Shown piece by piece: positions 1-64,000 of a stretch of DNA of 64,000 nucleotides. The notes under the pieces are model-generated. The model had not been told where the DNA came from and ran no database searches. It saw nothing but the letters and a program-made list of their open reading frames with translations. Origin of the DNA: Candidatus Parcubacteria bacterium (GTDB lineage: Bacteria; Patescibacteriota; Minisyncoccia; Phycocordibacterales; JAACPR01); assembly GCA_009995365.1 (NCBI GenBank), contig JAACPR010000003.1, positions 405 through 64,404 of the forward strand, read 5' to 3'. How positions within the stretch are numbered: position 1 is the first letter of the stretch; each line of letters begins with the position of its first letter. Position numbers and translations under genes: made by a program.

Positions 1-323
1 AGATCTTCTTCATGATGAAAAAAATGATATTTATTCATGCGAAGTTTGGATTCATCAGAGATCTCGTCCCAAAAGATTGTGTCACCGATAGCTTTGGTTT
101 TTACACCAGTATTCTGGTTGATCCAGCTGGAGAAATCTTTTCCGTCTGAAAAGACTTTCGCGTGGGCATCATATCCAGCAAAACTTTGCGCTTTGACCGG
201 AAAATCGGTTATTAGACACTCGCCATCATTTAAAGGGTTAAACCCTTTAACATCTCTCAAAAAAGCTTCTGCTTGAATTTGAGAAATGTGGGTTACTTCA
301 TTTTTTTTCATTGTTTTTGGCAT
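1..323 (-). CDS. Hypothetical protein, 5' part only. The gene runs off the window start. ATG at 323 with a GGAGGT ribosome-binding site 5 nt upstream.
   Basis: Reverse complement of 1-323 translates as MPKTMKKNEVTHISQIQAEAFLRDVKGFNPLNDGECLITDF... A strong Shine-Dalgarno sequence (ggaggt at 327-332) precedes the ATG. The listed plus-strand ORF 37..276 overlaps it and is less plausible. Confidence 0.4.
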   Translation of the reverse strand, partial: MPKTMKKNEVTHISQIQAEAFLRDVKGFNPLNDGECLITDFPVKAQSFAGYDAHAKVFSDGKDFSSWINQNTGVKTKAIGDTIFWDEISDESKLRMNKYHFFHHEED

Positions 324-469
324 TTTACCTCCTTATGGTTTATTGTTTTTGTTGTGTAGAAAGAACTTATCCTTAGAATTAAGGAAGTCAAGAATATAAC
401 ATAATTTGAAATAAAGTCAACCTTTTGCGTCGGACTTTAGATTTTATTTAGATTTTAGGTAAAAATGCT

Positions 470-1396
470 TTGATATTAAAAATGAAAAAAATATCTAAAA
501 TTTGCCTAGTTTCTCTGTTTGTATTTTTTGTTATTTCTACTTTTTTACTGATTCAAATTTTCTGGCACGAAAATCAGCAAAAGTTTCTAGAAATAGTTTT
601 TCTTGATGTTGGACAAGGTGATGCGATTTATATCGAAACACCAAATGGTTTTAAAACATTAATAGATACTGGCCCCAATTCGATGGTAGTTAGGTCCGTT
701 GCCAAGCACTTGCCATTTTATGATAAAAGTATTGATCTCTTATTGGTAACACATTCAGATTCAGATCATGTTGGCGGAGCAGTAGAAGTTTTAAAGCGAT
801 TTGAAATAAATTCTTTTGTTCAAAATTCTGTCGTTGATAATGATGCTCTTAATACAGAAATTCAGAAAATGATTGATGAAGAAAAAATTGATCAATATTT
901 TTTGAAATCAGGAGACAAAATAATCCTCGATCATGAAGAAGAAATTTATTTAGAAATTTTATGGCCTCCAGACGATCATGAAGAAAGTGATAATAATGAT
1001 AATTCAATAGTTGCGCGACTTGTTTATGGAGAAGTCCGCGTAATGCTAACCGGAGACGCTTCTCTAGAAATTGAAGAAAAAATAATTAACGCCTTGAAAA
1101 ATAAAAAATATTCCACCGAAAATGATTATTTACAATCAGATATTCTAAAAGCAGGACATCACGGATCAAAGACCTCGACTAGTTTGAATTTTTTGCAGGT
1201 AACTAATCCGGAATTTATTATTATTTCAGCAGGAAAAGATAATCGTTTCGGGCATCCTCATCAAGAAGTTTTGAATAATATAGAAGAATACAATAAAAAT
1301 AAGGAACAAGAAGAAAAAATAAAAACCCTAGAAACATCTGTTCTAGGGTCTATCCACTTTGAGAGTGATGGAGAATCAGTCTGGTTAGTTGATTAA
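470..1396 (+). CDS. ComEC/Rec2-like metallo-beta-lactamase-fold domain protein with an N-terminal membrane anchor
   Basis: Motifs VFLDVGQGDAIYIE, LLLVTHSDSDHVGG and AGHHGSKTSTS are typical of the ComEC C-terminal MBL domain. The true start may be 482 (MKKISK). Confidence 0.65.
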   Translation: MILKMKKISKICLVSLFVFFVISTFLLIQIFWHENQQKFLEIVFLDVGQGDAIYIETPNGFKTLIDTGPNSMVVRSVAKHLPFYDKSIDLLLVTHSDSDHVGGAVEVLKRFEINSFVQNSVVDNDALNTEIQKMIDEEKIDQYFLKSGDKIILDHEEEIYLEILWPPDDHEESDNNDNSIVARLVYGEVRVMLTGDASLEIEEKIINALKNKKYSTENDYLQSDILKAGHHGSKTSTSLNFLQVTNPEFIIISAGKDNRFGHPHQEVLNNIEEYNKNKEQEEKIKTLETSVLGSIHFESDGESVWLVD

Positions 1397-1413
1397 ATAA
1401 ACACTCAAAAGCC

Positions 1414-1659
1414 TTATTTTATAATTCCAGCTTTTTTAAGAGTTTTATAAGCACCATTTTTGTTAATTGTCTTGATTCCTTTTGTTGAAACATTTACTGT
1501 GACGTTTTTATTCATCTCAGGAACAAAAATAGTTTTCTTTTGGATATTTACCTGTCTTCTTTTTTTACCTCCAGGATTGAATTGAGTAGCACGCGTACGG
1601 TTTGAATATTGACCGCCGACTCGTGATTTCTTTCCTGTTATTGCGCATTCTTTTGCCAT
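1414..1659 (-). CDS. rpmB: 50S ribosomal protein L28
   Basis: N-terminus MAKECAITGKK...SNRTR, basic, about 80 aa, L28-like. Confidence 0.8.
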   Translation of the reverse strand: MAKECAITGKKSRVGGQYSNRTRATQFNPGGKKRRQVNIQKKTIFVPEMNKNVTVNVSTKGIKTINKNGAYKTLKKAGIIK

Positions 1660-1854
1660 AATTTTGTTGTTCGACTATCATAGCAGAACATTTTTGTTTG
1701 TCAAAGCACCTAACAAATTTGGCAAAGCCCTCTCTCAAATTGGTTTCGGACTCTGTTTTATTTTTAAAGGAAGTCCTGCAAAGATTTTCGATAGGACTTT
1801 GCCAAATTTGTTAACTTGTTAATAAACAGAGAAAAGTTTAGAATAGACTAACTT

Positions 1855-2478
1855 ATGGAAACAGTAGTAATATTTTCAATAGCTATTTTAATAATGTCCG
1901 TCGTGATTCACGAGGTGGCCCACGGCTATGCCGCACTTTGGCTTGGAGATGTGACGGCAAAATATGCGGGGCGTCTGACGCTTAACCCGATAAAACATAT
2001 TGATCCGGTTGGTTCTATTATATTGCCTGTGGTCATGGCTCTTTTACCAGGGAATCTTATTTTTGGATGGGCAAAGCCGGTTCCTTATAATCCTTATAAT
2101 TTAAAAAACCAGAGGTGGGGGGAGTTAATTGTGGCTGCGGCCGGGCCCCTTTCTAATATTATTCTTGCTTTGATTTTTGGTATTTTAATTAGATTTTCTC
2201 CTGTTTTAGGATTACCACAATCTTTTGTAGAGATATCTGTTACAGTTGTTCTTATTAATCTTATATTAGCAATCTTTAATTTAATACCAGTTGCTCCGCT
2301 TGATGGTTCAAAGATACTTTATTCATTATTGCCAGAAGACAAGGCCAGAGCGTTTGCAGATTTCACACAAAGATATGGTATTTTTCTTTTGATATTTTTC
2401 ATTTTCGTCTTGTGGCAATTTATCATATATATAGTATTTTTCTTGGCACAATTAATAACAGGATTGCCAATATTTTAA
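1855..2478 (+). CDS. Site-2 protease (M50) family membrane zinc metalloprotease
   Basis: HEVAHG (HExxH) in the first transmembrane segment, LNPIKHIDPVGS, and a multi-pass hydrophobic profile. Confidence 0.6.
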   Translation: METVVIFSIAILIMSVVIHEVAHGYAALWLGDVTAKYAGRLTLNPIKHIDPVGSIILPVVMALLPGNLIFGWAKPVPYNPYNLKNQRWGELIVAAAGPLSNIILALIFGILIRFSPVLGLPQSFVEISVTVVLINLILAIFNLIPVAPLDGSKILYSLLPEDKARAFADFTQRYGIFLLIFFIFVLWQFIIYIVFFLAQLITGLPIF

Positions 2479-2494
2479 TTTCTATCTAAAAACC

Positions 2495-2523
2495 TTGCAT
2501 TTTTAGAACAGTTCTGCTAAATT
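2495..2523 (+). promoter_or_regulatory. Putative sigma70 promoter of the rpsL-rpsG operon: TTGCAT, 17-nt spacer, (TGC)TAAATT
   Basis: The -35/-10 spacing lies just upstream of the rpsL start at 2535. Confidence 0.3.
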
Positions 2524-2534
2524 ATCGTCTACTT

Positions 2535-2948
2535 ATGCCAACAATAAATCAATTGGTTAAAAAAGGAAGAAATAAGACAGCCCGCAAATCAAAAGCGGTG
2601 GCTTTGACTCGTGGTTTCAATTCTGAAAAGAACAAACCAACTTTTTATAATTCTCCATTCAAAAGAGGTGTTTGTACAAAAGTTACAACAAAGACTCCTA
2701 GAAAACCTAACTCAGCTGTTCGTAAAGTTGCTCGTGTTCGTTTAACTAACGGAATGGAGGTTACTGCTTATATTCCAGGTATGGGACATAACCTACAAGA
2801 GCACTCAGTTGTTCTTCTTCGTGGAGGTCGTGTAAAGGACGTTAACATTCGTTATACAATTGTTCGTGGTGTTCTAGATGCCGAAGGTGTACAAAACAGA
2901 AATAATTCTCGTTCACGATATGGTGCTAAAAAACCCAAAGGGGAATAA
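2535..2948 (+). CDS. rpsL: 30S ribosomal protein S12
   Basis: [12 protein letters not shown]...[25 protein letters not shown] is a canonical S12 sequence. Confidence 0.95.
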
Positions 2949-2974
2949 TATAGAGAGATAAATAATTTTAAATT

Positions 2975-3445
2975 ATGCGAAGACAAGTAAAAAATAGAAA
3001 TATTGCAAAAGCAGATGATAAATACAATTCAGTAAAAATTGGTAAGTTTATTAATCATTTAATGATGGACGGTAAAAAATCTGTTGCTATAAGAGTTGTT
3101 TATGACGCTTTTGAAATCATTAAGGAAAAAGAAAAAGTAGAAAACCCACTAGAAGTTTTTGAAACAGCTTTAAAAAATATCTCTCCAATGGTCGAAGTTC
3201 GTTCTCGTAGAGTTGGTGGTGCTAACTACCAAGTTCCTCGTGAAGTTCGTCCAGAGCGTCGTCTATATCTAGGTATGACATGGTTGTTAAATGCAGCTAG
3301 AAGCGGGAAAGGTAAACCAATGGCTAATAGATTAGCTGATGAGATTATCCTTGCATCTAAAGGTGAAGGTGAATCAGTCAAGAAGAAAGAAAATATGCAT
3401 AAAATGGCTGAGGCCAACAAAGCTTTCGCTCACTTCGCTTGGTAG
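2975..3445 (+). CDS. rpsG: 30S ribosomal protein S7
   Basis: The segment VEVRSRRVGGANYQVPREVRPERR is a conserved S7 block. Confidence 0.95.
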   Translation: MRRQVKNRNIAKADDKYNSVKIGKFINHLMMDGKKSVAIRVVYDAFEIIKEKEKVENPLEVFETALKNISPMVEVRSRRVGGANYQVPREVRPERRLYLGMTWLLNAARSGKGKPMANRLADEIILASKGEGESVKKKENMHKMAEANKAFAHFAW

Positions 3446-3477
3446 TGATATCGAATTACAATACATTTTTTTAAAAA

Positions 3478-3503
3478 AGCGACTAACCTAAGTCGTTTTT
3501 TTT
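3478..3503 (+). terminator. Rho-independent terminator after rpsG (GCGACTaacctaAGTCG followed by T8)
   Basis: A hairpin plus a U-tract separates rpsG from the inserted pilin-like gene. Confidence 0.5.
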
Positions 3504-3524
3504 GTTATAATTACACTTTATTTT

Positions 3525-4052
3525 ATGCGCAATAAAGCCTTCACTTTAATAGAATTACTCGTTGTAATTTCAATAGTTAGCCTTCTTTCTAGTGTGGTTA
3601 TTTCTGAATTAAATAAGAGTAGAAATGAAGCTAAGATGAAAGTTTCTTTGGAGAAAGTCAGAATTTTAAGAGATAACATAATAATTGCTCAAGGTAATAC
3701 AGGAAATACTCTTAGGCAGATTACTGGTTCAGGATGTAGTAGGTGTCACAGTAGTTGTAGTAATACTGATTTAAAAAATGTTTCAACAGAATGTTATTCT
3801 AGATGGGTTAATGCTGTGGATGATATTTTTAATGTTTCTGGGGAGATTTATAGGAGTAGCAAAGAATCTCTGTATAGAGATGCTTGGGGTAGTCCTTTTA
3901 TATTAGATGAAAATGAAGGAGAAGTATCAACTGCCTACTGTAGAAGGGATACTTTAAATATTGTAGGACCTGATGGAGTTTACAACACATCTGATGATAT
4001 TAGAATAAATTTACCATACACAGGATATGGTCAAAAAATTTGTGATAATTAA
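3525..4052 (+). CDS. Type IV pilin-like protein with an N-terminal prepilin cleavage/methylation domain and a Cys-rich C-terminal part
   Basis: MRNKAFTLIELLVVISIVSLL is a class III signal with F+1 and E+5. The gene is inserted between rpsG and fusA, with a TATAAT -10 element at 3506-3511. Confidence 0.6.
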   Translation: MRNKAFTLIELLVVISIVSLLSSVVISELNKSRNEAKMKVSLEKVRILRDNIIIAQGNTGNTLRQITGSGCSRCHSSCSNTDLKNVSTECYSRWVNAVDDIFNVSGEIYRSSKESLYRDAWGSPFILDENEGEVSTAYCRRDTLNIVGPDGVYNTSDDIRINLPYTGYGQKICDN

Positions 4053-4201
4053 TTGAAAAATTTATATAGATCTTGCACAGTGTGGTCTTTTAATGTAATC
4101 TTTCCTCTAAGCGAGGATTTCTCAAGGATTTTCCCTTTGCTTTTATTATTACAAAGTCGACTGGAATAGTCGAAATTTAAATTTAATTAAAAATATATAT
4201 T

Positions 4202-6346
4202 ATGAATCGTGATTATCCACTAAATAAAGTTAGAAACTTCGGTATTATTGCCCACATTGATGCCGGAAAAACTACAACATCAGAAAGAATTCTTTTCTAT
4301 ACCGGTGTATCTCACAAAATCGGGGAAGTTCATGAAGGTGCTGCAGTTATGGACTGGATGGAACAAGAAAGAGAAAGAGGTATTACTATTACTTCTGCTG
4401 CTACAACAGCTTTTTGGGTTCCAACATACGAAGATGCAACTGATGAATCTAAAAAAAATCGTTTTAATATTATTGACACACCAGGACACGTTGACTTTAC
4501 AGCTGAAGTAGAACGTTCTCTAAAAGTTCTAGACGGTGGTGTTGTTGTGTTTGACGGTGTTGCTGGAGTTGAACCACAATCAGAAACAGTTTGGAGACAA
4601 GCTGATAAATATGGTGTTCCAAGAATTTGTTTTATTAACAAACTTGATAGAACTGGAGCTAGCTTTGAGAAATCATTCCAATCTATTATCAAAAGATTAA
4701 GTCCTAATGCTGTTCGTGCCCAACTACCATGGGGACATGAAGCAGATCTAAAAGGAGTTATTGATCTTCTTACAATGAAAGCTTACACATTTGAAGGTGA
4801 AATGGGTAATAAAGTAATTGAACAAGAAATTCCAGAAGAATTAAAAGCGGATGCTGAAAAATATCGTAGTGAATTTATTGAAAAAATCGTTGAACAAGAC
4901 GATGAATTGATGGAAAAATTCTTAGGTGGAGAAGAAATTGCTTTGGATAAACTAAAAGCAGCACTTAGAAAAGGTGTTATTGCTAATCAAATCATTCCAG
5001 TATTTACAGGTTCAGCACTTAAAAACGTCGGAGTTCAAAAAGTTCTAGATGCCGTTGTAGATTACCTACCAGCTCCAGACGATGTTCCCCCAATTAAAGG
5101 AGAAAATCCAGATACAGCAGAACCAATGGAAAGAAAATCATCAGATGATGAGCCATTTGCTGCTCTTGCTTTCAAATTACAGACTGACCCATTCGTAGGA
5201 CAGCTTACTTTCTTCCGTGTTTATTCGGGAACAGTATCAGCAGGTTCTTATGTATATAATTCATCAACAGGAAAAAAAGAAAGACTTGGTCGTATCGTTA
5301 GAATGCATGCAAACGATAGAGAAGAAGTGGATACAGTTTATGCTGGAGAAATCGCAGCTGCTGTAGGTCTAAAAGAAACTACAACTTCTGACACGCTTTG
5401 TGATGAAAATAATCCAATTATTCTAGAAAAAATTGAGTTCGCAGAACCAGTTATTTCTATGAGGATTGAGCCAAAGACAAAGGCTGATCAAGAAAAAATG
5501 GGTATGGCTCTTAGTCGTCTTTCATCAGAAGACCCAACTTTCCGTGTTCAAACTGATCAAGAAACTTTGGAAACTGTTATTTCAGGTATGGGTGAGCTTC
5601 ACCTTGATATTATTGTTGATCGTATGAAAAGAGAATTTAATGTCGAAGCAAATGTTGGTAAACCACAAGTTGCTTATCGTGAAACTATTCAAGGAAATGG
5701 TGAAGCAGAACATAAATACATCAAACAATCCGGAGGTAAAGGTCAATACGGTCATGTTAAGATTCGTGTTAAACCAATGGATATGACTGTTAACGCAGAA
5801 GAGCTTCCAAAGAATATTAAAAGAGATGGAGGATTTGAATTTGTTAACTCAATCAAAGGTGGTGTTATTCCAAACGAATTCATTCCAGCCTGTGAAAAAG
5901 GATTTAAAGAAGCTATGGAGCGCGGTATCGTTGCAGGATACAAGATGACAGATGTTTCAGTAGAGCTATACGATGGTTCTTACCATGATGTTGACTCTTC
6001 AGAAATTGCTTTCAAACTTGCGTCTTCAATGGCTTTCCAAGAAGCTGCTAGATCAGCTAGACCAGTTCTACTAGAACCTATTATGAAAGTAGAAGTTACT
6101 TCACCAGAGGAATTTACTGGAGATATTACAGGTAACCTTTCATCAAAGCGTGGACAAGTAGAAGGTATGGATGATCAAGGAAACGGAATCACTGTTATTC
6201 ACTCAAAAGTTCCTTTGTCAGAATTGTTCGGTTACACAACAACTCTTCGTTCTATGACACAAGGTCGTGCTTCAGCAACTATCGAACCGGATCATTATGA
6301 TGTTGTTCCAGCTAATGTTGCCGAAGAAATTAAAGCAGGGAAGTAA
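4202..6346 (+). CDS. fusA: Elongation factor G
   Basis: [26 protein letters not shown] and the full 714-aa EF-G architecture. Confidence 0.95.
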
Positions 6347-6354
6347 GCACACCA

Positions 6355-6490
6355 CCAACATTAACTTATAGAAAACACGAATCAGCGACCTACTCGGGTC
6401 GCTGTTCTCGTCTCGGACGAACTCTTAATTTTATCGACATAGTAGTTCGACCCGTTCGTCCTGTGACGGGTTTTCTATAAGTTAATGTTT
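6355..6490. repeat. About 135-nt palindromic structured element immediately downstream of fusA. A roughly 20-bp outer stem encloses nested hairpins.
   Basis: The outer arms are aacattaacttatagaaaac and gttttctataagttaatgtt. Inner hairpins are cagcgacc...ggtcgctg and cggacgaac...gttcgtcc. Confidence 0.5.
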
Positions 6491-6536
6491 AGTGGTTTAT
6501 TAAAGTTTTACAAGAAAATACTCAATCCAAAAAAGC

Positions 6537-6564
6537 TTGACAAAAGTTGTGAATATGTTATACT
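6537..6564 (+). promoter_or_regulatory. Strong sigma70-like promoter (TTGACA, 16-nt spacer, TATACT) upstream of the DGR target gene
   Basis: Near-consensus -35/-10 elements. About 190 nt of structured leader follow before the ATG at 6756. Confidence 0.4.
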
Positions 6565-6755
6565 ATAAATATAAGTTCATTAAGAAACAAATACTTGCGA
6601 AATTGTATTTATTCAATTAGTCACAGTTTCAGGTAGCTATATTTAATTATTAACAAACAACTAGCTATCTAAAACTGTGACTAATAAAGTCCAGTATTCT
6701 AATTTAATAGATTAGAATCCACACTAAACTAATAGTTATAGAAAAGGACAATAAA

Positions 6756-7349
6756 ATGCAAAATAAATACAAAGACATCTCGTTCGGCACAGCTGAAGCA
6801 GTTTTCAACAAGTTGGGCGGTAAAGAAGGGATTGAAAAATTCCTTCGTGACGAAACCAAGGTTGTTGAGGTTGAAGTTACTGAATTCCCAGAATTCATGA
6901 CAATCAAGATCGGCACCCACGATTCGGTCGACGAACTCCGCCAGTCCCTCAAAGACAAAGGAAATCGTATCTCCAGTTACGGAAACGATATCCTTGGTAA
7001 GATCGCCCTCGCCGAAACCGAGACGGAAGTTACGCTGCACTCTGCGACGGTCAAGGAATTGACCGGCAAAGATGTTGCCAGCAATCGCGAAATCAACGAA
7101 GCAATCCGCTCGAAGGGTTACGATCTCTGCCCCGCAGAGGTGGGACCGCAACTTCGGTTGCAGTACTCTGACCAACCTTCTGGCGAATACCTACGTGTTG
7201 CGATGGAGCCAATCGCCGATTCCGACGGCGACCTCTTCATCTTCGACGTCAATCACGCCTACGATGATCGTTGGCTCGATAGCGACGGCGGGCACCCTGA
7301 CGATCGGTGGAACGGTGGCTATCGTTTCGTCTTCGTTTCTCGCAAGTAG
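6756..7349 (+). CDS. DGR target protein (variable protein) with the variable repeat at its C-terminus
   Basis: The C-terminal 133 nt are homologous to a downstream template repeat, and all mismatches sit at template-repeat adenines. The ending ...GGYRFVFVSRK is weakly reminiscent of a C-type-lectin-fold terminus. Local GC content is elevated. Confidence 0.8.
   Translation: MQNKYKDISFGTAEAVFNKLGGKEGIEKFLRDETKVVEVEVTEFPEFMTIKIGTHDSVDELRQSLKDKGNRISSYGNDILGKIALAETETEVTLHSATVKELTGKDVASNREINEAIRSKGYDLCPAEVGPQLRLQYSDQPSGEYLRVAMEPIADSDGDLFIFDVNHAYDDRWLDSDGGHPDDRWNGGYRFVFVSRK
7215..7347 (+). repeat. DGR variable repeat (VR)
   Basis: Aligns over about 133 nt with 7712-7844. About 15 differences all correspond to A in the template repeat (A to G/T/C). 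The identical GC-rich 3' end gtttcgtcttcgtttctcgcaa is an IMH-like segment. Confidence 0.85.
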
Positions 7350-7404
7350 CTTAGTGCTTTGGACTTGGTCACTCTGACCTAGTCCTTAGATACTTAGACC
7401 TTAG

Positions 7405-7443
7405 TCCCGCCCAATCGTTAGATTGGTGCGGGGCTTTTTTTAT
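7405..7443 (+). terminator. GC-rich hairpin plus T-run downstream of the variable repeat. It is a terminator and possibly the DGR homing-enhancing hairpin.
   Basis: cccgcccaatcgttagattggtgcgggg followed by cttttttt. Confidence 0.5.
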
Positions 7444-7711
7444 TGTATAAAAATTTGTTAAAATATTTTTTGGTATTAGGTGAATATCAGTATATGATCA
7501 TGGTTGTATACCACTGAATCCAGCAATATGATAAATCGAGAATGTTTGCGACTACGGTTTCAAACAGAGTGGTTTATTTGAGCTTTTAAAAAAATAAAAA
7601 TACTTGGTGTGAGGTGTTATTGTATTTAAGATACAGAATTCGATACAACTTGTAGATAATAAATTTGATTATCGATAGGTAGTGGTATGGACGACGCTTC
7701 ATACAGAACGA

Positions 7712-7844
7712 ACCGATTCCGACGGCAACCTCAACATCTTCAACGTCAATCACGACAACGATGATCGTTGGCTCAATAGCAACAACGGGCACCCTGACAA
7801 TCAGTGGAACGGTGACAATCGTTTCGTCTTCGTTTCTCGCAAAT
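7712..7844 (+). repeat. DGR template repeat (TR)
   Basis: Near-identical to the variable repeat, with adenines at every variable position. It lies between the target gene and the reverse transcriptase. Confidence 0.85.
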
Positions 7845-7848
7845 CTTT

Positions 7849-8208
7849 TTATTTCTCTCCCGATTTATTGTTGGGAGAGTTTTGTTTTGTCAGTTGTCCA
7901 TTCCAGCCACCTAACATTTTTCCAATCTCTTCGATTTTTAGAGACAAAGCAATATACTTTTTATGATTTAAACTTTTGCTCTCCCATAAAATCATTAAAA
8001 GTATTTTGAGAGTGTCTATTTTTCTAATTCCAACACGAACATAAGGTTGTTTTTCTTTGGGACTTAAAAAACATGCTTGAGCAATCATTTCAATGCTTTC
8101 AATAAATAGTTTATCGATTTTTATACCTAGAGAATGACGATGTAGTTTTGGAATAGCTTGATAATAACTAAACCAGAGTAAATATAATTCTTTTAGTTTT
8201 TGAAGCAC
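7849..8208 (-). CDS. avd: Avd-like accessory variability determinant (four-helix-bundle, 23S rRNA intervening-sequence protein family) with a GTG start, encoded antisense to the TR-RT spacer
   Basis: 119 aa and basic. ...IPKLHRHSLG... and the C-terminal IEEIGKMLGGWNGQLTKQ resemble the bAvd/PF05635 C-terminus (…eeigkmL..). It sits between the template repeat and the reverse transcriptase. Confidence 0.65.
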   Translation of the reverse strand: MLQKLKELYLLWFSYYQAIPKLHRHSLGIKIDKLFIESIEMIAQACFLSPKEKQPYVRVGIRKIDTLKILLMILWESKSLNHKKYIALSLKIEEIGKMLGGWNGQLTKQNSPNNKSGEK

Positions 8209-8219
8209 TGGTAAAAGCT

Positions 8220-9269
8220 TTGCGGGGGGGGGGTAGACTGTTTATAGTGAGAAAAATTTTTAGACATGAATACAATGATATCATTTCTGTTGAGAATTTG
8301 TTATTAGCTTGGCAAGAATTTATTAGAGGGAAGAAAAATAGGAAAGATGTTCAAGAATTTCAATTATATCTGATGAAAAATATTTTTGAATTACATTTTG
8401 ATTTAAAAAATAAAACTTACCAACATTCGAAATATCAAAAATTCAATATTAGTGATCCAAAGCCAAGAGAAATTAATAAAGCATCTGTTAGAGATAGATT
8501 ACTTCATCATGCTATTTATCAAAAACTTTATCCATTTTTTGATAAGAAGTTTATTGGTGATTCTTATTCTTGTAGGAATGGAAAAGGAACGCATAAAGCC
8601 ATTAATCAATTTGAGAAATTTTATAGAAAAGTTTCTAAAAATCACACTAAAACTTGTTGGGTTTTAAAATGTGATATTAAAAAATTCTTTGCCAGTATTA
8701 ACCATCAGATTTTAAAGGATGTTTTAATTAAATATATTTCTGATAAAGATATTTTAAATTTATTGTCAGTGATAATTGATAGTTTTGAAACTAATAAACA
8801 TTTAATAGTTGGCAAAAATTCAAAAACTGGTCTTCCACTCGGAAATTTAACCTCTCAATTATTGGTTAATATTTACATGAATGAATTTGATCATTTTGTT
8901 AAAGGAAATTTGAAAATAAAATATTATGTTCGTTATGCTGATGATTTTGTTTTTCTATCTACAGACAAAAAATTTTTAGAAAAACTTATTCCTAAAATTG
9001 GATATTTTTTAGAAACTAATTTAAAATTAACTCTACACCCTAACAAAGTTTCAATCAAAAATTATTCATCAGGTGTCGATTTTCTTGGCTGGGTTCATTT
9101 TGATGATCATAAAATACTAAGAACTAATACTAAAAATCGGATGTTTAAGAAATTACAATTTCAGTTAGAAAAATTTGGAGAAATTAACGAAGATTCGAGA
9201 CAGTCTTATTTGGGATTATTGTCGCATGGTAATACTTATAAAATTCAACAAGAAATAAGAGGAAAATAA
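8220..9269 (+). CDS. DGR reverse transcriptase. The start is uncertain: TTG at 8220 or GTG at 8247.
   Basis: RT motifs are DIKKFFASINHQIL, the YVRYADDFVF (YADD) motif and the LGNLTSQ motif (the DGR-specific I/LGxxxSQ that replaces QGxxxSP of group II RTs). About 349 aa with no maturase or endonuclease domains. Confidence 0.85.
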   Translation: MRGGGRLFIVRKIFRHEYNDIISVENLLLAWQEFIRGKKNRKDVQEFQLYLMKNIFELHFDLKNKTYQHSKYQKFNISDPKPREINKASVRDRLLHHAIYQKLYPFFDKKFIGDSYSCRNGKGTHKAINQFEKFYRKVSKNHTKTCWVLKCDIKKFFASINHQILKDVLIKYISDKDILNLLSVIIDSFETNKHLIVGKNSKTGLPLGNLTSQLLVNIYMNEFDHFVKGNLKIKYYVRYADDFVFLSTDKKFLEKLIPKIGYFLETNLKLTLHPNKVSIKNYSSGVDFLGWVHFDDHKILRTNTKNRMFKKLQFQLEKFGEINEDSRQSYLGLLSHGNTYKIQQEIRGK

Positions 9270-9327
9270 AATCTTTCTAAAATAATAGTTTGACTAAAGT
9301 AATACAATGTATATACTTTGTATTATG

Positions 9328-9597
9328 AAAACAACAACCAGTATAAAACTAGATAAAGAGGTCAAAGAACAGGCTTCTGATTTAGCCAAGGAACTTGGAC
9401 TTTCTCTGAGTGGTGTTATTAATGCTACTCTAAAACAGTTTGTTAATGACAGGAGTGTTTTTCTGACTACTACCCCTCAATTCAATGAAAAAGCCGCCAA
9501 ACGAATGCTAAAATTAATGGATGATGCTAAAAAAGGTAAAAATCTATGTGGTCCTTTTAAAACAGATGAAGAATTATTTAAAGCATTAGAAATTTAA
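9328..9597 (+). CDS. dinJ: DinJ/RelB-family antitoxin. The ORF track starts at 9307.
   Basis: SIKLDKEVKEQASDLAKELGLSLSGVINATLKQF matches the DinJ RHH N-terminus. Confidence 0.7.
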   Translation, partial: KTTTSIKLDKEVKEQASDLAKELGLSLSGVINATLKQFVNDRSVFLTTTPQFNEKAAKRMLKLMDDAKKGKNLCGPFKTDEELFKALEI

Positions 9598-9604
9598 TTT
9601 TATT

Positions 9605-9859
9605 ATGCGGATAACTTTTCATAGGAAATTTAAGAAAAATATTAAAAAACAACCTAGAAAAGTTCAAATTAAATTTAAAAAAAGATATAAATTATTTAAA
9701 AAAGATCAATTTCATCATTCACTCAACAATCACGCTCTAAAAGGAAAATATTATGGAATTAGAAGTATTAATATAACTGGTGATATTAGGGCTCATTACC
9801 TAGAGGATGATGGAGGTGTTATTTTTCTGGATATCGGTGATCATTCTGACCTATATTAG
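9605..9859 (+). CDS. yafQ: YafQ/RelE-family toxin (mRNA interferase)
   Basis: HHSLNNHALKGKYYGIRSINITGDIRAHYL...DIGDHSDLY matches the YafQ C-terminal signature. It is adjacent to and just downstream of the antitoxin gene. Confidence 0.7.
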   Translation: MRITFHRKFKKNIKKQPRKVQIKFKKRYKLFKKDQFHHSLNNHALKGKYYGIRSINITGDIRAHYLEDDGGVIFLDIGDHSDLY

Positions 9860-9872
9860 TTTTGTCTTGATT

Positions 9873-9992
9873 AAAACCCTAACCCAAATACTATCGAGTT
9901 CCTCCGCAGACCTTCGTTGTCAATGACTTTATGTCTTGACATAAGAAGTGTCGAGGACGGGAACGAGAGAGTATTTGGGTTAGGGTTTTTTT
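9873..9992 (+). ncRNA. Terminator-embedded structured RNA element, copy 1. A conserved roughly 80-nt core sits inside a long outer stem followed by a T-run.
   Basis: The outer stem is aaaaccctaacccaaatac / gtatttgggttagggttttttt. The core ctatcgagttcctccgcagacc...gtcaatg.ctttA..cttgac.aag.agtgtcgaggacgggaacgagagag is shared with the copy at 23059-23175. Confidence 0.5.
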
Positions 9993-9993
9993 A

Positions 9994-10021
9994 TTGACAC
10001 AAAACTATCTTCTGTTAATAT
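9994..10021 (+). promoter_or_regulatory. Putative sigma70 promoter for tuf (TTGACA, 16-nt spacer, TAATAT)
   Basis: Sits immediately after the structured terminator and about 180 nt upstream of tuf. Confidence 0.35.
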
Positions 10022-10198
10022 ATTCATACGCAGATTTGCGCTTTTTTGTTATTTCGATAAGTTCGCAAAACAAAGACGTAAAAATGTGAGGACAACTTTT
10101 TTAGAGACCTTCTCGTGCTCTCTTAAAAGGTTATCCTGTATGATGCAAACGCATCTTTATTAAATTATTAAAAGTTAAAATTAATTAAAATTATTATT

Positions 10199-11386
10199 AT
10201 GGCAGATTTTGATAGAACAAAACCCCATGTAAACGTTGGAACAATTGGACACGTTGACCATGGTAAAACAACACTTACTGCTGCACTTCTAACAACATTG
10301 AACTCAGCAGGTGAAGGATACTCAGCTAACATGAAAGCTGTTGAAGACATCGACAAAGCCCCAGAAGAAAAGGCTCGTGGTATTACAATTTCACTTTCTC
10401 ACAACGAGTATGAAACTCCAGAGAGACACTATGCTCATATTGATGCTCCAGGTCACGCCGACTACATCAAAAACATGATTACTGGTGCTGCTCAGATGGA
10501 CGGTGCTATTATCGTTGTCGCAGCAACAGATGGTGTTATGCCACAAACTCGTGAACACATCCTACTTGCAAAACAAGTTGGTGTTCCAAAAATTATTATT
10601 TTCTTGAACAAATGTGACATGGTTGATGATGCAGAAATGATCGACCTAGTTGAAGAAGAAGTTCGTGAACTTCTTTCATCTCAAGGATTTGACGGGGAAA
10701 ATGCTCCAGTAGTTAGAGGATCAGCTCTAAAAGCCCTAGAAGGAGATGCTACATGGAAAGAAAAAATTATGGAACTTGCTGGACACATGGATTCTTATAT
10801 TCCAACACCAGAAAGAGAAACTGATAAACCTTTCCTAATGCCAGTTGAAGACGTGTTCTCAATCGAAGGTAGAGGAACTGTTGTAACAGGTAGAATTGAA
10901 AGAGGAAAAATCAAAGTTGGTGAAGAAGTTGAAATTGTTGGTATCAAAGATACTACAAAAACAACTATTACCGGAGTTGAAATGTTCAACAAATCTCTAC
11001 AAGAAGGTATGGCTGGAGACAACGCCGGTCTACTTGTAAGAGGTCTTAAAAAAGATGATATTCACAGAGGTCAAGTTCTAGCTGTGCCAGGGTCAATTAC
11101 TCCACACACAGAATTCGAAGCTGAAGTTTACATCCTAAAGAAAGAAGAAGGAGGACGTCACACACCATTCTTCTCAGGTTATAAACCACAATTCTACATG
11201 AGAACTACAGACGTAACTGGTGAAGTTACTCTAAACGAAGGTGTAGAAATGGTTATGCCAGGAGATACAGTTACTTTCAAAGTAAAACTATCTGCTCCTA
11301 TCGCGATGGAAGATCAACAAAGATTTGCTATCCGTGAAGGTGGTAAAACAGTTGGTGCTGGAGTTATTACAAAAGTTGTAGCTTAA
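10199..11386 (+). CDS. tuf: Elongation factor Tu
   Basis: [28 protein letters not shown] and the full EF-Tu sequence. Confidence 0.95.
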
Positions 11387-11488
11387 TCTAGCTATACTTT
11401 CAGAAGACAGGATATTAGTCAGCCTATTAATTATAAGGCTTATAAATAGAACTAAACCACTGGCTTCATGGGAGTTAATGAATAAAAT

Positions 11489-11824
11489 ATGTCAGATAAA
11501 AAAACTAAAAAAGATGAAGCTAACAGACTTAGAATCAGAGTTCGTGCTTATGAAAGCAAGATTCTAGATTCATCTGTAAAACAAATTATGGATACTGCTT
11601 TGCGTTTCGGCGCAGAAGTGTCAGGTCCTATTCCATTACCGACAGAAATTAAAAAGTATACTGTTAATCGATCTTCCTTTGTTTACAAGGATGCACGAGA
11701 ACAATTCGAAATGAGGGTTCACAAAAGATTGATTGACATTATTGATCCTGATAACAAAGTAATCGAATCTCTAACAAATTTGAGCTTACCATCAGGAGTG
11801 AACATCGACGTTAAAATGATTTAA
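11489..11824 (+). CDS. rpsJ: 30S ribosomal protein S10
   Basis: [13 protein letters not shown]...PIPLPT. Confidence 0.9.
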
Positions 11825-12005
11825 GGTCAAGGATGCTTAATCGAAAGATTAAAAAATCCCTCTGATCGCTCAGACCGTAAAAATTCTTGTATGAATTTTT
11901 ACGGCTTGAGTTTTAATTAAAACAGATAAGAGTTGACATATAGCTTAGATTAGATTAATCTCTATATCTATTGAAAGTCAATGATCTAGACTTAAAAAAA
12001 GTAAA

Positions 12006-12614
12006 ATGAAAGTATTATTAGGAACAAAAGAAAAAATGACACAAATCTTCTCAGACGAAGGTAAAGTGTTTCCGGTAACTGAAATTTCAGCTGGCCCAGT
12101 TGTGGTGACTCAAATCAAAACATCAGACAATGATGGTTATGACGGTATCCAAGTTGGCTACGGAGAGAAAAAGGCAAAGAACATCAACAAGGCGCAACTT
12201 TCTCAATTTAAAGATATGGGTAACTTTCGTTATCTAAAAGAATTTAAATTACCAATTTCAGATGAAATCAAGGTTGGTGAATCTGTAGATGTCGCTTCTT
12301 TTGAAGAGGGAGATAAAATAAGAATCTCATCTTTCTCAAAAGGTAAAGGTTTCCAAGGTGTTGTTAAAAGACACGGCTTCAAAGGAGGACCGAGAACTCA
12401 CGGACAAAAGCACTCAGAAAGAGAGCCTGGTTCAATTGGTTCAACAGGACCACAGAGAGTTTTCAAAGGAACTCGTATGGGAGGTAGAATGGGTAATGAC
12501 AGAGTTACCTTAAAAGATGTTGAAATTATTAAAATAGACAAAGAGAATAACAAAATCTTCGTCAAAGGAAGTATCCCTGGTCGTAGAGGAACTTTGATTG
12601 AAATTCAAGGATAA
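12006..12614 (+). CDS. rplC: 50S ribosomal protein L3
   Basis: Matches L3 blocks and sits in the operon position after rpsJ. Confidence 0.9.
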   Translation: MKVLLGTKEKMTQIFSDEGKVFPVTEISAGPVVVTQIKTSDNDGYDGIQVGYGEKKAKNINKAQLSQFKDMGNFRYLKEFKLPISDEIKVGESVDVASFEEGDKIRISSFSKGKGFQGVVKRHGFKGGPRTHGQKHSEREPGSIGSTGPQRVFKGTRMGGRMGNDRVTLKDVEIIKIDKENNKIFVKGSIPGRRGTLIEIQG

Positions 12615-12632
12615 GGAAATTAAAATAGTATT

Positions 12633-13322
12633 ATGAAATTAGCAATTTATGACAAAAAAGGAAAAGAGATTGAAAAGGTAGATTTACCTGCAGAAATCTT
12701 TGATGTTCCTTTCAATGCTGACTTGGTTCACCAAGTAGCTGTATCAATGGCTTCTTCTGCAAGATCAAATACTGCTCACGCAAAGGATAGAAGTGAAGTA
12801 TCTGGTGGAGGTAAAAAACCATGGAAACAAAAAGGAACAGGTCGTGCTCGTCACGGTTCAACAAGATCACCTATCTGGGTAGGTGGAGGTACTACACATG
12901 GACCAAGAAACGAAAGAAACTACGACAAAAAAATCAATAAAAAGGTAAAAGCAAAATCTCTTGCAATTATCCTTTCACAAAAAGCTCGTGATAATGAGAT
13001 TGTTTTAATAGATTCTTTATCACTAAATGAAATCAAAACAAAAGAAGCGGTTTCAATTATTAACTCACTTGCTAAAAATGATTCTCTAAAAGGGCTTAAA
13101 ACAAAGAAAAACAATGCAGGTATTATTTCTCTTTCAGAGAGAAATGAAAATACTGAGAAAAGTTTTAGAAATATCAGTAACCTAAAAATGGATCTTGTTC
13201 AAAACTTAAACATATCTGATTTGCTAAAATATAAATATCTTGTTTTAGTTAATCCAAAAGAGAGTTTTGAAATTTTAACTGGTCGTGTTAAAACTGGGAA
13301 AGTAACAGAAAATAACAAATAG
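12633..13322 (+). CDS. rplD: 50S ribosomal protein L4
   Basis: GGGKKPWKQKGTGRARHGS is an L4 block. Confidence 0.9.
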   Translation: MKLAIYDKKGKEIEKVDLPAEIFDVPFNADLVHQVAVSMASSARSNTAHAKDRSEVSGGGKKPWKQKGTGRARHGSTRSPIWVGGGTTHGPRNERNYDKKINKKVKAKSLAIILSQKARDNEIVLIDSLSLNEIKTKEAVSIINSLAKNDSLKGLKTKKNNAGIISLSERNENTEKSFRNISNLKMDLVQNLNISDLLKYKYLVLVNPKESFEILTGRVKTGKVTENNK

Positions 13323-13326
13323 TATT

Positions 13327-13716
13327 ATGGCTTTATTTGGTAAAAAGAAAGATAAAGAAGAAAAGAAAGTAGAAAAAACTACAGAAAAGAAATCTTCTAA
13401 TAAAAAAGAATCAGCTGTTAATACAGCACAAGATTTAACTTGGGTTTTAAAAGGGCCAAGAATTACAGAAAAAGGTGCTATAGTTGCAGAATCAAACAAT
13501 GTTTACACTTTTAATATTGATAAAGGTGCTAACAAAAATGATGTCTCAAAAGCTATCGAAGCAATTTACAAGGTAAACCCAGTCAAAGTTGCAATTTCAA
13601 AAATTCCAACTAAAAAAGTTCAAGTTCGTGGTCAAAGAGGAAAATTTGGTAACAAAGGTGGAGGTAAGAAAGCTTTTGTTTATCTTAAAAAGGGAGACAA
13701 AATCGAATTTGTATAA
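13327..13716 (+). CDS. rplW: 50S ribosomal protein L23 with an N-terminal K-rich extension
   Basis: An L23 core lies in the C-terminal two thirds and the gene is in operon order. Confidence 0.85.
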   Translation: MALFGKKKDKEEKKVEKTTEKKSSNKKESAVNTAQDLTWVLKGPRITEKGAIVAESNNVYTFNIDKGANKNDVSKAIEAIYKVNPVKVAISKIPTKKVQVRGQRGKFGNKGGGKKAFVYLKKGDKIEFV

Positions 13717-13739
13717 AAATTTAATTAATTAATAGTATT

Positions 13740-14576
13740 ATGAAGAAATTTAAACCAACATCACCAGGAAGAAGAAACATGAGTGCTATCGAGCACAAAA
13801 AGGTTATTACTGCTACAAAACCAGAAAAATCACTAACAAGAGGTCGCAAGAGGGCTGTTGGTCGTAACTCTGCTGGTCGTATAACAACTCGTCACAAAGG
13901 TGGTGGTGTAAAGAGAAGATACAGAGAAATTGACTTTAAATATAACAAGCATGATATTCCTGCAAAAATTGCTACTATCGAATATGATCCAAACAGAAAT
14001 GGGTATATCGGACTTTTGAATTATGCCGATGGTGAAAAAAGATACATTCTACTACCACAAAAAGTCAAAGTTGGTGATGAGATAATTGTTTCTGAAAAAG
14101 CTAAAGTAAAGCCAGCTAATAGACTACCTCTTTCAAAAATGCCGGTTGGAACTTTCGTTTATAATGTTGAACTTAAAAGAAATAATGGTGCCAAATTAAT
14201 TCGTTCAGCTGGTAATTATGCTGAGGTTGTCGCACAAGACGATGATATGACTCATCTAAAGATGCCATCAACTGAAATCAGAAGAGTTCCATCTACTGCG
14301 TGGGCATCAGTTGGAGAAGTTTCTAATCCAGAATACAGATTGCGTAACTGGGGTAAGGCTGGTCTAAAGAGAAAGAAGGGTATCAGACCAACAGTTCGTG
14401 GTTCTGTTATGAACCCTGTAGACCACCCTCATGGTGGTGGTGAAGGTAAACAAGGAATCGGTCTGCGTCGTGGGCCTAAAACTCGCCAAGGTAAGCTTGC
14501 ATACGGAGTCAAGACTAGAAAACCAAAGAAATACTCAAATCGTAATATTCTTAAGAGAAGAAAGACAAAGCGATAA
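13740..14576 (+). CDS. rplB: 50S ribosomal protein L2
   Basis: VMNPVDHPHGGGEGK is a conserved L2 motif. Confidence 0.95.
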   Translation: MKKFKPTSPGRRNMSAIEHKKVITATKPEKSLTRGRKRAVGRNSAGRITTRHKGGGVKRRYREIDFKYNKHDIPAKIATIEYDPNRNGYIGLLNYADGEKRYILLPQKVKVGDEIIVSEKAKVKPANRLPLSKMPVGTFVYNVELKRNNGAKLIRSAGNYAEVVAQDDDMTHLKMPSTEIRRVPSTAWASVGEVSNPEYRLRNWGKAGLKRKKGIRPTVRGSVMNPVDHPHGGGEGKQGIGLRRGPKTRQGKLAYGVKTRKPKKYSNRNILKRRKTKR

Positions 14577-14582
14577 AAACAA

Positions 14583-14610
14583 AAAACCAGCAATACGCTG
14601 GTTTTTTGTT
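14583..14610 (+). terminator. Rho-independent terminator after rplB (CCAGCaatacGCTGG followed by T6)
   Basis: A hairpin plus a U-tract lies inside the S10 operon. Confidence 0.5.
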
Positions 14611-14626
14611 ATAATGTAGTTTACAA

Positions 14627-15274
14627 ATGAATACTTTAATTATTTTATTATCAAACGGGTTATTTGGTTATTATGCAATAATCAATGAGGTAGGAATTGG
14701 CTATGTATTGTTAACCTTTTTAATTGAAGGATTATTTTTTGCTTTTTTTAGTCATCGCAGAATTAAGAAAATTAAGAATTTTTCAGTTAAAGATATGAAA
14801 GTTAATGGCCAAAATCTTGAGAAAGAAGATACATCCCCTGAAAATCAGGCCCATTTTTTCTTGTTTTTGTCGGTTTTTTCATTCGGTATTGTTTCTATGT
14901 TTTTGTTCGTAGCTCTATTTACGGAGCAAGGTTCAGAATTGGGCCTAGTATATAAACATGATAATTATATTTACCTATTTATTTTAATGTTCTTTTTATC
15001 TTCATATTTCAAATATAAACAAGATATAGAAAAAGATAAAAAAAGAGAAATTTTACTTTCCACTATGTTTTCTCTAGGAATAATTAGAGCTTTCGTTTTT
15101 GTCCCAATTATAATTTTTGGTCCTATGATATTTCAATCTCAAGGAGGTGAAATGAATACAGATAGTGTTTTGATTATTTTCTTCATTTTTATAAAGGTTT
15201 TTCTAGTAGATTTCCCATCTCAAGGCATGAATGTTTATACTGAAAACGAAATAAAAACTGATAATAATATATAA
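14627..15274 (+). CDS. Hypothetical polytopic membrane protein inserted between rplB and rpsS
   Basis: Five or six hydrophobic helices. It is flanked upstream by a terminator and downstream by a consensus promoter. Confidence 0.45.
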   Translation: MNTLIILLSNGLFGYYAIINEVGIGYVLLTFLIEGLFFAFFSHRRIKKIKNFSVKDMKVNGQNLEKEDTSPENQAHFFLFLSVFSFGIVSMFLFVALFTEQGSELGLVYKHDNYIYLFILMFFLSSYFKYKQDIEKDKKREILLSTMFSLGIIRAFVFVPIIIFGPMIFQSQGGEMNTDSVLIIFFIFIKVFLVDFPSQGMNVYTENEIKTDNNI

Positions 15275-15278
15275 AACA

Positions 15279-15306
15279 TTGACAACTTTCTAAGTTTTGC
15301 TAGTAT
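15279..15306 (+). promoter_or_regulatory. Near-consensus sigma70 promoter (TTGACA, 16-nt spacer, TGCTAGTAT) that restarts the rpsS-to-secY operon
   Basis: The same TTGACA...TGCTAGTAT architecture recurs upstream of rpsZ at 19027. Confidence 0.45.
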
Positions 15307-15362
15307 GATGCGCAAGCTCTAAGGCGAGCATTTTTATTTCTGACTCAATAAACGCGACAGAG

Positions 15363-15728
15363 ATGTCTGACGGGGTCAGAGGTAAGCAAAAAATAATTAT
15401 GACAAGATCACTAAAGAAAGGTCCATATGTGGACGAAAAACTGTTAAAGAAAATCGAAGGAAAAAAACCAGCAGAAACTGGGTCTATTAAAACATGGGCA
15501 AGAAATTCACAAATCTCACCAGAGATGGTTGGTTTCACTTTCGGAGTCCACAATGGGAAAACTCATGTGGATGTTTTAGTAACAGAAGAAATGGTCGGTC
15601 ATAGATTAGGAGAATTCTCTCCTACAAAGAAATTCGTTAGACACGGAGGTAAGATGCAAAAAGAACTTGAACAAGCTAAAAGAGAATCTGAAATTGCTGC
15701 TGCAAAAGCCGCTAAAGCAAACGATTAA
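15363..15728 (+). CDS. rpsS: 30S ribosomal protein S19. The likely true start is 15396 ([11 protein letters not shown]). It has a C-terminal Ala/Lys extension.
   Basis: [16 protein letters not shown]...[21 protein letters not shown]. Confidence 0.9.
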
Positions 15729-15733
15729 TTATT

Positions 15734-16213
15734 ATGGTTAAAGCAGAACTAAAAAATTATAGACAATCTCCAAGAAAAGTTAGACTAGTTGCTGACTTGA
15801 TTAGAGGAAAGAAAGCAGAAGATGCTTTGACTCTTTTAGATTTCACAGTAAAAAGATCATCAGATCCTTTGAGAAAGCTTTTGGAATCTGCTATTGCTAA
15901 TGCAAAGCATAATTTTGATATTCCAGTCAACGAATTATTCGTCAAAGAAATTCGTGTTGATGAAGGTCCAACTCTAAAAAGATTTAGAGCAAGAGCATTT
16001 GGTCGTGCCTCAGGCATCAAAAAAAGAACTTCAAGAGTTTTAATAAACTTGGATAAAATAGTATCTAATACAAAAAAAGAAGTTTCAAAGAAAGATTCAG
16101 TTGATTCAAAAGAATCTAAAGAGTTTACAAAAGAAACTGCAAAAGACTCGTCAAATAAAACTACAGCTAAAAAAACTACAAAAAAAGCTGTAACTAAAAC
16201 AAGTAAAAAATAA
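15734..16213 (+). CDS. rplV: 50S ribosomal protein L22 with a C-terminal K/T-rich tail
   Basis: An L22 core and in operon order. Confidence 0.85.
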   Translation: MVKAELKNYRQSPRKVRLVADLIRGKKAEDALTLLDFTVKRSSDPLRKLLESAIANAKHNFDIPVNELFVKEIRVDEGPTLKRFRARAFGRASGIKKRTSRVLINLDKIVSNTKKEVSKKDSVDSKESKEFTKETAKDSSNKTTAKKTTKKAVTKTSKK

Positions 16214-16215
16214 TT

Positions 16216-16875
16216 ATGTCACACACAGTTCACCCATATTCACATAGGCTAGGAATACTAAGAGATTGGAAATCTCGCTGGTTTGGTGATGGTAAAAAAT
16301 ATCGTCAAAATCTAAAAGCAGACACTTTGATTAGAAAATTTGTTATTGATCGATTAGAAGGAATGTATGTTGCTTCTGTTGAAATGGAAAGGAACAAAAA
16401 AACTTTTAGAATAGTTATTCAATCATCACGCCCAGGACTTATTATTGGTCGTAGTGGAGAAGGTGCAGAAAAACTTCGTAAAGATGTTGAAAAATTCATG
16501 AGAAAACATGATATCCAAGAAAAAGACGGTGAATTAAAAATCGATATCGAAGAAGTTAAATCTCCAGAATCAAACGCTATGATCGTTGCGTTACAAGTAA
16601 AAGAAATGCTTGAAAAGAGAATGGCGTTTCGTCGTGTAATGAAACAAACTGTCGAAAAGGTAATGGCTAACCGCGATGCAAAGGGAGTTAGAATTAGAAT
16701 CGCAGGTCGTCTGAATGGAGCTGATATGGCTAGAACTGAAGAGTTAATGAAGGGAAGAGTTCCACTACAAACTTTTCGTGCAGATATTGATTTTGCTAAT
16801 GTTAGAGCTAAAATTCCACAGGGAGATCTTGGGGTTAAAATTTGGATCTATAGAGGTGAAGTATTTGATAAATAA
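16216..16875 (+). CDS. rpsC: 30S ribosomal protein S3
   Basis: KH domain and S3 C-terminal blocks. Confidence 0.9.
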   Translation: MSHTVHPYSHRLGILRDWKSRWFGDGKKYRQNLKADTLIRKFVIDRLEGMYVASVEMERNKKTFRIVIQSSRPGLIIGRSGEGAEKLRKDVEKFMRKHDIQEKDGELKIDIEEVKSPESNAMIVALQVKEMLEKRMAFRRVMKQTVEKVMANRDAKGVRIRIAGRLNGADMARTEELMKGRVPLQTFRADIDFANVRAKIPQGDLGVKIWIYRGEVFDK

Positions 16876-16881
16876 AACAAT

Positions 16882-17307
16882 ATGTCGTTATTTCCTAAAA
16901 AAGTAAAACACAGAAAATGGCAAACTGGTCGTCAACACCCAGAAAAGCTTTCTCGTCCTGCAACAAGAGGAGTTGAGATTAACTTTGGTTCACATGCCCT
17001 AAAGGCAACAACACCTGCAAGGGTTAAATCAAATCAAATCGAAGCTGCTCGTCGTGCAATGAGTCGTCATATGGGTAAAACTGGACGTTCATGGATTAGA
17101 ATTTTTCCAGATAGACCTTTCACTAAAAAACCATCAGAAGTAAAGATGGGTAAGGGTAAAGGAGACCTTCAAGGATATGAAGCGGTTGTAAAACCTGGAA
17201 GAATTATTTTTGAAATTGACGGTGTCACAGAAGAAGTAGCAAAAGAAGCTTTGAGAAAAGCTGGAACAAAACTTCCACTAAAAACTAAAATAGTTGCCAG
17301 AGATTAA
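16882..17307 (+). CDS. rplP: 50S ribosomal protein L16
   Basis: L16 blocks, in operon order. Confidence 0.9.
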
Positions 17308-17337
17308 AAATTTGTTAAAGTATTTTCCTAAAATAAC

Positions 17338-17517
17338 ATGTCAAAAGAACTAAAAACAAAATCAGATAAAGAATTGCAAAAGATGCTAAAAGAGGCTCGT
17401 GAAGAGTTGCGTAAATTTAGATTTTCTCAAGTTGGTTCAAGCACAAGGAATGTTAAAGAAGGACAAAAAAATCGTAAACAAATCGCTAGAATTTTAACTG
17501 AAATTAATAATAGATAA
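17338..17517 (+). CDS. rpmC: 50S ribosomal protein L29 (59 aa). It is not in the ORF track because it is shorter than 60 aa.
   Basis: MSKELKTKSDKELQKMLKEAREELRKFRFSQ..., positioned between rplP and rpsQ. Confidence 0.8.
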   Translation: MSKELKTKSDKELQKMLKEAREELRKFRFSQVGSSTRNVKEGQKNRKQIARILTEINNR

Positions 17518-17519
17518 TT

Positions 17520-17819
17520 ATGGATAATAAAACAGAACAAAAAAATACAGAAAACAAAGGAAAAGTTCTAGTTGGAATAGTGACTTCTAACAAGATGGAT
17601 AAAACAGCTGTTGTTAGAGTTGACCAATACAAAAAACATCCAAAATATCAAAAATATGTTTCTTCAAAAAAGAGCTATAAAATACATGATGAAGATAATT
17701 CTTTAAATATTGGTGATAAAGTAGAAATTGTAGAAACAAAACCTATCTCAAAAGACAAAAGATTTAAACTTTCAAATATAATTGAAAAAGCAGTTATAAT
17801 TGACCTTAACGAAGAATAA
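17520..17819 (+). CDS. rpsQ: 30S ribosomal protein S17
   Basis: GIVTSNKMDKTAVVRV is an S17 OB-fold block. Confidence 0.9.
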   Translation: MDNKTEQKNTENKGKVLVGIVTSNKMDKTAVVRVDQYKKHPKYQKYVSSKKSYKIHDEDNSLNIGDKVEIVETKPISKDKRFKLSNIIEKAVIIDLNEE

Positions 17820-17828
17820 AAAAGTAAT

Positions 17829-18200
17829 ATGATTCAACCACAAACATTAGTAACAGTAACAGATAACTCAGGAGCAAAAATTGCTAGAGTATTCAAAGTG
17901 CTTGGAGCTTCAAAGAAAAGATACGCCGAGATCGGTGAAAAGGTTGTTATTGCTATTCAAAAAGCAGAACCTAGAAAACAAGTTAAAAAGAAAGATGTTT
18001 TGCACGCAGTTGTTGTTAGACAAAAGAAACCTTTCCGTAGAAAAGATGGTTCTTATATTAGATTCGATGAGAATTCAGTGGTTATTGTTAACAAAGAAAC
18101 TGGTGAACCTATTGCAAACCGTGTTTTCGGTCCGGTTCCAAGAGAATTAACAGAAAAAGGTTACCAACAAGTAACTTCATTAGCACCAGAAGTAATTTAA
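17829..18200 (+). CDS. rplN: 50S ribosomal protein L14
   Basis: MIQPQT...DNSGAK is the L14 N-terminus. Confidence 0.9.
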
Positions 18201-18205
18201 TTATT

Positions 18206-18448
18206 ATGAAAATCAAAAAAGACGACAACATCATAGTTATCACTGGAAAAGATAAAGGTAAGAAAGGAAAAGTTATCAAGGCTATTCCTAGTGAAGACAA
18301 GGTAATCGTAGAAGGTGTTAATATTGTAAAGAGACACAGAAAATCTAACCAAAGAGATAAAAAAGGGGAGATAGTAGAAGTTGCTGCACCTATTCATGTT
18401 TCTAATGTTAAATTAGAAAAAGAAACTAAAAAAGAAGCTAAGAAATAA
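18206..18448 (+). CDS. rplX: 50S ribosomal protein L24
   Basis: [22 protein letters not shown] is a KOW motif. Confidence 0.9.
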
Positions 18449-18459
18449 TAAAAATTATT

Positions 18460-18999
18460 ATGTTTAAGACAGTATCACAAAAACAAAAACAGGCATTTGA
18501 ATCATTGAAAGAAAAATTCAATTATAAAAATCCTAATGAAGCACCTAGAATTGAAAAGGTTGTTGTTTCAACTGGTGTGGGTTCAACAACTGACAAACAA
18601 AAATTGAAATTAGTTCCTGAAAAACTAGCTCTAATCACAGGACAAAAACCTCGTGAGATTAAAGCTAAAAAATCAATTGCACAATTCAAAGTGCGAGAAG
18701 GACAACTTTCAGCTTATAAAGTTACACTTCGTGGAGAAAAGGCTCTTGGTTTCTTGGATAAAGTAATAGATATCGCTCTTCCAAGAACTAGAGACTTTAG
18801 AGGTCTATCTGCTGATTCAGTAGATGAAATGGGTAATTATACATTTGGTGTTAAGGAAAATACTATTTTCCCAGAAACATCTGATGAAGAGTTGAGAAAT
18901 GTGTTTGGAATGTCGGTAACAATAGTTGTTTCAAATACAGATTCAAAGGAAGAGACAATTTCTTTCTTGGAATTAATAGGATTGCCTTTTAAAAAATAA
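18460..18999 (+). CDS. rplE: 50S ribosomal protein L5
   Basis: L5 blocks, in operon order. Confidence 0.9.
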   Translation: MFKTVSQKQKQAFESLKEKFNYKNPNEAPRIEKVVVSTGVGSTTDKQKLKLVPEKLALITGQKPREIKAKKSIAQFKVREGQLSAYKVTLRGEKALGFLDKVIDIALPRTRDFRGLSADSVDEMGNYTFGVKENTIFPETSDEELRNVFGMSVTIVVSNTDSKEETISFLELIGLPFKK

Positions 19000-19026
19000 A
19001 TATAGCCCTTTAATTAAAGATTATCG

Positions 19027-19055
19027 TTGACATATGCAAGCCTTATTGCTAGTAT
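19027..19055 (+). promoter_or_regulatory. Putative internal sigma70 promoter (TTGACA, 17-nt spacer, TGCTAGTAT)
   Basis: Same architecture as the promoter at 15279. Confidence 0.4.
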
Positions 19056-19109
19056 ATGGCAACCTTATCTAAAGAGGCTTTTTTATTAAGAAAAAGGCAA
19101 GATTTAAAT

Positions 19110-19304
19110 GTTAAAAATATGGCAAAAAAATCAGTAATCGCAAGATCACAAAAAGAACCAAAATTTAAAAGTCGTGTCGTAAGACGCTGTTTTAAATGTG
19201 GAAGAAAACACGGTTATATGCGTGATTTCGATATGTGTCGTATTTGTTTTAGAGAATTATCTAACAAAGGCGAAATTCCTGGTATTAAAAAATCATCATG
19301 GTAA
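19110..19304 (+). CDS. rpsZ: 30S ribosomal protein S14 type Z (zinc-binding). The track ORF starts at 19056, but the likely start is MAKKS at 19110.
   Basis: [23 protein letters not shown] is a Cys4 zinc ribbon. Length is about 61 aa. Confidence 0.85.
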
Positions 19305-19690
19305 AAGATTCAATTTCAAACTTAATAACATCACTAAAGAATGCTTCAATGGCAGGCAAGGATTCTGTTTCTGTTCCTGCTACAAAAATGATAGTTTCAG
19401 TATTGGATGTTTTGAAAAAGAAAAATTATATTGATAGTTATTCTCTAGAAGGACAAGATCCTAAAAAGGTAGCAAATATTTCAATAAAATATGAAAACGG
19501 AAACCCAGCTATTCATGATGTAAAAAGAGTTTCAAAGTTTTCACAAAGAATTTATAAAAATGTTAAGAATATAAAACCAGTTAAAAATGGTTACGGAATG
19601 CTTATCTTAACAACTCCACAAGGTATTCTAACTGACAAAGAAGCGGTCGATAAAAAAGTCGGTGGAGAAGCATTATTCAAGATTTGGTAA
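19298..19690 (+). CDS. rpsH: 30S ribosomal protein S8
   Basis: S8 blocks, in operon order. Confidence 0.9.
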
Positions 19691-19701
19691 TAAAATATAT
19701 A

Positions 19702-20234
19702 TGTCACGCTTAGGTCAAAAACCAATACAAATACCAGAAAAGACTGAATTAAAGATTGAGGGTAATCTTGTTACAGCAAAAGGTCCATTAGGTGAACTAA
19801 AAGTTGAATTAGTTGATGGCTTTGAATTAAAACAAGAAGGTAATGAACTTACTATAAACCCAACAAAGAAAGGTATAGAATTTAATGCGCTTTGGGGAAC
19901 ATATGTTTCTTTGATTAAAAATGCTATCGAGGGTGTAAACCAAGAGTTTGAGAAAAAACTTATTATAGAAGGTGTTGGATATCGTGCAGCGGTCCAAGGT
20001 AATAAATTAGTATTAAATGTTGGTTTCTCTCACCAAGTTGAATTAGAAATATTAGAAGGTCTAAAAGTTGAAGTAGAAAAAGATACTATTTCTGTCAAAG
20101 GAATCGATAAGCAAAAAGTTGGTCACTTTGCTTCTGTGATCAGATCTACAAAGAAACCTGAACCTTACAAAGGAAAAGGAATTAGATATCACGATGAAAT
20201 TATTAGAAGAAAAGAAGGTAAAAAGACAGTATAG
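19702..20234 (+). CDS. rplF: 50S ribosomal protein L6. The track ORF starts at 19662.
   Basis: MSRLGQKPIQIP is the L6 N-terminus. Confidence 0.9.
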
Positions 20235-20247
20235 TAAATAATTTATT

Positions 20248-20592
20248 ATGTTTAAGAAAATGCTAGAAAAAAGAATAAGAAGACATGCTAGAATCAGATC
20301 AAAGGTTTCAGGAACTGCTGTAAAACCAAGATTTTCTGTTAGTAAATCTAACAAGAACTTGATTGCGCAATTGATTGATGATCAAAAAGCAGAAACTCTT
20401 GCTTATGTGTGGACTCAAAAAATGGATGGTAAAAGTCTGAGAGAAAAATCTATCGCAGCTGGAAAAGAAATTGCTAAACTTGCTGAAGCAAAGAAAATAA
20501 AAGAAGTTGCCTTTGACAGAGGAGGATTTATTTATACTGGAAACATAAAAGCTCTTGCGGACGCAGCTCGTGAAGCGGGGCTTAAATTTTAA
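20248..20592 (+). CDS. rplR: 50S ribosomal protein L18
   Basis: L18 blocks, in operon order. Confidence 0.85.
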   Translation: MFKKMLEKRIRRHARIRSKVSGTAVKPRFSVSKSNKNLIAQLIDDQKAETLAYVWTQKMDGKSLREKSIAAGKEIAKLAEAKKIKEVAFDRGGFIYTGNIKALADAAREAGLKF

Positions 20593-20606
20593 TTTGAATA
20601 TTATTT

Positions 20607-21317
20607 ATGACTGATACAAAAGATACAAAAGAAAACAAAGTAGAAGAAACAAAAGTTGAAGAAGTAAAAACAACTGAAGCTGTTTCTGATGAAAAGAAAA
20701 CTCCAAAAGAATCTAACAAGAGAGAATTCACTAAAAACAGAAGACAACCAAGAAGAGGAAGAGGACAAAGAGGTCCAAGATCAGAATTCGAACAAAAAAT
20801 TCTAGATATTAGACGTGTTACTAGAGTTTCAAAGGGAGGTAGAAAATTTACTTTCTCAGTATCTATTGTTGTTGGTAACAAAAGAGGAAAGATTGGTATC
20901 GGAACAGGAAAAGCAGGAGACACTTCATTTGCAATTCAAAAAGCTGTAAAGGATGCAGAAAAGAATGCGATCCAAATCAAGATGACTAAAAATAGCTCAA
21001 TTCCACATGAGGTTTCAGCAAAATACAACAGTGCTAGAGTATTAATTATTCCAGCCAAAGGGCGTGGTGTTATTGCTGGATCTGCTCTTCGTGATATTAT
21101 CGAACTTGGTGGATTGAAAGATATTAATGGCAAGATTATTTCAGGTTCAAAAAACAAACTTAATATTGCCAAAGCAACAATGAAAGCATTCGCTGAAATT
21201 GATAAAACAGTCAAAGAAGACGACAAGAGCTTGAAAGAAATTAGAAAAGAAACAAAGAAAGTCTTCTCAGAAAGAGGTAGAGATTCTAGACGAAATAATT
21301 ACAGTAATAGAAAATAA
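20607..21317 (+). CDS. rpsE: 30S ribosomal protein S5 with a long acidic/basic N-terminal extension
   Basis: An S5 dsRBD and C-terminal domain core. It is followed directly by rplO with no rpmD between them. Confidence 0.9.
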   Translation: MTDTKDTKENKVEETKVEEVKTTEAVSDEKKTPKESNKREFTKNRRQPRRGRGQRGPRSEFEQKILDIRRVTRVSKGGRKFTFSVSIVVGNKRGKIGIGTGKAGDTSFAIQKAVKDAEKNAIQIKMTKNSSIPHEVSAKYNSARVLIIPAKGRGVIAGSALRDIIELGGLKDINGKIISGSKNKLNIAKATMKAFAEIDKTVKEDDKSLKEIRKETKKVFSERGRDSRRNNYSNRK

Positions 21318-21334
21318 TTTTTAATAAAAGTATT

Positions 21335-21775
21335 ATGCAGTATCATCAAGTAAAAAGAAAAACAAAGAGAATAAAAAGCGTCCAAGTAGGTCGTGGTGGA
21401 AAGCGTGGTAAAACTTCTGGTAGAGGACACAAAGGGCAAAAAGCTCGCGCAGGTACTAGAATTCGCCCAGAGTTTCGTGATGTAATTAAATCTGTACCAA
21501 AACTTCGTGGTAGAGGTGTTAATTACAACAAACCAACTAAGGCAAGCGCAAAAACAGTAGCTCTTGGTGATTTGAACGATCTATTCAAAAAAGGTGATAA
21601 AATAACACCAAATGTTCTATTTGAAAAAGGTTTAGTTAGAAAAGTTAGTGGTAAAATGCCAAAAATCAAGATTGTTTTAGTGGGTGAAATTAAAATCCCA
21701 CTTGTATTTAGAAACTGTCTATTTTCAGAAACTGCTAAAAAAGCAGTAATCGAAGCAGGAGGAGAAATTAAATAA
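21335..21775 (+). CDS. rplO: 50S ribosomal protein L15
   Basis: GRGGKRGKTSGRGHKGQKAR. Confidence 0.9.
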   Translation: MQYHQVKRKTKRIKSVQVGRGGKRGKTSGRGHKGQKARAGTRIRPEFRDVIKSVPKLRGRGVNYNKPTKASAKTVALGDLNDLFKKGDKITPNVLFEKGLVRKVSGKMPKIKIVLVGEIKIPLVFRNCLFSETAKKAVIEAGGEIK

Positions 21776-21777
21776 TT

Positions 21778-23052
21778 ATGATAAAGGAATTTTTTGCAAA
21801 AATTAAATTAATCTACAAAGATAAAAATCTTTTTAGAAAGATATTATTCGTTCTGGCGGCTTTGCTAGTATTTAGATTTATGGCAAATATTCCTATTCCA
21901 GGAGTTGACCACGCTGCACTTAGCAATTTTTTAAATAATAACCAATTCTTTGGGCTTATCAACATTTTCTCTGGCGGTGGGCTATCTAGTCTATCTATTG
22001 TGATGCTTGGTGTTGGACCTTATATTACGGCGTCAATTATTATGCAACTTATGACAATGATGTCTGAAAAGCTAAAAGCTCTCTATCATGAAGAGGGTGG
22101 TGCTGGTCGTAAAAAGTTCATGCAATACTCTCGTCTATTAACTGTGCCTTTGGCTACAATCCAAGGTTTCGGTTTCTTACTGTTGCTTCAACAGCAAGGA
22201 GTTCTACCCGGTTTTTCAAGTTTTGAGTTGATAACAAATATAATAATCATTACTGCCGGTTCAGTTCTATTGATGTGGATTGGTGAATTAATTTCAGAAT
22301 TCGGTATTGGTAATGGTGTTTCTTTGATAATCTTCGCTGGTATCGTCGCTAGTCTTCCTGGTTCAATTCAACAAGCTATTTTCACTTATGATCCATCAAT
22401 GATTCCTACATATATTGCATTTGCAGTTATGGGTATAATTATCTTGCTTGGAGTTGTAACAATTACAGAGGCCGAAAGACCTGTCCCTGTAACTTATGCA
22501 AAACAACAGAGAGGAAATTCTTCAACAAAAGGAGTTTCTACATACATTCCACTTCGTCTAAATATGTCAGGTGTTATGCCGATTATTTTCGGTCTTTCTA
22601 TTTTGTTGTTGCCACAAATGTTATTTCAGTTTTTAGGTACAATCGATAATGCGACTATTCAATCAGTCTCAGTTAGTGTTAATGCTTTTCTAGCTAATCA
22701 ACTATATTACGGAATAACTTATTTCCTACTAGTATTCCTGTTTACATATTTCTACACTGCAGTCACTTTTGATCCAGATTCAATGGCTAAAAACCTCCAA
22801 AAGAGTGGTGCTTTCGTTCCAGGTGTTAGACCAGGAGAACCAACCGCAAAACATATCGGGAACATTTTATCTCGTATCACTCTGGTGGGTGCTTTATTCC
22901 TTGGTATTATTGCTGTTTTGCCGGTCATCGTAACAAGCCTTTCAGGTCTCTCTTCACTTACTATCGGTGGAACTGCTCTATTGATTGCCGTTTCTGTTGT
23001 TATTGATTTGATCAAGAAAGTTGATTCTCAGATTTCAATGAGGGAATACTAA
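21778..23052 (+). CDS. secY: Preprotein translocase subunit SecY
   Basis: 10-TM profile with SecY blocks (GIGNGVSLIIFAGI...). Confidence 0.95.
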   Translation: MIKEFFAKIKLIYKDKNLFRKILFVLAALLVFRFMANIPIPGVDHAALSNFLNNNQFFGLINIFSGGGLSSLSIVMLGVGPYITASIIMQLMTMMSEKLKALYHEEGGAGRKKFMQYSRLLTVPLATIQGFGFLLLLQQQGVLPGFSSFELITNIIIITAGSVLLMWIGELISEFGIGNGVSLIIFAGIVASLPGSIQQAIFTYDPSMIPTYIAFAVMGIIILLGVVTITEAERPVPVTYAKQQRGNSSTKGVSTYIPLRLNMSGVMPIIFGLSILLLPQMLFQFLGTIDNATIQSVSVSVNAFLANQLYYGITYFLLVFLFTYFYTAVTFDPDSMAKNLQKSGAFVPGVRPGEPTAKHIGNILSRITLVGALFLGIIAVLPVIVTSLSGLSSLTIGGTALLIAVSVVIDLIKKVDSQISMREY

Positions 23053-23058
23053 GGTCAT

Positions 23059-23175
23059 AAAAACCACACAACCACTATCGAGTTCCTCCGCAGACCTGCG
23101 GTGTCAATGGCTTTACGCCTTGACGCAAGCAGTGTCGAGGACGGGAACGAGAGAGAGGTTGTGTGGTTTTTGTGT
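23059..23175 (+). ncRNA. Terminator-embedded structured RNA element, copy 2
   Basis: Same conserved core as 9873-9992. It has a different but self-complementary outer stem (aaaaaccacacaaccact / gaggttgtgtggtttttg) followed by a T-run. Confidence 0.5.
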
Positions 23176-23223
23176 TTATAGCTTTTCTATCTTCACCAAA
23201 TTCTGATAGAATAATAATAAACC

Positions 23224-23499
23224 ATGGTAAAATTAGAACTTAAAAAAGTCGTACCTTTCATTGTAGTAATTCTGGTTATTATAATACTCACTTTCTATTT
23301 TTTAAATACAAAACAACAAGAACAGCAAAAAAATATTGATTTAATTGTACCAAACGGTGTTATTCCAGATTATATAAATGTTTTTTATACTAATGGTGGT
23401 TTCCACACATCAAATTTAAAGATTAATAAACAAAAGATTGTCTTTAGAAATATGTCTGATTATGCGATTATTCTAAAAGAAGTTTCAGATAATTTTTGA
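23224..23499 (+). CDS. Small membrane-anchored hypothetical protein. An in-frame TGA at 23497 is followed by 42 more sense codons to 23628.
   Basis: N-terminal transmembrane helix. The downstream in-frame continuation EGTRVESGSHFLYEFEGEGSYIIEEQKSGLKLDVSINNIDYE looks coding. Confidence 0.4.
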   Translation: MVKLELKKVVPFIVVILVIIILTFYFLNTKQQEQQKNIDLIVPNGVIPDYINVFYTNGGFHTSNLKINKQKIVFRNMSDYAIILKEVSDNF

Positions 23500-23620
23500 G
23501 AGGGAACTAGAGTAGAATCTGGGAGTCATTTTCTGTATGAATTCGAAGGTGAAGGTAGCTATATCATCGAAGAACAAAAGTCTGGGCTTAAGTTAGATGT
23601 TTCTATAAATAACATAGATT

Positions 23621-26600
23621 ATGAATAAGATTAAAAATAATAGAAAAATAGTTGGTCCGCTGCTACTATTGTTTTTTTTAGTCGGCTCAGTTTTTGGGTA
23701 TCGGGTTGTGTTAGCGGCTATTGATATTGTAGATGAATGGGGAGAAACAATTGTTCGTGATCCAAGATATGTTGGTAGTGACACTGTATATAGTGAAAGT
23801 GCTAGTGCTAATAAAATAAGTGGAGGAGCTTGTAAAATTGATTATAATAGTAGTAGTTCTTGGAGAGATAATCGTGATTTGTCTGGTCGGGCTGAAATTT
23901 TGTCAAGGGAAATTTCTAATAGTGGTTGGGGTTTAGTTTGTGATTCTTCTGGTAGTGATAATGTTTGGGCCGATATACTTGCTTGTGGCAGTTACACGAA
24001 ATCAGGATTTTATTACCAACTTAGTCAAAGACTTCACGTTGACTTAGGTGCAGGATATACAGGTGATGAGGGTATGAGTTTAAGAATTAACCAAAATCAT
24101 GATAGCACTAATAGTGGTAGAGATGTTTTAATCAAATCTGATGAAGATGCTTTTGTTTTTGAACTTGAAAATTACCATTCTAATCCTGATGAAATAAAAA
24201 GAGTAGAGATATATGTTAATGATGTATATTTAAAAACTTTATTTCCTGATCCTGCGACGTCTGTTGGTTTAAAATTGAGTAAAATTGAATTATTAAATAT
24301 AGAGTTATATGATAGTTATAGTGGTTTCGATAGATTGGATGTTAGAATCAATGCTTATGGAGAAAATTCATCTTATTCTATAGCTGAACAAGTGGTAATT
24401 GAACCAAATATTAATTATATACCAGAAGGGATAGATATAACTGTTTATGGTAATTCTTATAAAAAGCAACCATATTCTTTTATTGTAAATTCAATAAATC
24501 AACCTATATATATAAATGATAAGTACATTGATCCAGCAAAAACTCCTATAGAAATTAAGGCATCAGGGGATATCTTGAGAGGAAATGGTTGGTTTGTTAA
24601 ATTTGATGAAAATACAATTTTTGATGATTTTATAGCTGTTGATGGAACTGGAGCTGATTATGATGTTTGGAAGAGTGATGTTTTTTATGATGAAGAAGAA
24701 GATATAAATGGCGGTATATTAAGGGCTCCAAGCGGTGTCACACTTAGTTTAGAATCGGTCAGATTAGATGGTGTCGAAATTGATAGTAGTCGTTATTATT
24801 TAGGTGGTACATATAGTAATAATCTCATGTTAATAAATCAAGATCTAGAATCTGGACCCAGAAGGTTAGAATATGATTACAGCTATGTTTATAACGGGTA
24901 TACATATGAAAGAAATAATACTACGGATTTTCTTATTGTTAAAAATGATTTAAATAAAATTCGTAGTAGTTTTTGGAATGATAATAAATTTTATTTAGAA
25001 ATAGATTTTAAAAACTTTTCAGAAGAAGATGCACCCCTTATTGAGTATGAAACTTCATGGGGTGAATCAGGTTCTTATTTTTGGGGAAAGGAATCTTATA
25101 CTAACGGTGAATATAATCAGGGTATGAGATTTAATGAATTGTTAGATAATTTATTAAATGATTCAACAACAAGGTGGGAGCTTGTTCGTGACGGTGTAGT
25201 CGAAGATCCTAATAAACCATATTATTCCTCTGGGTGGGTTCCTAAATGGGCACCTTCTGATGAAGGAGGGTACGCCATACCGTATGATGGTGATATTGAT
25301 ATAAGAGTAACTTTTTTTGATGGTCAAGTTCTTAACAAAAATGTAAAAATCAGTGATATTGTTAGTGTTTCAAAGATTCAAGATATAGAAGGTGTTGGTA
25401 CTTATTTCAAGATAAAAAATTCAGAAGAATATAGTTTCGTTAATAAATGGAGAGCTTCTCAAGACTCTTCTGATAGTTATTTTAATGTTTCTTCTAGACA
25501 AATTATTAGTAGTACAGATGAAGGTGGTGACTATCATTGGAGTATTGAAAATTCAGTTGGTAATTATAAACTACTTGGTAATAATCAGTATGGAATATTA
25601 GAGCAACCGGATTATCAATTTGATTATTATTCTGATGCCGGAGGTTATGATTCTCTAGGTAGAGACCAATATAAAGTCAATAGAACTAGATTTGATAACC
25701 CAATAGGAAGCTTAAATAGAAGTTATGGTTATAATATTGTAAATATACCTTTTAATGTCCCTTACTATTATTTGCATGATCCATACTCTGATGAGATAAG
25801 AGGTATAAATCCTTCTTGTGTTGATTATACAGATCCAGAACCAATACCACCAGATGATCCACTGGAACCTCCAGTTTATCCACCAACAGAACCACCACCA
25901 CCAAAACCAGAAAATTTTGTTCTAGACGCAGCAGCGATGTCCAATGATGGTTGTTATTACCAAGAAGAACCATATAATGTTGAATTAGTCTGGGGTAATG
26001 TTGATACTGCGTCAGGTTATTCGGTATACATTGATTACGATAACAATGGTTTATTTGAAGATTCAGAAAAAATAGCTGATCCTGCACAAAATTCAACTAC
26101 AACAAATCCTCATAATCTAAAAGAAGCACCCAATTTTGCAGAAGGTAATACTTATACTTATCAAGTAAAAGCTTGGTATGAATTTGACGGTCAGCTCAGA
26201 AGTTATACAGCAGAAGATTCTGTAACAGTTCCTGCTGAATGTGTGGTCTTGGAACCTTTATCATGTGGGACATTAACCGAAACATCAAATAGGCCATCAG
26301 AATCTAATACAAATCTATGTTCTGTCGATGCTAATGTTGTATCTTCAAGTATAGTTGAGACCTATGATAATCTTGGGTGGTCATGGCAGTGTTCACAAGA
26401 TTCTAATACTGTCCCTTGTACTGCCTATTGTCCTTATGAAAAACGCGTATGTGGTGATGTTTGTATATCTGATGATCAACCCTGTGGTAACGAATGTCCA
26501 GATGATAGATGGTTATGTGGTTCCGAGTGTATTCCGTTAAATCAACCTTGTGGTCTTAGCTGTGAAGAACCATATGTGTTAAGTCCGGATGAGACTGAAT

Positions 26601-26944
26601 GTATTATTAGTGACAATAGCGATGTTACCATAAGTGTTTTTAATTCAAACCCAAGACTGATTAATGAAGGTGAAAATTGTAAATTAGATTGGCTTATTAC
26701 AACAGAGAATACTAATTTAATAGATTGTGAAATTACTTCTGATAATAATCAATCTCAATCTTTAGGTCTTACACCAAACACTAGTGGTACTATAGCGAGC
26801 TACAATATTTTTGAAAATGTTAACTCTCAAACAAATTACACTTTGACTTGTAGGGCTTATAATCCAGATACTGGTGCTATGGGTTCTATTATAGACTCAA
26901 AACAAACAAGATGTATGATAAATCCTTATTACATTGAATTTTAA
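23621..26944 (+). CDS. Large (1107 aa) secreted/surface protein with an N-terminal signal anchor, a Pro-rich linker and a C-terminal Cys-rich repeat region
   Basis: MNKIKNNRKIVGPLLLLFFLVGSVFG, DPEPIPPDDPLEPPVYPPTEPPPPKPE, and repeated C..CG..CI..QPCG modules. It is inserted between secY and adk. Confidence 0.5.
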   Translation: MNKIKNNRKIVGPLLLLFFLVGSVFGYRVVLAAIDIVDEWGETIVRDPRYVGSDTVYSESASANKISGGACKIDYNSSSSWRDNRDLSGRAEILSREISNSGWGLVCDSSGSDNVWADILACGSYTKSGFYYQLSQRLHVDLGAGYTGDEGMSLRINQNHDSTNSGRDVLIKSDEDAFVFELENYHSNPDEIKRVEIYVNDVYLKTLFPDPATSVGLKLSKIELLNIELYDSYSGFDRLDVRINAYGENSSYSIAEQVVIEPNINYIPEGIDITVYGNSYKKQPYSFIVNSINQPIYINDKYIDPAKTPIEIKASGDILRGNGWFVKFDENTIFDDFIAVDGTGADYDVWKSDVFYDEEEDINGGILRAPSGVTLSLESVRLDGVEIDSSRYYLGGTYSNNLMLINQDLESGPRRLEYDYSYVYNGYTYERNNTTDFLIVKNDLNKIRSSFWNDNKFYLEIDFKNFSEEDAPLIEYETSWGESGSYFWGKESYTNGEYNQGMRFNELLDNLLNDSTTRWELVRDGVVEDPNKPYYSSGWVPKWAPSDEGGYAIPYDGDIDIRVTFFDGQVLNKNVKISDIVSVSKIQDIEGVGTYFKIKNSEEYSFVNKWRASQDSSDSYFNVSSRQIISSTDEGGDYHWSIENSVGNYKLLGNNQYGILEQPDYQFDYYSDAGGYDSLGRDQYKVNRTRFDNPIGSLNRSYGYNIVNIPFNVPYYYLHDPYSDEIRGINPSCVDYTDPEPIPPDDPLEPPVYPPTEPPPPKPENFVLDAAAMSNDGCYYQEEPYNVELVWGNVDTASGYSVYIDYDNNGLFEDSEKIADPAQNSTTTNPHNLKEAPNFAEGNTYTYQVKAWYEFDGQLRSYTAEDSVTVPAECVVLEPLSCGTLTETSNRPSESNTNLCSVDANVVSSSIVETYDNLGWSWQCSQDSNTVPCTAYCPYEKRVCGDVCISDDQPCGNECPDDRWLCGSECIPLNQPCGLSCEEPYVLSPDETECIISDNSDVTISVFNSNPRLINEGENCKLDWLITTENTNLIDCEITSDNNQSQSLGLTPNTSGTIASYNIFENVNSQTNYTLTCRAYNPDTGAMGSIIDSKQTRCMINPYYIEF

Positions 26945-27110
26945 AAAAATATTTTTCCACAGTATAAAAGCTTATTATAAATTTAAACTGTTATAATAAA
27001 GGACATAAAAGGACATGTTTAAATTTATTAAAACAATTTTATTATTTTCATTTTTAATATTTGTCCTTTTCTCTATCTCTGTTGTTTCAGCTAGTGGCTC
27101 GTTTTAAATT

Positions 27111-27701
27111 ATGAATAACCAAGCATACATTTTTATAGGTAGATCTGCTAGTGGTAAAGGAACGCAGGTCAATAAAATGATTGATTTTTTAAAACAAAAA
27201 GGTGAATCAGACTTTTTTCATTTAGAAGCCGGAAATAGTTTTAGAGATTTTATTTCAGGAGATGGGTATTCAGAAAAAATTGCCAGAGAAATTTCTGAGA
27301 AAGGTGAATTACAACCTGAATTTCTATCTGTATGGGCATGGGGGAATGAAATGGTAACAAAATTTAAAGGGAATAAATTTATTTTTATAGATGGCACACC
27401 CAGAAGAGTGATAGAAGCCAAAATATTAGAGTCAGCACTTGATTTTTACGGTTTAGATAATATTAATGTTATTTATATAAAAACTTCTAGGCAATGTTCA
27501 ATTGACAGAATGAAAGAGCGAAAAAGAGATGACGATGTTAAAGAGGAAAGCATTCAAGAAAGAATGAATTGGTTTGAAAAAGAAGTTTCAGAAGTTATCG
27601 ATTATTATAGGTCTCACAAGAATCATAATTTTATTGAAATAGATGGCGAACAATCAATAGAAAAAGTTCATCAAGATATCATCAATGTGCTAGATTTTTA
27701 G
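27111..27701 (+). CDS. adk: Adenylate kinase-like nucleotide kinase
   Basis: GRSASGKGTQ is a P-loop and IDGTPRRVIEA resembles the LDGFPRT motif. It sits in the expected secY-adk-map position. Confidence 0.65.
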   Translation: MNNQAYIFIGRSASGKGTQVNKMIDFLKQKGESDFFHLEAGNSFRDFISGDGYSEKIAREISEKGELQPEFLSVWAWGNEMVTKFKGNKFIFIDGTPRRVIEAKILESALDFYGLDNINVIYIKTSRQCSIDRMKERKRDDDVKEESIQERMNWFEKEVSEVIDYYRSHKNHNFIEIDGEQSIEKVHQDIINVLDF

Positions 27702-27725
27702 TTATTTTTAAGTTAAATTTAATTA

Positions 27726-28517
27726 GTGATAAAACTAAAAACAAAAGAAGAAATAGAAAATTTAAAAAGAGGAGGTCAAAAATTAGCTACTATTGTTGAT
27801 GAAGTCGCGCAAAACATCAAACCGGGTATTTCTACTCTGGAATTAGATGATATTGCTGGAAAACTTTTTGAATTACACGGCGTTAGATCTTCTTTCAAGG
27901 GTTATACTCCTGTTGGTGCCGATAGGCCTTATCCGGCAAATATTTGTATTTCAATGAATAATGAAATAGTTCACGGGATACCAAATGAAGAACCTAAAAT
28001 GTTAAAGGCTGGCGATCTAATTACTATTGATGCTGGGTTAATTTATGAAGGTCTTTATACTGATCATGCTAGAACTTTTATTGTCAAATCAAATGACGGT
28101 CAGGAAATAGAAATACCAAAAGAAGTCAAAAAATTGTTAGCTAAAACTGAAGAGGCGATGTATGCCGGAATTAAACAAGCAAAAGTTGGAAATAGAATAG
28201 GAGATATCGGAGCTGTGATTTCTGAAATTGCAAAAGACGCAGGACTTTTCGTAATAAAAGATCTAACTGGGCACGGTGTTGGTTATGGTGTTCACGAGGA
28301 TCCTTTTGTCCCTAATTGGGGTAATAAAGGTGAAGGAGAGTTAATAGAAGAAGGACTAGTTATTGCAATTGAACCAATGTTTTCTTTGGGGACCTCTTAT
28401 ATAAAAACTGCTAACGACGGGTATACTTATTTAACGGATGATGATTCGCTGTCTGCACAATTTGAACATACAATTGCTGTCACCGCAGACGGGCCTATAA
28501 TATTGACTAAAAAATAG
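27726..28517 (+). CDS. map: Type I methionine aminopeptidase (GTG start)
   Basis: Pita-bread fold metal ligands D...D...H...E...E. GHGVGYGVHEDP. Confidence 0.9.
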   Translation: MIKLKTKEEIENLKRGGQKLATIVDEVAQNIKPGISTLELDDIAGKLFELHGVRSSFKGYTPVGADRPYPANICISMNNEIVHGIPNEEPKMLKAGDLITIDAGLIYEGLYTDHARTFIVKSNDGQEIEIPKEVKKLLAKTEEAMYAGIKQAKVGNRIGDIGAVISEIAKDAGLFVIKDLTGHGVGYGVHEDPFVPNWGNKGEGELIEEGLVIAIEPMFSLGTSYIKTANDGYTYLTDDDSLSAQFEHTIAVTADGPIILTKK

Positions 28518-28554
28518 TTTTTCTAAAACATATTAAAACTGTTATAATTGCTAC

Positions 28555-28956
28555 ATGGAAAAAACACCCCAAGAAAATTTTGAATACAATAATCAAAATT
28601 CTGAAAAACAGGATGAAGAAAATTTTGTTCGTGTAACGCCAGAAAATTCTGATATTCCTATCGATAAAGAAGGTTTGTCTCAAAAAGTTTCAGAAGAGGA
28701 GATAGACGTTTCTCCGGAGGCTTTGTATAAGTTAAAAATAGAATTTATCAAGCAGACTCTTTCTGAAAAAATAGTTAGTGTAAATGTGGTTAGGGAAATA
28801 CAGAATTTTGCTATTGGTTTAAAAGAAAAATATGGACCAAGTGTTTACGATAAGGGTCTATATCATGTCTTGATTGGTGGGTCGCTGGAAGGAGACGAAG
28901 ACTTTGAAGATTTCGAAGGAGGAGATTCTATCGTTAAATTTGTTAAAGAACTTTAA
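28555..28956 (+). CDS. Hypothetical acidic protein
   Basis: An ORF with a ribosome-binding site immediately upstream of the TraG-like ATPase gene. Confidence 0.35.
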   Translation: MEKTPQENFEYNNQNSEKQDEENFVRVTPENSDIPIDKEGLSQKVSEEEIDVSPEALYKLKIEFIKQTLSEKIVSVNVVREIQNFAIGLKEKYGPSVYDKGLYHVLIGGSLEGDEDFEDFEGGDSIVKFVKEL

Positions 28957-28967
28957 ATAAAATAAAA

Positions 28968-31766
28968 ATGGAAAAAATTGGACTTAATAATCAAATAGAG
29001 AAAAAATTTCAAGACCCTCAAGAGGAGATTGAGTATCTGCGTAAACAAATTCAAGAGAGAGAGCGACAGATTGAAAGCGCAGGTAGTCAGCCTGATAGAG
29101 AAAAAGTAATCGAACATGCTATTTCTGATTATAAACAAAATAAACCAGAAGAGGTTTTAGAAAAAGGTCACATTGTTCCAGAGAAAAATCGTGAAGAAAT
29201 TGTTTTACAACTTCAGCCAGAAGAGCATGATGATAAAATTTCAGAGTTATATGGAATGTTGGAGGAAAAGGGGGTTCTTAACACTATTGATATAGTTGAA
29301 AAGATGAACGATCCACACATTAGTGATGATTTTCATCGTTTCTTGGTTCAATATATTCGTGAAGGCTATACTGTCAAAGGTTTGAAAGATAAATCTCCAC
29401 TAGCAAAATCACTGAAGAGAATTTTATTTGAAATTACTTTGCCTGATCGTGGGGGCGAAGATCGTGAACAAAATCTGCAGCAGTTAATTTCTATGATGGA
29501 GCAATTTTATTATGGAATGCTTCATATTAGTGAAGAAGATAAGGACGATTATTTAACGCTGGAAATTGCTAATTCTGTGGGAAGTCGTCAATTTGTTTTT
29601 TACATTTCAGTTTCACTAAAAAGACGAGGTTTATTTGAAAAGCAATTTTTGTCATTTTTTCCGAACGCTAGAATTCTAGAGCAAAAAGATGATTTCAATG
29701 TCTTTAATCCAAAAGGTGTATCGGTCGGTTCTTATGCTATTTTGGAAAAAACACCTGCCAAGCCACTTAGAAGTTATGATGAATTTCAAAATGATCCATT
29801 GAAAGTTTTGTTAAATGTCTTTTCAAAATTAGATACAACAAAAGAAGGGGCTGGAATTCAGTTGGTATTTAAACCATCTGGAAGTTTTTATCAAAAAAAT
29901 TATTCAAAAGTCTTGTCTAGATTAGAGAAAGGGGAAAAACCCGGAGACGAGCTTTATATGAGGAATACAACTGCGGACAAGTTCATGAACACAGTCTCTG
30001 GGCTTTTTAGTGGCGGTTTTAGTTCAAAAAAAGATGATAAGGAAAAAGAGGAAGCACCTAAAATTGATTCTTCTCTGGTTGAATTAATTAAAAAGAAAAT
30101 AGATAAACCTATTATTTCAACAAATATTAGGATAGTTTCTTCTGGGGAGACACTAGAGAGAGCAAAATCTATTTTGTCTGATATTGAGTCGGCGTTTAAC
30201 CAATTCGACGACCCTACCTCAAATCAAATCAATTTTGCAAATCTAAAGGATCGCCATATGAAAAAACTTTTCAAGGATTTTACCTTTAGAAGTTATACTC
30301 CTTCAATCGAATTGCCTCTAAATTTGGCTGAGGTGGCAACTATTATGCACTTCCCACAGGAAAAGACTTCTATTTCATCACAATTGAAATCTAATAATTT
30401 TGCTACCGCTGCTGCACCTGTTAACTTGGCAGAAGAGGGTATTTTGTTAGGTATTAATGAACACCAAGGTACTGAAACAGATGTTTATTTATCAAAGGAA
30501 GATCGTCTCCGCCACTTGTATACGATTGGGCAAACTGGAACCGGTAAGACTAACTTTTTGAAAAGTTTAATTATTCAAGATATTCAAAACGGAGAAGGGG
30601 TTTGTATGATTGATCCGCACGGGAATGATATTCAGGATGTGTTAGCTAACATTCCGCCAGAGCGATACGATGATGTTATCTATTTTGATCCAGCTAATAC
30701 TGAAAACCCGATGGCTTTGAATATGTTGGAATATGACAAGAATTTTCCTGAGCAGAAAATTTTCGTTGTTAATGAATTGTTCGGTATTTTTATGAAATTG
30801 TATGGTTCAAATCCTGAGTCAATGGGGCCAATGTTCGAGCAATATTTTAGGAATGCCGCTGGCTTGGTAGTAGAAGATCCTGAATCAGGAAATACTTTGC
30901 TAGATATTTCCCGTGTCTTGGCTGACGAAAAATATCGTAAATTAAAATTATCTCGTTGTAATAACCCTATCATTAAACAATTTTGGGAAGAGGTTGCTGG
31001 TAAAGCAGGCGGGGAAGCATCACTTGCAAATATTGTTCCTTATATTACTTCTAAATTTGATGTTTTCTTGGCTAATGACATTATGCGTCCGATTGTTGCT
31101 CAGGAGAAGTCGTCATTTAATTTCCGTGATGTGATGGATAACAAAAAAATATTGCTGGTTAACCTTTCAAAGGGACGTCTTGGTGATATCAACTCTAATC
31201 TGATCGGTCTTATTATTGTAGGAAAGATCTTGATGGCGGCACTTTCTCGTGCTGATTCATACGGAAAAGATTTTCCGCCGTTCTATTTATATATTGATGA
31301 ATTCCAAAACATTACAACTGATTCAATTTCTACAATCTTGTCAGAGGCTAGAAAATATAAACTTTCTTTAAATGTCGCTCATCAGTTTATCGCACAATTA
31401 GATGAAAAGATTAGCGATGCGGTTTTTGGTAACGTTGGGTCCATGACTGTATTTCGTGTCGGTTCTGAAGATGCTCAATTTTTTGAAAAGCAATACGAGC
31501 CTACTTTTGGTGCTAGCGATATAATGAACATTGATAATTTTAATTGTTATGCAAAGATTTTGGCTAATGGTGTTCCAGTTAAGCCATTTAGTTTTAAAGC
31601 CTTAAAATCACCAGATGGAAATCCTGAAATAGTTGAACAACTTAAGCAGTTATCTTATCAGAAATATGGAAAACCTCGTTCTGAAATCGAAGCTGAAATA
31701 GCAAAAAAATATAAAAAAGAAGAACCAAAAGAGAACGAAGAGAACCCTTTTAAAAGTTTAAGATAA
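28968..31766 (+). CDS. TraG/VirD4 (type IV coupling protein)-like P-loop ATPase with a roughly 450-aa N-terminal domain of unknown function
   Basis: Walker A TIGQTGTGKTNFL, Walker B LYIDEFQN, and a TraG-D_C-like block EARKYKLSLNVAHQFIAQL. Confidence 0.55.
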   Translation: MEKIGLNNQIEKKFQDPQEEIEYLRKQIQERERQIESAGSQPDREKVIEHAISDYKQNKPEEVLEKGHIVPEKNREEIVLQLQPEEHDDKISELYGMLEEKGVLNTIDIVEKMNDPHISDDFHRFLVQYIREGYTVKGLKDKSPLAKSLKRILFEITLPDRGGEDREQNLQQLISMMEQFYYGMLHISEEDKDDYLTLEIANSVGSRQFVFYISVSLKRRGLFEKQFLSFFPNARILEQKDDFNVFNPKGVSVGSYAILEKTPAKPLRSYDEFQNDPLKVLLNVFSKLDTTKEGAGIQLVFKPSGSFYQKNYSKVLSRLEKGEKPGDELYMRNTTADKFMNTVSGLFSGGFSSKKDDKEKEEAPKIDSSLVELIKKKIDKPIISTNIRIVSSGETLERAKSILSDIESAFNQFDDPTSNQINFANLKDRHMKKLFKDFTFRSYTPSIELPLNLAEVATIMHFPQEKTSISSQLKSNNFATAAAPVNLAEEGILLGINEHQGTETDVYLSKEDRLRHLYTIGQTGTGKTNFLKSLIIQDIQNGEGVCMIDPHGNDIQDVLANIPPERYDDVIYFDPANTENPMALNMLEYDKNFPEQKIFVVNELFGIFMKLYGSNPESMGPMFEQYFRNAAGLVVEDPESGNTLLDISRVLADEKYRKLKLSRCNNPIIKQFWEEVAGKAGGEASLANIVPYITSKFDVFLANDIMRPIVAQEKSSFNFRDVMDNKKILLVNLSKGRLGDINSNLIGLIIVGKILMAALSRADSYGKDFPPFYLYIDEFQNITTDSISTILSEARKYKLSLNVAHQFIAQLDEKISDAVFGNVGSMTVFRVGSEDAQFFEKQYEPTFGASDIMNIDNFNCYAKILANGVPVKPFSFKALKSPDGNPEIVEQLKQLSYQKYGKPRSEIEAEIAKKYKKEEPKENEENPFKSLR

Positions 31767-31778
31767 TAAAAATAATAA

Positions 31779-32375
31779 ATGAAAAAAGAACAAACACTGG
31801 TTGTAATAAAACCTGACGGAATACAAAGAACTTTAATAGGAGAAATAATTAAAAGATTCGAAAGAACTGGTTTGAAATTAGTAGGCATTAAAATGCTTAT
31901 TCCAGACAGTGATCACATTAAAAAACATTACACTATTGATCCTGATTGGATTGAAAAGGTGGGGCAAAAGTCAATCGACTCTCTTGCTGAGAAAGGTGAA
32001 GAATTAAAAACAGATGACCCAATTGAGGCGGGCAATAAAATATTAGATGTTTTGGTTAAATATATGTCATCTGGTCCGGTTGTTGCTATGGTGTGGCAAG
32101 GGGTAAATTCTGTTGGCGTCGTTAGAAAAATTGTCGGATCAACTGAACCGCTTTCTTCTGATATTGGAACAATACGCGGAGACTTTGTTTTAGATTCTTA
32201 TAAAATTGCTGATACTGACGGTAGGGCTGTTCGTAATTTGATTCATGCCTCAGGTTCGGTAGATGAAGCCGAAAAAGAAATTGCACTTTGGTTTAATCAA
32301 AATGAGATAGTAAATTACAGGCTAATTCAGGAGCAAATCATCTACGATGTTAATTTAGATGGCATTTTAGAGTAG
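31779..32375 (+). CDS. ndk: Nucleoside diphosphate kinase with a C-terminal extension
   Basis: VVIKPDGIQRTLIGEIIKRFERTGLKLVGIK and the active-site NLIHASGSVDEAEKEIALWF. Confidence 0.85.
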   Translation: MKKEQTLVVIKPDGIQRTLIGEIIKRFERTGLKLVGIKMLIPDSDHIKKHYTIDPDWIEKVGQKSIDSLAEKGEELKTDDPIEAGNKILDVLVKYMSSGPVVAMVWQGVNSVGVVRKIVGSTEPLSSDIGTIRGDFVLDSYKIADTDGRAVRNLIHASGSVDEAEKEIALWFNQNEIVNYRLIQEQIIYDVNLDGILE

Positions 32376-32411
32376 CTATATTTCGATAATAAAATATGTT
32401 AATATGTAATA

Positions 32412-32565
32412 GGGTCATAGAATGAATACTAGATTAAGTGGATCCTAAGGGAGTTCAAATCGTTTTCGAACTGTGGTTTGAGAACTGCGAGCACCCACTT
32501 GCTAATAGCTAGGATCTCATTCATGGCCCCAGTTAAAACACCGAGCATTCGCTCGGTGTTTTTGC
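32412..32565 (+). ncRNA. Candidate small structured RNA (about 150 nt) with its own -10 element and intrinsic terminator. It could be a cis-regulatory leader or riboswitch of the downstream membrane protein.
   Basis: A rod-like fold. 5' gggtcat..atgaat pairs with 3' attcatggccc, and gatcctaag pairs with ctaggatc. The apical segment is agttcaaatcgttttcgaact. Terminator caccgagcattcgctcggtg followed by T4 at 32538-32563. Confidence 0.4.
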
Positions 32566-32583
32566 TATAATTATTTAATAAAT

Positions 32584-32985
32584 ATGTTTTACAAAAAGCC
32601 TTTTTTCAAAGAATCTCTCTATCTCTCTATTTTGATTGCTATTCTTCATTATATATCGCTCGAATTGTATCTTTACTGGACAATTAGTTGGTTTGATATT
32701 CTGATGCATTTCTTGGGAGGTTTTCTGATTGCAATTTTTGTCATCCTCGTTCTTTATTCTTATAGTGATTTTGAAAGCTTGAAAAAGCACAAGATATTTT
32801 TGTTTAGTCTGATTGTGGGTATGACATTGGTGGTCGGCCTAGGTTGGGAATTGTGGGAAATTTTTGTTGGCTTTACTGATGCTATTAATGATCTAGGTGA
32901 TACAATATTAGATATAGTTATGGATGTTATCGGAGCATTTTCAGCAATTTATTATTCTAAAAATAAATTATGGGAGAAAAAATAA
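32584..32985 (+). CDS. Hypothetical 4-TM membrane protein
   Basis: Hydrophobic profile. It lies downstream of the structured RNA and its stop overlaps the next gene. Confidence 0.4.
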   Translation: MFYKKPFFKESLYLSILIAILHYISLELYLYWTISWFDILMHFLGGFLIAIFVILVLYSYSDFESLKKHKIFLFSLIVGMTLVVGLGWELWEIFVGFTDAINDLGDTILDIVMDVIGAFSAIYYSKNKLWEKK

Positions 32986-34370
32986 AATCAAAAAGCGGGG
33001 AAGTTAAATTACATTTCTACGGCGGTGCAGAGTCGGTTACTGGTTCTAATTTTGTCATCGAATATGATGATAAAAAAATAATGGTAGACTGCGGACTTAC
33101 CCAAGGCGCTTATTACAAGAATCCAAAAGATGATCCAAATAGACAACCTTTTGATTATGATCCTGCCGGTATAGATTATTTGTTGGTGACTCATGCACAC
33201 GCAGACCATATTGGACGCATCCCTAAATTGGTAAAAGATGGATTTAGAGGGAAAATTTATTCAACTCCATCGACGCGCGATTTAACAGAAATCATGTTTG
33301 ATGACGCCTTGTCGGTGGTTTCAAATTACGCTAGGGAGCACAATGTAGAGCCAACTTATCAGAAAGAGGATGTCGAGCTGGCAATGTCTCTATGGCAAAC
33401 TATTCCATACCATCAGGATTTTGAATTAACTGATAGATTTAGTATTTATTTCAAGGATGCTGGTCATATCTTGGGTTCAGCAATGATTTACTTGAAAGAC
33501 AAAAAAACTGACAAAAATATTGTCTTTACCGGAGATCTTGGAAACACTCCGACTCCTTTGATTCGTGATACTGAAAAAGTTGATGATGCTAACTTTTTAA
33601 TAATGGAAAGTGTCTACGGCGATAGAAATCACGAGGGTAGAGCAGAAAGGAAAGAAAAACTCAAACAAACATTAAATAGGATAATCGATAGAAAGGGGAC
33701 TTTGTTAATTCCGGTTTTCTCGCTAGAGAAGACTCAAGTTCTATTGCATGAAATGAATGATTTGATTGAAGGTGGCGAAGTTCCGTCTGTTCCAGTTTTC
33801 TTCGATTCTCCACTTGGGATTCGTTTGACCGAAGTCTATGCAAAACAGTTTCAAAATTTTAATGAAAAAGTTCAAGAGCGCATAAAAAGAGGTGATGATA
33901 TTTTTGACTTTCCTAAACTTAAAAAAACTTACGATAGAAAAGAATCGCAATCTATTCACAGAACCAAGGGGCCAAAGATAATCGTTGCTAGTTCTGGAAT
34001 GAGTATCGGCGGTAGGATTATGGATCATGAAAAGCGTTATCTAGAGGATCCTAAAAATGCAATTTTGTTCATTGGCTATCAGGTTCCTGGGACACTTGGG
34101 CGTGCGATTAAAGAGGGAAATAAGAGTGTAAAAATTGATAATAAAAAAGTAGCAATCAAGGCTGAGATTGGGGTTGTAAATGGTTATTCTTCACATAAAG
34201 ATTCTGATAATTTGTTGCAATTTGCATTGGACAATGAAGGAATTGTCGAAAAAGTTTTTGTGGTATTAGGGGAATCAAAGTCAGCCATGTATTTAACACA
34301 GAAAATTAGAGATAACTCTACAATTAACGCAGTTCACCCAAGTGATGGGGAAACAGTGGTTTTGTATTAA
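32970..34370 (+). CDS. Beta-CASP family MBL-fold ribonuclease (RNase J/CPSF-like)
   Basis: VTHAHADHIG, ...DAGHILGS and a C-terminal GYSSHKD (beta-CASP motif C). Confidence 0.75.
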   Translation: MGEKIKSKSGEVKLHFYGGAESVTGSNFVIEYDDKKIMVDCGLTQGAYYKNPKDDPNRQPFDYDPAGIDYLLVTHAHADHIGRIPKLVKDGFRGKIYSTPSTRDLTEIMFDDALSVVSNYAREHNVEPTYQKEDVELAMSLWQTIPYHQDFELTDRFSIYFKDAGHILGSAMIYLKDKKTDKNIVFTGDLGNTPTPLIRDTEKVDDANFLIMESVYGDRNHEGRAERKEKLKQTLNRIIDRKGTLLIPVFSLEKTQVLLHEMNDLIEGGEVPSVPVFFDSPLGIRLTEVYAKQFQNFNEKVQERIKRGDDIFDFPKLKKTYDRKESQSIHRTKGPKIIVASSGMSIGGRIMDHEKRYLEDPKNAILFIGYQVPGTLGRAIKEGNKSVKIDNKKVAIKAEIGVVNGYSSHKDSDNLLQFALDNEGIVEKVFVVLGESKSAMYLTQKIRDNSTINAVHPSDGETVVLY

Positions 34371-34435
34371 ACTAATATGCTAAAATATTAGTATTAATAA
34401 AAGTTGTTAAAATTATAAAATAAATCTTATTTACC

Positions 34436-34933
34436 ATGAAAACATTAATCCAAACATCAAAAGTTTTAATATTATCGTTAGCTGTATTAACTACAGCATC
34501 ATATGCACAATCTGCATGGAATAATCCAGAACAATCTCCAACAGGAGGAAACACACCAACACCTATTAATGTATCAAGCTCTGATCAAGATAAAGATGGT
34601 GGATTCTCTGCAGCTGCATTAGTTGCTGATAATATTACCGCAGCTTTCAAGGTGTCATCACCAGAGTATTGTTTGAGTGGTGATTGTATTAAAGAGTGGC
34701 CTAGGGGAGGAGATGGTTCAGGTGGGGATGATGGCGTTACTCCAACTGTAGATTATAATTCTTGTGTGACTCAAGAAGGAGGTCACCCTTTACCATCAGA
34801 AGTGATGTGTCCGGATAATCATATTTTAAATGGTATAGAATTGCGTCAACAGTGTATTCGTGTTAACAGAGGAATATGCCAACAATATTCACCTGTTCCT
34901 ACTGTTGTTGGTACTTGCTGCCCTTTTAATTAA
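34436..34933 (+). CDS. Secreted Cys-containing hypothetical protein
   Basis: Signal peptide MKTLIQTSKVLILSLAVLTTASYAQS. Confidence 0.45.
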   Translation: MKTLIQTSKVLILSLAVLTTASYAQSAWNNPEQSPTGGNTPTPINVSSSDQDKDGGFSAAALVADNITAAFKVSSPEYCLSGDCIKEWPRGGDGSGGDDGVTPTVDYNSCVTQEGGHPLPSEVMCPDNHILNGIELRQQCIRVNRGICQQYSPVPTVVGTCCPFN

Positions 34934-34969
34934 TATTCTTTATTAAATTCTAAAGCGCTACATTAAAAC

Positions 34970-35000
34970 AAAAACGACCAAAAATTTTGGTCGTTTTTTT
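34970..35000. terminator. Bidirectional rho-independent terminator between convergent genes
   Basis: aaacgaccaaaaattttggtcgttttttt is a perfect palindrome flanked by A- and T-runs. Confidence 0.55.
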
Positions 35001-35017
35001 AGTTCAAATTAAATAGT

Positions 35018-35362
35018 TTACTTAACCTCTTCTACAATCTTATCAAACACCGCTGGTTCATTTTCTGCTATTTCAGCTAAAATTTTTCTATCAATTTCTA
35101 CATTGTTTTTCTTTAGAGAGCCGATGAATTTTGAGTAAGATAATCCTTTTTCATTCAAGGTAGCATTAATTTTTGTAGTCCAAAGACGACGGAAAGTTCT
35201 TTTTTTTGTGCGACGGTCACGAAAAGCATTACGTCCTGCGTGTGCGATTGCCTCGTTAGCTAGTTTTTCTTTGTTTTTACGACCAAAACGAAAACCTTTT
35301 ACTCTTGATAGAATATTTCTTCTTCTTTTTATTGCATTTGTTGCTCCTTTTACTCTAGGCAT
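35018..35362 (-). CDS. rplT: 50S ribosomal protein L20
   Basis: MPRVKGATNAIKRRRNILSRVKGFRFGRKNKEKLANEAIAHAGRNAFRDRR. Confidence 0.9.
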   Translation of the reverse strand: MPRVKGATNAIKRRRNILSRVKGFRFGRKNKEKLANEAIAHAGRNAFRDRRTKKRTFRRLWTTKINATLNEKGLSYSKFIGSLKKNNVEIDRKILAEIAENEPAVFDKIVEEVK

Positions 35363-35372
35363 AGTATTAAAA

Positions 35373-35564
35373 TTATTTAGTTATGTTAGCTAAAAAGCGT
35401 CTTTTTTGGCGATTAGTCATTTGAAAATCACGACCAGATTTTTTATCTAGTCTTTCGACTCCTGATTGTTTAGCGTTAAAGTGGCTTTGTCCAGCTTTTC
35501 TGGCTACAACTTTACCATTTCTAGTAACTTTCAATCTTTTTTTGTATGATTTGTTAGTTTTCAT
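35373..35564 (-). CDS. rpmI: 50S ribosomal protein L35
   Basis: MKTNKSYKKRLKVTRNGKVVARKAGQSH. Confidence 0.85.
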   Translation of the reverse strand: MKTNKSYKKRLKVTRNGKVVARKAGQSHFNAKQSGVERLDKKSGRDFQMTNRQKRRFLANITK

Positions 35565-36082
35565 TATTTACTATTCTCTATAATTAAGGCTAATCCTTTA
35601 GGGTTCTTTTTGATCGGGTCTGCCACTTTGAAATCAGTAGTTATAAGTTTTAATACACGGTTAAGTCTCTCTTCTAAGAAGCTTTTATCCATGTATTTAG
35701 TTCTCCCTGGTAGGAAAAGTTCTACTTTAACTCTGTGACCCTCAGAAAGCCATTTAGAAGCTTTTTTAGCTTTAACAGATAGGTCGTTCTCGTCCGTTCC
35801 AATTTTTACTTGGATAGATTTGACTTCAACGGTGTGTGCTTTCTGTTTAGCTTGCTTCTGTTTTTTCTTCTGATCATACAAGAATTTACCATAATCAGTT
35901 ATTTTTGCAATAGGGGGTCTAGCGTTTGGTGATATTTCTACCAAGTCCAATTGCATTTCCTCAGCTTTTTTCAAAGCCTCCCTAACCGGTATGACACCGA
36001 TATTCTCACCTGAGTCAGTGATTACTCGCAATTCTTTTGCACGAATTTGATTATTTATTCTAATTTGTTGTTGTCTTGCCAA
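35564..36082 (-). CDS. infC: Translation initiation factor IF-3 with a probable non-ATG start (TTG at 36082 or a nearby AUU/AUA). The track ORF extends to 36151.
   Basis: RINNQIRAKELRVITDSGENIGVIPVREALKKAEEMQLDLVEISPNARPPIAKITDYGKF. Confidence 0.85.
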   Translation of the reverse strand: MARQQQIRINNQIRAKELRVITDSGENIGVIPVREALKKAEEMQLDLVEISPNARPPIAKITDYGKFLYDQKKKQKQAKQKAHTVEVKSIQVKIGTDENDLSVKAKKASKWLSEGHRVKVELFLPGRTKYMDKSFLEERLNRVLKLITTDFKVADPIKKNPKGLALIIENSK

Positions 36083-36246
36083 TTTTTGTATGTTTATTAA
36101 AAAATGTTGCCCTATAATCAAGATGGGCAACTTGGGGAAAATATACCACATCTTATATTAAATTACAATGATATAAGCCTGTTTCTAGGTAAATAATACT
36201 TTACTATGTTTATCGGTTAAGTTATGATATCTAAATCGAAAATAAT

Positions 36247-36441
36247 ATGGAATTAAAAAACAATCTTCAAAAAATTAGAAAAGAAAAAGGAGTAACTCAA
36301 GAAGAGTTGGCTAAGAAGGTCGGTGTAACTAGACAGACCATTATTTGCATCGAGCACGGAAATTGTTCACCGTCTATTTCTGTAGCGTTAAAAATCGGTA
36401 AAACGCTAGGTGTTTGCGTTGACGATATTTTTGAAATATAA
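36247..36441 (+). CDS. XRE-family helix-turn-helix transcriptional regulator
   Basis: LQKIRKEKGVTQEELAKKVGVTRQTIICIEHG. Confidence 0.75.
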   Translation: MELKNNLQKIRKEKGVTQEELAKKVGVTRQTIICIEHGNCSPSISVALKIGKTLGVCVDDIFEI

Positions 36442-36484
36442 CTAAATTCTTTAAAAGACAAAAAAAAAGGGGGGGGTAAATAAA

Positions 36485-36510
36485 AGACCCGTCAATATTT
36501 TGGCGGGTCT
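36485..36510. terminator. Hairpin terminator (AGACCCGtcaatattttggCGGGTCT) preceded by an A9G8 homopolymer pair
   Basis: 7-bp GC stem between convergent genes. Confidence 0.4.
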
Positions 36511-36526
36511 TTGTTGAAAAACTCTG

Positions 36527-36895
36527 TCAGGCCACTAATTGAGCATTTTCAGTTTCTTCGGTTGATTCTTCAGAATATTCGTATTCTATTTTAATACGTC
36601 CACCCCATACTAATTCGGGGTGTTTTTCTTTGAATTCGAAGAAAACCTTTGATACTCTTCCAGTTTTTAGATAGTATAGAAGTCTTTCACCAGGGTGATT
36701 GCTGGGATCATTATGAAAATGTTCTCCAGCATACCATTGATTTTCAGGACTTTTTATTTCATCTAAGACAGTTTTTAATGCACCATATAACAGAGAATTT
36801 CTGAATGTGCTATTTTGGGTAGTTTTTTCAGACATTGCAGGTTCCTCCATATATAATTCTACACCCGTTATGCACAGTTTTATATAGTTATCCAC
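36527..36895 (-). CDS. Hypothetical protein
   Basis: ORF. The true start is probably at MEEPAMSEKTT or MSEKTT. Confidence 0.35.
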   Translation of the reverse strand: MDNYIKLCITGVELYMEEPAMSEKTTQNSTFRNSLLYGALKTVLDEIKSPENQWYAGEHFHNDPSNHPGERLLYYLKTGRVSKVFFEFKEKHPELVWGGRIKIEYEYSEESTEETENAQLVA

Positions 36896-36940
36896 AGTTG
36901 TTGATGATTTATCAACAGTTTATTCATTCTAAATAAAAAA

Positions 36941-36965
36941 ACTCCACGAATTTGTGGAGTTTTTT
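36941..36965. terminator. Bidirectional hairpin terminator (ACTCCACgaatttGTGGAGT) with flanking A- and T-runs
   Basis: Perfect 7-bp stem with T5 downstream and A6 upstream. Confidence 0.45.
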
Positions 36966-36985
36966 AGAAAAACACTAAAGAGGCT

Positions 36986-37141
36986 TTATGCTTCTCCTTC
37001 TGTTTTAGTTTCTTCTGCAACTTCAGGAGCTGCTTCTTCTGCTGGAGCTTCAGTTGTAGAAGCTTCTTCATTTGAGGCTGTTTCTTCTACAGTAGTGTCG
37101 TCATTTGTTGCTACTGCGTCATTTTGTGTATTTTCATCCAT
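36986..37141 (-). CDS. Possible small acidic protein (51 aa, MDENTQNDAVATNDD...). This is an alternative to the low-complexity plus-strand ORF 36954..37154.
   Basis: The minus-strand ORF ends at the bidirectional terminator, whereas the plus-strand ORF starts inside the terminator hairpin. Confidence 0.2.
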   Translation of the reverse strand: MDENTQNDAVATNDDTTVEETASNEEASTTEAPAEEAAPEVAEETKTEGEA

Positions 37142-37238
37142 AATTTTAGATTAATCTAATAAGTCTCAAATATGAGAGACGATTGATATTATAGCACGCT
37201 TTACGATAAAAAGAGGCTAACTGTTGTATTATCAATAG

Positions 37239-37451
37239 TTAGCCTCTTGTATATTCGGATTGTATGTCTGGACCTAGTTTTTCTCTGTAGTGTTCAGTGC
37301 TTTCATTTTTTATTTGATTGCAAGAACATTCACAGATATTAGAGATCTTTATGTTTCGGTATCCCATCATAAAAGACCTTTTTTCTATTTTTAAGATAAG
37401 CCCGTTGCATTCTGAATGTCTACCTTTCCCGCATAAACTACATATTTTCAT
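37239..37451 (-). CDS. Small Cys-rich (zinc-ribbon-like) hypothetical protein
   Basis: CSLCGKGRHSEC...CECSCNQ. Confidence 0.3.
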   Translation of the reverse strand: MKICSLCGKGRHSECNGLILKIEKRSFMMGYRNIKISNICECSCNQIKNESTEHYREKLGPDIQSEYTRG

Positions 37452-37571
37452 AATGAACCTTTAGATTTAGTATAAGGTAAAAATTATTAAAATGAAAATT
37501 AGTTTAATTTAAATAAATTATAGGGATAAAAATTGTATATCTGTATTTAAATAAGTTATACTTTTGTTTAT

Positions 37572-37979
37572 ATGAAAAAAGGGTTCACATTAATTGAATT
37601 GTTGGTTGTTATCTCCATTAATAAAACAGATAGACATAATATAGCATTTGATAGTTGTGGGGAGTCTGATGCGAGTGGTTTAGGTTGTAATGAAGGTACA
37701 ACTTGGAAAGAAGCAAAAGATCTTTGTGAAAGCGTTGGGGCAAGATTATGTACTATTGAAGAAACTGAAAATAATATCCCGCGAGGAACAGGGTGCGGTT
37801 TCGATTCTGATATGGTTTGGACTATGAGTCCATGTGAAAGCGGAATGTATATAAGAGAAGGAAATTATGATTCTAATTGGGATAGATATTGCCAAAAGGA
37901 TTTGAATGATACAACTGCAAATGGTGGTAAATATTCTGGTAATAATATCGCAGTCCGTTGTTGCGCCGATGATTATTAA
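37572..37979 (+). CDS. Type IV pilin-like N-terminus fused to a C-type lectin-like domain
   Basis: MKKGFTLIELLVVISI (G-1/F+1/E+5). TWKEAKDLCESVGARLCTIEETE is a C-type-lectin-domain WxxAxxxCxxxGxxL pattern. The protein ends ...AVRCCADDY. Confidence 0.55.
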   Translation: MKKGFTLIELLVVISINKTDRHNIAFDSCGESDASGLGCNEGTTWKEAKDLCESVGARLCTIEETENNIPRGTGCGFDSDMVWTMSPCESGMYIREGNYDSNWDRYCQKDLNDTTANGGKYSGNNIAVRCCADDY

Positions 37980-37980
37980 T

Positions 37981-38135
37981 GTGGACATCTTGCATAATTA
38001 TTGGAAACATCTAGAATATTGGGTTTATGTGAGTTATGACAAGATATTAGAGCTGGAGGGGGGAAATATTAACCTTATAAATAAAAGATAAGTTGTGGTG
38101 ATAAGTATCACATAGTGGTAATTAAATAAGATATA
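37981..38135 (+). repeat. Island repeat family, copy 1 (about 150 bp). It has a GTG-initiated mini-ORF (36 codons) and a GTGATAAGTATCAC palindrome box.
   Basis: gtggacatcttgcataattattggaaacatctagaatattgggtttatg...ggtgataagtatcacatagtggtaattaaataag. Confidence 0.7.
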
Positions 38136-38143
38136 ATATTTTT

Positions 38144-38440
38144 ATGAGTAATCTCACAAAAATATTAACTGCTTTCATTGTCCCTAATGTCATGTTGTTT
38201 CTTTTAGGCTCTGGAATAGTTGATGAGTTTATATATTCAATAAATAAAAATGTAGGAGAATCTTTTTCAAGCATCATTTGGATTATTATTGTTGCTTTTT
38301 ATATAGCGGGCTTCTCAATTTTAACTAGTCTGGAATATTCTAAAAAAATAAAAATAGTTTATTATCTACTGTATCTGGTCGGTGTACCGATCTTATTTAT
38401 TTTTATTGCTCTATTTCTATTTACAATACAATTTGGTTAA
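38144..38440 (+). CDS. Hypothetical small membrane protein (3 TM)
   Basis: ORF with a hydrophobic profile following repeat copy 1. Confidence 0.4.
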   Translation: MSNLTKILTAFIVPNVMLFLLGSGIVDEFIYSINKNVGESFSSIIWIIIVAFYIAGFSILTSLEYSKKIKIVYYLLYLVGVPILFIFIALFLFTIQFG

Positions 38441-38516
38441 TAAAATTAACTAATTATTTTTTCTAAACCCTGTTATACATTAAAAATACCCTTACAAAAT
38501 AAGAGTATTTTTTCTT

Positions 38517-38680
38517 GTGGACATCGTGCTTAATTATTGGAACCACCTAGAATGCTGGGTGTATGAGAGTTATGACAAAGTAATTGAGTTAGAGGAGGGG
38601 AATTGAGCCTTGCAAATAAAGAATAGGTTACGGTGATAAGTATCACATATAGGTAATTAAATAATATAAAAGAAAACACC
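38517..38680 (+). repeat. Island repeat family, copy 2
   Basis: gtggacatcgtgcttaattattggaaccacctagaatgctgggtgtatgagagttatgacaaag...ggtgataagtatcacatataggtaattaaataat. Confidence 0.7.
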
Positions 38681-38718
38681 CTATCGAAGATAAAATGTCT
38701 TCAGTAGGGTGTTGATAT

Positions 38719-39132
38719 TTACATAAACCCATCAAATGGTCTACATCTCATACCATACGGGTCAGTATTAGGAAGGTGGACTTCATCAGGTAGTTTCTGA
38801 GGTTCTTCATCGGATTCGTTTAATTCAAGTCCAAGAAGAGCTTCTATTGCTGGGAGTATTTCATCCCAATCAAATACTTCACCTTTAGTAACGGATATTT
38901 CATGGTTGTGTGTATGAACACCTTCCACTCCGTCTAAATAATTGATTCTTTCAATGATGACAGGTTTCTCCGCTTCTTCACCAAGTAATCCAAATAAGTC
39001 ACCACCTACAGATATAAAATCTTTTCCAAAGTATATGCTTGTTTGAATACAAACAATATTTTGATTGGGTGGAAACTTGAATTTGTAACGAAGTCTCTTT
39101 CCCTTCTTTTTGTTTAAGGGCTCTTCAGCCAT
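38719..39132 (-). CDS. Hypothetical protein
   Basis: ORF of 137 aa with a terminator hairpin downstream at 38685-38715. Confidence 0.4.
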   Translation of the reverse strand: MAEEPLNKKKGKRLRYKFKFPPNQNIVCIQTSIYFGKDFISVGGDLFGLLGEEAEKPVIIERINYLDGVEGVHTHNHEISVTKGEVFDWDEILPAIEALLGLELNESDEEPQKLPDEVHLPNTDPYGMRCRPFDGFM

Positions 39133-39231
39133 AGTAAACCTCTTTCTAAGAATTTTAATTGAATGTGCTCAACGTCAGAATTGACGAAGTAATTGAATAA
39201 TAACACTAAAACACTAAAAGTCAAGCGATGT

Positions 39232-40286
39232 GACTTTGTAAATTGTCTATCGAAATGCAATCGCTTTTGATAATGATTGCTTCGGAACTCTCTTTATAAT
39301 ACCACGCTCACAAGCCACCTCATGAGCACTTCTATAACCTAGTGACTTTCTATACTTATGATTAAGCAGGTGTAGCTGTGATTGAAATACATCGTCTGAT
39401 ATTTTCGATAGATTAGTTCCTTTAGGAATAAACCATCTTCTGATTAAACCTATACCACCTTCAACATGTGGTTTTTGCCAAGGAGATCCTAAATCACAAA
39501 AATAACTAGGTATGGGTAGTTTATTATGATGAACATTTTCAATTCCATTGTCTGCTAAAAATGTATCTATATTCAAATAGTTTAATTTAGTGTTTATAGA
39601 ATCATCAACAACTCTAGCTTGTCTATTTGGGATTATAGAACCTGAAAATAATTTTGCTTCGGGAACAACGATTAATAACCCACTTGCCTTAGAGTGACAA
39701 TTTTTAGGTGATACAAATAAATCACGTTCTGCATGGATACCTATATTAGGTCTATCCTTAAAGGATATTCTGTTTGGTATTAAAACCTTTTTCCCTAGTT
39801 TAGATTGTTTCTTGCTTCTTGTTCTCTTTGTACATAAATACTGACAATATTGTTGACCATATGAAGAATATAACCATTTATAAATAGCATTAGTGCCAAC
39901 CCTTGATTCTATATTCATTCTCTTCAATCTTCCTGCAATTTCATCAGGAGAACGCAATTTCTTTAATTGTTTTATAATGTATTGTTTTAATTCAGGATAT
40001 GATTCAATTTTGATACCAATTCTTTTTGAATTAAGTCTTTTAACATCAGCATCCTTTTGAGCTGTGGTTGCAGAATATTTATATGTTTTCCTGGGGTATC
40101 TATTGATTTCTCTGGAAACAGTACTTGGGTGTATTCCAAGTATTAGAGCCATATCTTTCTGACTATGTCCGTTCATAAATAAAGCATGAATTCTATCTCT
40201 ATCCCTTTGTTTTAAATGTCTAAAATTTCTTATTTTCTTCATACAATTTAATATTACATAAATTGCATTTCAAAAGAGAATTTTCA
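39232..40286 (-). mobile_element. IS30-family insertion sequence (about 1.05 kb) with 25-bp imperfect terminal inverted repeats
   Basis: Right inverted repeat TGTAAATTGTCTATCGAAATGCAAT and left inverted repeat (reverse complement) TGAAAATTCTCTTTTGAAATGCAAT, matching 20 of 25. They enclose a single transposase gene. Confidence 0.7.
39247..40242 (-). CDS. IS30-family DDE transposase
   Basis: N-terminal HTH (GHSQKDMALILGIHPSTVSREINRY). C-terminal DLGSPWQKPHVEGGIGLIRRWFPKGTNLSKIS...LNHKYRKSLGYRSAHEV is typical of IS30. Confidence 0.85.
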   Translation of the reverse strand: MKKIRNFRHLKQRDRDRIHALFMNGHSQKDMALILGIHPSTVSREINRYPRKTYKYSATTAQKDADVKRLNSKRIGIKIESYPELKQYIIKQLKKLRSPDEIAGRLKRMNIESRVGTNAIYKWLYSSYGQQYCQYLCTKRTRSKKQSKLGKKVLIPNRISFKDRPNIGIHAERDLFVSPKNCHSKASGLLIVVPEAKLFSGSIIPNRQARVVDDSINTKLNYLNIDTFLADNGIENVHHNKLPIPSYFCDLGSPWQKPHVEGGIGLIRRWFIPKGTNLSKISDDVFQSQLHLLNHKYRKSLGYRSAHEVACERGIIKRVPKQSLSKAIAFR

Positions 40287-40332
40287 GACATCGTGTAAAT
40301 ACTTACCATATATAGTTAATTAAATAATATAA
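40287..40332 (+). repeat. Truncated island repeat (5' gacatcgtg joined directly to the 3' box ...atatagttaattaaataat) abutting the IS30 left end
   Basis: Shares the first 9 nt and the last roughly 25 nt of the repeat consensus. Confidence 0.45.
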
Positions 40333-40378
40333 AGAAAAAAGCACCTTTGATATTATCTCCGGTGCCTCGTTGGTTATT

Positions 40379-40552
40379 TTATTCCTGTTCGAGTTTTTCA
40401 AACTTCTCGTCTTTTGGGTCGGGATCATAACCACCTTTTTCAAGACAATCTTTAAGAAGTTGAACTCCTTCTGGTCCAAGAAGTTGCTCGTTTCCTACAT
40501 AGTGTGATGTTTCTGTGTGGCCACAGTTTCTACATCTTATATCATTTGCCAT
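40379..40552 (-). CDS. Small zinc-ribbon-like protein (57 aa)
   Basis: MANDIRCRNCGHTETSHYVGNEQLLGPEGVQLL... It is not in the ORF track because it is shorter than 60 aa. Confidence 0.3.
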   Translation of the reverse strand: MANDIRCRNCGHTETSHYVGNEQLLGPEGVQLLKDCLEKGGYDPDPKDEKFEKLEQE

Positions 40553-40632
40553 ATTTTTCCTTTCTAAAAAAAGATTATCATATTTTTATAAAATAAAAAG
40601 AAAACACCCTATCCAAAGACGGGGTGTCTTTG

Positions 40633-40974
40633 TTATAGGATGTTAATGAAAGCATCCCCGTCTAAAGTGCTATGGCCATATTTAGCCTCACACAGATTTA
40701 TACATTCAAGAACGTATTCTTTGAATGTGTTTTGATTGATTGAAACATCTTCGTCCATCAACAATATGTTGTTAATTTCGTTGATCCAAGACATTACATT
40801 TTCAATTCTCATAGAAGCGTATTCGATACTTGTTCGGTCCATTGACTCTCCGTTCTTATCAAATACCTCGATTGAAGTATTGCGACGATTTTCAGAGCAA
40901 AACTTGATTTTGATTTGCTCTTTGATACCGACTTTAATTATTTTTTCGGTAGTTTCTTCTACTAGGGATTTCAT
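40633..40974 (-). CDS. Hypothetical protein
   Basis: ORF of 113 aa with a downstream terminator hairpin (acaccc...gggtgt) at 40603-40628. Confidence 0.4.
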   Translation of the reverse strand: MKSLVEETTEKIIKVGIKEQIKIKFCSENRRNTSIEVFDKNGESMDRTSIEYASMRIENVMSWINEINNILLMDEDVSINQNTFKEYVLECINLCEAKYGHSTLDGDAFINIL

Positions 40975-41083
40975 TCCGAGTCTCTCCTAAGACTATGGGT
41001 TTAATTTAAATAACTGTTACATTTATAAATATAGCATATTAATACCAAAAATGAGCCTATAAATATAGACTTACTAAAGATGT

Positions 41084-41240
41084 GGACATCGTGCGTAATT
41101 ATTGGAACCACCTAGGACATTGGGTTTATGAGAAGTATGATTTGATTTGTGAGGTGGAGAGCGGGGAATACAGCCTTATAAATTAAGAAACGTGGTGTTT
41201 ATAAGTATCACATATAGTTAATTAAATAAGAAAAACCCCA
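41084..41240 (+). repeat. Island repeat family, copy 3
   Basis: gtggacatcgtgcgtaattattggaaccacctaggacattgggtttatgagaagtatga...tataagtatcacatatagttaattaaataag. Confidence 0.7.
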
Positions 41241-41262
41241 CCAATGTGGTGGGGTTCGAATA

Positions 41263-41667
41263 TTATCCTTCCCAATAAAGAATAATCATTGTTTTGGGAT
41301 CTAAGCTATCCAAAAAAGATTTTATCGCCATGTTAATTTGGCTGGTGTCTTCAGGAAAAATGATTTTCATGAAATCACCAGCTTCTAAGTAACACAATTC
41401 ATTTCCGAATAGGTCATCTTTTTTGACTTCTGTTAACCCTTCGTCTTCGTAAGTCGTCAATGAGATTCCTGCCGGTAAAGGTTTGGGCGAAACCTTTTGT
41501 TCAAATTTCTCTTTTTCGTATTCAGACAAATCTATTATTTGTCTGAAAATTCTACGATCACTTTGAAACCTTAATCTATTAAAACCAATGATGCCGTTCA
41601 TCGTCTCGATGACTTCCGGCAAGTTAAAGTTTCCAATTACAGGATAAATAGTTAATGATATTTGCAT
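41263..41667 (-). CDS. Hypothetical protein
   Basis: ORF of 134 aa with the terminator hairpin ccccaccaatgtggtgggg just downstream. Confidence 0.4.
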   Translation of the reverse strand: MQISLTIYPVIGNFNLPEVIETMNGIIGFNRLRFQSDRRIFRQIIDLSEYEKEKFEQKVSPKPLPAGISLTTYEDEGLTEVKKDDLFGNELCYLEAGDFMKIIFPEDTSQINMAIKSFLDSLDPKTMIILYWEG

Positions 41668-41790
41668 AATTCAATCTTTCTTGTTGAGTTTTTTGAAAAG
41701 AATTTTTCTGCTGATCAATATATAACAAAAAATAATATAAGTCAAACTTATGCCATAAAATATCCTTACAAATAAAGATATTCTCATGAT

Positions 41791-41945
41791 GTGGACATCG
41801 TGCTGAATTATTGGAACCATCTAGAATGTTGGGTTTTTGAGAGTTATGACAAGATAATAGAGCTAGAAGAGGGGAATATGGGGTTTCTAAACAAAGGATA
41901 GTGTATAGTAATATATATCACATACAGTTAATTAAATAGGAAAAT
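41791..41945 (+). repeat. Island repeat family, copy 4
   Basis: gtggacatcgtgctgaattattggaaccatctagaatgttgggtttttgagagttatgacaagataatagagctagaagaggggaatat...atatatcacatacagttaattaaatagg. Confidence 0.7.
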
Positions 41946-41997
41946 AAAAAAGAACCGCGTCCATAAACACACGGTTCTCGAAGTCTGAGATTTTTTG

Positions 41998-42171
41998 CTA
42001 TTGTAAATATATAGCAATAGACCCCACACTGTAAAAAAAAGAGTAAGCCACCATATTCGCCACTTGCCACTTACTGTAGCCACCATCTATCTTCCGCCCA
42101 ATTGCAATGAGGAGGAAAAAGAGGCTTAAAATTGCGAAGGAGACTACGATTATTTTTTCTAGCGTTTCCAT
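41998..42171 (-). CDS. Small membrane protein (57 aa)
   Basis: METLEKIIVVSFAILSLFFLLIAIGRKIDGGYSKW... A hairpin terminator (agaaccg...cggttct) lies downstream at 41955-41982. Confidence 0.3.
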   Translation of the reverse strand: METLEKIIVVSFAILSLFFLLIAIGRKIDGGYSKWQVANMVAYSFFYSVGSIAIYLQ

Positions 42172-42261
42172 TTTATAAATAACTGATTTTTTATGAAGTC
42201 AGGATGACGTCATTTCTGCTTTCTAATATAACATACTTATACAAAAAAGTCAAGAAATTGT

Positions 42262-42345
42262 GGTTGTAAATTGTCTATCGAAATGCAATCGCTTTTAATA
42301 ATGATTGCTTCGGAACTCTCTTTATAATACAACGCTCACAAGTCA
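42262..42345 (+). mobile_element. Remnant of an IS30 right end (inverted repeat plus the 3' end of the transposase gene). It is a solo fragment.
   Basis: About 85 bp nearly identical to 39229-39320. It includes TGTAAATTGTCTATCGAAATGCAAT and then diverges. Confidence 0.55.
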
Positions 42346-42441
42346 CTTCATCGTGAATGATGATATAACTCATTTATGACTAAGTATACACTCTACTGTA
42401 TACTGTATACTTTTTTCTAAAATATGTTATATTATATAGAC

Positions 42442-43413
42442 ATGATTAAAAATAGAGACAAAATAATTGAATATTTGAAAAATAATAAACAGGCAACTCC
42501 TGGTGATATTTCTAGATATTTAAAGATTAATCGATCTGCCACTCATAGACAAATCAAAAGGCTATTAGAAGATGGTGTGCTTGATAAAATTGGTAAATCT
42601 CCAAAAGTTTTTTACATGTTGAAAAATGAAAGTGAAGTGTTGGCTAAATCCAATATTGACGGCAAGTTAAAAGAAACTATAGATGAAAATTTCATGATTA
42701 TAACAGCTGATGGTAATAGAAAAGAGGGAGTAGAAGCTTTTGTTGATTGGTGTAAAGATAGAAACGAAAATGTTGAGAAGTCTGCGATTGAGTATGTGAA
42801 AACATTTGATAAATATTCTGCCTACAAAAAAGATGGCATCATTAATGGTAATTATAAAATTAAAAAAGCATTCGAATCTGTGTATTTGGATGATGTTTTT
42901 TATCTTGATTTTTATGCAATAGAAAGATTTGGGAAAACCAAGCTTGGTCAATTGCTATTGTATGCAAAACAAAGTCAGGATCTTCAGATGATAGAAGAAT
43001 TAAATCAAAAAATTAAACCAGAAATTGTTTCTTTGATAAAAAAACAGAGTGTCGATGCTGTTGGTTTTATTCCACCAACTGTCAAAAGAGAAACTCAGCT
43101 AATGAGAGAAATAAAAAAAGGCCTTAATCTCTCTCTGCCCGAGCTTAATTTAGTTAAAGTCAAGACAAATGTGACAGTGCCACAAAAAACATTGAATAAG
43201 TTATCTCACCGTATTAAAAATGCTGAAAAAACTATTTTTGTTGATGATAATCGGAAATTTAATAAAGTATTGTTGATTGATGATGCTGTTGGTTCTGGAT
43301 CTACACTAAATGAGACTGCTAAAAAAATTAAAGAGCAGGGAATTTCCGATAATGTCATAGGTTTGGCCGTTGTCGGTAGTTTTAGTGGTTTTGAAGTTAT
43401 TAGTGAGGTTTAA
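42442..43413 (+). CDS. Winged-HTH plus phosphoribosyltransferase-domain protein (ComF/PurR-like architecture). The track ORF starts at 42424.
   Basis: N-terminal HTH (ATPGDISRYLKINRSATHRQIKRLLEDG). C-terminal PRPP-binding motif VLLIDDAVGSGSTLNE. Confidence 0.55.
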   Translation: MIKNRDKIIEYLKNNKQATPGDISRYLKINRSATHRQIKRLLEDGVLDKIGKSPKVFYMLKNESEVLAKSNIDGKLKETIDENFMIITADGNRKEGVEAFVDWCKDRNENVEKSAIEYVKTFDKYSAYKKDGIINGNYKIKKAFESVYLDDVFYLDFYAIERFGKTKLGQLLLYAKQSQDLQMIEELNQKIKPEIVSLIKKQSVDAVGFIPPTVKRETQLMREIKKGLNLSLPELNLVKVKTNVTVPQKTLNKLSHRIKNAEKTIFVDDNRKFNKVLLIDDAVGSGSTLNETAKKIKEQGISDNVIGLAVVGSFSGFEVISEV

Positions 43414-43417
43414 GATG

Positions 43418-43792
43418 TGGAAACGGTGGGAATCGAACCCACGTCCAAACAAGGTAAACATATGACTCTACAAAGCTTAGTTTATCTTTTGATCTCGATT
43501 ACTGTTCTGAAAGATAAACAGAACAAACAATAATCCAGCTCGTGATTTCGGATAAGAACGCGAGCAGCGAACTTAACCTATCCTGATTTGCGTCGCCTTA
43601 GTCATCCAATCAGGATTCAGATGGTAAGACGTCGCTAGCTTATTAAGATAAAGCGAATGCAAAGTCTCCAACCTTGTAAGGTGAAGCAATTGAATTGTTT
43701 TTTGCATTTGGTTTTTCTGACAGTTTAAAGATTTATCAGAGATCTGCTTTGCACATATGTTTACGATTTGTTCGTCTAAACCGATCGTCCCC
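43418..43792 (-). ncRNA. ssrA: tmRNA (SsrA)
   Basis: 3' tRNA-like domain GTGGGTTCGATTCCCAC plus acceptor CGTTTCC-A. The 5' end GGGGACGAUCGGUUUAGACGAAC forms the acceptor with a G3:U70 pair and an A73 discriminator (Ala identity). The candidate tag ORF ends ...GDFAFALS with UAAUAA. It lies directly downstream of smpB. Confidence 0.7.
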
Positions 43793-43941
43793 TAGAAAGA
43801 AACGACAGAGTCGCACCCTTGTAGGGAAACAGTTATGACAGGGAAACAGACAAAAACATTTTTTATGGAATCTTTGCAGGCTTCATTTTGATATAACAGA
43901 AGCCGAAACCAATTCCATAAAAATTGTTTTTGGGAGTTTCC

Positions 43942-44391
43942 TTATCGTAATTTTTTCAAAGTTCTATGAATCTCACGGTCAGATTCGCGGCGTTTGATTG
44001 TCTCTCGTTTATCTCGAGTCTTTTTCCCGCGCCCGACAGCGAACTTAACCTTTACCTTATTTCCTTTATTATACAACGACATAGGTATCAATGTCAAACC
44101 CTTCTGATTCTCGATTTCAGCCAACTCCCTCAACTCCTTTTTAGTCAAAAGTAGGCGACGAGGACGCATTTGATCATAGTTATCAGGGGTATTATTTGCT
44201 TGGTAAGGAGGAATATCCAGCCCAATCAGAAAAGCTTCGTTCCCACGGATAACAACATAAGAACCAGAAAGATTCCCTCTGTTATTTTTAAGGGATTTCA
44301 CTTCAAAACCGAATAATTCAATACCGGCTTCGTATTTATCTTGCACCTCATAACTGAAGGTTGCTTTCTTGTTGTTGACTAAAGTTGCCAT
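43942..44391 (-). CDS. smpB: SsrA-binding protein SmpB
   Basis: KATFSYEV...FGFEVKSLK...GNLSGSYVVIRGNEAFL... Confidence 0.9.
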   Translation of the reverse strand: MATLVNNKKATFSYEVQDKYEAGIELFGFEVKSLKNNRGNLSGSYVVIRGNEAFLIGLDIPPYQANNTPDNYDQMRPRRLLLTKKELRELAEIENQKGLTLIPMSLYNKGNKVKVKFAVGRGKKTRDKRETIKRRESDREIHRTLKKLR

Positions 44392-44414
44392 AGGCTTATC
44401 TTATCATAATTTTT

Positions 44415-46391
44415 ATGTATAATGAGGGGACTATGAGTGATAAAAAAGACCAAATAAAAAAACAAAACAAGGCAAAAAAGCCAGCAAATAAAAAAAATAT
44501 CAGAACAATTTATAAACTTAAAAAAGGTGATAAGAAAAAAACTCCAAAAACTTTCTGGAATAATTTCTTTACTACAATTTTAATAATTTTAACTATAACT
44601 CTTCTGTACTCTTTTATAGTCGAAGATCAAAAGAACGAAGAGGAAATTGCTATTTCTCAATTAGCTCAAGATGTTAAAGAGCAGAAAGTCGAATCTATCG
44701 TTATTCGCGGTGAAGATATAGAAGCGGGTTATGTCGATTCTGAAGTGGCTTTTGTTTCTAAGAAAGAGGCGGGAACTTCTATTTCTGAGACTTTCACAAA
44801 TTACGGTGTCACACCTGAACAGTTAGCTGGTGTAACTATTGATATACAAAATCAAACAGGTTTTGGTTATTGGCTATTGGTGGCTGGTCCATTTTTAATT
44901 CCTCTTTTCTTTATCATTTTCTTGATTTGGTATTTATCACGACAAGTTAAAGGTGCAGGAATGCAGGCTTTCACTTTTGGTCAATCAAACGCAAGGATGA
45001 TGAATCCAAAAGACAAGTCTAAAGTGACTTTTGCTGATGTCGCAGGTTCCGAAGAGGCAAAGCAAGAGTTGAGTGAGATTGTTGAATTCTTGAAAAGTCC
45101 AAAGAAATTCATCGAGATTGGAGCGCAAATTCCAAAAGGAATTTTGATGATGGGTGCGCCTGGAACAGGAAAAACATTGCTGGCTCGTGCTACGGCTGGT
45201 GAGGCAAATGTTTCGTTCTTTTCAATTTCTGGTTCTGAATTCGTAGAGATGTTCGTCGGAGTTGGTGCTAGTCGTGTTCGCGATTTGTTCAAAATTGCCA
45301 AGCAATCAGCGCCTGCGATTATCTTTATCGACGAGATTGATGCTGTCGGTCGTGCTCGTGGAGTCGGCGTTGGTGGTGGAAATGATGAAAGAGAGCAGAC
45401 CCTTAATCAAATTCTGGTTGAAATGGATGGTTTTGAACCAACTGACAAGGTAATTATTATGGCTGCTACAAACAGACCAGATGTTCTAGACCCAGCTATT
45501 ATGCGACCAGGTCGTTTCGATCGTCGTGTAACTATTGATTTGCCTGATAGAAAAGATCGCGAACAAATTCTAAAAGTTCAATCTCGCAAAATTCCTCTAG
45601 CAGAAGATGTTAATTTCAAAGTCCTTTCTGAGAGGACTCCTGGATTCTCTGGAGCTGACTTGTATTCTCTAGTAAATGAAGCCGCAATTCTAGCTGCTCG
45701 TGAAGACCGTAAAAAAGTTTCTCAATTTGATTTGGTTCGCTCTATTGAAAAAGTTATGCTTGGTCCAGAACGCAAGAATCACTTGCTTTCACCAAAAGAG
45801 AAAAAAATTACCGCTTATCATGAGGCGGGGCATGCTCTTGTTGCTTCAATTTTGCCGAATGCTGATCCAGTTCACAAAATCTCTATTATATCTCGCGGAC
45901 GCGCCGGAGGTTACACCTTGAAACTTCCAACAGAAGATCGAAAGCTACAATCAAGACAGGAATTCTTGGATGATTTAGCAATGACTCTAGGTGGATATGT
46001 TACGGAAAAAATGATTTTCGGTGATATTACAACTGGTCCTTCAAATGATTTACAAGTAGCAACAGCAACAGCCCGAGACATGGTTACAAGATACGGAATG
46101 AGTGATGAGTTTGGTCCAATCGCACTTGAATCAGGTTCAGGTAAGACTTTGTTTGGGCAAGGCGTTGATGACAAGGATTATTCTGAAAAGGTTGGTGATA
46201 AAATCGATGCAGAAGTTTCTCGTTTATTATCTGAGGCACGAGCTAAAGCAGAAGAAATTTTGACTGCTAACAGGAATATCTTAGAGATAATTGCCAAAAA
46301 ACTACTTGAAGTTGAAACACTTGAAAGAGAACAATACGAAGCAATTTTAGATGCACACGGTATTGATTATAAAAATCGTGACGATAAATAA
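44415..46391 (+). CDS. ftsH: ATP-dependent zinc metalloprotease FtsH
   Basis: AAA module ([14 protein letters not shown]), second region of homology, and HEAGHALV zinc site. Confidence 0.95.
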
Positions 46392-46518
46392 TTCTGTTGT
46401 TTTTCAGAATTATAGATTAAAAAAACTTCAAAAATTGACTTAGATTGAAAAAATTGTATTGTTGTAAATAGACCTTGGTCTTAGACTAACAACAAAAACA
46501 AAACAACAGGAGGTGTAA

Positions 46519-47034
46519 ATGAAAAATATTGTAAATAAAATACTTGTCTTTATCGATAATGTTCTTAATCTTTTTCTAAAGATTTTTATGGTGAATAGAT
46601 TTCAGAGGCTTATCTTTAGACTTAAGATCTATAAAAATATAAGTAAAAATCTATATGAAATAGTTTGGGATCAAGTAGTTAATTATTTAAACTTTTGTCA
46701 TCATCAATTTGAATTTACAATCGAAAATGATGAAAATAGGATTAATTTTAAAACTATAGATTTATCTAAATTTTCAAATAATAAAGGATGGAAAATTTCT
46801 TTTATTAATCTCAAGAAGACACCTGAGAGAAGGCGTATTTTAATGACCTTTGCAAAGGATGGTATTGAGAAATTCAAAGAAGACATCGGGTATTGTGTTG
46901 GTGGAAAAAATATTTTTGTAAAAAAAGATGATCCGCTGTCACGATTTACTGTGAAATCTATTATCGATTTAATTTCTATGATAGAAGATGATTCTCCTGA
47001 TTACAGAATTAGAAAATTAGAAATGGAGGCTTGA
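46519..47034 (+). CDS. Hypothetical protein, first gene of a two-gene operon of unknown function
   Basis: Strong ribosome-binding site AGGAGGT. Stop and start overlap with the next ORF. Confidence 0.45.
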   Translation: MKNIVNKILVFIDNVLNLFLKIFMVNRFQRLIFRLKIYKNISKNLYEIVWDQVVNYLNFCHHQFEFTIENDENRINFKTIDLSKFSNNKGWKISFINLKKTPERRRILMTFAKDGIEKFKEDIGYCVGGKNIFVKKDDPLSRFTVKSIIDLISMIEDDSPDYRIRKLEMEA

Positions 47035-47035
47035 T

Positions 47036-47500
47036 TTGGAAACAGAACATGCAAAATTTATTTACCTAGTTCAAGATCTTGGTGATAAAAAACTTACTGG
47101 GAAAAAAGAAAATCTATCTAAATATTATAAAAAGGTAGATGATTTTTTTCAGCTTTTATTTCAAGTTTCAACTGAATTTGAATGGAAAAGGAGATTTGAG
47201 AGACAAGAGAGAAAGTGCGACATTGATACTGAAACAGAAACTTTCTTTACTTTTATTGGTTCAAGACGGCTTGAAGTCGTTGCAATAAAAGATATTAAGC
47301 CAGATTTAACCGAAGTCCTGAGAATCAGGATTTTGGTTAGAGACATGGCGATAACTGTTTTATTTAGTTTATGTTGCACTTATGATTTTGAGCATATCGC
47401 TTATGTTCCTAGAATCAATAGTTCTTTAACTTCTCGATACAGATTTTCTTTCTTTAAACTCTATGAGTATTTGAAAGAAAATACTACAAAGGCGCAATAG
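47036..47500 (+). CDS. Hypothetical protein, second gene of the two-gene operon
   Basis: Translationally coupled (TGATTTGGAAACAGAACATG). Terminator GGCGCaatagCGCC followed by T7 at its end. Confidence 0.45.
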   Translation: METEHAKFIYLVQDLGDKKLTGKKENLSKYYKKVDDFFQLLFQVSTEFEWKRRFERQERKCDIDTETETFFTFIGSRRLEVVAIKDIKPDLTEVLRIRILVRDMAITVLFSLCCTYDFEHIAYVPRINSSLTSRYRFSFFKLYEYLKENTTKAQ

Positions 47501-47538
47501 CGCCTTTTTTTCTTTGACTTTTTTACTTATAAAATTTG

Positions 47539-47612
47539 TGCACCCAGCAGGACTCGAACCTGCGACCGCGGAGATATAAGCTCCGTGCTACTACCAACTG
47601 AGCTATGGGTGC
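47539..47612 (-). tRNA. tRNA with anticodon UAU (reads AUA, presumptive tRNA-Ile)
   Basis: Cloverleaf: acceptor GCACCCA/TGGGTGC, T-arm GCAGG-TTCGAGT-CCTGC, anticodon stem CGGAG/CTCCG with loop CUUAUAU. No encoded CCA. Confidence 0.75.
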
Positions 47613-47728
47613 TGTAGTTTTTTTGCGAACCGATTTTAAAAAACATTCGCCTAGATGAAATACTAATCTGAAATGGAATAAAAATCAATTCTTAATTTTG
47701 TAAAAATGTGGCAATATTTTTACAAAAT

Positions 47729-49933
47729 TTATTCAAAATGTATTTCTCTTTTGTTTTTAAGTTTATTTTGTAGAGTAGGGTATTTATCAAGAGGTTTTTT
47801 CTTTTTAAATTCTTTCTTAATTAACTTGCCCGCTTCATCTCTAGCGGCCTCAACCATTTTGATATTTTTGATAGCTTCCATACCTAAATCGCTGATACCC
47901 CACTGTTTGTTGCCAGAGAGCTCACCAGAGCCACGCAATTGTAGATCATGTTCTGATAGCTCAAAGCCATTTTTTGAGGTTTTAAGAGCTAATAGGCGGT
48001 CGATAGTTTTCTGGGTATTTGATTCCGTGAAAATATAACAATACGCCTGATGATTACTACGAATAACACGACCTCTCAATTGGTGAAGTTGCGCCAAGCC
48101 AAACCTTTCGGCGCCTTCGATGATAATCATTGTGGCATTTGGAACATTGACTCCGACTTCGATAACAGAAGTAGAAACTAAGATATCTATTTTCCCATCT
48201 TCAAATTCTTTCATTACAGAATCTTTCTCTGTCGGCTTCATTTTCCCATGGATTATCCCGATTTTGAATTCTGGAAAAATCTTTTCTTGGAGATACTTCG
48301 CCTCTGTTTTGACGGACTTAACATTTAGGGTGTTTTGCTTGTCAGGATCTGGCTCATCAATGCGAGGACAAATCACATAAGCTTGTCGACCGTTATTAAT
48401 TTCTTTTCGAATGTTGTCGTATGTTTTCTCTCTTTCATTTTTTAAAACTATATCAGTGATAACCGGCTTTCTCCCAAGAGGCATTTGATCAATCAAGGTC
48501 AAATCGAGGTCTCCGTAAATTGTCAGAGCAAGAGTTCGAGGAATTGGAGTAGCGGTCATAGAAAGCAGGTGTGGTGCAAAATTATCTTTTTTGGCAAGTT
48601 TTTTCCTTTGTTCTGTCCCAAAGCGATGTTGCTCGTCGATTATGACAAGCGCCAAATTTTTAAACTTAACAGTTTTTTGAATCAGAGAATGAGTTCCAAT
48701 TAGAATTGGAATTTGCCCGTCTTCAATCCATTTCAATAATTGTGCACGAGAAATTTTAGTAGCCTCGGTCGGGGAGACTTTTGAAGGAAATTTGTAGCAG
48801 CCAGAGCTTGTCATTAAACCGATTTGAACACCGGTGTATTCAAAATATTTAACAAAGTTTTCGAAATGTTGTTTAGCTAAAATTTCTGTTGGTACCATAT
48901 AAGCCGTCTGGAGTTTGCCATGTTTATGGTCCTTTGGGTTGGTTTTTGTTACCGCATAAACTGCAGACGCAGCAACGGCAGTTTTTCCAGAACCCACGTC
49001 TCCTTCGAGCAGGCGAGACATTGGTTCGGGAGTTTGGATATCTTTTAAAATCGCATCAACGGCTTCTTGTTGTGAATCAGTCAGTTGAAAAGGAAATCGG
49101 CCGATAAAATCATTAATTGATTCTTTGGCGTCGCTGATAATGTATGAATCCAGTTTTTTAGCTTGTTGTCTTTGAATTTGTTTTTTAAGTTGAATGTAGA
49201 AAATTTCCTCAAAGGCGAATCTTTTTCTAGCAGACAAGGCATCTCTCTCTTTTCTGGGGGAATGAATCCAAATCAATGCAGTTTTTAGATGTGGCAAGTG
49301 ATACTTTTCCAATATTTCTTCTGGGATTGGATCCTTCAAATTTTCAAATAAATTTTCTTCACCACTAGAGCCTTTGATAATTTTTTGAATTGTGTGGTAA
49401 ATCCAATTTGAACTAATACCTTTTGATTCTTTGTAAACAGGGGAAAGAAAATCATCATCAATCTCTGATGAGAAAAGCGAATCAGAAGAGCCGACCTGAA
49501 TAGAATCAACCTTTTCAATTTTAGGATTATTGATGGTTATGTTGCCAGATTTTGTTTCGCCAATTTCACCAGTGACGCAAACTAGATCTTCTGGTGAAAA
49601 CATTTTGGCGATATAGGGTTGGTTAAACCAAATAGCTTTGATTTTTCCTGTGTCGTCCTCGATGATTGCTTCTGAGATTGCGACTTTGCTGTGGTAAGTT
49701 TTTTTGAGGTCGATTTTTTGAATTTTTCCGTAAACAGTTGCACCGGTTTTTGGAACTAGATTTTTAATTTTAACAACATCAAATTTTTCTCCGTAGCGTG
49801 TAGGGAAATGATAGAGTAAGTCTTCGATAGTTTCTATTTTTAGCCGCTCGAGTGCCTTTCTTTGCGATTCTGCGGTGCGAAATTTCTCTGTTACTTTGTC
49901 AGTTAGTTTCATAACATGATTATAGCATTTCAT
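47729..49933 (-). CDS. recG: ATP-dependent DNA helicase RecG. The likely start is MKLTDKV at 49912.
   Basis: N-terminal wedge/OB domain, helicase motifs GDVGSGKT and DEQHRFG, and a C-terminal helicase domain. Confidence 0.9.
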   Translation of the reverse strand: MKCYNHVMKLTDKVTEKFRTAESQRKALERLKIETIEDLLYHFPTRYGEKFDVVKIKNLVPKTGATVYGKIQKIDLKKTYHSKVAISEAIIEDDTGKIKAIWFNQPYIAKMFSPEDLVCVTGEIGETKSGNITINNPKIEKVDSIQVGSSDSLFSSEIDDDFLSPVYKESKGISSNWIYHTIQKIIKGSSGEENLFENLKDPIPEEILEKYHLPHLKTALIWIHSPRKERDALSARKRFAFEEIFYIQLKKQIQRQQAKKLDSYIISDAKESINDFIGRFPFQLTDSQQEAVDAILKDIQTPEPMSRLLEGDVGSGKTAVAASAVYAVTKTNPKDHKHGKLQTAYMVPTEILAKQHFENFVKYFEYTGVQIGLMTSSGCYKFPSKVSPTEATKISRAQLLKWIEDGQIPILIGTHSLIQKTVKFKNLALVIIDEQHRFGTEQRKKLAKKDNFAPHLLSMTATPIPRTLALTIYGDLDLTLIDQMPLGRKPVITDIVLKNEREKTYDNIRKEINNGRQAYVICPRIDEPDPDKQNTLNVKSVKTEAKYLQEKIFPEFKIGIIHGKMKPTEKDSVMKEFEDGKIDILVSTSVIEVGVNVPNATMIIIEGAERFGLAQLHQLRGRVIRSNHQAYCYIFTESNTQKTIDRLLALKTSKNGFELSEHDLQLRGSGELSGNKQWGISDLGMEAIKNIKMVEAARDEAGKLIKKEFKKKKPLDKYPTLQNKLKNKREIHFE

Positions 49934-50029
49934 TAATCTTGCACAGAATTAGTTGATTTATATTAAAAATTGACTAATATCAAATATAGACTAATTCTGG
50001 TCTTTTTAATTTAAAAAGAAAGGAAATCA

Positions 50030-50749
50030 ATGAAAATACTATTATTTGGATGCGGGCCGATGGCTGATGCTGTGGCTGATTTATGCTCTAAAAAAGAAGT
50101 TACCTGTATCAGAAATTTCTTTGATAAAGAAAATCATGATTCAGTCAATGTTCATGATACGGTCGCTATTTATTTTGGTAGCGGACGTGAACTTCCTAGA
50201 CTTATTGAATTTTCTCAAAAGTCTAAGATACCGATTATTCAAGGTTCCAGTTACCCTGACGCTATTAAACACATGAACGAAGCAAAAGGGGTTGCAATTG
50301 TGCATGCTCCGAATCTTTCGATTCCTGTTGTAAAGTTTATGTCGTTGTTTCGTGAACAGGTAAAAGTTTTGAGTGATTTCATGGATCTATCAATCTTGGA
50401 ATCACATCAAAAAGCTAAAAAGGATGTTTCCAAAACCGCTCGGGAAATGGCCGATATGGCTGGACTGAATCATGAATACATCGAATCAATTCGTGATCCT
50501 GAAGAGCAAGTCGAATTGCTCGGTGTTCCAAAAGAGCATCTGGGCGGACACGCCTACCACTTCTTCAATTTTGAAGGAATGGGGGTCAAGATTCAGACTT
50601 CAATCATGATTCATGGTCGAGAAACTTACGCTCTCGGGTCGTTATTGTTAGCTGCCGGGCTTCTCGAAAGAGGAATCTTGCTAGATTTTCAAGATGGCCC
50701 TGTAAAGTTTGTAGATATTCCTGATTCATTTTATTTGAATCGTGGATAA
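50030..50749 (+). CDS. DapB (4-hydroxy-tetrahydrodipicolinate reductase)-family oxidoreductase
   Basis: N-terminal Rossmann fold MKILLFGCGPMA. ESHQKAKKDVSKTA resembles the DapB signature E.HH..K.DAPSGTA. Confidence 0.55.
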   Translation: MKILLFGCGPMADAVADLCSKKEVTCIRNFFDKENHDSVNVHDTVAIYFGSGRELPRLIEFSQKSKIPIIQGSSYPDAIKHMNEAKGVAIVHAPNLSIPVVKFMSLFREQVKVLSDFMDLSILESHQKAKKDVSKTAREMADMAGLNHEYIESIRDPEEQVELLGVPKEHLGGHAYHFFNFEGMGVKIQTSIMIHGRETYALGSLLLAAGLLERGILLDFQDGPVKFVDIPDSFYLNRG

Positions 50750-50771
50750 TCAAAAAAACTTTTCTTTAAAC

Positions 50772-50803
50772 AAAATCGCGCATTTCGGTGCGCGATTTTT
50801 TGT
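50772..50803. terminator. Hairpin terminator (AATCGCGCAtttcggTGCGCGATT followed by T6)
   Basis: Perfect GC-rich stem between convergent genes. Confidence 0.55.
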
Positions 50804-50831
50804 ATATTTTCTCTTGCTAGTATAATTAATT

Positions 50832-51440
50832 CTATTTATTTTTCAGAATTTCAGTTGCTGGTATAAGCAGATTAGAAGTATCAACACTAGATATTTTTTG
50901 CGCCGGTATTCCTGCTATGGCGATATTTTCCTCATCAAAAGATTTATTTACCACTGAATTTGCACCGATTGCTATACCGTTAGCAATTGATATATCTCCA
51001 TACATTTTTACTCCTGGTCCGATGTAACAATTATCGCCAATAATTGGTGCTCGGTCTTTGTATCCTGCTTCGGTTCCAATATTTACACATGTGTGCAATC
51101 TGCAATTCGATCCAATTTTTGTGCCTTCATTTATTATAATAGTTCCGTAGTGAGCAATAGACAAGCCAGGGCCAATTGTATTAGTTGGAATTGTAAAACC
51201 TAATTTAAGCGACAACCTCTTGAATCTTTTATAGGTAATAAATTTTTGTATAAGTGATATTTTTCCTTTTTTACAATTTTTATAATATTCTAGTTTTCTT
51301 AAAGTCTTTTGAAATTCCCAAACATGATTAGGTAAGAAAAAATCTTTTAATGCAGACTTAATACCGGACTTTTTTGGAAGTGCATTAGCAATCCTATCCG
51401 CCTCTAAATAATATTTGTAATCTTCTTTGGAATTTATCAT
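50832..51440 (-). CDS. Hexapeptide-repeat (left-handed beta-helix) acyl/acetyltransferase
   Basis: GDNCYIGPGVKMYGDISIANGIAIGANSVV hexapeptide repeats. Confidence 0.7.
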   Translation of the reverse strand: MINSKEDYKYYLEADRIANALPKKSGIKSALKDFFLPNHVWEFQKTLRKLEYYKNCKKGKISLIQKFITYKRFKRLSLKLGFTIPTNTIGPGLSIAHYGTIIINEGTKIGSNCRLHTCVNIGTEAGYKDRAPIIGDNCYIGPGVKMYGDISIANGIAIGANSVVNKSFDEENIAIAGIPAQKISSVDTSNLLIPATEILKNK

Positions 51441-51557
51441 GTCTATATTTTAACTTAAATTAATCAATTCAAAAGCGCTCTAATTTTTTAACTTAAGTCC
51501 AATTATTAAATTTGCAAAAAAACGCAGAAGAAATAATATAATGATTGGATTATAAAA

Positions 51558-53096
51558 ATGATACAAATCAAAAATATCTCAAAAGAATACGGAACAAAAG
51601 AAGTTTTCTCAGGTATTTCATTCACAATCGACAAAAGAGAGAAGATTGCACTGGTTGGTAGAAACGGATCAGGGAAGACAACTCTTATGAAAATTATAGC
51701 TGGAATTGAAGAACAGGATTCCGGCGATGTTTCTATTCCTAAAAATATTAAATTAGCATACTCATCTCAAGTTATAGAACTAAAAAATAAAAATCAAAAA
51801 ACTATAGATTATATAAAAGAAAACATAAATGATGTTCAAGAAAATGAAATATATAAGCTCATTAAGATATTTAAATTGGAAGACAATATTTTAAATTTTT
51901 CTCTTTCAAAATTGAGCGGTGGCCAAAAAACAAAAGTTTCACTATTAAAGATTCTCTTGAGTGATACCGATTTCATTTTAATGGATGAACCAACAAACAA
52001 TTTAGATTTAGATTCGTTAATATGTTTAGAAAATTTTGTTAAGAAAAGTAATGCTGGCTTTCTAATAATTTCACACGATAGAAGATTTTTAGATAATACA
52101 GTTTCAAAAGTTATGGAATTAAAAGACGGGGAAATAAATATAGAAAAAGGTTCATATAGTGATTACTTGAAAAGATCGGAAGAAAAAATAAATCGACATA
52201 AATTAGAATATGAATCTCAACAGGAAAAAATAGAAGAACTTCAAAATACAGCAGATCAGAAAAAAGTTGATGCAACAAAGGGCGCTAAATACGCAGGAAC
52301 AGATAATGATAAAATGCTGAGAAATTTTAAAAGAGAACAGTCAAAAGGATCTGCAAAAGAAGCAAAGAGAATTGAGAAAAGAATTGATAAAATGGATTTG
52401 GTTGATGAGCCAGAAAAACAGTCTAGTTTAAAAATAGAAATAGATAGTAGCGATTATAATGGAAATAATTCTATAGTCGCTAGAGATTTATTTGTTGGGT
52501 ATGAAGATTTCAAAGCTGGACCTTTTAATTTTGATATTAATTTTGGAGATAAAATCTGTTTTATAGGAGATAATGGAACAGGAAAAACGACATTACTTAG
52601 AACAATTATAGGTGAGATAAAGCCAGTCGAAGGTGAAATTAATGTTGGCTCTAAAATTAAGTTTGGGAACTTGACTCAAGAACATGAAAACTTACCAGGT
52701 GATAAAACTTTATTTGATTTTATTAAAGAAAAAACTGACAAAGATGACAGCTTGATTTTCAATGTTTTAAAAAAGTTTAATTTTTCTGAAGATCAGATTA
52801 AAAAGAAAATCGAAACTTTAAGTCCGGGAGAGAAAACTAGGTTATTGCTAGCTTTGTTTACCGAGCAATCTGTAAATACATTGATTTTGGATGAGCCATC
52901 TAACCATTTAGATTTAGAAGCGTTGTCTGCGGTAGAAGAAGCCGTGATTAATTATGAAGGGACAGTAATAATTGTTTCTCATGATAGATATTTAATTGAG
53001 AAGATTAATCCAGAAAATATTTACAAAGTTTCAAAAAGCGGATTGAGTAGGGTTTTAGATTATCAGGGATATATTAACGATTTGAAAATAATTTAA
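51558..53096 (+). CDS. ABC-F family ATPase (two tandem ABC domains, no transmembrane region)
   Basis: Two Walker A sites (GRNGSGKTT, GDNGTGKTT) and two LSGG signatures. Confidence 0.85.
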   Translation: MIQIKNISKEYGTKEVFSGISFTIDKREKIALVGRNGSGKTTLMKIIAGIEEQDSGDVSIPKNIKLAYSSQVIELKNKNQKTIDYIKENINDVQENEIYKLIKIFKLEDNILNFSLSKLSGGQKTKVSLLKILLSDTDFILMDEPTNNLDLDSLICLENFVKKSNAGFLIISHDRRFLDNTVSKVMELKDGEINIEKGSYSDYLKRSEEKINRHKLEYESQQEKIEELQNTADQKKVDATKGAKYAGTDNDKMLRNFKREQSKGSAKEAKRIEKRIDKMDLVDEPEKQSSLKIEIDSSDYNGNNSIVARDLFVGYEDFKAGPFNFDINFGDKICFIGDNGTGKTTLLRTIIGEIKPVEGEINVGSKIKFGNLTQEHENLPGDKTLFDFIKEKTDKDDSLIFNVLKKFNFSEDQIKKKIETLSPGEKTRLLLALFTEQSVNTLILDEPSNHLDLEALSAVEEAVINYEGTVIIVSHDRYLIEKINPENIYKVSKSGLSRVLDYQGYINDLKII

Positions 53097-53275
53097 AATA
53101 TATTTTTTTATATTTGAGTGGTTAGGGTCACTCCGATATTAAATTTTCACTGCGGTGTACTCGGGTATGGTACCCCACACTCCAAGCCTTGTAAGGGTAT
53201 TTTAGCATATTTCTGAAAGTGAAAATAAGGTTTGTGGGTCGGGAGTATATTTTTGTAAATGCTACAAATGAGACA

Positions 53276-54025
53276 CTAAAGAGGCTTCCCAGACACTGTC
53301 TCATTTACATCAAATTTCATTACAGTCATACGCTCAAGCTTTGTGCCTGCTTCTGGCAAGGCTTCTCTACGCTCCATATCAAAGATGAATCGTACGAACA
53401 GGTATACAAAGTCGAATGCCATAAACTCTCTCCCTTGCTCGTCCTTGAGCGGATAATAGCTGACTCGTGGGTTTTCTGATTTTTCGTTACTGCCCATGAG
53501 TATATAACCACTGAAATCTTTTTTACCGAGGATAATATCTCGCACCTCATCAAACCGTGGCGACAGGACAAAATCTCGTCCGTGATCAAGACACACTAAT
53601 TCATACCCAATTTTATACAAAGACCTCGCAAGAAGTTTTAATCGTTTCGCATCCATTTTTCTTGTACCACGAAAATCTAGTTTGAAACCTGTATCACTTT
53701 GATCTCGTACATGCTTCATAGTTTGAAGATGTATTTGGACGTGATCCTTGTCAGGGTTTTCTATTTTTAGATTTGGGAAATTGGCGACAGGAACTTTCCC
53801 TGATTTGCTTTCAATGCCATTCATGGTTCTCATGAATTTAATTCCCTCAAAATCAAGAAGTTCTGCATCAAGTTTTGATAATGTCTCGTTATTACAAGTA
53901 TCACAAACAAATCCTTTATCTAAAATCTTCTCTTTGTTACCGAGTGATTCAGGAAAAATATGCTCAACACTATTGAATGAGTTGGTTGTGCTTTTACAAA
54001 AGATACATTCTTGAATCGTTCCCAT
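53276..54025 (-). CDS. HNH endonuclease family protein
   Basis: CIFCKS...VEHIFPESLGN...CDTCNN (His-Me finger with zinc ligands). Confidence 0.7.
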   Translation of the reverse strand: MGTIQECIFCKSTTNSFNSVEHIFPESLGNKEKILDKGFVCDTCNNETLSKLDAELLDFEGIKFMRTMNGIESKSGKVPVANFPNLKIENPDKDHVQIHLQTMKHVRDQSDTGFKLDFRGTRKMDAKRLKLLARSLYKIGYELVCLDHGRDFVLSPRFDEVRDIILGKKDFSGYILMGSNEKSENPRVSYYPLKDEQGREFMAFDFVYLFVRFIFDMERREALPEAGTKLERMTVMKFDVNETVSGKPL

Positions 54026-54057
54026 ACGTACATTATATCTCGTATTTAAGGTAAAAT

Positions 54058-54669
54058 ATGCATATGAAGCGTAAGAAGCCAGAATTCATATATCCATTTA
54101 AAGACAAGGAACATGAGGAGTCATGTAAATTTATTGATATACGAAGAATGAATATGGTTTCTGACCGTAACTCAAAAGTTGAGCTTACCGAAACGGTATA
54201 CACTGGCGGATATCGAAAGGTTGAGTTGAAAGAAACAATCTACATCAAAAAAGGTAACGGTCAAAAACTTGGAGAATTACTTTACCTGCGACCCTACGAC
54301 CAGATGCGTATAAAAAAGTTAATTGATTTTGTGGTGTACATAAACAAGGATGGTGAAATGTTCCTAACGAGAAAAGATTACGCAAAAGAACCTCTCGATT
54401 TCACACCTGACCAACGAGCAATCATTAGATTATTTTACGAAAGAAAAAATGTAACTCTTGAAGATGCAGTATCTATTTTAGGGACTTACAAAAATACAGA
54501 GTCGCTAAGAGTAACCATACGAAAAATAAATCGTCGTGTTGTTGGACATTTTAAACTTACCGAACGAGATGAATTTATTAAAGGAGATTTTGATAGAAAA
54601 AGAAAAGGATACGCTTTCAACCCAGACATTAGACTTGAATTCATAGACGACAGAGTGCTCGGCGAATAA
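54058..54669 (+). CDS. Hypothetical protein, divergent from the HNH gene
   Basis: ORF of 203 aa with a downstream terminator. Confidence 0.4.
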   Translation: MHMKRKKPEFIYPFKDKEHEESCKFIDIRRMNMVSDRNSKVELTETVYTGGYRKVELKETIYIKKGNGQKLGELLYLRPYDQMRIKKLIDFVVYINKDGEMFLTRKDYAKEPLDFTPDQRAIIRLFYERKNVTLEDAVSILGTYKNTESLRVTIRKINRRVVGHFKLTERDEFIKGDFDRKRKGYAFNPDIRLEFIDDRVLGE

Positions 54670-54693
54670 GTGGAGTGGAAAAGTTTATAAAAA

Positions 54694-54716
54694 AGCCCGC
54701 AAATACGGGCTTTTTT
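54694..54716 (+). terminator. Rho-independent terminator (AGCCCGcaaataCGGGCT followed by T6)
   Basis: Canonical hairpin plus U-tract. Confidence 0.6.
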
Positions 54717-54773
54717 AGTATTTATATCCCTCAAAGTTACAGATTACAGCTTCTTTTTTAAGATCTATGCTCA

Positions 54774-56096
54774 ATGCAGATATACACATATCTACATTAT
54801 CAACTAACCAATATAACTATGAGTAAAAAATTAGTTTGGCATACGGAGAAACGTAAAGTGAAGGATTTGATTCGATACGAAAAGAATCCTCGAATACTAT
54901 CCCCGACACAACTTGAAGGACTCAAGCGGAGTCTTAAAAAGTTTGATCTGGCAGAATTGCCCTGCATCAACACAGATGGCACTTTAGTCGCTGGTAACCA
55001 GCGAGTGATGGTTCTGTCTCTTCTTGGTCGAGAGGATGAGGAGATTGAAGTGAGAGTCCCAAATAGACCACTTTCGGAAAAGGAATTTAAAGACTACCTA
55101 CTTACCTCAAATCGAAGTGGTGCATCTTGGGATTTTGAAAAACTTGCAAGAGATTTTGATCTCGATGAACTCCTTACTGCGGGTTTTGATTCATTTGATC
55201 TTTCAAATATTTTTGATGACAACCTCGAAGTAGATGACGATGATATTGATCTTGAAAAAGAACTCAAAGAAGCTCAAAAAACAGACATAAAATTGGGTGA
55301 CAAATTTTCACTCGGCAATCACGTTTTAATCTGTGGAGATAGTACTAAAAAAGAAACGGTTACTGAGCTAGTAGGTTCTGAGCGGATAGATCTAATCAAT
55401 ATAGATTTTCCATACAACATAGGCGTAGATTACTCGGCAGGATTAGGGGGTAAGCAAAATTACGGAGGAACTATTAATGATAAAAAATCAGATGCTGAAT
55501 ATAAGGAGTTTCTTGCAAGCATCTTAAAAAATGCACTAGAGATATCGAAGAACGACTGCCACGCTTTTGCATGGCTTGATGAAAAATATCTTGGAACGAT
55601 GCAAGATGTTTTCAAGACGGTCGGTATTGATTTCAAACGACTTTGCCTATGGGCAAAATCACAGCATAACCCAACTCCAAAAATTGCCTTTAATCGTGCT
55701 GTGGAACTATGTATGTATGGCGTGCGAGGAAAGCCTTATCTTTCCGACAAGATAAAGAATCTCACTGAGTTTCAAAACAAAGAGATATCTTCAGGAAATA
55801 GACTGATTGAAGATGTGTTGGACATGTTCCAGATATGGCTTGTGAAAAGATTACCGAGTTCCCAATACCTTCACCCTACTATGAAGCCTCCGACCCTATA
55901 CGAAAAAAGTATCAGGCGATGCAGTAAGCCCGGCGATGCAATTCTTGACCTGACAGCAGGGTCAGGGAGTCTTCTCGTGGCTTGTGAATCCCTCAAACGT
56001 CGAGCATTCCTTGCAGAGATCGAGCCAGTTTTTTGTCAGGTAATTATTAATAGATTTAAGAATATATCCGATGAAAAAGTCACCAAACTCAATTAA
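54774..56096 (+). CDS. ParB-like nuclease domain fused to a beta-class N6-adenine/N4-cytosine DNA methyltransferase
   Basis: N-terminal ParB/Srx-like (YEKNPRILSP...LVAGNQRV). Motif IV-like DFPY and motif I ILDLTAGSGSLLVACESLKR in beta-class order. Confidence 0.65.
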   Translation: MQIYTYLHYQLTNITMSKKLVWHTEKRKVKDLIRYEKNPRILSPTQLEGLKRSLKKFDLAELPCINTDGTLVAGNQRVMVLSLLGREDEEIEVRVPNRPLSEKEFKDYLLTSNRSGASWDFEKLARDFDLDELLTAGFDSFDLSNIFDDNLEVDDDDIDLEKELKEAQKTDIKLGDKFSLGNHVLICGDSTKKETVTELVGSERIDLINIDFPYNIGVDYSAGLGGKQNYGGTINDKKSDAEYKEFLASILKNALEISKNDCHAFAWLDEKYLGTMQDVFKTVGIDFKRLCLWAKSQHNPTPKIAFNRAVELCMYGVRGKPYLSDKIKNLTEFQNKEISSGNRLIEDVLDMFQIWLVKRLPSSQYLHPTMKPPTLYEKSIRRCSKPGDAILDLTAGSGSLLVACESLKRRAFLAEIEPVFCQVIINRFKNISDEKVTKLN

Positions 56097-56829
56097 ATAC
56101 GGGGATACATTTCAATTAGGATCGCACCTCTTGTTATGTGCAGACTCTCGCAACAAAGACATGGTCGCAAAGCTTGTTGGCAAGCATAAGATAAAGGCAG
56201 TGATATCAGACCCTCCCTACGGAGTGGCAGTAACTGAAAGCAAAGAAGGATTCAAAACACTCGCCAAGAATAAGCCAATCTTAAATGACCACCTACAAAG
56301 TGATCAGGAGTATAAAACTTTTTCTCGTGACTGGGTTGAAGCAATTCGACCACATCTTGATCGTAAGAATAGTTTTTATATCTTCAATTCAGACAAGATG
56401 ATATTTGCTCTTCGTGACGGAATGCACGATGCAGGATTAAAATTTGCACAACTACTTATCTGGGTAAAAACACATGCTGTTATTGGTCGAATGGATTACG
56501 CACCACAACACGAACTTATTGCTTATGGGTGGCATGGGACACATGAGTTCTTGAAATCAAAAGACAAGAGTGTTTTAGTCTGCCCAAGACCAAACAAAAG
56601 CAAGATGCACCCTTCGACAAAGCCGATTGAGCTTATTCGTAGACTCGTACTAAACAGCACCCGAATCGGAGATGTGGTGTTTGATGGATTTCTTGGATCA
56701 GGCACGACACTACTAGCATGTGAGCAAACAAAGCGTATGTGCATCGGAGTCGAGATGGATACTGAGTACTGTCAAACAATCATTGATCGTTTTGAAAAAC
56801 TCACCAACATCAAAGCGAAAAAACTATGA
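56071..56829 (+). CDS. DNA methyltransferase (beta-class N6A/N4C), paralog of the C-terminal half of the preceding gene
   Basis: DPPYG (motif IV) then FDGFLGSGTTLLACEQTKR (motif I). Its N-terminus IKYGDTFQLGSHLLLCADS parallels IKLGDKFSLGNHVLICGDS of the ParB-MTase. Confidence 0.75.
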   Translation: MKKSPNSIKYGDTFQLGSHLLLCADSRNKDMVAKLVGKHKIKAVISDPPYGVAVTESKEGFKTLAKNKPILNDHLQSDQEYKTFSRDWVEAIRPHLDRKNSFYIFNSDKMIFALRDGMHDAGLKFAQLLIWVKTHAVIGRMDYAPQHELIAYGWHGTHEFLKSKDKSVLVCPRPNKSKMHPSTKPIELIRRLVLNSTRIGDVVFDGFLGSGTTLLACEQTKRMCIGVEMDTEYCQTIIDRFEKLTNIKAKKL

Positions 56830-57257
56830 GTAGAAAAGATTCAATCAATGAGCGTCAAAGCAAAATCAGGGATGCACTTCTTGATCAGTTAAGGCGTACG
56901 CCAACGCTTGAAACCTCTTGTCAGAAGGTTGGTATTTCTCGTGCGAGCGTGTATAGGTGGATTGCAGGCAGTAAGAAGTTTGAGCGACAAGTTGATGAAG
57001 CATTAAATGACGGACGGAAATTCATGTCTGATATCGCTGAAAACCAACTCTTCTCTCTCATTGGTGACAAAAAAATAGAAGCTATCCGTTTGTATCTCTC
57101 AACTCATAATCCTCGATACAGCAACAAGCTTGAACTATCAGGAAGTGTTGAGACAAAAGAGAAACCACTTACGAAAGAAGAGAAAAAGCACATCCGTGCC
57201 GCCCTCAAACTTTCATCACTACGCAAACATGCCAAGTTTAAAGATACAAAGGAATAG
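56826..57257 (+). CDS. Terminase small subunit-like HTH protein
   Basis: HTH (TSCQKVGISRASVYRWIAGSKKF) immediately upstream of and overlapping the large terminase. Confidence 0.5.
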   Translation: MSRKDSINERQSKIRDALLDQLRRTPTLETSCQKVGISRASVYRWIAGSKKFERQVDEALNDGRKFMSDIAENQLFSLIGDKKIEAIRLYLSTHNPRYSNKLELSGSVETKEKPLTKEEKKHIRAALKLSSLRKHAKFKDTKE

Positions 57258-58689
57258 TGATGAGGATATCTTTGAGAAAATTCTTACAGATCAGGTCGTA
57301 AGAAAGCATACTGTACAAAATAGTTTTGAATTCTTCTTCCCGATATATTTTCATCAATACATGGAATATGAGACAGCACCCTTTCATGAGGAGATGTTTC
57401 GTATTCTTGAAGACGAGCAAATCAAGCTTGCGGTTTTTGTTGCATTCCGTGGATCAGCAAAATCAACCATCATCTCAACGGCATATGTCCTGTGGTCTAT
57501 TCTCGGAATTCAGCAACGAAAACTTATTGTCATTTGTGGTCAGACTGAACAGAAAGCACGGCAGTATCTTTTGAACATCAAGAGTCAACTTTTAAATAAC
57601 GAACTACTGAGAAAAGACCTCGGACCATTTGAAGAAGAAAAGAATAATCTCGGTAATGCCACTGCTCTTATTATCAAGCGACTCAATGTGAAGATAATGA
57701 TTAGCTCGGTTGAGCAAAGTATCCGTGGTATGCGACACGATCAATACAGACCAGACCTTATTATTCTTGATGACATCGAAGATACTAATTCAGTAAAAAC
57801 ACGAGCTGGGCGTGACAAGACATTTAATTGGCTTGTGAGTGAGGTTATTCCCGCAGGAACAAAGAAAACTCGCATTATTGCTGTGGGTAATCTTCTACAT
57901 GAAGATTCTGTATTGAAACGTCTGCAAAAGCGTATTGAAGGCGATGAAATGAGGCGTATCAAATCAGTCTATCGAGAATACCCAATCGTAGATGGAAAAG
58001 GTAATCCTTTGTGGCCCGGCAAGTATCCGACCATTGAAGACGTTGAGGCTGAAAGAGAAAAGACCATGAATGAGGTCGCATGGTTTCGTGAGTATATGCT
58101 CCAGATTATTACTACAGACGAGCAAATCGTATCTCCTGAATGGATCACATTTTATGACAAGATGCCTGCGGATGGATTCAGAAGTATCTGTATCGGTATT
58201 GATTTGGCGGTAAGTGAAAAAGATTCTGCTGATTGTACTGCTATTGTTGTTGCATATGTATACGGCACAGGAAAAAACATGAAAATCTATATTCAAAAAC
58301 ATCCCTACAACAAGAGAAGTTCATTTCCTGTACATGCAGAATTTATTAAAGCATTAGTAGCAACTGAAAAGTTAAAGCATAACCGAGTAAAGTTGTATGT
58401 TGAAGATGTTGGATATCAAAAGGCATTGATTCAATTCTTTGAAAGCCAAAAATATGACATTGAAGGGGTACCTACTGGTAGAAATGACAAAGGTGCACGA
58501 TTGCGACTTACAACTCCACTATTAAAGGATGGGAGGATTCTATTCCCTGAAAGTGGGTGTGAGGAATTAATTGATCAACTCCTTGGATTTGGAAAGGAAA
58601 AACACGATGATCTAGCTGACGCTTTTTCTATCGTGGTTCTTAAAATCATTGAGAACAATCCAGTTGCGGGTGGAATATTATTTGGTTAG
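57229..58689 (+). CDS. Phage terminase large subunit. The track ORF starts at 57130, but the likely start is MPSLK at 57229.
   Basis: ATPase Walker A VAFRGSAKST, Walker B LIILDD, and a C-terminal RNase-H-like nuclease region (ICIGIDLAVSEKDSADCTA...). Typical TerL. Confidence 0.7.
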   Translation: MPSLKIQRNSDEDIFEKILTDQVVRKHTVQNSFEFFFPIYFHQYMEYETAPFHEEMFRILEDEQIKLAVFVAFRGSAKSTIISTAYVLWSILGIQQRKLIVICGQTEQKARQYLLNIKSQLLNNELLRKDLGPFEEEKNNLGNATALIIKRLNVKIMISSVEQSIRGMRHDQYRPDLIILDDIEDTNSVKTRAGRDKTFNWLVSEVIPAGTKKTRIIAVGNLLHEDSVLKRLQKRIEGDEMRRIKSVYREYPIVDGKGNPLWPGKYPTIEDVEAEREKTMNEVAWFREYMLQIITTDEQIVSPEWITFYDKMPADGFRSICIGIDLAVSEKDSADCTAIVVAYVYGTGKNMKIYIQKHPYNKRSSFPVHAEFIKALVATEKLKHNRVKLYVEDVGYQKALIQFFESQKYDIEGVPTGRNDKGARLRLTTPLLKDGRILFPESGCEELIDQLLGFGKEKHDDLADAFSIVVLKIIENNPVAGGILFG

Positions 58690-58931
58690 TTCTCGGTACT
58701 TTTATTTTGACTATCTTGAGTTTTGTTTAAAGCTCTATCAAACATCTTTTCCATACGGTTTTGCATCTTATTTATGATGGGGGTCATAATGAATTTAACT
58801 TCTTTCATATAGAATTCTGCACCTTTCTTTGAGTCACCGTTAAAAACTCCGTAGATAACAGCAAGTATTACTGCACCAATCAATAATGCTCTTAAAATCT
58901 TTTTAGGTATGTTAAAGCTCCAATCATCCAT
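58686..58931 (-). CDS. Small membrane protein, hypothetical
   Basis: ORF of 81 aa with one transmembrane helix. Confidence 0.35.
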   Translation of the reverse strand: MDDWSFNIPKKILRALLIGAVILAVIYGVFNGDSKKGAEFYMKEVKFIMTPIINKMQNRMEKMFDRALNKTQDSQNKSTEN

Positions 58932-58932
58932 G

Positions 58933-59502
58933 TTAGTGAAATCTTAAACCACTCCTTTTTAGTTCTTCCTTAATCTCTAGATAATCAGGCATGGCTTTGG
59001 CTACCAGATTCCAAAACTTCTGAGAGTGGTTAAATTGTCCGAGATGACAGAGTTCGTGTACGACTATGTACTCAGCGAGACGTTCAGGTAGCAACGCAAT
59101 CTTATAGTTGAAATTGAGATTACCTTTTTTAGAACAGCTACCCCAGCGAGTCTTCTGGTTTTTGATATTAATTTTATTAAAGGAAAACTTGTATATCTTG
59201 TTGAATTTTTTGACCTTTTCCTCAGCCAAGACCAGAGCCTGTTCTTTATATTTTTGATACTCAACATTGGTATTTTTCTTTTTGAATACATCAGCAAACT
59301 GACTAAAGTAATCTAATTTATCGATGACCCATTGAGATCGCTGTATGATGAATTTCTCAATAACAGAAACATCAACATTTCTAGGGGTGGTCACAATAAA
59401 AGCACCGTCACAATAAATTGCGAGGCGGAGTCTTTTTGCTCGCTTACTTACCTTGAGCGTATATGGAACTTTTCTTTTGTGAAGTTCTATATGCTTTTTC
59501 AT
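58933..59502 (-). CDS. YgjP-like (DUF45/M48-family) metal-dependent hydrolase
   Basis: HELCHLGQFNHSQKFW motif. This family is commonly encoded next to type I hsdR. Confidence 0.7.
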   Translation of the reverse strand: MKKHIELHKRKVPYTLKVSKRAKRLRLAIYCDGAFIVTTPRNVDVSVIEKFIIQRSQWVIDKLDYFSQFADVFKKKNTNVEYQKYKEQALVLAEEKVKKFNKIYKFSFNKINIKNQKTRWGSCSKKGNLNFNYKIALLPERLAEYIVVHELCHLGQFNHSQKFWNLVAKAMPDYLEIKEELKRSGLRFH

Positions 59503-59504
59503 AA

Positions 59505-62417
59505 TTAGAATTTTTTAATTACCACATCAATGAGTCGGTTTAGGTATTTGTGGAAGTCAGAAATCTGAATCTTGCCTTTGTAATCCTTGAGGATTAATTC
59601 TTGTAGTGTTCTCTTTGCTTCTTTGATAAATTCTTCACGCTTTGAAGAATCTTGCCATCCTTCATCGAGCACATCTTCTAGTCGAGATGACATTTCCTTG
59701 ATGAATTCTTTGATAACAGTTTTATCAGATTCACCAATAAACTCCTCAGAAATAACAAACAGTCCGTATTCGTGAAGTGAGTATCCTAGTTCCTTAGCTT
59801 CTTCTGTCTTTGTCTTAATGTCATTAAGCAACTCGTAATATCGCTTGATACGCTCAGCGAGATCAATCTGATGTTTTTCAAATTCTTGTCTGATAGAAGT
59901 TAGTCGTTCCCCAAAACCTTTAAATGCAGGGTGAGTATCTATGTTAATAGATATTTCACGCTTAAGCATTTTCTCAAGGTTGAGAGCCTTGTCTTCTTCA
60001 GGAAGCTTGTCCAACTTATTAAGTGTTGCAAGGTCATGAACTGACAACTCACGGAAGTTTTTAGTGATTCCTTCGTAATCGATTTTGTCTTGAATAAGGT
60101 TTTTGATCTTCTCTCCATATTCGGCAAGAGAAAACGCATCAACTCCTTCTGGTTGAAATTCCTTACTAAAAGCAAGGTAGAAGCTAGTGATCCATTCAAA
60201 CTTTCGCAAGTACTCAATAAGGAATGGGTCAGGAGAAAGTATCTCAAACAACATCTTTAGGCGACTGTACTTATCTTTAAAGAATTGTTGTTTGCTCTGA
60301 TTGTCGATAAATATCTTTAGACATCGACGAAGATTATCGATTGAAGGGTCTTCGATATTAACTCCTTCAAATAGACTCATGACTTCATCGAGTACTTTTT
60401 TGAAGTCCTCCTTCAGTCTCTCGATGTTTATCATTGCACTATCAACAACACTCTCATCAAAGTTGAGTGCGTCATAAAGGTTTTTTGTCACACCATAATA
60501 ATCAATAATCTTTCCACATCCTTTATTTGGATAGACTCGATTAGTACGAGCAATAGCCTGAAGAAGATTATGATCTCGTAATGGCTTATCGAGATACATA
60601 ACCTGTTCAACAGGTGCATCAAAACCAGTCAAAAGCATGTCACAGACCAATAGGAATTTTAGAGGATGAGATGGGTCTTTGAATTGCTCAATGATTTTCT
60701 CTCTCTTCTGTTTATTAGTGTTGTATTTCTTAAGATCATCACTATCACTATTTGGATCCGCCGGAGAATACACTACCTCAGACCATTCAGACGGCACAAG
60801 CTTGTCTAGTAGGTCTTTATACTTTGCTGTCGCTTCACGGTCATAACATACAATCTGTGCTTTAAATCCATTAGGCATGACGTAGAGCTTGTAATGTTCA
60901 ACAATATCTTGTATGACAGCCTCCATTCGCTTCTCTAACTTTACAAGTGCTTCTTTCTTTCCGTATCTCTTTGTAAGAAGTTCTTTTTGTTCCTTACTAA
61001 GTTCAGCGGTCAGTTCATTAAATTTCTTATCTACGGTTTCCTCATCAATAAAGAATTTTGATAGCCGTGCCTCGTATGTAACAGGTAAAGTAGCACCATC
61101 ATCAATGGCTTGCTGAATTGAATAGTAGTCTAGATATCGCTCTCCCTCTTCACCAAAGTTACGATGAGTGTTGATCGTCAACTTATCAATAGGAGTTCCT
61201 GTAAATCCAAAGAAGAACGCATCCTTGAATGCATTACGCATTTTGATAGCAGATATACCTTCGTTGTCTCGATGGGCTTCATCAGATAAAACAATCACAT
61301 TGCCATCGATACTTTCTATTTCCTCAAGCTCTGTAAATTTCTGAATAGTTGAAATGAAGATACCTCGGTCAGCCCCTTTGATTTTCTTTTCAAGGTCTTT
61401 GCGAGACTCAACACGAATAAGATTTTGACCACCCCATGCTTCAAACTCTTCAAATACCTGATCATCAAGATCAATACGGTCGATAAGGATAAATACTTTT
61501 GGGTTCTTTAGTTCAGGAGCATAGCGAAGCTTCCATGCAGTGAAAAACATAGTAAGGGTCTTTCCTGATCCTTGTGTATGCCAAATCAGACCTTTCTTAT
61601 AGTCGCCATCTTCAACTCGCTGAACAATTTTATTGGTTGCATAAAGTTGCTGATAGCGAGCAATCTTTTTTGTGATTCCGTCCTTTTTCTTTTCAAAAAC
61701 AATAAAGTTCTTCAGGATATCGAGAAGCTGTTCTTTTCCAAATAGGAAGTAGAGGGTTGAATCTAATTCATCCTCAAACATCTTTGGCTCATTATGTGGA
61801 TCTTCTCGCCAAGTCAAAAAGTATTGCTTTGGAGAATAGGTTGCTCCGTAGACAGTCTTAAGTCCATCGGTCGCAATGTTGAAACAGTTTGGCAAGAATA
61901 GCTTGGAGGCAACTTTTTCGTATCGCTTAATCTGATCAATAGCATTCTCAAAACTTACTGAGCTAGAAGCGGTAGGGCTTTTAGCCTCAATATCAGATAC
62001 TGGTAAGCCGTTAAGGAATATCATTACATCAGGACGGATGTTCTCTGTCGTACCTTCAAAATAGAACTGGCTTGTTACAACAAATCGATTGTTGTCAGGG
62101 TTTGTAAAATCAACAATTTGAAAATCACGGTTCTTGCCAGTGGCAGGATCCTTGAGGTTAACCCCGTTTCGCATTGCAAAAAGAAATGCTTCGTTGGTAT
62201 CCAGTTTCTTTATTTCTCGAACAACACTTAAAGCCAAATTTTCATCAATGCCGTTTATTTTCTGAACAGACTCTAGTAAATGAGAAGTAATTATGAACTC
62301 GTTTTCAAAAGTACGAAGCTTTGAAAATTCTTCGGCAGGAATAAATTCATAGCCAAGATTTTCTTGGATGAATTTAATGATATGTTTTTCTATTGTATAT
62401 AATTCGTTGAATTTCAT
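59505..62417 (-). CDS. hsdR: Type I restriction enzyme R subunit
   Basis: 970 aa. Helicase motifs HTQGSGKTLTMF and VLSDEAHR, with N-terminal nuclease and C-terminal helical domains. Confidence 0.9.
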   Translation of the reverse strand: MKFNELYTIEKHIIKFIQENLGYEFIPAEEFSKLRTFENEFIITSHLLESVQKINGIDENLALSVVREIKKLDTNEAFLFAMRNGVNLKDPATGKNRDFQIVDFTNPDNNRFVVTSQFYFEGTTENIRPDVMIFLNGLPVSDIEAKSPTASSSVSFENAIDQIKRYEKVASKLFLPNCFNIATDGLKTVYGATYSPKQYFLTWREDPHNEPKMFEDELDSTLYFLFGKEQLLDILKNFIVFEKKKDGITKKIARYQQLYATNKIVQRVEDGDYKKGLIWHTQGSGKTLTMFFTAWKLRYAPELKNPKVFILIDRIDLDDQVFEEFEAWGGQNLIRVESRKDLEKKIKGADRGIFISTIQKFTELEEIESIDGNVIVLSDEAHRDNEGISAIKMRNAFKDAFFFGFTGTPIDKLTINTHRNFGEEGERYLDYYSIQQAIDDGATLPVTYEARLSKFFIDEETVDKKFNELTAELSKEQKELLTKRYGKKEALVKLEKRMEAVIQDIVEHYKLYVMPNGFKAQIVCYDREATAKYKDLLDKLVPSEWSEVVYSPADPNSDSDDLKKYNTNKQKREKIIEQFKDPSHPLKFLLVCDMLLTGFDAPVEQVMYLDKPLRDHNLLQAIARTNRVYPNKGCGKIIDYYGVTKNLYDALNFDESVVDSAMINIERLKEDFKKVLDEVMSLFEGVNIEDPSIDNLRRCLKIFIDNQSKQQFFKDKYSRLKMLFEILSPDPFLIEYLRKFEWITSFYLAFSKEFQPEGVDAFSLAEYGEKIKNLIQDKIDYEGITKNFRELSVHDLATLNKLDKLPEEDKALNLEKMLKREISINIDTHPAFKGFGERLTSIRQEFEKHQIDLAERIKRYYELLNDIKTKTEEAKELGYSLHEYGLFVISEEFIGESDKTVIKEFIKEMSSRLEDVLDEGWQDSSKREEFIKEAKRTLQELILKDYKGKIQISDFHKYLNRLIDVVIKKF

Positions 62418-62418
62418 G

Positions 62419-63561
62419 TTATTTGGTTCTTACTTTTCCACTCAAGAGATCTGCCATTAACCCTTGCTTAAGCTCTGATAATTTAAATTTTAAGTTTTCG
62501 CTAATTAATATCTTGTTATCAATAGAAGAAATAATCTCGGCTATTTTATGTTGTTTTTCTAAATCAGGAACTGGGATAAAGGTATCTCTGATAACAGCTT
62601 GCGATATATTCGGTTGAGCAGCACCAGTTGCTTGATTAACAAAATCTTTTGTTATCGTCAGTAAAAATTGATACAAAAATTCTGGATAAAATTTGTCATT
62701 CGGCAAAACTCCACAAATTGCTTGATTCGTTGAGGATTCAAAATCTAATAAACCAACCTGTCCTGCGGTTGCACCATACATTGCAATAAGAATTGTATTA
62801 CGAGGAAATACTTTTGCTGATGAGTCTTCCAAAGCCTGTTTTGTAATAAATTGTTTTGATGTGCTTACATGACCCTGACGAACTTCACCGCTTGTTAACC
62901 AAGGGATTGTTCCATTTTCGTAGTATTCTCGCTTACTTTTTAGCGGAGTCCCTCCAGAACTAGTTACGCAAACATCTCCGAGTCTTACCCATTTCTCATT
63001 TTTCTCATTTATATACTCAGAAAAAATCTTATGAGTAAGGGATGTCTTGAGTCTTTTGGTTGCATTAATAATTTCACTAATTTTAGTAATATTGTCATCA
63101 ACCGCACTCAAAATATCTGCTATCTTCCTCTGTTCTTTAATTGAAGGAATGACGATATCTAGTTCTTGGTATTGCGAAATGTAATGTCGCTTATGGTTAG
63201 CGATTGGGAAAGTAAAAGATTTCATGATCTCATAAACAAATTTGAGGTCTGTGTTCTGGTCTCGGTTCGTGAGAATTTTTATTGCGGAAGATTTTACCTT
63301 AAATGGGAAATCGACATATTTACTATCAGTAGTAAAATCATCAAAAATAATTGCGGGAGTATCCGTATACACACCATCAGTTTCGTTTGTGTAACCTAAA
63401 ACAAAAGACTTGTTAGCTGTGAGTACAGCCGTCTTTCCTGTAGTGGTGTAACTTGAGCTTTCAACAATATATTTTGTTGGTTGCTCAAAATCCAAAAGAT
63501 CCTTAATCTTCTTTACGCTCCAATCCTTAGGAATATTCTTTTGTAATAAGTTAGTCTTCAT
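62419..63561 (-). CDS. hsdS: Type I restriction-modification specificity subunit (two target-recognition domains)
   Basis: Duplicated target-recognition-domain architecture with conserved central and C-terminal helices (LSELKQGLMADLLSGKVR). Confidence 0.85.
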   Translation of the reverse strand: MKTNLLQKNIPKDWSVKKIKDLLDFEQPTKYIVESSSYTTTGKTAVLTANKSFVLGYTNETDGVYTDTPAIIFDDFTTDSKYVDFPFKVKSSAIKILTNRDQNTDLKFVYEIMKSFTFPIANHKRHYISQYQELDIVIPSIKEQRKIADILSAVDDNITKISEIINATKRLKTSLTHKIFSEYINEKNEKWVRLGDVCVTSSGGTPLKSKREYYENGTIPWLTSGEVRQGHVSTSKQFITKQALEDSSAKVFPRNTILIAMYGATAGQVGLLDFESSTNQAICGVLPNDKFYPEFLYQFLLTITKDFVNQATGAAQPNISQAVIRDTFIPVPDLEKQHKIAEIISSIDNKILISENLKFKLSELKQGLMADLLSGKVRTK

Positions 63562-63563
63562 AA

Positions 63564-63998
63564 TTAGTCATGTGTTTTTACTACCTCAAAATCGTGTATC
63601 GCATCTTTTAGGGCCACAGCACGGTCAATGTATGTATTGTGGTTGGCGATAAAATCTTCCCATTTAACTGGATGTGCATAGGAATGGTCCCACCCATGGT
63701 GGTGATATCCGTAGCAGGTATCACACAGTGAATGATTCTTATCTTTCCTGTTGAACATATTATTCTTTATGATGTTAAAGAAGTTTTGAGTTTGCCAACT
63801 TCGAACACCACAAGGTCTATCGATTACCGCATGATCGTAACTACCGTTACTATCTGGTAATGCGACTAAAATTAGACCATTTGTCCAACTTGTTTTTTCT
63901 CCACGTTGTTGAACTCGCAAAGAATAAGAAATCTCATTTGGAATCCATTGTTCTTCTTGAGGTTCGTAAGCATCAATCATGTTTGGAGAGAGAAGCAC
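63564..63998 (-). CDS. Hypothetical Cys/His-rich protein immediately upstream of hsdS. It may continue beyond the window edge.
   Basis: ...DRPCGVRSW...CDTCYGYHHHGWDHSYAHP... The start at 63998 is 2 nt from the window end. It does not look like HsdM. Confidence 0.3.
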   Translation of the reverse strand: MLLSPNMIDAYEPQEEQWIPNEISYSLRVQQRGEKTSWTNGLILVALPDSNGSYDHAVIDRPCGVRSWQTQNFFNIIKNNMFNRKDKNHSLCDTCYGYHHHGWDHSYAHPVKWEDFIANHNTYIDRAVALKDAIHDFEVVKTHD

Positions 63999-64000
63999 GA

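Follow-up and report, generated by a model that had tools for sequence, protein, structure and literature searches.

A diversity-generating retroelement of the CPR type between fusA and tuf in a Candidatus Parcubacteria genome

The stretch between fusA and tuf in this Candidatus Parcubacteria genome raises the question of whether it holds a complete diversity-generating retroelement (DGR), as an earlier note on this DNA had claimed for 6537-9269, and, if so, of which class it is and whether it still diversifies its target. All positions refer to the window, that is, the whole 64-kb stretch of DNA that was analysed. Our analysis bore the claim out: a template repeat/variable repeat (TR/VR) pair, a reverse transcriptase (RT) of DGR type, an Avd and a target protein with a C-type-lectin fold were all present, and both fusA and tuf flank the region, as had been stated. 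We are highly confident that the locus is a genuine, intact DGR of the CPR type with all defining parts, which are the following.

6756-7349, plus strand: gene of the target (variable protein), 197 aa, with a short helical N-terminus ahead of the C-type-lectin fold
7215-7345, plus strand: VR, the last 44 target codons, aligned to the TR without gaps and with all mismatches at TR adenines
7712-7844, plus strand: TR, the same in the strain variant L001
7849-8208, minus strand: avd (accessory variability determinant), 119 aa, GTG start, Pfam bAvd, in a place conserved in relatives
8224-8233, plus strand: G10 tract in the 38-nt space separating the divergent avd and RT start codons
8247-9269, plus strand: DGR RT, 340 aa from GTG 8247, in a maximal ORF starting at 8220 (Pfam RVT_1, 5.5e-27)

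The DGR is chromosomal and cellular, and its order, target(VR)-TR-(avd, reverse strand)-RT, is that of architecture B3, TR-(avd)-RT, the form that CPR DGRs usually take (Wu et al., 2018, PMC5758913). About 40 related loci had this gene order in common, and adenine bias between TR and VR was seen in most of them. DGR clade 2 has been described as cellular, restricted to Patescibacteria and equipped with targets without known domains (Roux et al., 2021, PMC8144416). The present locus shares with CPR B3 DGRs and with clade 2 the gene order, the avd orientation, the Patescibacteria host and the chromosomal location, and its target is likewise small and without a transmembrane segment or known domain; no essential difference from the B3 DGRs was seen, the present copy lying between fusA and tuf. 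The CPR-type DGR is a known class, common among the very small bacteria of the candidate phyla radiation (CPR), to which this locus adds one well-resolved example and not a new mechanism. No relative turned up when the RT was used to scan the viral contigs of IMG/VR, and nothing therefore points to an origin in a phage.

The repeats carry the first part of the evidence. VR 7215-7347 and TR 7712-7844 aligned without a gap at an offset of 497 nt, and when the substitutions were tabulated, all 16 mismatches were found at template adenines and none elsewhere, in agreement with the roughly 15 adenine-restricted mismatches that had been claimed. Specifically, 7216-7346 against 7713-7843 contained 15 mismatches, 15 of 15 at TR adenines, for a TR content of 37 adenines in 131 nt (hypergeometric P = 4.9e-10); the sixteenth, A-to-G, lies at 7215/7712. 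The substitution spectrum over 7215-7345 comprised A>G (10), A>T (4) and A>C (1). Codon positions 1 or 2 held 14 of 15 mismatches, and among the TR codons AAC occurred seven times and AAT four times. Relatives carry AAG as the last Lys codon of the VR regardless of the third base in the TR, so that 7346/7843 probably lies outside the copied segment. Of the proposed "identical GC-rich 3' end", the identity (7322-7345) was confirmed, but its GC content is only about 50%, and its notable trait is the lack of adenine for 22 nt.

7322-7343, plus strand: adenine-free 22-nt segment at the VR 3' end, identical in TR 7819-7840, the longest A-free run in the TR

This segment resembles the homology anchor of an IMH and may serve as one by analogy with Bordetella, whose IMH has an A-free GC part (PMC5758913). 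No second target of the present TR was found in the 64-kb window.

The target protein was confidently modelled as a C-type-lectin fold with the VR at its C-terminus, and no hydrophobic segment was found in it, which agrees with its first description as a small protein of about 197 aa with a lectin-fold-like C-terminus and no signal peptide. Compared with the DGR variable proteins TvpA (2y3c) and Mtd (1yu0), to which it shows 8-14% identity, it is far smaller (197 aa), lacks a lipoprotein or fibre context and terminates exactly at the VR (RFVFxxRK-stop). The GC3 excess of the target gene is family-wide, being found in 36 of 37 loci, and for this reason horizontal transfer was not accepted as the only cause of the gene's GC-richness. 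Several signals surround the gene.

6537-6564, plus strand: promoter-like site upstream of the target (TTGACA, 16 nt, TG-TATACT), a consensus match only
7350-7404, plus strand: seven C[CT]T[AGT]G motifs (CTTAG/CTTGG, spacing 7-14 nt), beginning directly past the target stop codon
7406-7441, plus strand: GC-rich hairpin (7406-7433; 11 pairs, one bulge, loop GTTA) followed by a T-run, as read from the sequence

The promoter-like site agreed with 11 of 12 consensus positions, carried an extended -10 TG and was the best within 6300-10250. A palindrome is present at 6616-6685, where the only Rfam matches were spurious ones of miRNA type. The motif array averaged 4.8 per 75 nt in the family, against 0.63 in shuffles, 0.17 on the opposite strand and 0.35 upstream of the gene, and it also follows targets without a nearby RT (mean 3.7). 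The hairpin and T-run constitute a putative target terminator and a putative counterpart of the inverted repeat downstream of the IMH, described for Bordetella in PMC5758913. An equivalent hairpin follows the VR in relatives, with loops GAAA or GTGA in some of them, whereas the TR is followed by a different, conserved stem-loop.

The Avd-like gene that had been placed between TR and RT was confirmed by Pfam PF22296 bAvd (2.3e-11, 44.6 bits, above the cut-off of 40), with the correction that it lies on the minus strand; NCBIfam DivGenRetAVD gave 5.4e-14 and a score of 52, under the equivalog cut-off of 80. In about 40 loci, homologues with 35-77% identity were encoded at the equivalent position and in the same orientation, and comparison of Avd with solved structures gave no match by sequence. 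In addition, a poly-G of at least six G, and of up to 13, was found at the place of the G10 tract in most of the related cassettes listed, usually after TGGCAAAAG.

Comparing about 40 related cassettes brought out four features that are absent from the earlier note: the motif array, the poly-G tract, the GC3 excess of the target gene and a structured DGR RNA, whose alignment comprised 33 loci. The features below point to a DGR RNA of about 415 nt that would extend from about 7472 to 7889, promoter to terminator.

7456-7464, plus strand: extended -10 box (TG-T-TAAAAT), putative DGR RNA promoter, conserved in 33 loci
7472-7704, plus strand: structured 5' domain predicted by RNAalifold on 33 loci
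7472-7521 and 7532-7576, plus strand: predicted helices P1 and P2 of this domain (RNAalifold)
7592-7618, plus strand: spacer-like strand of this domain
7607-7618 with 7693-7704, plus strand: predicted helix P3, enclosing two hairpins (RNAalifold)
7592-7600, plus strand: 5' strand of a 9-bp long-range helix (AAATAAAAA; family consensus AAATGAAGA), pairing with 7846-7854; candidate primer strand
7846-7854, plus strand: 3' strand of this helix (TTTTTATTT), 2 nt past the end of TR/VR homology
7855-7889, plus strand: terminal stem-loop (10 bp, 5-nt loop) and U-tract, a terminator-like match and putative DGR RNA end

In columns 78-90 of alignment A3, TGnTAtAAT was kept in 33 loci, 7-8 nt ahead of the first conserved RNA position. 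Over the named structure, 96.6% of cells were paired, against 40-50% in slid controls, and compensatory changes occurred in 54 of 68 pairs, against 14-27. The long-range helix (helix 7) had 95.6% of cells paired and compensatory changes in 5 of its 9 pairs, and the window's own pairing of 7592-7600 with 7846-7854 is perfect. The terminal stem, which lies antisense inside the last codons of avd, was conserved in 33 loci, and its inner part covaries. Searched against 1.26 Mb, a covariance model of 7588-7710 gave 46 matches, every one of them in a target-family locus and in the orientation of the target, with no match in the EF-G relatives L088-L099 of that set or in a further 0.66 Mb of control loci. 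Neither Rfam in general nor the RT-associated motifs in it (Weinberg et al., 2017) gave a match around the TR, at gathering or at permissive thresholds. The stability of the single-sequence fold of 7472-7890 against shuffles is not significant (z = -1.6), and the case for an RNA structure is one of covariation only; that fold pairs the A-rich strand with the U-tract and not with 7846-7854. No prior description of these noncoding features was found in the DGR papers compared here.

We propose that these parts could act together as follows. First, a dedicated RNA of about 415 nt would be made from the extended -10 promoter (7456-7464) to the stem-loop/U-tract terminator (7855-7889), as the conserved sequence suggests, and would consist of the structured 5' domain shown by covariation, the TR and a short 3' tail. 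In this RNA, the continuous strand 7592-7618 would make two adjacent duplexes, with 9 nt just 3' and 12 nt just 5' of the TR, following the pairing logic of the Bordetella phage Sp RNA, with the strand here upstream of the TR. Second, a complex of RT and Avd would bind the RNA, priming of cDNA would take place where the 3'-flank duplex ends (near A7600, across from C7845), and the TR would be copied with misincorporation at adenines until synthesis halts at the P3 helix. Third, the cDNA would replace VR 7215-7345, with the adenine-free 22-nt 3' homology serving as anchor and the motif array and the hairpin after the stop codon perhaps as guides. About 16 residues would thereby vary on the ligand-binding face of the target, a small protein with a C-type-lectin fold that is apparently not a membrane protein. 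Analogy with the Bordetella RNP is our basis for where the transcript would end, for the helices as putative primer and stop and for the part given to the motif array, while the priming role of 7592-7600 is inferred from geometry only.

In the Bordetella RNP, Sp pairs with the 3' part of the TR and with a segment upstream of it (bioRxiv 10.1101/2023.10.23.563531), and the stem-loop at 7855-7889 matches the Avd-binding stem-loop just downstream of the TR published in the same work. The DGR of Bordetella phage BPP-1 (mtd-avd-TR-brt; PDB 8ub7) shares with ours adenine mutagenesis, Avd, a C-type-lectin-fold variable protein and the closest solved relative of the present RT, bRT; further likenesses are a single RNA strand that pairs with the TR 3' region and a segment upstream of the TR, a stem-loop just after the TR and a hairpin downstream of the VR. 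Unlike in BPP-1, avd is inverted and placed after the TR, and most of the structured RNA, the spacer-like strand included, is found 5' and not 3' of the TR. The 3' tail, only about 45 nt long, has an antisense overlap with avd. The present element is cellular and not phage-borne, and its target is not a tail fibre. Retron msr-msd RNA resembles our RNA in topology only, in that the candidate primer strand is situated 5' of the template and a terminal duplex ties it to the template 3' end. The RT is not retron-like (64 bits, cut-off 235), no msDNA is implied and the product would be used for retrohoming into the VR.

The 5' domain might instead be a regulatory leader (riboswitch or protein-binding) or a stability element, with priming through the 3' stem-loop only, as in Bordetella, an account that we regard as possible though rather unlikely. 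It would accord with a published survey of DGR RNAs that reports stem-loops downstream of the TR in CPR elements too, and the window's minimum-free-energy fold avoids the proposed long-range partner. However, the transcript seems to end about 45 nt past the TR at the conserved terminator and would thus have no room for a 140-nt 3' spacer. Covariation was also seen in helix 7, the link between the 5' domain and the TR 3' flank, and the strand order mirrors the two adjacent Sp duplexes of Bordetella.

The primer and stop strand 5' of the TR, which we prefer, also enters a broader joint reading of the locus that we put forward tentatively, as an unproven and on balance doubtful combination. The spacer-like strand 5' of the TR may represent a circular permutation of the Bordetella RNA with a retron-like topology; the DGR RNA terminator may be embedded in antisense within the end of avd; the length-variable poly-G between avd and RT may switch hypermutation on and off stochastically; the CTTGG array past the stop codon may mark retrohoming targets, including distant RT-less copies; and the foreign, GC3-rich codon usage of the targets may be kept for a reason tied to the mechanism. 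The compact, fully delimited RNA with strong covariation offers a rearranged form for testing the Bordetella cis-priming/stop model, and the motif array after the VR, the poly-G tract and the avd-embedded terminator suggest how targets might be marked and how hypermutation might be gated. The interest is chiefly for DGR specialists, to whom a clean copy exposes the anatomy of the family.

As to activity, the strain-variant contig L001 differed by 5 SNPs in 4.3 kb outside the VR and by 2 changes within it, only at 7318 and 7320, both of them TR-adenine sites and both matching the TR base. At least 25 contigs encoded an identical target protein, hence the same VR peptide, and the 90% cluster (five members) contained a single VR variant; it follows that diversification is infrequent, is turned off in most cells or is hidden by consensus assembly. 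A metagenome scan for further VR alleles, with an exact 34-nt pattern from just upstream of the VR, gave no match. The uniformity of these target proteins, with one VR variant (2 nt) among public assemblies, would also fit a fossil DGR, whose parts are recognisable but which no longer diversifies, the VR/TR differences being relics of past activity. We consider this unlikely: the element retains an intact RT, avd and TR and every RNA helix, non-adenine TR/VR differences, which a dead element would accumulate, were absent, and the two near-identical strains differ in the VR at adenine sites only.

The RT itself was compared with profiles and solved structures, and the comparison favours a DGR enzyme, with 130 bits to bRT, 77 to group II and a retron score of 64 against 235. 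Its best solved-structure match was Bordetella bRT 8ub7_A (1.3e-36, residues 15-331 aligned), a chain whose numbering agrees with the bRT residues cited in bioRxiv 10.1101/2023.10.23.563531; group II intron RTs among solved structures scored 53 bits lower. The claimed motifs LGNLTSQ (IGSLTSQ in bRT) and YADD (YMDD in bRT) are both present, and the PKPR fingertip Arg is conserved. While an RT within 8220-9269 was verified, its start was moved by homology with relatives from TTG 8220 to GTG 8247. The best NCBIfam match was the group II intron RT/maturase TIGR04416 (156 bits, cut-off 300); the retron St85 profile gave the score of 64 just cited, and the Drt2 and Drt3a profiles lay far under their cut-offs. 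PADLOC matched generic RT, RT-Cas1 and UG17 (DRT/UG) without discrimination, no DGR RT model was among the NCBIfam and PADLOC matches, and the Rfam scans yielded no group II intron or retron RNA family. A group II intron was rejected on its score and the lack of intron RNA in the Rfam scans, and a retron, DRT or UG defence RT on profile scores that were all below cut-off, generic PADLOC matches and the lack of an effector gene. That the RT derives from one of these, the repeat being an unrelated partial gene duplication, has the top NCBIfam match and the PADLOC assignments in its favour but is extremely improbable, given scores far under the cut-offs, bRT as the best solved relative, LGNLTSQ, the adjoining Avd, the Rfam result and the fact that a plain duplication would not diverge at adenines only (P about 5e-10).

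The setting of the DGR proved less singular than an insertion into an "otherwise universally conserved str operon", a phrase that was overstated. Among related Parcubacteria loci (n = 80), the fusA-tuf gap, where tuf was kept downstream, measured 92-5080 nt and was filled with unrelated cargo, and the rpsG-fusA and fusA-tuf junctions are both variable cargo sites. Five CPR DGRs have been reported with ribosomal protein genes between their parts (Wu et al., PMC5758913). The DinJ/YafQ pair described beside the DGR is supported by Pfam, with YafQ above its cut-off and the DinJ/RelB-type antitoxin at 23.2 against 22.4 for RelB (NCBIfam RelB_DinJ 43.5, slightly under 45.65), but its grouping with the cassette was not: the pair was near the DGR in 0 of 80 related DGR-family loci, and its homologues adjoin fusA in relatives without a DGR, so that it was ruled out as a DGR part. 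That the DGR sits between fusA and tuf, with DinJ/YafQ next to it, reflects a hot spot for cargo in the clade, and its place between two translation-factor genes is a local curiosity. The fusA-tuf and rpsG-fusA hot spots are useful when accessory genes are annotated in reduced Parcubacteria genomes.

The element between fusA and tuf is a complete DGR, as the earlier note had recognized, and is of an already known kind; what the analysis adds is the family-wide noncoding anatomy of the DGR, for which functions are only proposed. The VR (7215-7347) and the TR (7712-7844), offset by 497 nt, could be aligned gap-free. Roughly 15 mismatches restricted to TR adenines had been claimed, and tabulation by base bore this out: all 15 mismatches in 7216-7346 were located at TR adenines (37 A per 131 nt of the TR; hypergeometric P = 4.9e-10), and 7215/7712 added one more A-to-G mismatch. 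Codon positions 1 or 2 took 14 of the 15, and AAC and AAT codons were abundant in the TR. The common 3' end, described earlier as identical, GC-rich and IMH-like, is indeed identical in both copies and free of adenine across 22 nt (7322-7343), but its GC content is only ~50%. Because adenines are absent from this segment, a mutagenised cDNA would still pair with it perfectly. The final Lys codon of the VR was AAG in all relatives, regardless of the third base of the TR, so that the copied segment probably ends before 7346.

Two protein-coding genes follow the TR:

8247-9269, + strand: RT, 340 aa from a GTG at 8247, a start common to its relatives
7849-8208, - strand: avd, reaching the Pfam bAvd threshold

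The RT carries RVT_1, LGNLTSQ and YADD, and its best match among all solved structures was 8ub7_A (1.3e-36, 130 bits, residues 15-331), compared with 77 bits for group II intron RTs. The numbering of 8ub7_A agrees with the residues D138, I181, G182, Q187, D215 and D216 named for the Bordetella phage DGR RT (bRT) in a cryo-EM preprint (bioRxiv 10.1101/2023.10.23.563531), which identifies this structure as bRT. Both the DGR signature of the RT and the Avd-like gene between TR and RT were upheld. No DGR RT model came up for this protein in NCBIfam or PADLOC, just sub-threshold group II, retron and DRT matches, and no relative was found in the viral contigs scanned with the RT.

A scan of species-representative genomes yielded 284 target relatives. 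About 40 of the best 80 loci showed the order target(+), TR(+), avd(-), RT(+), with 35-77% identity to the window in Avd and 53-68% in RT, and most related cassettes displayed the adenine bias in TR/VR. The window DGR has architecture B3, TR-(avd)-RT, which was reported for 90% of CPR DGRs (PMC5758913), and it fits DGR clade 2, which is cellular, Patescibacteria-restricted and has targets without known domains (PMC8144416). Target paralogues were also found on separate contigs in several genomes, such as CAYHBX (three contigs) and MHMS01 (two).

The target gene (6756-7349) matched no Pfam or NCBIfam family, and its product contains no hydrophobic segment. More than 350 homologues of ~200 aa each were detected; Patescibacteria account for the few whose source is named and for almost all of the related loci in genomes. 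The family shares a conserved core, LCPAEVGPQLRLQY...MEPI.DSDG, and its last ~45 aa are hypervariable, terminating in RFVFxxRK-stop; an AlphaFold model built from the family alignment reached pLDDT 93. The exact protein is NCS98761.1 (Candidatus Parcubacteria bacterium), present on at least 25 contigs. One entry of the target cluster, P0123, continues 56 residues beyond the stop codon with Q at each TAG, and this extension looks like a gene call under a TAG-reassigned code rather than a real variant. GC3 was 0.59 in the target gene (6756-7346), 0.56 in its non-VR part and 0.16-0.24 in every neighbouring gene, including RT and avd. The target exceeded the RT in 36 of 37 related cassettes (means 0.63 vs 0.39), and the excess was also observed in targets without a nearby RT (related loci L004-L083), which makes it a family trait rather than the signature of a one-off transfer.

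We aligned 33 loci from the target terminator to slightly beyond the TR, and the ~270-nt "spacer" 5' of the TR proved to be conserved. Of the 71 pairs that RNAalifold predicted, 54 showed compensatory changes. In a 68-pair version, 96.6% of cells were paired vs 40-50% with partners slid by 1-3 columns, and double changes occurred in 54 pairs vs 14-27; no shuffle reached the observed values. The features, in window coordinates, are as follows:

7456-7464, + strand: conserved extended -10 box
7472-7521, + strand: paired element P1
7532-7576, + strand: paired element P2
7592-7600 with 7846-7854, + strand: long-range helix of 9 bp, beginning 2 nt past the end of TR/VR homology
7607-7618 with 7693-7704, + strand: P3, 12 bp, with two hairpins inside and a 3' strand that stops 8 nt short of the TR
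7855-7879, + strand: terminal stem-loop of 10 bp, with a U-tract 3' of it

The terminal stem-loop lies within the last avd codons on the opposite strand, and its inner stem covaries, so that the structure, and not just the Avd tail, is under selection. The covariance model built on 7588-7710 matched 46 sites when run over 1.26 Mb, each of them on the target strand of a target-family locus (13 outside the training set, and only one in the window itself), and another 0.66 Mb of EF-G control loci gave no match. No Rfam family matched the DGR RNA region. An invariant TTGG within ACTTGG (7602-7607) adjoins the long-range helix. Some relatives bear two copies of the RNA domain, in tandem in L044 (9846-9972, 10327-10453) and with two full avd-RT cassettes in L064 (6453-6559 and 9806-9913).

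In the Bordetella particle, spacer RNA 3' of the TR makes two adjacent duplexes, of which the one with the 3' part of the TR presents the priming adenosine and the one with a segment 5' of the TR is the stop element, and a stem-loop just 3' of the TR binds Avd (bioRxiv 10.1101/2023.10.23.563531). The window strand 7592-7618 reproduces both pairings and their order; unlike the Bordetella spacer, however, it is located 5' of the TR, and the RNA appears to stop ~45 nt past the TR. The window DGR RNA may thus be read as a permuted version of the Bordetella scaffold. Judging from helix geometry, cDNA would be primed from about A7600 and its synthesis would stop at P3.

Outside the VR, L001, a strain-variant contig from another sample, showed 5 SNPs relative to the window; within the VR there were 2 changes, at positions 7318 and 7320. 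At both of these TR-adenine sites L001 bears the TR base, and its TR is unchanged, as expected if a single retrohoming event separated two near-identical strains. The DGR is therefore intact and appears to have been active recently; as this is the single VR-variant case and most assemblies have one and the same VR, it need not be often active.

Further conserved noncoding signals were identified around the cassette:

7350-7404, + strand: array (55 nt) of seven C[CT]T[AGT]G motifs (CTTGG/CTTAG-type), right after the target stop, spaced 7-14 nt
7406-7441, + strand: GC hairpin and T-run, 3' of the array
8224-8233, + strand: poly-G tract, G10, separating the start codons of the divergent avd and RT genes

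Family-wide, the motif occurred 4.8 times per 75 nt vs 0.63 in shuffles (about 8-fold over chance), was strand-specific and was absent upstream of the target gene; the array was also present after targets without a nearby RT (L004-L083). A G tract (at least 6 G, up to 13) was found at the avd-RT spacer in most of the about 37 related cassettes compared, usually with TGGCAAAAG just before it; it may act as a switch for phase variation or as an unusual ribosome-binding site. Besides G10, the window has just one G-run of at least 8, in an intergenic A9-G8 homopolymer pair (36460-36476) just 5' of a terminator-like hairpin.

The gene order in the window is S12, S7, a pilin-like gene, fusA (4202-6346), a 3.85-kb insert, tuf (10199-11386) and S10. 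The earlier note regarded this str operon as otherwise universally conserved and grouped the DinJ/YafQ pair with the cassette; both points were overstated. Among 80 metagenomic loci with EF-G 60-77% identical (L088-L167), the fusA-tuf gap ranged from 92 to 5080 nt where tuf lies downstream, and S7 (rpsG), where present, was between adjacent to fusA and 2885 nt away, so the setting is less special. ORFs in the 12 inspected gaps were mutually unrelated, resembling by eye pyrimidine-biosynthesis genes, response regulators, membrane/secreted proteins, toxins and an acetyltransferase. In three EF-G relatives without a DGR, dinJ/yafQ homologues adjoin fusA; conversely, fusA, tuf, S7, S10, dinJ and yafQ were absent within 9 kb in all 80 best target-family loci. 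In this clade, cargo therefore recurs at the str-operon junctions, and the DGR and the toxin-antitoxin pair are two items of it that are independent of each other.

The pilin-like gene between rpsG and fusA (3525-4052) encodes an N-terminal methylation motif. A hairpin element of ~115 nt (~-68 kcal/mol) occurs in two copies, at 9873-9990 in the yafQ-tuf space and at 23058-23171, with a conserved core, outer stems that have diverged yet remain complementary, and a T-run after each; in an Rfam search of the whole window, only tmRNA and one tRNA reached the gathering score. Directly 3' of the fusA stop is a 133-nt palindromic structure (6357-6489; 23-nt outer arms, -64 to -66 kcal/mol), which shares no sequence kinship with the pre-tuf hairpin and was not found in the EF-G relatives. 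In the putative target 5' UTR, between a predicted strong promoter (6537-6564) and the start codon, an inverted repeat (6616-6685; 24-nt arms, 92% complementary, 22-nt loop) may serve as an operator or form a leader hairpin.

Follow-up and report, generated by a model that had tools for sequence, protein, structure and literature searches.

A length-variable guanosine tract between divergent avd and RT genes as a candidate contingency switch of Patescibacterial DGRs

The locus described here raises the question of what a run of ten guanosines is doing in the short gap from which the avd and RT genes of a DGR diverge. The sequence analysed, hereafter called the window, is a 64,000-nt stretch of DNA from a Candidatus Parcubacteria bacterium with a G+C content of 34%, and the G10 tract is its longest homopolymer. 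In an initial annotation of the window the reverse orientation of avd was regarded as unusual, and two explanations were offered, either that avd is an accessory gene embedded in antisense in the spacer of the DGR RNA, or that the tract is a slipped-strand on/off switch within the first codons of RT. All sequence features listed in that annotation were found where it had placed them, the G10 tract at exactly the position given.

Gene order of the DGR and its relatives

The window holds one DGR, which is complete and located between fusA (4202-6346) and tuf (10199-11386); its features are collected in Table 1. The ORF list together with the repeats gave the order of a target gene with VR, followed by TR, a reverse avd and RT, and there was no further accessory gene. 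This order is architecture B3, defined as TR-(avd)-RT with avd reversed, which makes up 90% of the CPR DGR set of Wu et al. (2018, NAR, PMC5758913). The stop codon of the target gene follows 4 nt after the end of VR, and within the repeat 100% of the mismatches between VR and TR are located at TR adenines. The locus has in this way the TR/VR pair with adenine-located differences, and the VR at the 3′ end of a coding target, which are expected of a DGR. The target ORF itself did not match any Pfam or NCBIfam family.

Table 1. Positions of the DGR features in the window
Feature	Position	Strand	Basis or remark
DGR target gene, 197 aa, VR at 3′ end	6756-7349	+	ORF list
VR	7216-7345	+	130-nt direct repeat of TR, 89% identity
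Conserved motif AAAAAATAAAAATACTTGG upstream of TR	7588-7606	+	AAAAAATGAAGATACTTGG or close variant in relatives
TR	7713-7842	+	89% identical to VR
avd, 119 aa, GTG start	7849-8208	-	Pfam bAvd
Hairpin CTCTCCC...GGGAGAG (7855-7879) and TTTTGTTTT (7880-7888)	7855-7888	+	Terminator-like (scan), conserved, covarying
G10 simple-sequence repeat between divergent avd and RT starts	8224-8233	+	Sequence
TAGACT, -10-like hexamer	8234-8239	+	Adjoins G tract; 7 nt before GTG 8247; putative promoter role
DGR RT, 340 aa from GTG 8247; ORF open from TTG 8220 in G10 state	8247-9269	+	Pfam RVT_1

The assignment of the RT is based on three observations. The protein was matched by Pfam RVT_1 with an E value of 5.5e-27, its LGNLTSQ motif was invariant in an alignment of 24 RT sequences, and its best solved relative was the Bordetella bRT (8ub7_A, E 1e-36), with residues 4-322, counted from GTG 8247, aligned to bRT residues 4-300. 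The sequence (I/L)GxxxSQ is the signature of DGR-clade RTs, while group II introns and retrons have QGxxxSP at this place. These data place the protein among the DGR-clade RTs.

The 119-aa product encoded on the opposite strand, which had been described as Avd-like, was matched by Pfam bAvd above the gathering score (E 2.3e-11, 44.6 bits versus a cut-off of 40), and by NCBIfam DivGenRetAVD with an E value of 5e-14 and 52 bits, which is under the cut-off of 80 of this model. The structure prediction, which the initial annotation had proposed as a check, gave an AlphaFold (AF2) model with four helices and a pLDDT of 84, in which the tail (residues 110-119) had pLDDT values below 50 and is likely disordered. 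The model matched the Bordetella phage Avd 4dwl with TM values of 0.75-0.84, and the range was 0.72-0.84 when the Avd chains of the 8ub7 DGR ribonucleoprotein were included. The match to solved Avd structures was at the level of the fold, as a PDB sequence search, using either the single sequence or a profile, gave no Avd match. The database relatives of the protein, as listed, all carried PF22296, and several of them are named "four helix bundle protein" by NCBI. The Pfam match and the model thus agree on Avd, the accessory protein of DGRs, which is a basic four-helix bundle. In the model DGR of Bordetella, retrohoming depends on both avd and RT.

To compare the locus with its relatives, the best 80 of at least 588 genomic RT relatives were used, all of which come from MAG contigs and nearly all of which are labeled as Patescibacteria/CPR lineages or simply as "bacterium". 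The region between avd and RT, referred to below as the junction, could be evaluated for a tract in 72 of these relatives, which are 57-69% identical to the window RT. A reverse avd directly upstream of RT was present in all 70 relatives with at least 500 nt of upstream sequence. Hence, the orientation of avd, for which a comparison with related CPR loci had been suggested, is not exceptional, and it corresponds to the published B3 layout. The CPR/DPANN B3 DGRs have an identical architecture, and they share with the window locus the gene order, the reverse avd, the LGNLTSQ motif, the adenine-specific VR mismatches and the four-helix Avd. The DGR of Bordetella phage BPP-1 (mtd-avd-TR-brt) also has a homologous RT, the Avd fold and adenine-specific mutagenesis, but its avd is co-directional and located upstream of TR, and it has no repeat tract at the start of RT, where the window locus has G10. 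The DGR itself is therefore a complete B3 element of the ordinary candidate-phyla type.

The hairpin downstream of TR

The hairpin that had been noted immediately after TR at the 3′ end of avd begins about 10 nt past TR and overlaps, in antisense, the final ~10 codons of avd. It was present in both the MFE and the centroid folds, and it has the features of an intrinsic terminator, namely a GC-rich stem and a U-run, TTTTGTTTT, immediately after it. At the 3′ end of avd, 60 of 71 loci had a CTCYCC...GGRGAG hairpin followed by a T-run. Eight of these hairpins were used to build a covariance model, which matched 44 loci, with 96% of cells paired and compensatory changes in 9 of 10 pairs in an alignment that was itself fitted to the model, while the count of 60 of 71 was obtained independently of it. 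None of 500 shuffles reached the observed values, and in slid registers the paired fraction fell to 32-58%. Read in antisense, this hairpin encodes the end of the Avd protein, "KQNSP...GEK*". In three relatives (L026, L047 and L064) there is a stop codon in the hairpin loop, yet the codons for "GEK" or "WER" past the stop are retained, which suggests that the constraint acts on the nucleotides rather than on the protein.

Because a conserved, terminator-like stem with a U-run directly follows TR, the TR RNA is probably a short, separate transcript which ends at about position 7888. If so, the antisense avd would not be a functional spacer of the DGR RNA. The proposal that avd is embedded in such a spacer found little support, as the hairpin precedes the body of avd and only the disordered tail overlaps with it. 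The opposite reading is that the TR transcript runs through the antisense avd to RT as one long DGR RNA, and that the antisense arrangement regulates avd. This could be expected from the location of TR and RT on one strand and from the conserved overlap between the hairpin and the 3′ end of avd. RNA downstream of TR is also required in the Bordetella phage, and in BPP-1 the functional RNA begins at the end of avd, includes TR and continues into a ~140-nt spacer before brt, whereas in the window the terminator-like hairpin follows within 10 nt past TR. The covarying GC-rich hairpin with its U-run, located right after TR in 44-60 loci as in intrinsic terminators, makes read-through improbable; so does the conserved -10-like element which RT appears to have of its own, together with the fact that co-transcription of TR and RT is not obligatory (Wu et al. 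2018; PMC5758913).

The hairpin and U-run thus mark the place where the template RNA of B3 elements likely ends. No mention of a hairpin 3′ of TR was found in the DGR literature searched, a search that did not extend to Paul et al. (2017, Nat Microbiol 2:17045), and Rfam gave no match between 7300 and 8400, its only hits in the whole window being a tmRNA and one tRNA. At the other end of TR, 35 of 51 examined loci had AAAAAATGAAGATACTTGG or a near variant at a distance of ~196-253 nt upstream from the hairpin. In the window this motif is partly complementary to 7840-7854, and it could pair with the 3′ flank of TR as the 5′ arm of a duplex, or it could be a promoter element of the TR RNA. When the TR 3′ flank was scored for long-range pairing with the upstream partner, the per-locus scores were not above those of shuffles, and in the MFE fold the A-rich 5′ motif paired with the U-tail instead of the TR 3′ flank.

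Position of the G tract relative to the RT start

Runs of G8 were matched 4 times in the window, while 0.22 matches were expected from shuffles. The G10 tract occupies much of the avd-RT gap of ~38 nt, and relative to avd, which is encoded on the opposite strand, it is located 15 nt upstream of the start codon. The distance from the GTG of avd to the first codon of the open RT frame, initially given as about 12 nt, is 11 nt (GTG 8208 to TTG 8220).

The initial annotation had placed the tract within the first RT codons (MRGGG). If translation indeed began at TTG 8220, which is in frame with RT in the G10 state, then changes in tract length would shift the frame and switch translation of the RT. 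Such a mechanism would fit the repeat units seen at this site among the relatives, which are 1, 2, 4 and 7 nt long and never a multiple of three, and it would also fit the 18 relatives whose repeat must lie inside the ORF, as they have no canonical start codon from the repeat to the RT core. Four observations, however, place the tract at this locus upstream of the gene. In the relatives the start codon most often follows 13 nt after the tract, which is also the distance to GTG 8247 here; the RT is colinear with bRT from GTG 8247; the RT homologues in the databases are mostly 325-340 aa long; and the close relative L001, which has G9, keeps the GTG but has no start codon 5′ of the tract in frame with RT. 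Hence, judging from these comparisons, RT most likely starts at GTG 8247, and the MRGGG reading of the tract was not upheld. Moreover, an open frame continues across the tract in frame with RT in only ~30% of such loci, which is roughly the rate expected by chance, and among the 18 loci with the repeat inside the ORF it was in frame with an upstream ATG in seven, again without enrichment over chance. Frameshifting is for these reasons unlikely to explain the tract at the window locus, although it is plausible in those relatives whose repeat lies within the ORF.

The tract also bears on the annotation of these genes. In the cluster of near-identical RT proteins (at least 90% identical) the gene was called as 298, 323, 340 or 349 aa, and Avd was called as 79-144 aa by gene callers, with at least the Avd calls following the length of the tract. 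Contigs or scaffolds often end at the tract, as several of those compared here did. Both the shifting gene calls and the contig breaks have an effect on surveys of CPR DGRs.

The sequence that adjoins the tract on its RT side is also conserved. Among 60 relatives, 86% had T as the first base past the poly-G (+1), 58% had A at +2 and 68% had T at +6, with an ATG at +14 to +16, which defines a conserved geometry of tract, TAnnnT, 7 nt and start codon. In the window, the layout of TAGACT and GTG resembles a -10 box of a gene with a leaderless or very short-leader mRNA. No convincing -35 element accompanied it in the relatives, where TGGYAA was separated from the -10-like hexamer by anything from 11 to 21 nt, and a standard promoter scan did not call a promoter at 8208-8239. 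A constraint on a promoter spacer would be expected to make tract and linker lengths compensate for each other, and no significant compensation was found (Spearman -0.17 to -0.22). The 40-nt arrays of tetranucleotides which some relatives have in place of poly-G would be too long for a -35/-10 spacer, and therefore a single mechanism cannot fit all of the relatives.

Variation of the tract and its proposed role

A tract of G7-G13 was found at the position of the window G10 in about 60 of the 72 relatives, with G7 in 3, G8 in 9, G9 in 17, G10 in 16, G11 in 12 and G13 in 3 of them. Ten other relatives had a different repeat at the same site, which was (GA)n in six and (CTGG)10, (TTCG)9, (TTGG)10 or (GATTGCT)11 in the remaining four, all of the latter belonging to one subclade with 74-85% RT identity. 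In a relative from a viral contig (L142) the junction is occupied by (CT)19, a repeat rich in pyrimidines when read on the strand of RT. Thus, as far as these loci indicate, it is the repeat nature of the site that is conserved rather than a specific sequence. No junction repeat was present in seven B3-type relatives with 44-57% identity, and distant DGR RTs with 30-40% identity had no junction tract, their only repeats being AAC repeats inside the TRs. The tract is therefore dispensable in these DGRs, which would fit a regulatory add-on. DNA-pattern scans of metagenome contigs for further copies of the junction found none.

In the main rival explanation, the tract would be a functional element of fixed sequence, such as a part of the RT or avd promoter, a protein-binding site or a structure in RNA or DNA like a G-quadruplex, and its length would vary only incidentally. 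This would agree with poly-G being by far the commonest form and always having its guanosines on the RT strand, with the tight adjacency of the tract to the -10-like hexamer, and with the restriction of its lengths to 7-13. On the other hand, a fixed element would hardly be exchanged for units as unrelated as (CT)19, (TTCG)n and a 7-mer or be missing from some B3 relatives, and common descent could explain the consistency of the strand. We consider this explanation doubtful, though stronger than the other rivals. A role of a G-quadruplex or of a purine-rich strand as a general explanation was ruled out by the (CT)19 on the RT strand of L142.

The length of the tract, which could have been invariant, differs between near-clonal assemblies. 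Among nineteen assemblies of the window locus with identical flanks, some of which may be re-assemblies of the same raw data, the consensus contigs had G9 in 11 and G10 in 8. In four of them (L088, L089, L090 and L095) the 1-nt indel in the tract was the sole difference from the window over 2.7-3.9 kb. Similar observations were made in an independent lineage, P0061, with 64% RT identity, in which G10, G11, G12 and G13 were found, and in which the tract indel was the only change over 3.4 kb in L115, L116 and L120. At the consensus level the assemblies with G9 and with G10 had the same VR, as did all those that cover VR (L081, L087, L088 and L094), and these contigs showed no link of tract length with diversification.

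It could be argued that such differences arose as errors of sequencing or assembly at a homopolymer that is neutral and has no biological role, since consensus contigs were compared, contigs and scaffolds break at the tract, and Illumina or assembler errors at G9-G13 may account for a part of the length calls. The same organism has a second, paralogous DGR beside dnaE, and one sample with G10 at that DGR also had G10 at the window locus. However, the tract of the paralogue was G9 in 14 of 15 assemblies, which makes plain homopolymer miscalling an unlikely source of the 11:8 split. Besides, the persistence of G7-G13 over ~40% RT divergence in genomes with ~34-45% G+C would need selection, and other types of repeat occupy the same site. 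Noise is thus a very improbable explanation of the tract and its variation. The locus has in its 5′ region a repeat of hypermutable length, and this length is polymorphic among genomes that are otherwise identical in their consensus contigs, as in contingency loci.

We favor, with a probability of roughly 0.55, the interpretation of the G tract as a slipped-strand contingency switch, which would act on RT, and possibly on avd, at the promoter or leader in this locus. This interpretation is suggested by the conserved position of the tract in the gap between two divergent genes, by the interchangeable repeat units, by the absence of the tract from some relatives and by its polymorphic length. 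The slipped-strand switch of RT proposed in the initial annotation was in this respect supported by the conservation of the tract, its replacement by other repeats and its variable length, but at this locus the effect would be on the promoter or leader and not on the reading frame. In such a mechanism, avd and RT would be transcribed divergently from the ~38-nt gap, and gains or losses of G by slippage would alter the geometry of the promoter or leader region that they share. The altered geometry would in turn move the expression of RT, and possibly of avd, up or down in a stochastic and reversible manner, and the changed level of RT would toggle mutagenic retrohoming.

Promoter repeats that behave in this way are well known from contingency loci, such as the (TA)n repeat of hifA/hifB in H. 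influenzae, or poly-G of porA, poly-C of opc and (TAAA)n of nadA in N. meningitidis. Simple-sequence repeat contingency loci in general have been reviewed (e.g., PMC11868660). The window locus shares with them a repeat located between or within promoter elements, which are here the putative ones of two divergent genes, as well as the natural length polymorphism and the units that are interchangeable between lineages. It differs in that those loci control surface antigens, while this repeat lies beside a machine for targeted hypermutation in an uncultivated Patescibacterium, where its effect on expression is a prediction. Taken singly, DGRs, the B3 layout and phase variation by repeats are familiar. 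No publication linking DGRs with phase variation by repeat tracts was found in a literature search that did not cover Paul et al. (2017), the key paper on CPR DGRs, and the DGR literature searched, including Wu et al. (2018; PMC5758913), did not mention a repeat tract between avd and RT.

A DGR that never stopped would overwrite useful variants. The broader proposal, which we judge to be evenly balanced between true and false, is that in hundreds of Patescibacterial DGRs the region between avd and RT contains a hypermutable repeat under selection, which serves as a stochastic, heritable and reversible switch, either on/off or graded, working through the promoter or leader in some lineages, as at the window locus, and through the RT frame in others, those with the repeat inside the ORF. 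If this is true, it would explain in a simple and testable way how DGR activity is regulated in the natural hosts of the large CPR clade of DGRs. Populations would then be mixtures of ON and OFF subpopulations, which could be read from the tract length in metagenomic reads. The repeat would be a second-order evolvability device, by which a useful variant of the target is frozen in the OFF state and its diversification is resumed later.

The upstream motif and the TR hairpin

The sequences flanking the template repeat (TR) were compared among the fetched loci (L-numbers). Of 51 loci examined (among L003–L074), 35 have the conserved motif AAAAAATGAAGATACTTGG or a close variant 5′ of TR, about 196–253 nt upstream of the terminator-like hairpin that follows TR. 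Its AAATGAAGA core is complementary to TCTTCATTT, the flank separating TR from the hairpin, and apparently compensatory changes between the core and this 3′ flank were observed in the window, L063, L018, L061, and L017. Two roles are conceivable for the motif: it may form the 5′ arm in a duplex bracketing TR, of the kind present in the Bordetella DGR RNA, or it may serve as a promoter for the TR RNA, with GATACT as the −10 element.

On the opposite strand, the avd frame of L026, L047, and L064 contains a stop codon within the hairpin loop, while GEK or WER codons are retained past this stop. The persistence of these codons shows that conservation at the end of the "Avd tail" is solely that of the strand opposite the TR hairpin.

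Neighbors and flanks of the DGR cassette

The DGR cassette, located between fusA and tuf, is flanked by three long inverted repeats. These could act as terminators or be what is left of an inserted element; no match to any of the three was found in Rfam. The RelB-like and YafQ/ParE-like pair accompanies the reverse transcriptase (RT) gene in all assemblies of this locus. A different neighbor is found at the paralogous second DGR of this organism, which has the same B3 layout (TR-(avd)-RT, avd reversed), adjoins dnaE, and encodes an RT of 75% identity (L100–L114).

Features around the DGR cassette (window positions)
Feature	Position	Remarks
Conserved motif	7588-7606	AAAAAATAAAAATACTTGG in window; motif AAAAAATGAAGATACTTGG
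RelB-like antitoxin	9307-9597	directly after RT
YafQ/ParE-like toxin	9605-9859	after RelB-like antitoxin
Inverted repeat	6357-6489	arms 23 nt, 96% complementary
Inverted repeat	6616-6685	arms 24 nt, 92% complementary
Inverted repeat	9860-10002	arms 43 nt, 79% complementary

Homopolymer tracts

The sole other long homopolymer within the window is an A9G8 tract (36460–36476), which separates a small HTH-type gene (36247–36441, +; 3′ end facing the tract) from a convergent ORF (36527–36895, −), with a hairpin just after the tract (~36487–36512).

The G tract between the divergent avd and RT starts disrupts assembly and annotation alike. It is abutted by contig ends or scaffold N-gaps in many assemblies (L028, L053, L062, L070, L080, L086, L091, L121, L122, and L127). 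Among assemblies differing essentially only at this tract, Avd was called as 79, 119, or 144 aa, with the call following tract length (G10 gives 119 aa and G9 gives 144 aa), and the near-identical RT as 298, 323, 340, or 349 aa, differences which may be a gene-caller effect. The junction of the second DGR matches that of the first (...cttgc-G9-tagactgtttaaagtgaga; L100–L114), so a single genome carries this tract arrangement twice.

Follow-up and report, generated by a model that had tools for sequence, protein, structure and literature searches.

Does a conserved interior enclosed by stems that differ in sequence, yet are each self-complementary, identify a functional RNA with covarying closing helices, or an element that has come to lie within unrelated hairpins? 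The question is raised by two hairpins in a 64,000-nucleotide stretch of DNA (the window, to which coordinates without a contig name refer) from an organism that its SecY homologues place in Candidatus Parcubacteria/Paceibacterota. The initial annotation regarded the shared interior as a structured RNA core in the loop of two intrinsic terminators, and suggested a terminator-associated noncoding RNA, a protein-binding 3' UTR element or a small mobile RNA module.

Two hairpins with a common core

Direct reading locates both hairpins, each approximately 115 nt long, where they had been annotated (9873-9992 and 23059-23175). Copy 1 of what is here called the A type (9873..9992, +) follows yafQ and is upstream of tuf; it consists of terminator arms (9873-9892 and 9970-9989), a T-tract that extends to position 9992 and an 83-nt core (9890-9972), and the -35 box of the tuf promoter starts just past it at position 9994. 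Copy 2 (23058..23175, +) lies a few bases 3' of the secY stop codon, with arms at 23059-23073 and 23157-23171 around an 83-nt core (23074-23156). The gene order of the region is rpsL-rpsG-(pilin-like gene)-fusA, a DGR, relB-yafQ, copy 1, tuf and the S10 and spc operons to secY, followed by copy 2, two inserted genes (encoding 91 and 1107 amino acids) and adk-map. In both copies, the core is in the sense orientation relative to the upstream gene and its read-through transcript.

The str and S10 operons are interrupted by genes encoding a pilin-like protein with an N-terminal methylation motif and a DUF6498 protein (3525-4052 and 14627-15274), as also observed in L066, L070 and L073. The complete DGR between fusA and tuf (6756-9269), a block absent from relatives, comprises a target gene (6756-7349, with VR at 7216-7347), a TR (7713-7844) that has 15 mismatches to the VR, all at adenines of the TR, a bAvd-like gene (7849-8208, -) and a reverse transcriptase gene (8220-9269), and is followed by the relB-yafQ pair (9307-9859). 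A role of the hairpins as accessory structures of the DGR is excluded because copy 1 lies 600 bp past the reverse transcriptase gene, after relB-yafQ, and the other copies are nowhere near a DGR. The two-gene insertion that copy 2 precedes (23224-26944) splits secY from adk, which secY directly abuts in relatives with 88% and 81% SecY identity; a relative with 92% SecY identity has a different insertion of three genes at this location, and the S10-to-L2 part of its operon is not upstream of S19.

The two cores differ at 9 of 83 positions (89% identity), so that the sharing of a core is borne out with a length and identity slightly above the 80 nt and 85% first estimated. A 22-nt block at the 5' side (CTATCGAGTTCCTCCGCAGACC) and a 24-nt block at the 3' side (GTGTCGAGGACGGGAACGAGAGAG) each occur exactly twice in the 64-kb window, with zero occurrences expected from 100 shuffles even if three mismatches are allowed, and the DNA flanking the two hairpins is unrelated. 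The same sequences are found identically in independent ENA and JGI assemblies and in JGI metagenomes, and therefore are not an assembly artefact.

Each copy is predicted to fold into one long imperfect hairpin (minimum free energies of -63.4 and -64.8 kcal/mol for copies 1 and 2, z-scores of -10.1 and -7.9), and the reverse strand is nearly as stable (-58.5 kcal/mol). The core is thus not a terminator loop, as had been proposed, being itself an imperfect palindrome with fixed internal loops, set atop a perfect basal stem that is followed by a T-tract. The outer stems are indeed unrelated in sequence and self-complementary, with 20 perfect pairs and then T7 in copy 1, and 15 perfect pairs plus two more beyond an A.A mismatch and then T5GTGTTT in copy 2. 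Inside the hairpins, the copies differ by two fully compensatory changes (U-A to G-C and A-U to G-C), one change that makes a pair, one that yields a G.U pair and one located in the loop.

Further copies and subtypes

The search for additional copies that the initial annotation recommended was productive. A metagenome scan with a 20-mer from the 5' side of the core recovered both window copies from JGI samples. It also revealed, on a different contig of this species, a third A-type copy (L008:3029-3142, also in L007), which is situated between two minus-strand genes, directly after a gene encoding 227 amino acids, and has a perfect basal stem and a T7 tract; the transcript there would carry the reverse complement of the core. 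The basal stems of copies 1 to 3 are all perfect, with 14-20 bp. The C-terminal region of the 1107-aa protein downstream of copy 2 is paralogous to a 641-aa protein encoded beside copy 3 (L008:1053-2978), so that an A-type element immediately precedes each of the paralogues, in opposite relative orientations.

A covariance model of the three A-type cores identified, at 23 bits, a diverged fourth copy (1711..1813, -; core at 1729-1795), of which the core reads CTATCGAAAATCTTTGCAGGAC...GTCCGAAACCAATTTGAGAGAG. It has arms of 17-20 bp and no T-tract, hence not the form of an intrinsic terminator, and is placed exactly between the -35 boxes of the divergent promoters of rpmB (-) and an M50 protease gene (+), where it is probably not transcribed. 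This copy is a hybrid that bridges two subtypes: its outer layer (CTATCGA...GAGAGAG) resembles the A type, and its middle layer (AATCTTTGCAGG...CCGAAACCAATT) resembles a B type that was recognized, along with a C type, by searching for long perfect inverted repeats. The B-type copy of the window (43826..43957, +) lies between smpB (-) and the tmRNA gene (-), and contains within long imperfect arms a 46-nt module (43869-43914) of the form AATCTTTGCAGGCTTC-N14-GAAGCCGAAACCAATT; a second B module (L008:9203-9248) is enclosed by 25-bp perfect arms. The C-type element (6357..6489, -) follows fusA and has 20-bp perfect arms around a 93-nt core of two hairpins; its nucleus, read on the minus strand, is CACAGGAC...GTCCGAG, and a relative has a homologue of this element after fusA (L077, 14537-14623). 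Another hairpin, between fusA and the DGR target gene (6616-6685), has 14-bp perfect arms (24 nt at 92%) and a palindromic interior of 42 nt with no sequence relationship to the A, B and C cores.

All subtypes have in common the nucleus GCAG(G)NC-loop-GNC(C)GA, from which conservation falls outward and also towards the apical tip. The element consists of two imperfectly inverted halves, a 5' half CTATCGAGTTCCTCCGCAGAC that pairs with a 3' half GTCGAGGACGGGAACGAGAGAG around a variable tip, with fixed asymmetric internal loops (GCA/GA, a CG bulge and GA/GA); the halves are approximately 70% alike when one is reverse-complemented. Elements are about 46-93 nt in size, noncoding and strictly intergenic. 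Seven of them, all subtypes included, are found in approximately 90 kb of the same species (the window and about 25 kb more). Six of the seven are in transcribed 3' or intercistronic regions, with mixed orientation relative to transcription (sense in copies 1 and 2, antisense in others, between divergent promoters in the fourth copy), and the genes that flank them share no common function.

No Rfam family matches the elements: a scan of the whole window against Rfam 15 at the gathering threshold returned the tmRNA and one tRNA only, and permissive scans of the A, B and C elements returned only generic models of long-hairpin miRNAs, 50-180 bits under their thresholds. A scan of species-representative genomes with a 20-mer of the 3' side (GTCGAGGACGGGAACGAGAG) gave four matches, all attributable to chance in high-GC coding DNA of Actinobacteria and Arenimonas; this 20-mer misses copy 3 owing to an A-to-G change. 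Four patterns (both A halves, the B module and a degenerate A nucleus) gave chance matches or none in viral contigs, and distant blastn comparison with a phage collection gave no match.

Outer stems and orthologous sites in relatives

The plain terminators of this lineage are perfect palindromes of 11-23 bp with loops of 1-14 nt, A-rich to the left and T-rich to the right, and frequently conform to the pattern AAAAACCAC...GTGGTTTTT. L087, the nearest relative identified (90% identity in RNase J), reads AAAAAACCACTC-atctct-GAGTGGTTTTTT without a core at the orthologous site of copy 3, where the window species has AAAAAACCAC-ATAAC[83-nt core]GATTAT-GTGGTTTTTTT; the outer ten pairs and the A and T tracts are alike, and the core fills the tip. 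A plain terminator is likewise present at this site in L085 (85%). The orthologous site and the likeness to plain terminators indicate that the outer stems belong to separate terminators of the host and do not covary as helices of one RNA, so that the covarying closing helices of the earlier reading are not supported; the arms of copy 2 resemble those of copy 3 because of the shared terminator archetype. With a stem followed by T7, T5GTGTTT and T7 after yafQ, secY and the 227-aa gene, respectively, copies 1 to 3 are terminator-like hairpins, and termination is predicted at each.

Near-identical plain terminators of the form AAAAAACCAC(T/G)C-atct(c/a)(t/c)-G(A/C)GTGGTTTTTT, with a compensatory change from T-A to G-C, are observed at L087:2690-2720, L087:8560-8590 and L070:18120-18155, which raises the possibility that simple terminators, too, constitute a repeat family in these genomes. 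Other origins of the arms were considered. As guides to other loci, they have no match with up to two or three mismatches in about 300 kb. As inverted duplications of flanking DNA, they have no better candidates than TTTGTCAAAG beside 1711-1813, which matches no better than chance, and an 80%-complementary repeat (I18) around copy 1, at the level of chance in AT-rich, low-complexity DNA.

The core is dispensable and variably present, since relatives have plain terminators or nothing at orthologous sites. No element follows secY in L066, L070 or L072; the B site between genes for an MFS protein and a glutaredoxin is without an element in L084, L085 and L087; and L073 has a plain terminator after fusA. 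The entire hairpin at 1711-1813 is absent from three relatives (L073, L077 and L079, with M50 proteases 85, 77 and 71% identical). As the arms of this copy are perfect and the relatives have no palindrome there, insertion of a core into an existing palindrome does not account for every copy. The pattern of presence and absence could also have come about by loss.

After secY in L072, the palindrome TTCCACATAATT-ta-AATTATGTGGAA is similar to the arms found in copies 2 and 3. It was rejected as an empty site because it corresponds to the promoter region of adk, still present in the window at 26950-26990. Directly 5' of adk, a small open reading frame of about 30 codons (27015-27108) encodes a hydrophobic peptide that starts MFKFIKTILLFSF... 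and is present in all relatives (L066, L070 and L072); it is preceded by a conserved promoter-like region (TTTTCCACA ... TATAAT), which forms a 26-bp perfect palindrome in L072.

A more distant relative (L084, RNase J 87% and SecY 81% identical) has a shortened A-type core (39 bits) at the orthologous site of copy 3, in the same orientation and likewise between minus-strand genes. This core reads UCUAUUGAGUCCCCCCGCAGAC-7 nt-GUCGAGGACUGGGACGAUAGAGA, with the 37-nt inner hairpin missing; the apical 37 nt, variable among copies of the window species, are thus replaced by a 7-nt tip. The conserved halves are identical to those of the window species at 36 of 45 positions (80%), compared with 212 of 454 fourfold degenerate sites (47%, close to saturation for such AT-rich DNA) in five flanking orthologous genes, which suggests a constraint on sequence that is not obviously expected for a purely selfish resident copy. 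Across the five members of a model-guided alignment, 91.9% of cells are paired, and nine pairs have changed on both sides, compared with 2.6 in shuffles and 0-5 in controls with slid partners. Because this alignment is fitted to the model and one sequence supplies most of the double changes, the pairing data indicate that a hairpin has been maintained, not that RNA is the selected molecule. G.U pairs, with few informative cells, exhibit no strand bias and do not separate selection on RNA from selection on DNA.

Origin and possible function of the element

The best reading of these observations is that small palindromic elements nested in terminator hairpins constitute a previously uncatalogued family, which looks most like a small mobile or repetitive DNA element and not a dedicated regulatory RNA. 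More specifically, we estimate a probability of roughly 55% that it is a palindromic insertion family comparable to REPINs and MITEs, lodged at terminator tips in a parcubacterial genome. Among the three suggestions of the initial annotation, the small mobile module is therefore the one that fits best, at the level of DNA instead of RNA. Short imperfectly palindromic elements would occupy the tips of bidirectional intrinsic terminators that were already in place, and now and then other "safe" positions between genes. An insertion at the tip, by sparing the stem base and the U-tract, should leave the terminator functional and carry a low cost, which in a genome with very short intergenic regions would make the terminator tip a natural niche. 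The apical location might come from preferential targeting of hairpin tips, or from the persistence of only those insertions that do no harm; either would give the observed pattern.

We infer that the element is mobile. By analogy with the hairpins of REP/REPIN-RAYT and IS200/IS605 systems, the nucleus with its fixed asymmetric loops would most simply be the recognition hairpin of a trans-acting sequence-specific protein, which may copy or move the element as folded single-stranded DNA or as a cruciform.

REPINs are REP doublets that form hairpins and are mobilised by RAYT Y1 transposases, reaching tens to hundreds of copies. The present elements resemble REP/BIME sequences and REPINs in being short intergenic imperfect palindromes with two inverted imperfect halves around a variable spacer (here CTATCGAGTTCCTCCGCAGAC and GTCGAGGACGGGAACGAGAGAG, which form one long hairpin), in occurring in several copies per genome in either orientation, typically just 3' of genes, and in their compensatory pairing, persistence at orthologous sites between species and lack of terminal duplications. 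They differ in being few as seen here, and in that each is embedded in the tip of a longer terminator palindrome and does not stand by itself. In REPs, the palindrome is reported to be headed by a conserved tetranucleotide, GTAG or CGTC (PMC3733652); the nucleus here is flanked instead by GCAG on one strand and CTCG or TTCG on the other, that is, by GCAG and CGA(G/A). No RAYT gene or linked transposase gene was seen in the approximately 90 kb read, and Y1_Tnp has no match among the scanned proteins or precomputed Pfam labels of the window and the additional 25 kb or so of the same species. A full-text literature search found no REP/REPIN-type element reported for CPR bacteria.

MITEs such as Correia/NEMIS, RUP and ERIC are similarly small, noncoding and hairpin-forming, exhibit insertion polymorphism between relatives, and can sit in or act as terminators, and the element has imperfect inverted ends (CTATCGAG... 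and ...CGAGAGAG) as MITEs do. In contrast to the terminal inverted repeats and direct target-site duplications of MITEs, its ends (CTATC/CTCTC) are weakly inverted, and no target-site duplication occurs at copies 1 to 3, where the flanks are inverted complements (TA..TA, CA..AG and CA..TG), not direct repeats. No parent insertion sequence with matching ends was found in the DNA read. The sole transposon found is an IS30-family element (39223-40297; transposase gene at 39247-40242, -, NCBIfam score of 114.7 bits against a cut-off of 80), of which the inverted repeats of approximately 36 bp contain CTATCGAAATGCAAT. It is probably not the parent, because its overlap with the diverged copy at 1711-1813 is limited to the 9-mer CTATCGAAA; the 9-mer lies towards the inside of the repeat, and CTATCGA is a generally over-represented 7-mer, with 21 occurrences on both strands of the whole window versus 5.5 expected (maximum of 11 in 100 shuffles), often in coding regions and also atop plain terminator stems (38681; L085:13143-13193). 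A direct repeat of approximately 40 nt, CATATATAG(G/T)TAATTAAATAATATAAA(A)GAAAA, occurs at 38636-38675 and, just outside one end of the IS30-family element, at 40305-40345.

IS1397 and ISKpn1 insert into the loops of BIMEs, and group IIC introns target terminator stem-loops. The present elements share with these the targeting of a palindrome or terminator hairpin and the intact host arms on both sides, but those insertion sequences and introns are autonomous, 1-2 kb in length, and encode a transposase or reverse transcriptase, whereas the present elements code for nothing in 46-93 nt; group IIC introns, moreover, insert after the hairpin and not in its loop. The IS110-family elements ISPpu9 and ISPpu10 are reported to target REPs as well (bioRxiv 10.1101/2025.01.17.633520). 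TIGR-Tas stem-loops, which occur in CPR bacteria, have variable palindromic stems and loops with short conserved motifs, and are organized as tandem arrays of units beside a Nop-domain tas gene, with box C/D motifs and two variable spacers of 8-12 nt (PMC12045711). A TIGR array was rejected, the copies being dispersed singly with conserved, paired interiors and no spacer-like variable segments, and no Nop-domain protein is found among the proteins of the window. Integron attC sites, kink-turns and CRISPR repeats are unsuitable in architecture or context.

A more far-reaching proposal, which we put forward tentatively, is that the nucleus is recognized by a CPR protein, making the element either a new class of mobile DNA that targets hairpin apices or an orientation-tolerant RNA- or DNA-binding module kept by the host. 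The former may need neither terminal repeats nor target duplications, and the latter may be under purifying selection at terminators; the contrast between 80% and 47% identity at the orthologous site allows either version.

It is unlikely that the core is instead a structured RNA selected by the host in 3' UTRs or terminators, such as a protein-binding, stabilising or processing element or a terminator-associated small RNA. Conservation of the core between species that approach saturation at fourfold degenerate sites would suit such an RNA, as would the helices kept by compensatory changes, the conserved asymmetric loops and the six of seven copies in transcribed 3' or intercistronic regions. 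On the other hand, the closest relatives do without the core, the flanking genes have no function in common, one copy between divergent -35 boxes is probably untranscribed, Rfam contains no match and the few informative G.U cells have no strand bias. The mixed orientation relative to transcription weakens the RNA reading as well, although the quasi-palindromic halves would make sense and antisense RNAs similar, so that either orientation could work. The dedicated functional RNA that was first proposed is thus disfavoured by the mixed orientation, the location of the fourth copy and the close relatives that lack the core.

A DNA-level element of the host, namely a duplex or cruciform binding site between transcription units for a nucleoid-associated protein, topoisomerase or recombinase, would be indifferent to orientation, and would have a parallel in the binding of gyrase and IHF to BIME/REP clusters. 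The strictly intergenic locations, including a promoter gap that is not transcribed, the conservation above neutral expectation at the orthologous site and the equally good folding of both strands are consistent with it. We consider it improbable because no candidate binding protein was found in the DNA read, the sites seen are too few for a chromosome-wide role, close relatives lack them, and the apex is hypervariable, with a 37-nt inner hairpin in place of the 7-nt tip of L084. That there is no element at all, only duplicated terminators or terminators that converged on similar sequences, can hardly be correct: the archetype AAAAACCAC...GTGGTTTTT would account for the arms of copies 2 and 3, but not for exact 22-nt and 24-nt blocks, unexpected by chance, within unrelated arms and nonhomologous flanks, nor for a core that recurs within different arms at each of three loci, and again in a diverged species, with an 83-nt conserved insert where plain terminators have loops of 1-14 nt. 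In this respect the initial annotation, which held that the pair was not simply a repeated terminator, is upheld, also by the further copies with compensatory changes.

If the palindromic insertion family proposed here is real, it is of interest because interspersed repeat families are hardly documented in CPR bacteria, with their tiny gene-dense genomes; a palindrome at the tip of a terminator shows where such genomes tolerate extra DNA, and can serve as a simple marker in comparisons of strains and lineages. A caution for annotation is that a conserved core with different closing stems can arise by insertion into independent palindromes, not by RNA covariation. Should the core have a specific protein, it would represent, in an uncultured lineage, a new route of DNA into hairpin loops or a new regulatory module linked to terminators.

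The end of the window (53276-64000) and the adjoining contig (L081:1-10000) constitute a region that resembles a prophage or defence island. Its genes within the window encode an HNH endonuclease, two N6/N4 DNA methylases, small and large terminase-like proteins, a YgjP-like peptidase and the R and S subunits of a type I restriction system; just past the window, L081 encodes HsdM, a ThsB-TIR protein and three serine recombinases.

Follow-up and report, generated by a model that had tools for sequence, protein, structure and literature searches.

What kind of RNA is encoded in the spacer behind ndk in this Candidatus Parcubacteria bacterium, and does it belong to the membrane-protein gene that follows it or is it a gene of its own? 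The locus was analysed within a stretch of 64,000 nucleotides (the window). An earlier note on this DNA had described a rod-like structure framed by a -10-like hexamer and a strong terminator, and had left two readings side by side, a trans-acting small RNA resembling the 6S rod and a terminator-type riboswitch controlling the membrane protein. The element is preceded by ndk (31779-32375, Pfam NDK) and followed by a gene for a DUF2238/PF09997 membrane protein of 133 amino acids (32584-32985, with its ATG at 32584). Its sequence is the same as that recorded as 'hypothetical protein GW764_01270 [Candidatus Parcubacteria bacterium]', and its gene is followed by that of a beta-CASP metallo-beta-lactamase nuclease (32970-34370). 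With a G+C fraction of 0.46 compared to 0.26-0.27 in the flanks, the element forms a G+C peak within an A+T-rich spacer. The locus lies beside a ribosomal-protein/secY/map cluster.

The folded element and its signals

The minimum free energy of the element is -64.2 kcal/mol, compared to -37.3 +/- 3.4 kcal/mol for 200 dinucleotide shuffles (z = -7.9), and none of the 200 shuffles folds as well. The opposite strand of the element folds less well, with z = -4.9. The rod of about 115 nt that the earlier note had proposed is present as a rod of 119 nt on the plus strand. Its outer pairing of the 5' and 3' ends is confirmed in two helices, P1a and P1b, and the inner pairing given there as gatcctaag with ctaggatc is present as helix P1c (Table 1). 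The closing stem has 13 bp in the window and leads into a one-sided 5' bulge of 14-15 nt, and P1c closes the inner part of the central bubble. Beyond P1c, a three-way junction carries a long apical stem-loop and a short hairpin, an arrangement that is found across the family described below. Inward from its GGG/CCC foot, the apical arm has an A-A mismatch and a helix of 4 bp; an internal loop then leads to a helix of 10 bp, which is capped by a UGUG loop (32472-32475).

The signals on both sides of the rod were also seen correctly. The -10-like TAATAT is preceded by TG at 32397-32398, which makes it an extended -10 element; it ends 6 nt ahead of the first G of the RNA, and no good -35 element accompanies it. 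The strong terminator ahead of the membrane-protein gene is a hairpin of 8-12 bp (12 bp in the computed fold), and including it the RNA measures about 152 nt. A simple terminator scan of the window did not list this terminator, likely because the A-U pairs that extend its stem use up the U run. We also considered a small open reading frame within the RNA and rejected it, as the 8-codon AUG frame of the window copy is not kept in the aligned relatives.

Table 1. Positions of the RNA gene, its parts and the adjoining promoter, numbered from the first letter of the window
Feature	Coordinates	Strand	Description and basis
RNA body	32412..32530	+	119 nt, proposed compact 6S RNA; fold z-score, R1/R2 scores, covariation
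Closing stem, 5' strand	32412..32425	+	P1a 32412-32418, P1b 32420-32425, A32419 bulged; partner 32517-32529
P1a	32412-32418 with 32523-32529	+	GGGUCAU with AUGGCCC; pairing
P1b	32420-32425 with 32517-32522	+	GAAUGA with UCAUUC; pairing
One-sided 5' central bulge	32426..32440	+	AUACUAGAUUAAGUG; proposed template region for the product RNA
P1c, 5' strand	32441..32447	+	GAUCCUA; partner UAGGAUC 32510-32516; inner part of the bubble closed by P1c
Apical stem-loop	32449..32496	+	GGG 32449-32451 with CCC 32494-32496; near-invariant pairs, covarying helices
3' side of the central bubble	32497..32509	+	ACUU, then small hairpin GCUAAUAGC (32501-32509)
Promoter of the RNA gene	32397..32405	+	TGTTAATAT; extended -10, TAATAT 32400-32405; sequence and family counts
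Intrinsic terminator of the RNA gene	32535..32563	+	stem 32539-32546/32551-32558 plus A-U extension, loop AUUC, five U
Separate promoter of the DUF2238 and beta-CASP genes	32563..32571	+	TGCTATAAT; context, outside the RNA; ends 12 nt before ATG 32584

Conservation of the fold across Paceibacteria

Eighty species-representative genome loci were fetched via the DUF2238 protein and searched with two covariance models, R1, built from five sequences, and R2, built from 67 of the R1 matches. R1 finds the RNA in 68 of the 80 loci, on the same strand as DUF2238. R2 adds eight loci, one of them weak, and relocates the RNA in L085, where the R1 match at 2905-3042 is false and R2 places the RNA at 2064-2191. 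This brings the family to 76 of the 80 Paceibacteria/Parcubacteria species representatives, with record names that include Kaiserbacteria, Campbellbacteria, Taylorbacteria, Yonathbacteria and Paceibacterota. A metagenome scan with a context-free family pattern gave 83 stretches, 80 of which were fetched as loci and 73 of these 80 confirmed by R2. The window itself holds a single copy (137.7 bits with R1, 104.2 bits with R2). In Taylorbacteria we observe a weak tandem second copy of the RNA; for 6S RNA, tandem genes have been described from the Bacillus cereus group (PMC7726162).

Alignment of related intergenic regions, which the earlier note had called for, bears out that the element is conserved well above its flanks and carries compensatory changes. 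Contigs encoding DUF2238 relatives keep it far better than the surrounding spacer, and in one locus (L009) the entire outer stem is rewritten with compensating changes. Among 70 distinct sequences, 36 of 37 modelled pairs show changes on both sides. Standard pairs occupy 90% of the cells of the 37 modelled pairs, compared to 37-47% when the partners are slid by one to three columns, and none of 500 shuffles reaches the observed covariation values. Fitting these alignments to the model gives the structure an advantage, but the slid controls and the mutual-information ranking argue that the signal is real: over the whole alignment, 21 of the top 23 mutual-information pairs are structure pairs, 19 from the first helix set and two from P1c.

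The signal extends to each helix of the rod. In P1a and P1b all 12 modelled pairs (7 + 5) are changed on both sides, and 96% of the cells in P1a and 85% in P1b are paired. P1c shows double changes at all eight of its pairs with 82% of cells paired, and its mutual-information pairs are 54-248, 58-242, 59-241, 55-246 and 53-249. The small 3' hairpin covaries as well, with 88% of cells paired. The fold is kept by compensatory changes across a whole bacterial class. Many positions switch between U-G and C-G or U-A, and since these frequent U-G pairs are possible on the plus strand only, the plus strand is the transcribed one.

The dimensions of the RNA vary within narrow limits. The body measures mostly 114-138 nt. 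The closing stem has 13-17 bp in most members and about 25 bp in the lineage in which the RNA follows a Clp gene, where it is longer by about 11 bp. Most members have a 5' bulge of 13-17 nt, and in 63 of 67 the strand facing it has no unpaired nucleotide. P1c ranges from 5 to 9 bp across the family; it is a helix of 7-8 bp with four G-C pairs in the window copy. In most members the apical arm comprises 46-49 nt with two small internal loops and a CUUG-type loop; this loop of CUUG/UGUG type is replaced by long insertions in some members.

Only the foot of the apical arm is near-invariant in sequence, with A-GGG-A-G on its 5' side and C-A-CCC-ACCU on its 3' side. The GGG/CCC pairs are G-C in 67 and 69 of the 70 sequences, and ACCU or ACUU straight after CCC is near-invariant in the family. 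The bulge differs between lineages except for a CUA that lies 14-23 nt before the apical GGG in 58 of 66 members, within the consensus U-CUAGAU(U/C)AAAU(A). A role of this conserved CUA as a stop codon or an anticodon-like signal was considered and dropped, having found no support.

Relation to the downstream genes

The promoter and terminator recur throughout the family. In 56 of 68 members the modelled 5' end is preceded, at a distance of 5-9 nt (mode 7), by a hexamer with at least five of six matches to TATAAT, and 33 of 68 also have at least four of six matches to TTGACA at a spacing of 16-19 nt. A hairpin followed by a U run is found in 64 of 68 members and usually starts 7-10 nt past the RNA body, with hairpin sequences that are unrelated between members. 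Judged from these sequence signals, 32412-32530 (+) plus the terminator up to 32563 makes up a small-RNA gene independent of its neighbours, with a sigma-70-type promoter, a predicted start at the G run and an intrinsic terminator that all belong to it.

The same arrangement could be taken for a cis-acting leader that controls both DUF2238 and beta-CASP, with a ligand bound at the three-way junction setting the terminator, as in an attenuator or a terminator-type riboswitch. Riboswitches are commonly laid out in this way, with conserved bases in a three-way junction and a terminator behind it, and here a membrane-protein gene comes next. The RNA mostly lies on the same strand as DUF2238 and directly upstream of it, and among the 73 confirmed metagenome matches there are 35 in which DUF2238 is the first recognised gene after the RNA. 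This reading has to contend with a conserved extended -10 element located between the terminator and the start codon: TGnTATAAT or GATATACT is seen 6-12 nt before the ATG of DUF2238 in many related loci (by eye, in about 20 loci). Because this promoter sits there, the DUF2238 mRNA starts past the terminator and is almost leaderless, and the terminator therefore cannot be an expression platform for DUF2238.

Structure and gene order point in the same direction. The structured domain and the terminator of the family do not overlap. They are separated by a linker of 3-10 nt between outer stem and terminator, with no common bases, and inspection by eye for an anti-terminator, a check proposed in the earlier note, revealed no alternative pairing and no aptamer segment complementary to the 5' arm of the terminator. 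The association with the gene is broken in several lineages. In three loci (L015, L023, L031) genes on the minus strand separate the RNA from DUF2238, and in eight metagenome loci the beta-CASP gene follows the RNA directly, without DUF2238. In one lineage (L149, L161, L152, L106, L116, L105, L178) the RNA follows a Clp/Hsp100 ATPase gene, with a CorA gene next on the other strand. On the upstream side, L006 retains the RNA though ndk is missing, which speaks against a leader and also rejects an association with ndk. With no mutually exclusive pairing seen by eye and no shared transcription unit with a consistent gene, the riboswitch half of the earlier proposal is largely refuted, and we regard a cis-acting leader as very improbable.

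Likeness to 6S RNA and possible mode of action

As described in PMC8414754, canonical 6S RNA comprises a closing stem, a large 5' central bulge that holds the start of the product RNA, a small-looped apical stem and a hairpin opposite the bulge, and the 6S-like candidates of Weissella have a TATAAT promoter and a rho-independent terminator. The family shares these features with 6S RNA (RF00013): by its signals it is an independent, strongly promoted small RNA, its ends pair into a closing stem, and it has a large single-stranded 5' bulge, a looped apical stem and a small 3' hairpin, with the covarying P1c closing the inner part of the bubble in addition. In E. coli 6S RNA, according to PMC8876501, recognition depends mainly on two elements: the 3' part of the bubble holds one that is '-10-like', and the apical arm holds one that is '-35-like'. 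In our family, the invariant ACCU and the small hairpin are located in the 3' part of the bubble.

The curated models do not assign the element directly. The earlier note could not match it to SRP or riboswitch families, and Rfam agrees, returning nothing at gathering score for the element in seven Parcubacteria/Paceibacteria loci including the window. At this score the window and five related loci gave only tmRNA and one tRNA, neither of them close to the element. For 6S RNA in particular, the window has no match at gathering score, and the 351 nt from 32300 to 32650 have none at E <= 10; the matches to the element at E <= 10 are only junk driven by the terminator.

A relative from the Clp-context lineage provides the link. 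The Rfam 6S model RF00013 aligns end to end (model 1-187) with positions 5045-5188 of L149 at 26.2 bits, a score below the gathering score of 46.4 bits. Two small searches, each run on the full set of 4227 families, gave this match E = 0.0011 and 0.00066. L149 is a clear member of the family (55 bits with R2, E = 6e-12). In this alignment, the near-invariant AGGGAG and CACCCAC(C/U)U of the family coincide with GGG and CCCACCU, which are written in upper case in the 6S consensus; that consensus reads ...CuGAgCCgAaaauuuuuauaaua-GGG-a-gcccuc ... gagggc-a-CCC-ACCUggaA.... The segment GGGag...gggcaCCC of the Rfam consensus occupies the same position as the apical foot of the family, and in both an A-A mismatch plus a helix stands between GGG and CCC, so that GGG-A-helix ... 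helix-A-CCC-ACCU flanks the apical side of the bubble. The family bulge CUAGAUCAAAU is aligned to CuGAgCCgAaaau of the Rfam consensus and is related to it, with differences that are mostly transitions. The canonical form is found in some members, as CUGAGC in L098 and L100 and as CUGAUC in L082. Of the bases conserved around the bubble of 6S RNA, GGG ... CCCACCU recurs near-invariantly in the family, and CuGAgCC of the 5' strand has its counterpart in the bulge consensus CUAGAUYAAAU.

We conclude that this RNA is probably the 6S RNA (SsrS) of the Parcubacteria/Paceibacteria bacterium studied here, in a divergent and compact form of about 120 nt to which the terminator hairpin is added. The 6S-like, trans-acting alternative of the earlier note gains support from the RNA's own promoter and terminator, its occurrence away from the membrane-protein gene, and the architecture and signature bases shared with 6S RNA.

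A rival reading is a lineage-specific structured RNA with a function unrelated to 6S RNA, whose likeness to 6S would be convergent or due to chance in one short motif. The bulge UCUAGAUUAAAU and the GGG/CCCACCU junction would then be docking sites for proteins or a seed for mRNAs. A single member reaches the Rfam 6S model, below gathering score. The window copy does not, nor does the short-stemmed L120 even at E <= 10, nor do four close relatives of L149 searched as whole loci, the last possibly an effect of filters. In the reverse direction, R2 run with filters off on the E. coli ssrS locus found nothing, which is weak evidence either way because E. coli 6S carries UUC-ACCU instead of CCC-ACCU. 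A bubble closed by P1c and a size of two-thirds of a normal 6S RNA would suit an unrelated RNA as well, and a base-pairing seed also looks like a conserved single-stranded loop. For a seed acting on a conserved target, however, one would not expect a bulge that varies between lineages save for CUA. Complements of the bulge are also not enriched in the window, with 14 found compared to 13.1 expected, and on this count base-pairing targets within the window were rejected. Several points speak against a chance likeness: the invariant bases match the best-conserved 6S positions one for one, including the A-A mismatch and the ACCU after CCC; the bulge departs from the 6S consensus mainly by transitions and takes the canonical CUGAGC form in some members; and the four-part architecture is that of the published 6S description (PMC8414754). 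We consider an unrelated function, including the docking or seed roles, unlikely.

A divergent form of another housekeeping RNA, such as SRP (4.5S) RNA, 5S rRNA or a tRNA-like or Y-RNA-like molecule, would fit an RNA that measures about 120 nt, pairs its two ends and has a strong promoter; for SRP RNA or 5S rRNA, the vicinity of the ribosomal-protein/secY/map genes would suit as well. The only motif shared with 5S rRNA is CCCACCU, which in E. coli belongs to helix III of that rRNA, at a different place in the molecule. The 351-nt search at E <= 10 gave no Rfam match to SRP, 5S, tRNA or Y RNA, and ARAGORN finds no tRNA at the element. Ffh is bound by helix 8 of SRP RNA through a GNRA tetraloop together with symmetric (AGG/AGCA) and asymmetric loops. 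By eye, the apical loop of our RNA is not of GNRA type, and neither an AGCA/AGG symmetric loop nor a GGAA motif is seen. The sequences of loop C and loop E of 5S rRNA are absent too. This makes another housekeeping RNA extremely improbable.

If the RNA is a 6S RNA, its action may follow the established mechanism (Wassarman and Storz 2000; Wassarman and Saecker 2006; Barrick 2005; as summarised in PMC9130861 and PMC8876501). By analogy, the open-centred rod would mimic an open promoter and would occupy the active-site cleft of the housekeeping RNA polymerase holoenzyme, damping transcription in starvation. When nutrients return, synthesis of a product RNA would unzip the closing stem, refold the RNA and free the polymerase. 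From the alignment to the 6S consensus, the predicted product RNA would start near U32439 and read 5'-ACUUAAUCUAGUAU-3'. In known 6S systems, as PMC8414754 reports, GG at positions 4/5 or 5/6 of the product RNA is conserved; at these positions the family does not encode it.

P1c leads to a further reading, namely a naturally minimised polymerase-binding RNA whose bubble is half closed by this helix and which works unlike textbook 6S RNA, or an RNA re-purposed for another partner in these host-dependent, ultra-small bacteria. Melting of P1c might, for example, be required before polymerase is bound, or the template might be nothing but the one-sided bulge of 14 nt, with release by a pre-formed 'collapse' helix. 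We hold this reading to be rather unlikely. If it is true, no 6S-type RNA would have been defined for the candidate phyla radiation before this one, which might also be the shortest that occurs naturally.

6S RNA is regarded as nearly universal in bacteria, yet the standard model did not pick it up in the seven loci scanned from these genomes. In the literature searched, we found no earlier description of the RNA from Parcubacteria, Patescibacteria or the candidate phyla radiation, and no paper linking 6S RNA with the candidate phyla radiation. 6S RNA as such is a well-known class; the novelty is a shortened, divergent form across Paceibacteria that is missed by the curated model. If the assignment to 6S RNA is true, an annotation gap is filled for a whole class of uncultured bacteria, given the recovery by R2 described above, and host-dependent bacteria with genomes of about 1 Mb or smaller would keep a global brake on RNA polymerase. 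The family would also represent a natural 'bubble plus two short arms' 6S RNA, so far only a laboratory truncation, and would test which parts are needed. The conserved extra helix in the bubble would call for a mechanistic explanation.

Compared to the usual 6S RNA, the family is shorter, with about 120 nt in contrast to 180-200 nt (about 185 nt). The covarying P1c, which is absent from the Rfam 6S consensus structure, parts the bulge from the junction and closes part of a bubble that is open in the consensus, and there is no unpaired base opposite the family bulge. Scores against the 6S model remain below gathering (L149), or the RNA is undetected (window copy, L120).

Another RNA of similar layout is Ms1 of Actinobacteria, a phylum in which canonical 6S RNA was not found according to PMC9130861. 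In that account, Ms1 binds RNA polymerase and has the form of a rod with an open bubble at its centre, and it was found via structure and synteny and not via sequence. Our family likewise is a rod-like RNA with a central bubble in a phylum without detected canonical 6S RNA. In contrast to the family, Ms1 measures about 300 nt, has extra terminal hairpins and binds core enzyme without sigma. It has no sequence relation to the family, and the window RNA gives no Rfam Ms1 match.

B. subtilis 6S-1 RNA resembles the family in two respects: when the RNA is free, its bubble already contains a small hairpin on the 3' side, and a terminator stands at its end. It differs in its length of about 190 nt and its long arms, which include the '-35-like' region. 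Its 'central bubble collapse helix' forms only after product-RNA synthesis, whereas P1c of the family is already formed in the ground state. As reported in PMC8876501, a truncated 6S-1 RNA consisting of the bubble and two short arms runs through the full cycle of binding, product-RNA synthesis and release in vitro, with an affinity lowered about ten-fold. Because this truncated RNA still completes the cycle, small size is no bar in principle, and the family has by nature essentially the layout of that truncated form.

Variation in the apical and closing stems

In nine members of the family of compact, 6S-like RNAs, an insertion of 30-50 nt takes the place of the upper apical hairpin (L074, L090, L063, L082, L069, L070, L043, L052 and L066). 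Several of these insertions contain GAUGAG...CUGACGA, which from its sequence looks like a kink-turn (C/D-box-like) module. One lineage differs in the stem that pairs the 5' and 3' ends, where the closing stem is about 11 bp longer (GACUUUACUGC / GGUAGUGAAGUC; L149 at 5036-5190, and L161, L106, L116, L105 and L178). Here the RNA has a TTGACA-N17-TATCAT promoter and lies in a different context, with a Clp/Hsp100 ATPase gene upstream and corA downstream on the opposite strand. This long-stemmed form is the only one to reach the Rfam 6S model.

In two Taylorbacteria loci, L019 and L020, ndk and the DUF2238 membrane-protein gene are separated by a gene-free gap of 960 nt (9039-10000). The second covariance model, R2, finds the family RNA there together with a weaker upstream copy. 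The latter carries AGGGAG...CACCCACUU plus a long insertion, features that would fit a tandem paralogue and may reflect one. Within the same gap, 9420-9720 appears structured; it matched no Rfam family.

Features in the window and in the Taylorbacteria gap
Feature	Location	Strand	Remarks
932-aa protein gene	window 28968-31766		weak DUF87/HerA, TraG-D_C and TrwB matches
ndk (nucleoside diphosphate kinase)	window 31779-32375		198 aa, unusually long
beta-CASP/metallo-beta-lactamase nuclease gene	window 32970-34370		two genes downstream of the family RNA
tmRNA	window 43415-43792	-	124 bits; tag peptide AKNNSIASPYKVGDFAFALS
tRNA-Ile, anticodon UAU	window 47539-47612	-	Rfam/ARAGORN
Family RNA	L019/L020 9808-9927		R2 E = 4e-12
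Weaker upstream copy	L019/L020 9140-9286		R2 E = 0.004

Terminator detection and other RNA genes

The clear terminator at window 32535-32563 was not reported by a simple terminator scan, probably because A-U pairs that lengthen the stem use up the U run. The scan undercounts terminators with flanking A runs. Apart from the tmRNA and tRNA-Ile, neither Rfam nor ARAGORN found RNA genes in the 64 kb.

Neighbouring genes and the downstream operon

In the window, the 932-aa protein gene directly precedes ndk; the counterpart of this protein in related contigs matches DUF8128. More distant relatives have another arrangement, with ndk placed after the ribosomal-protein spc operon, secY, (adk) and map.

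Reading window 32563-32586 and related loci by eye, we observe an extended -10 promoter (TGnTATAAT or GATATACT) ending only 6-12 nt 5' of the DUF2238 ATG, at the same position in, for example, L017, L024, L026, L034 and L050. No Shine-Dalgarno sequence is visible before this ATG in the same regions. The DUF2238/beta-CASP operon appears, as judged from these motifs, to be transcribed from a promoter next to the ATG, and with so short a distance and no visible Shine-Dalgarno sequence its mRNA would be leaderless or nearly so. By eye, and as an impression rather than a systematic count, many of the examined species share this arrangement.

The beta-CASP gene lies two genes 3' of the family RNA in most genomes and directly 3' in 8 metagenome loci. 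This proximity may be coincidence; RNase J1 of B. subtilis, a beta-CASP enzyme, is described as key to the processing and decay of 6S RNA in that species (PMC10578484).
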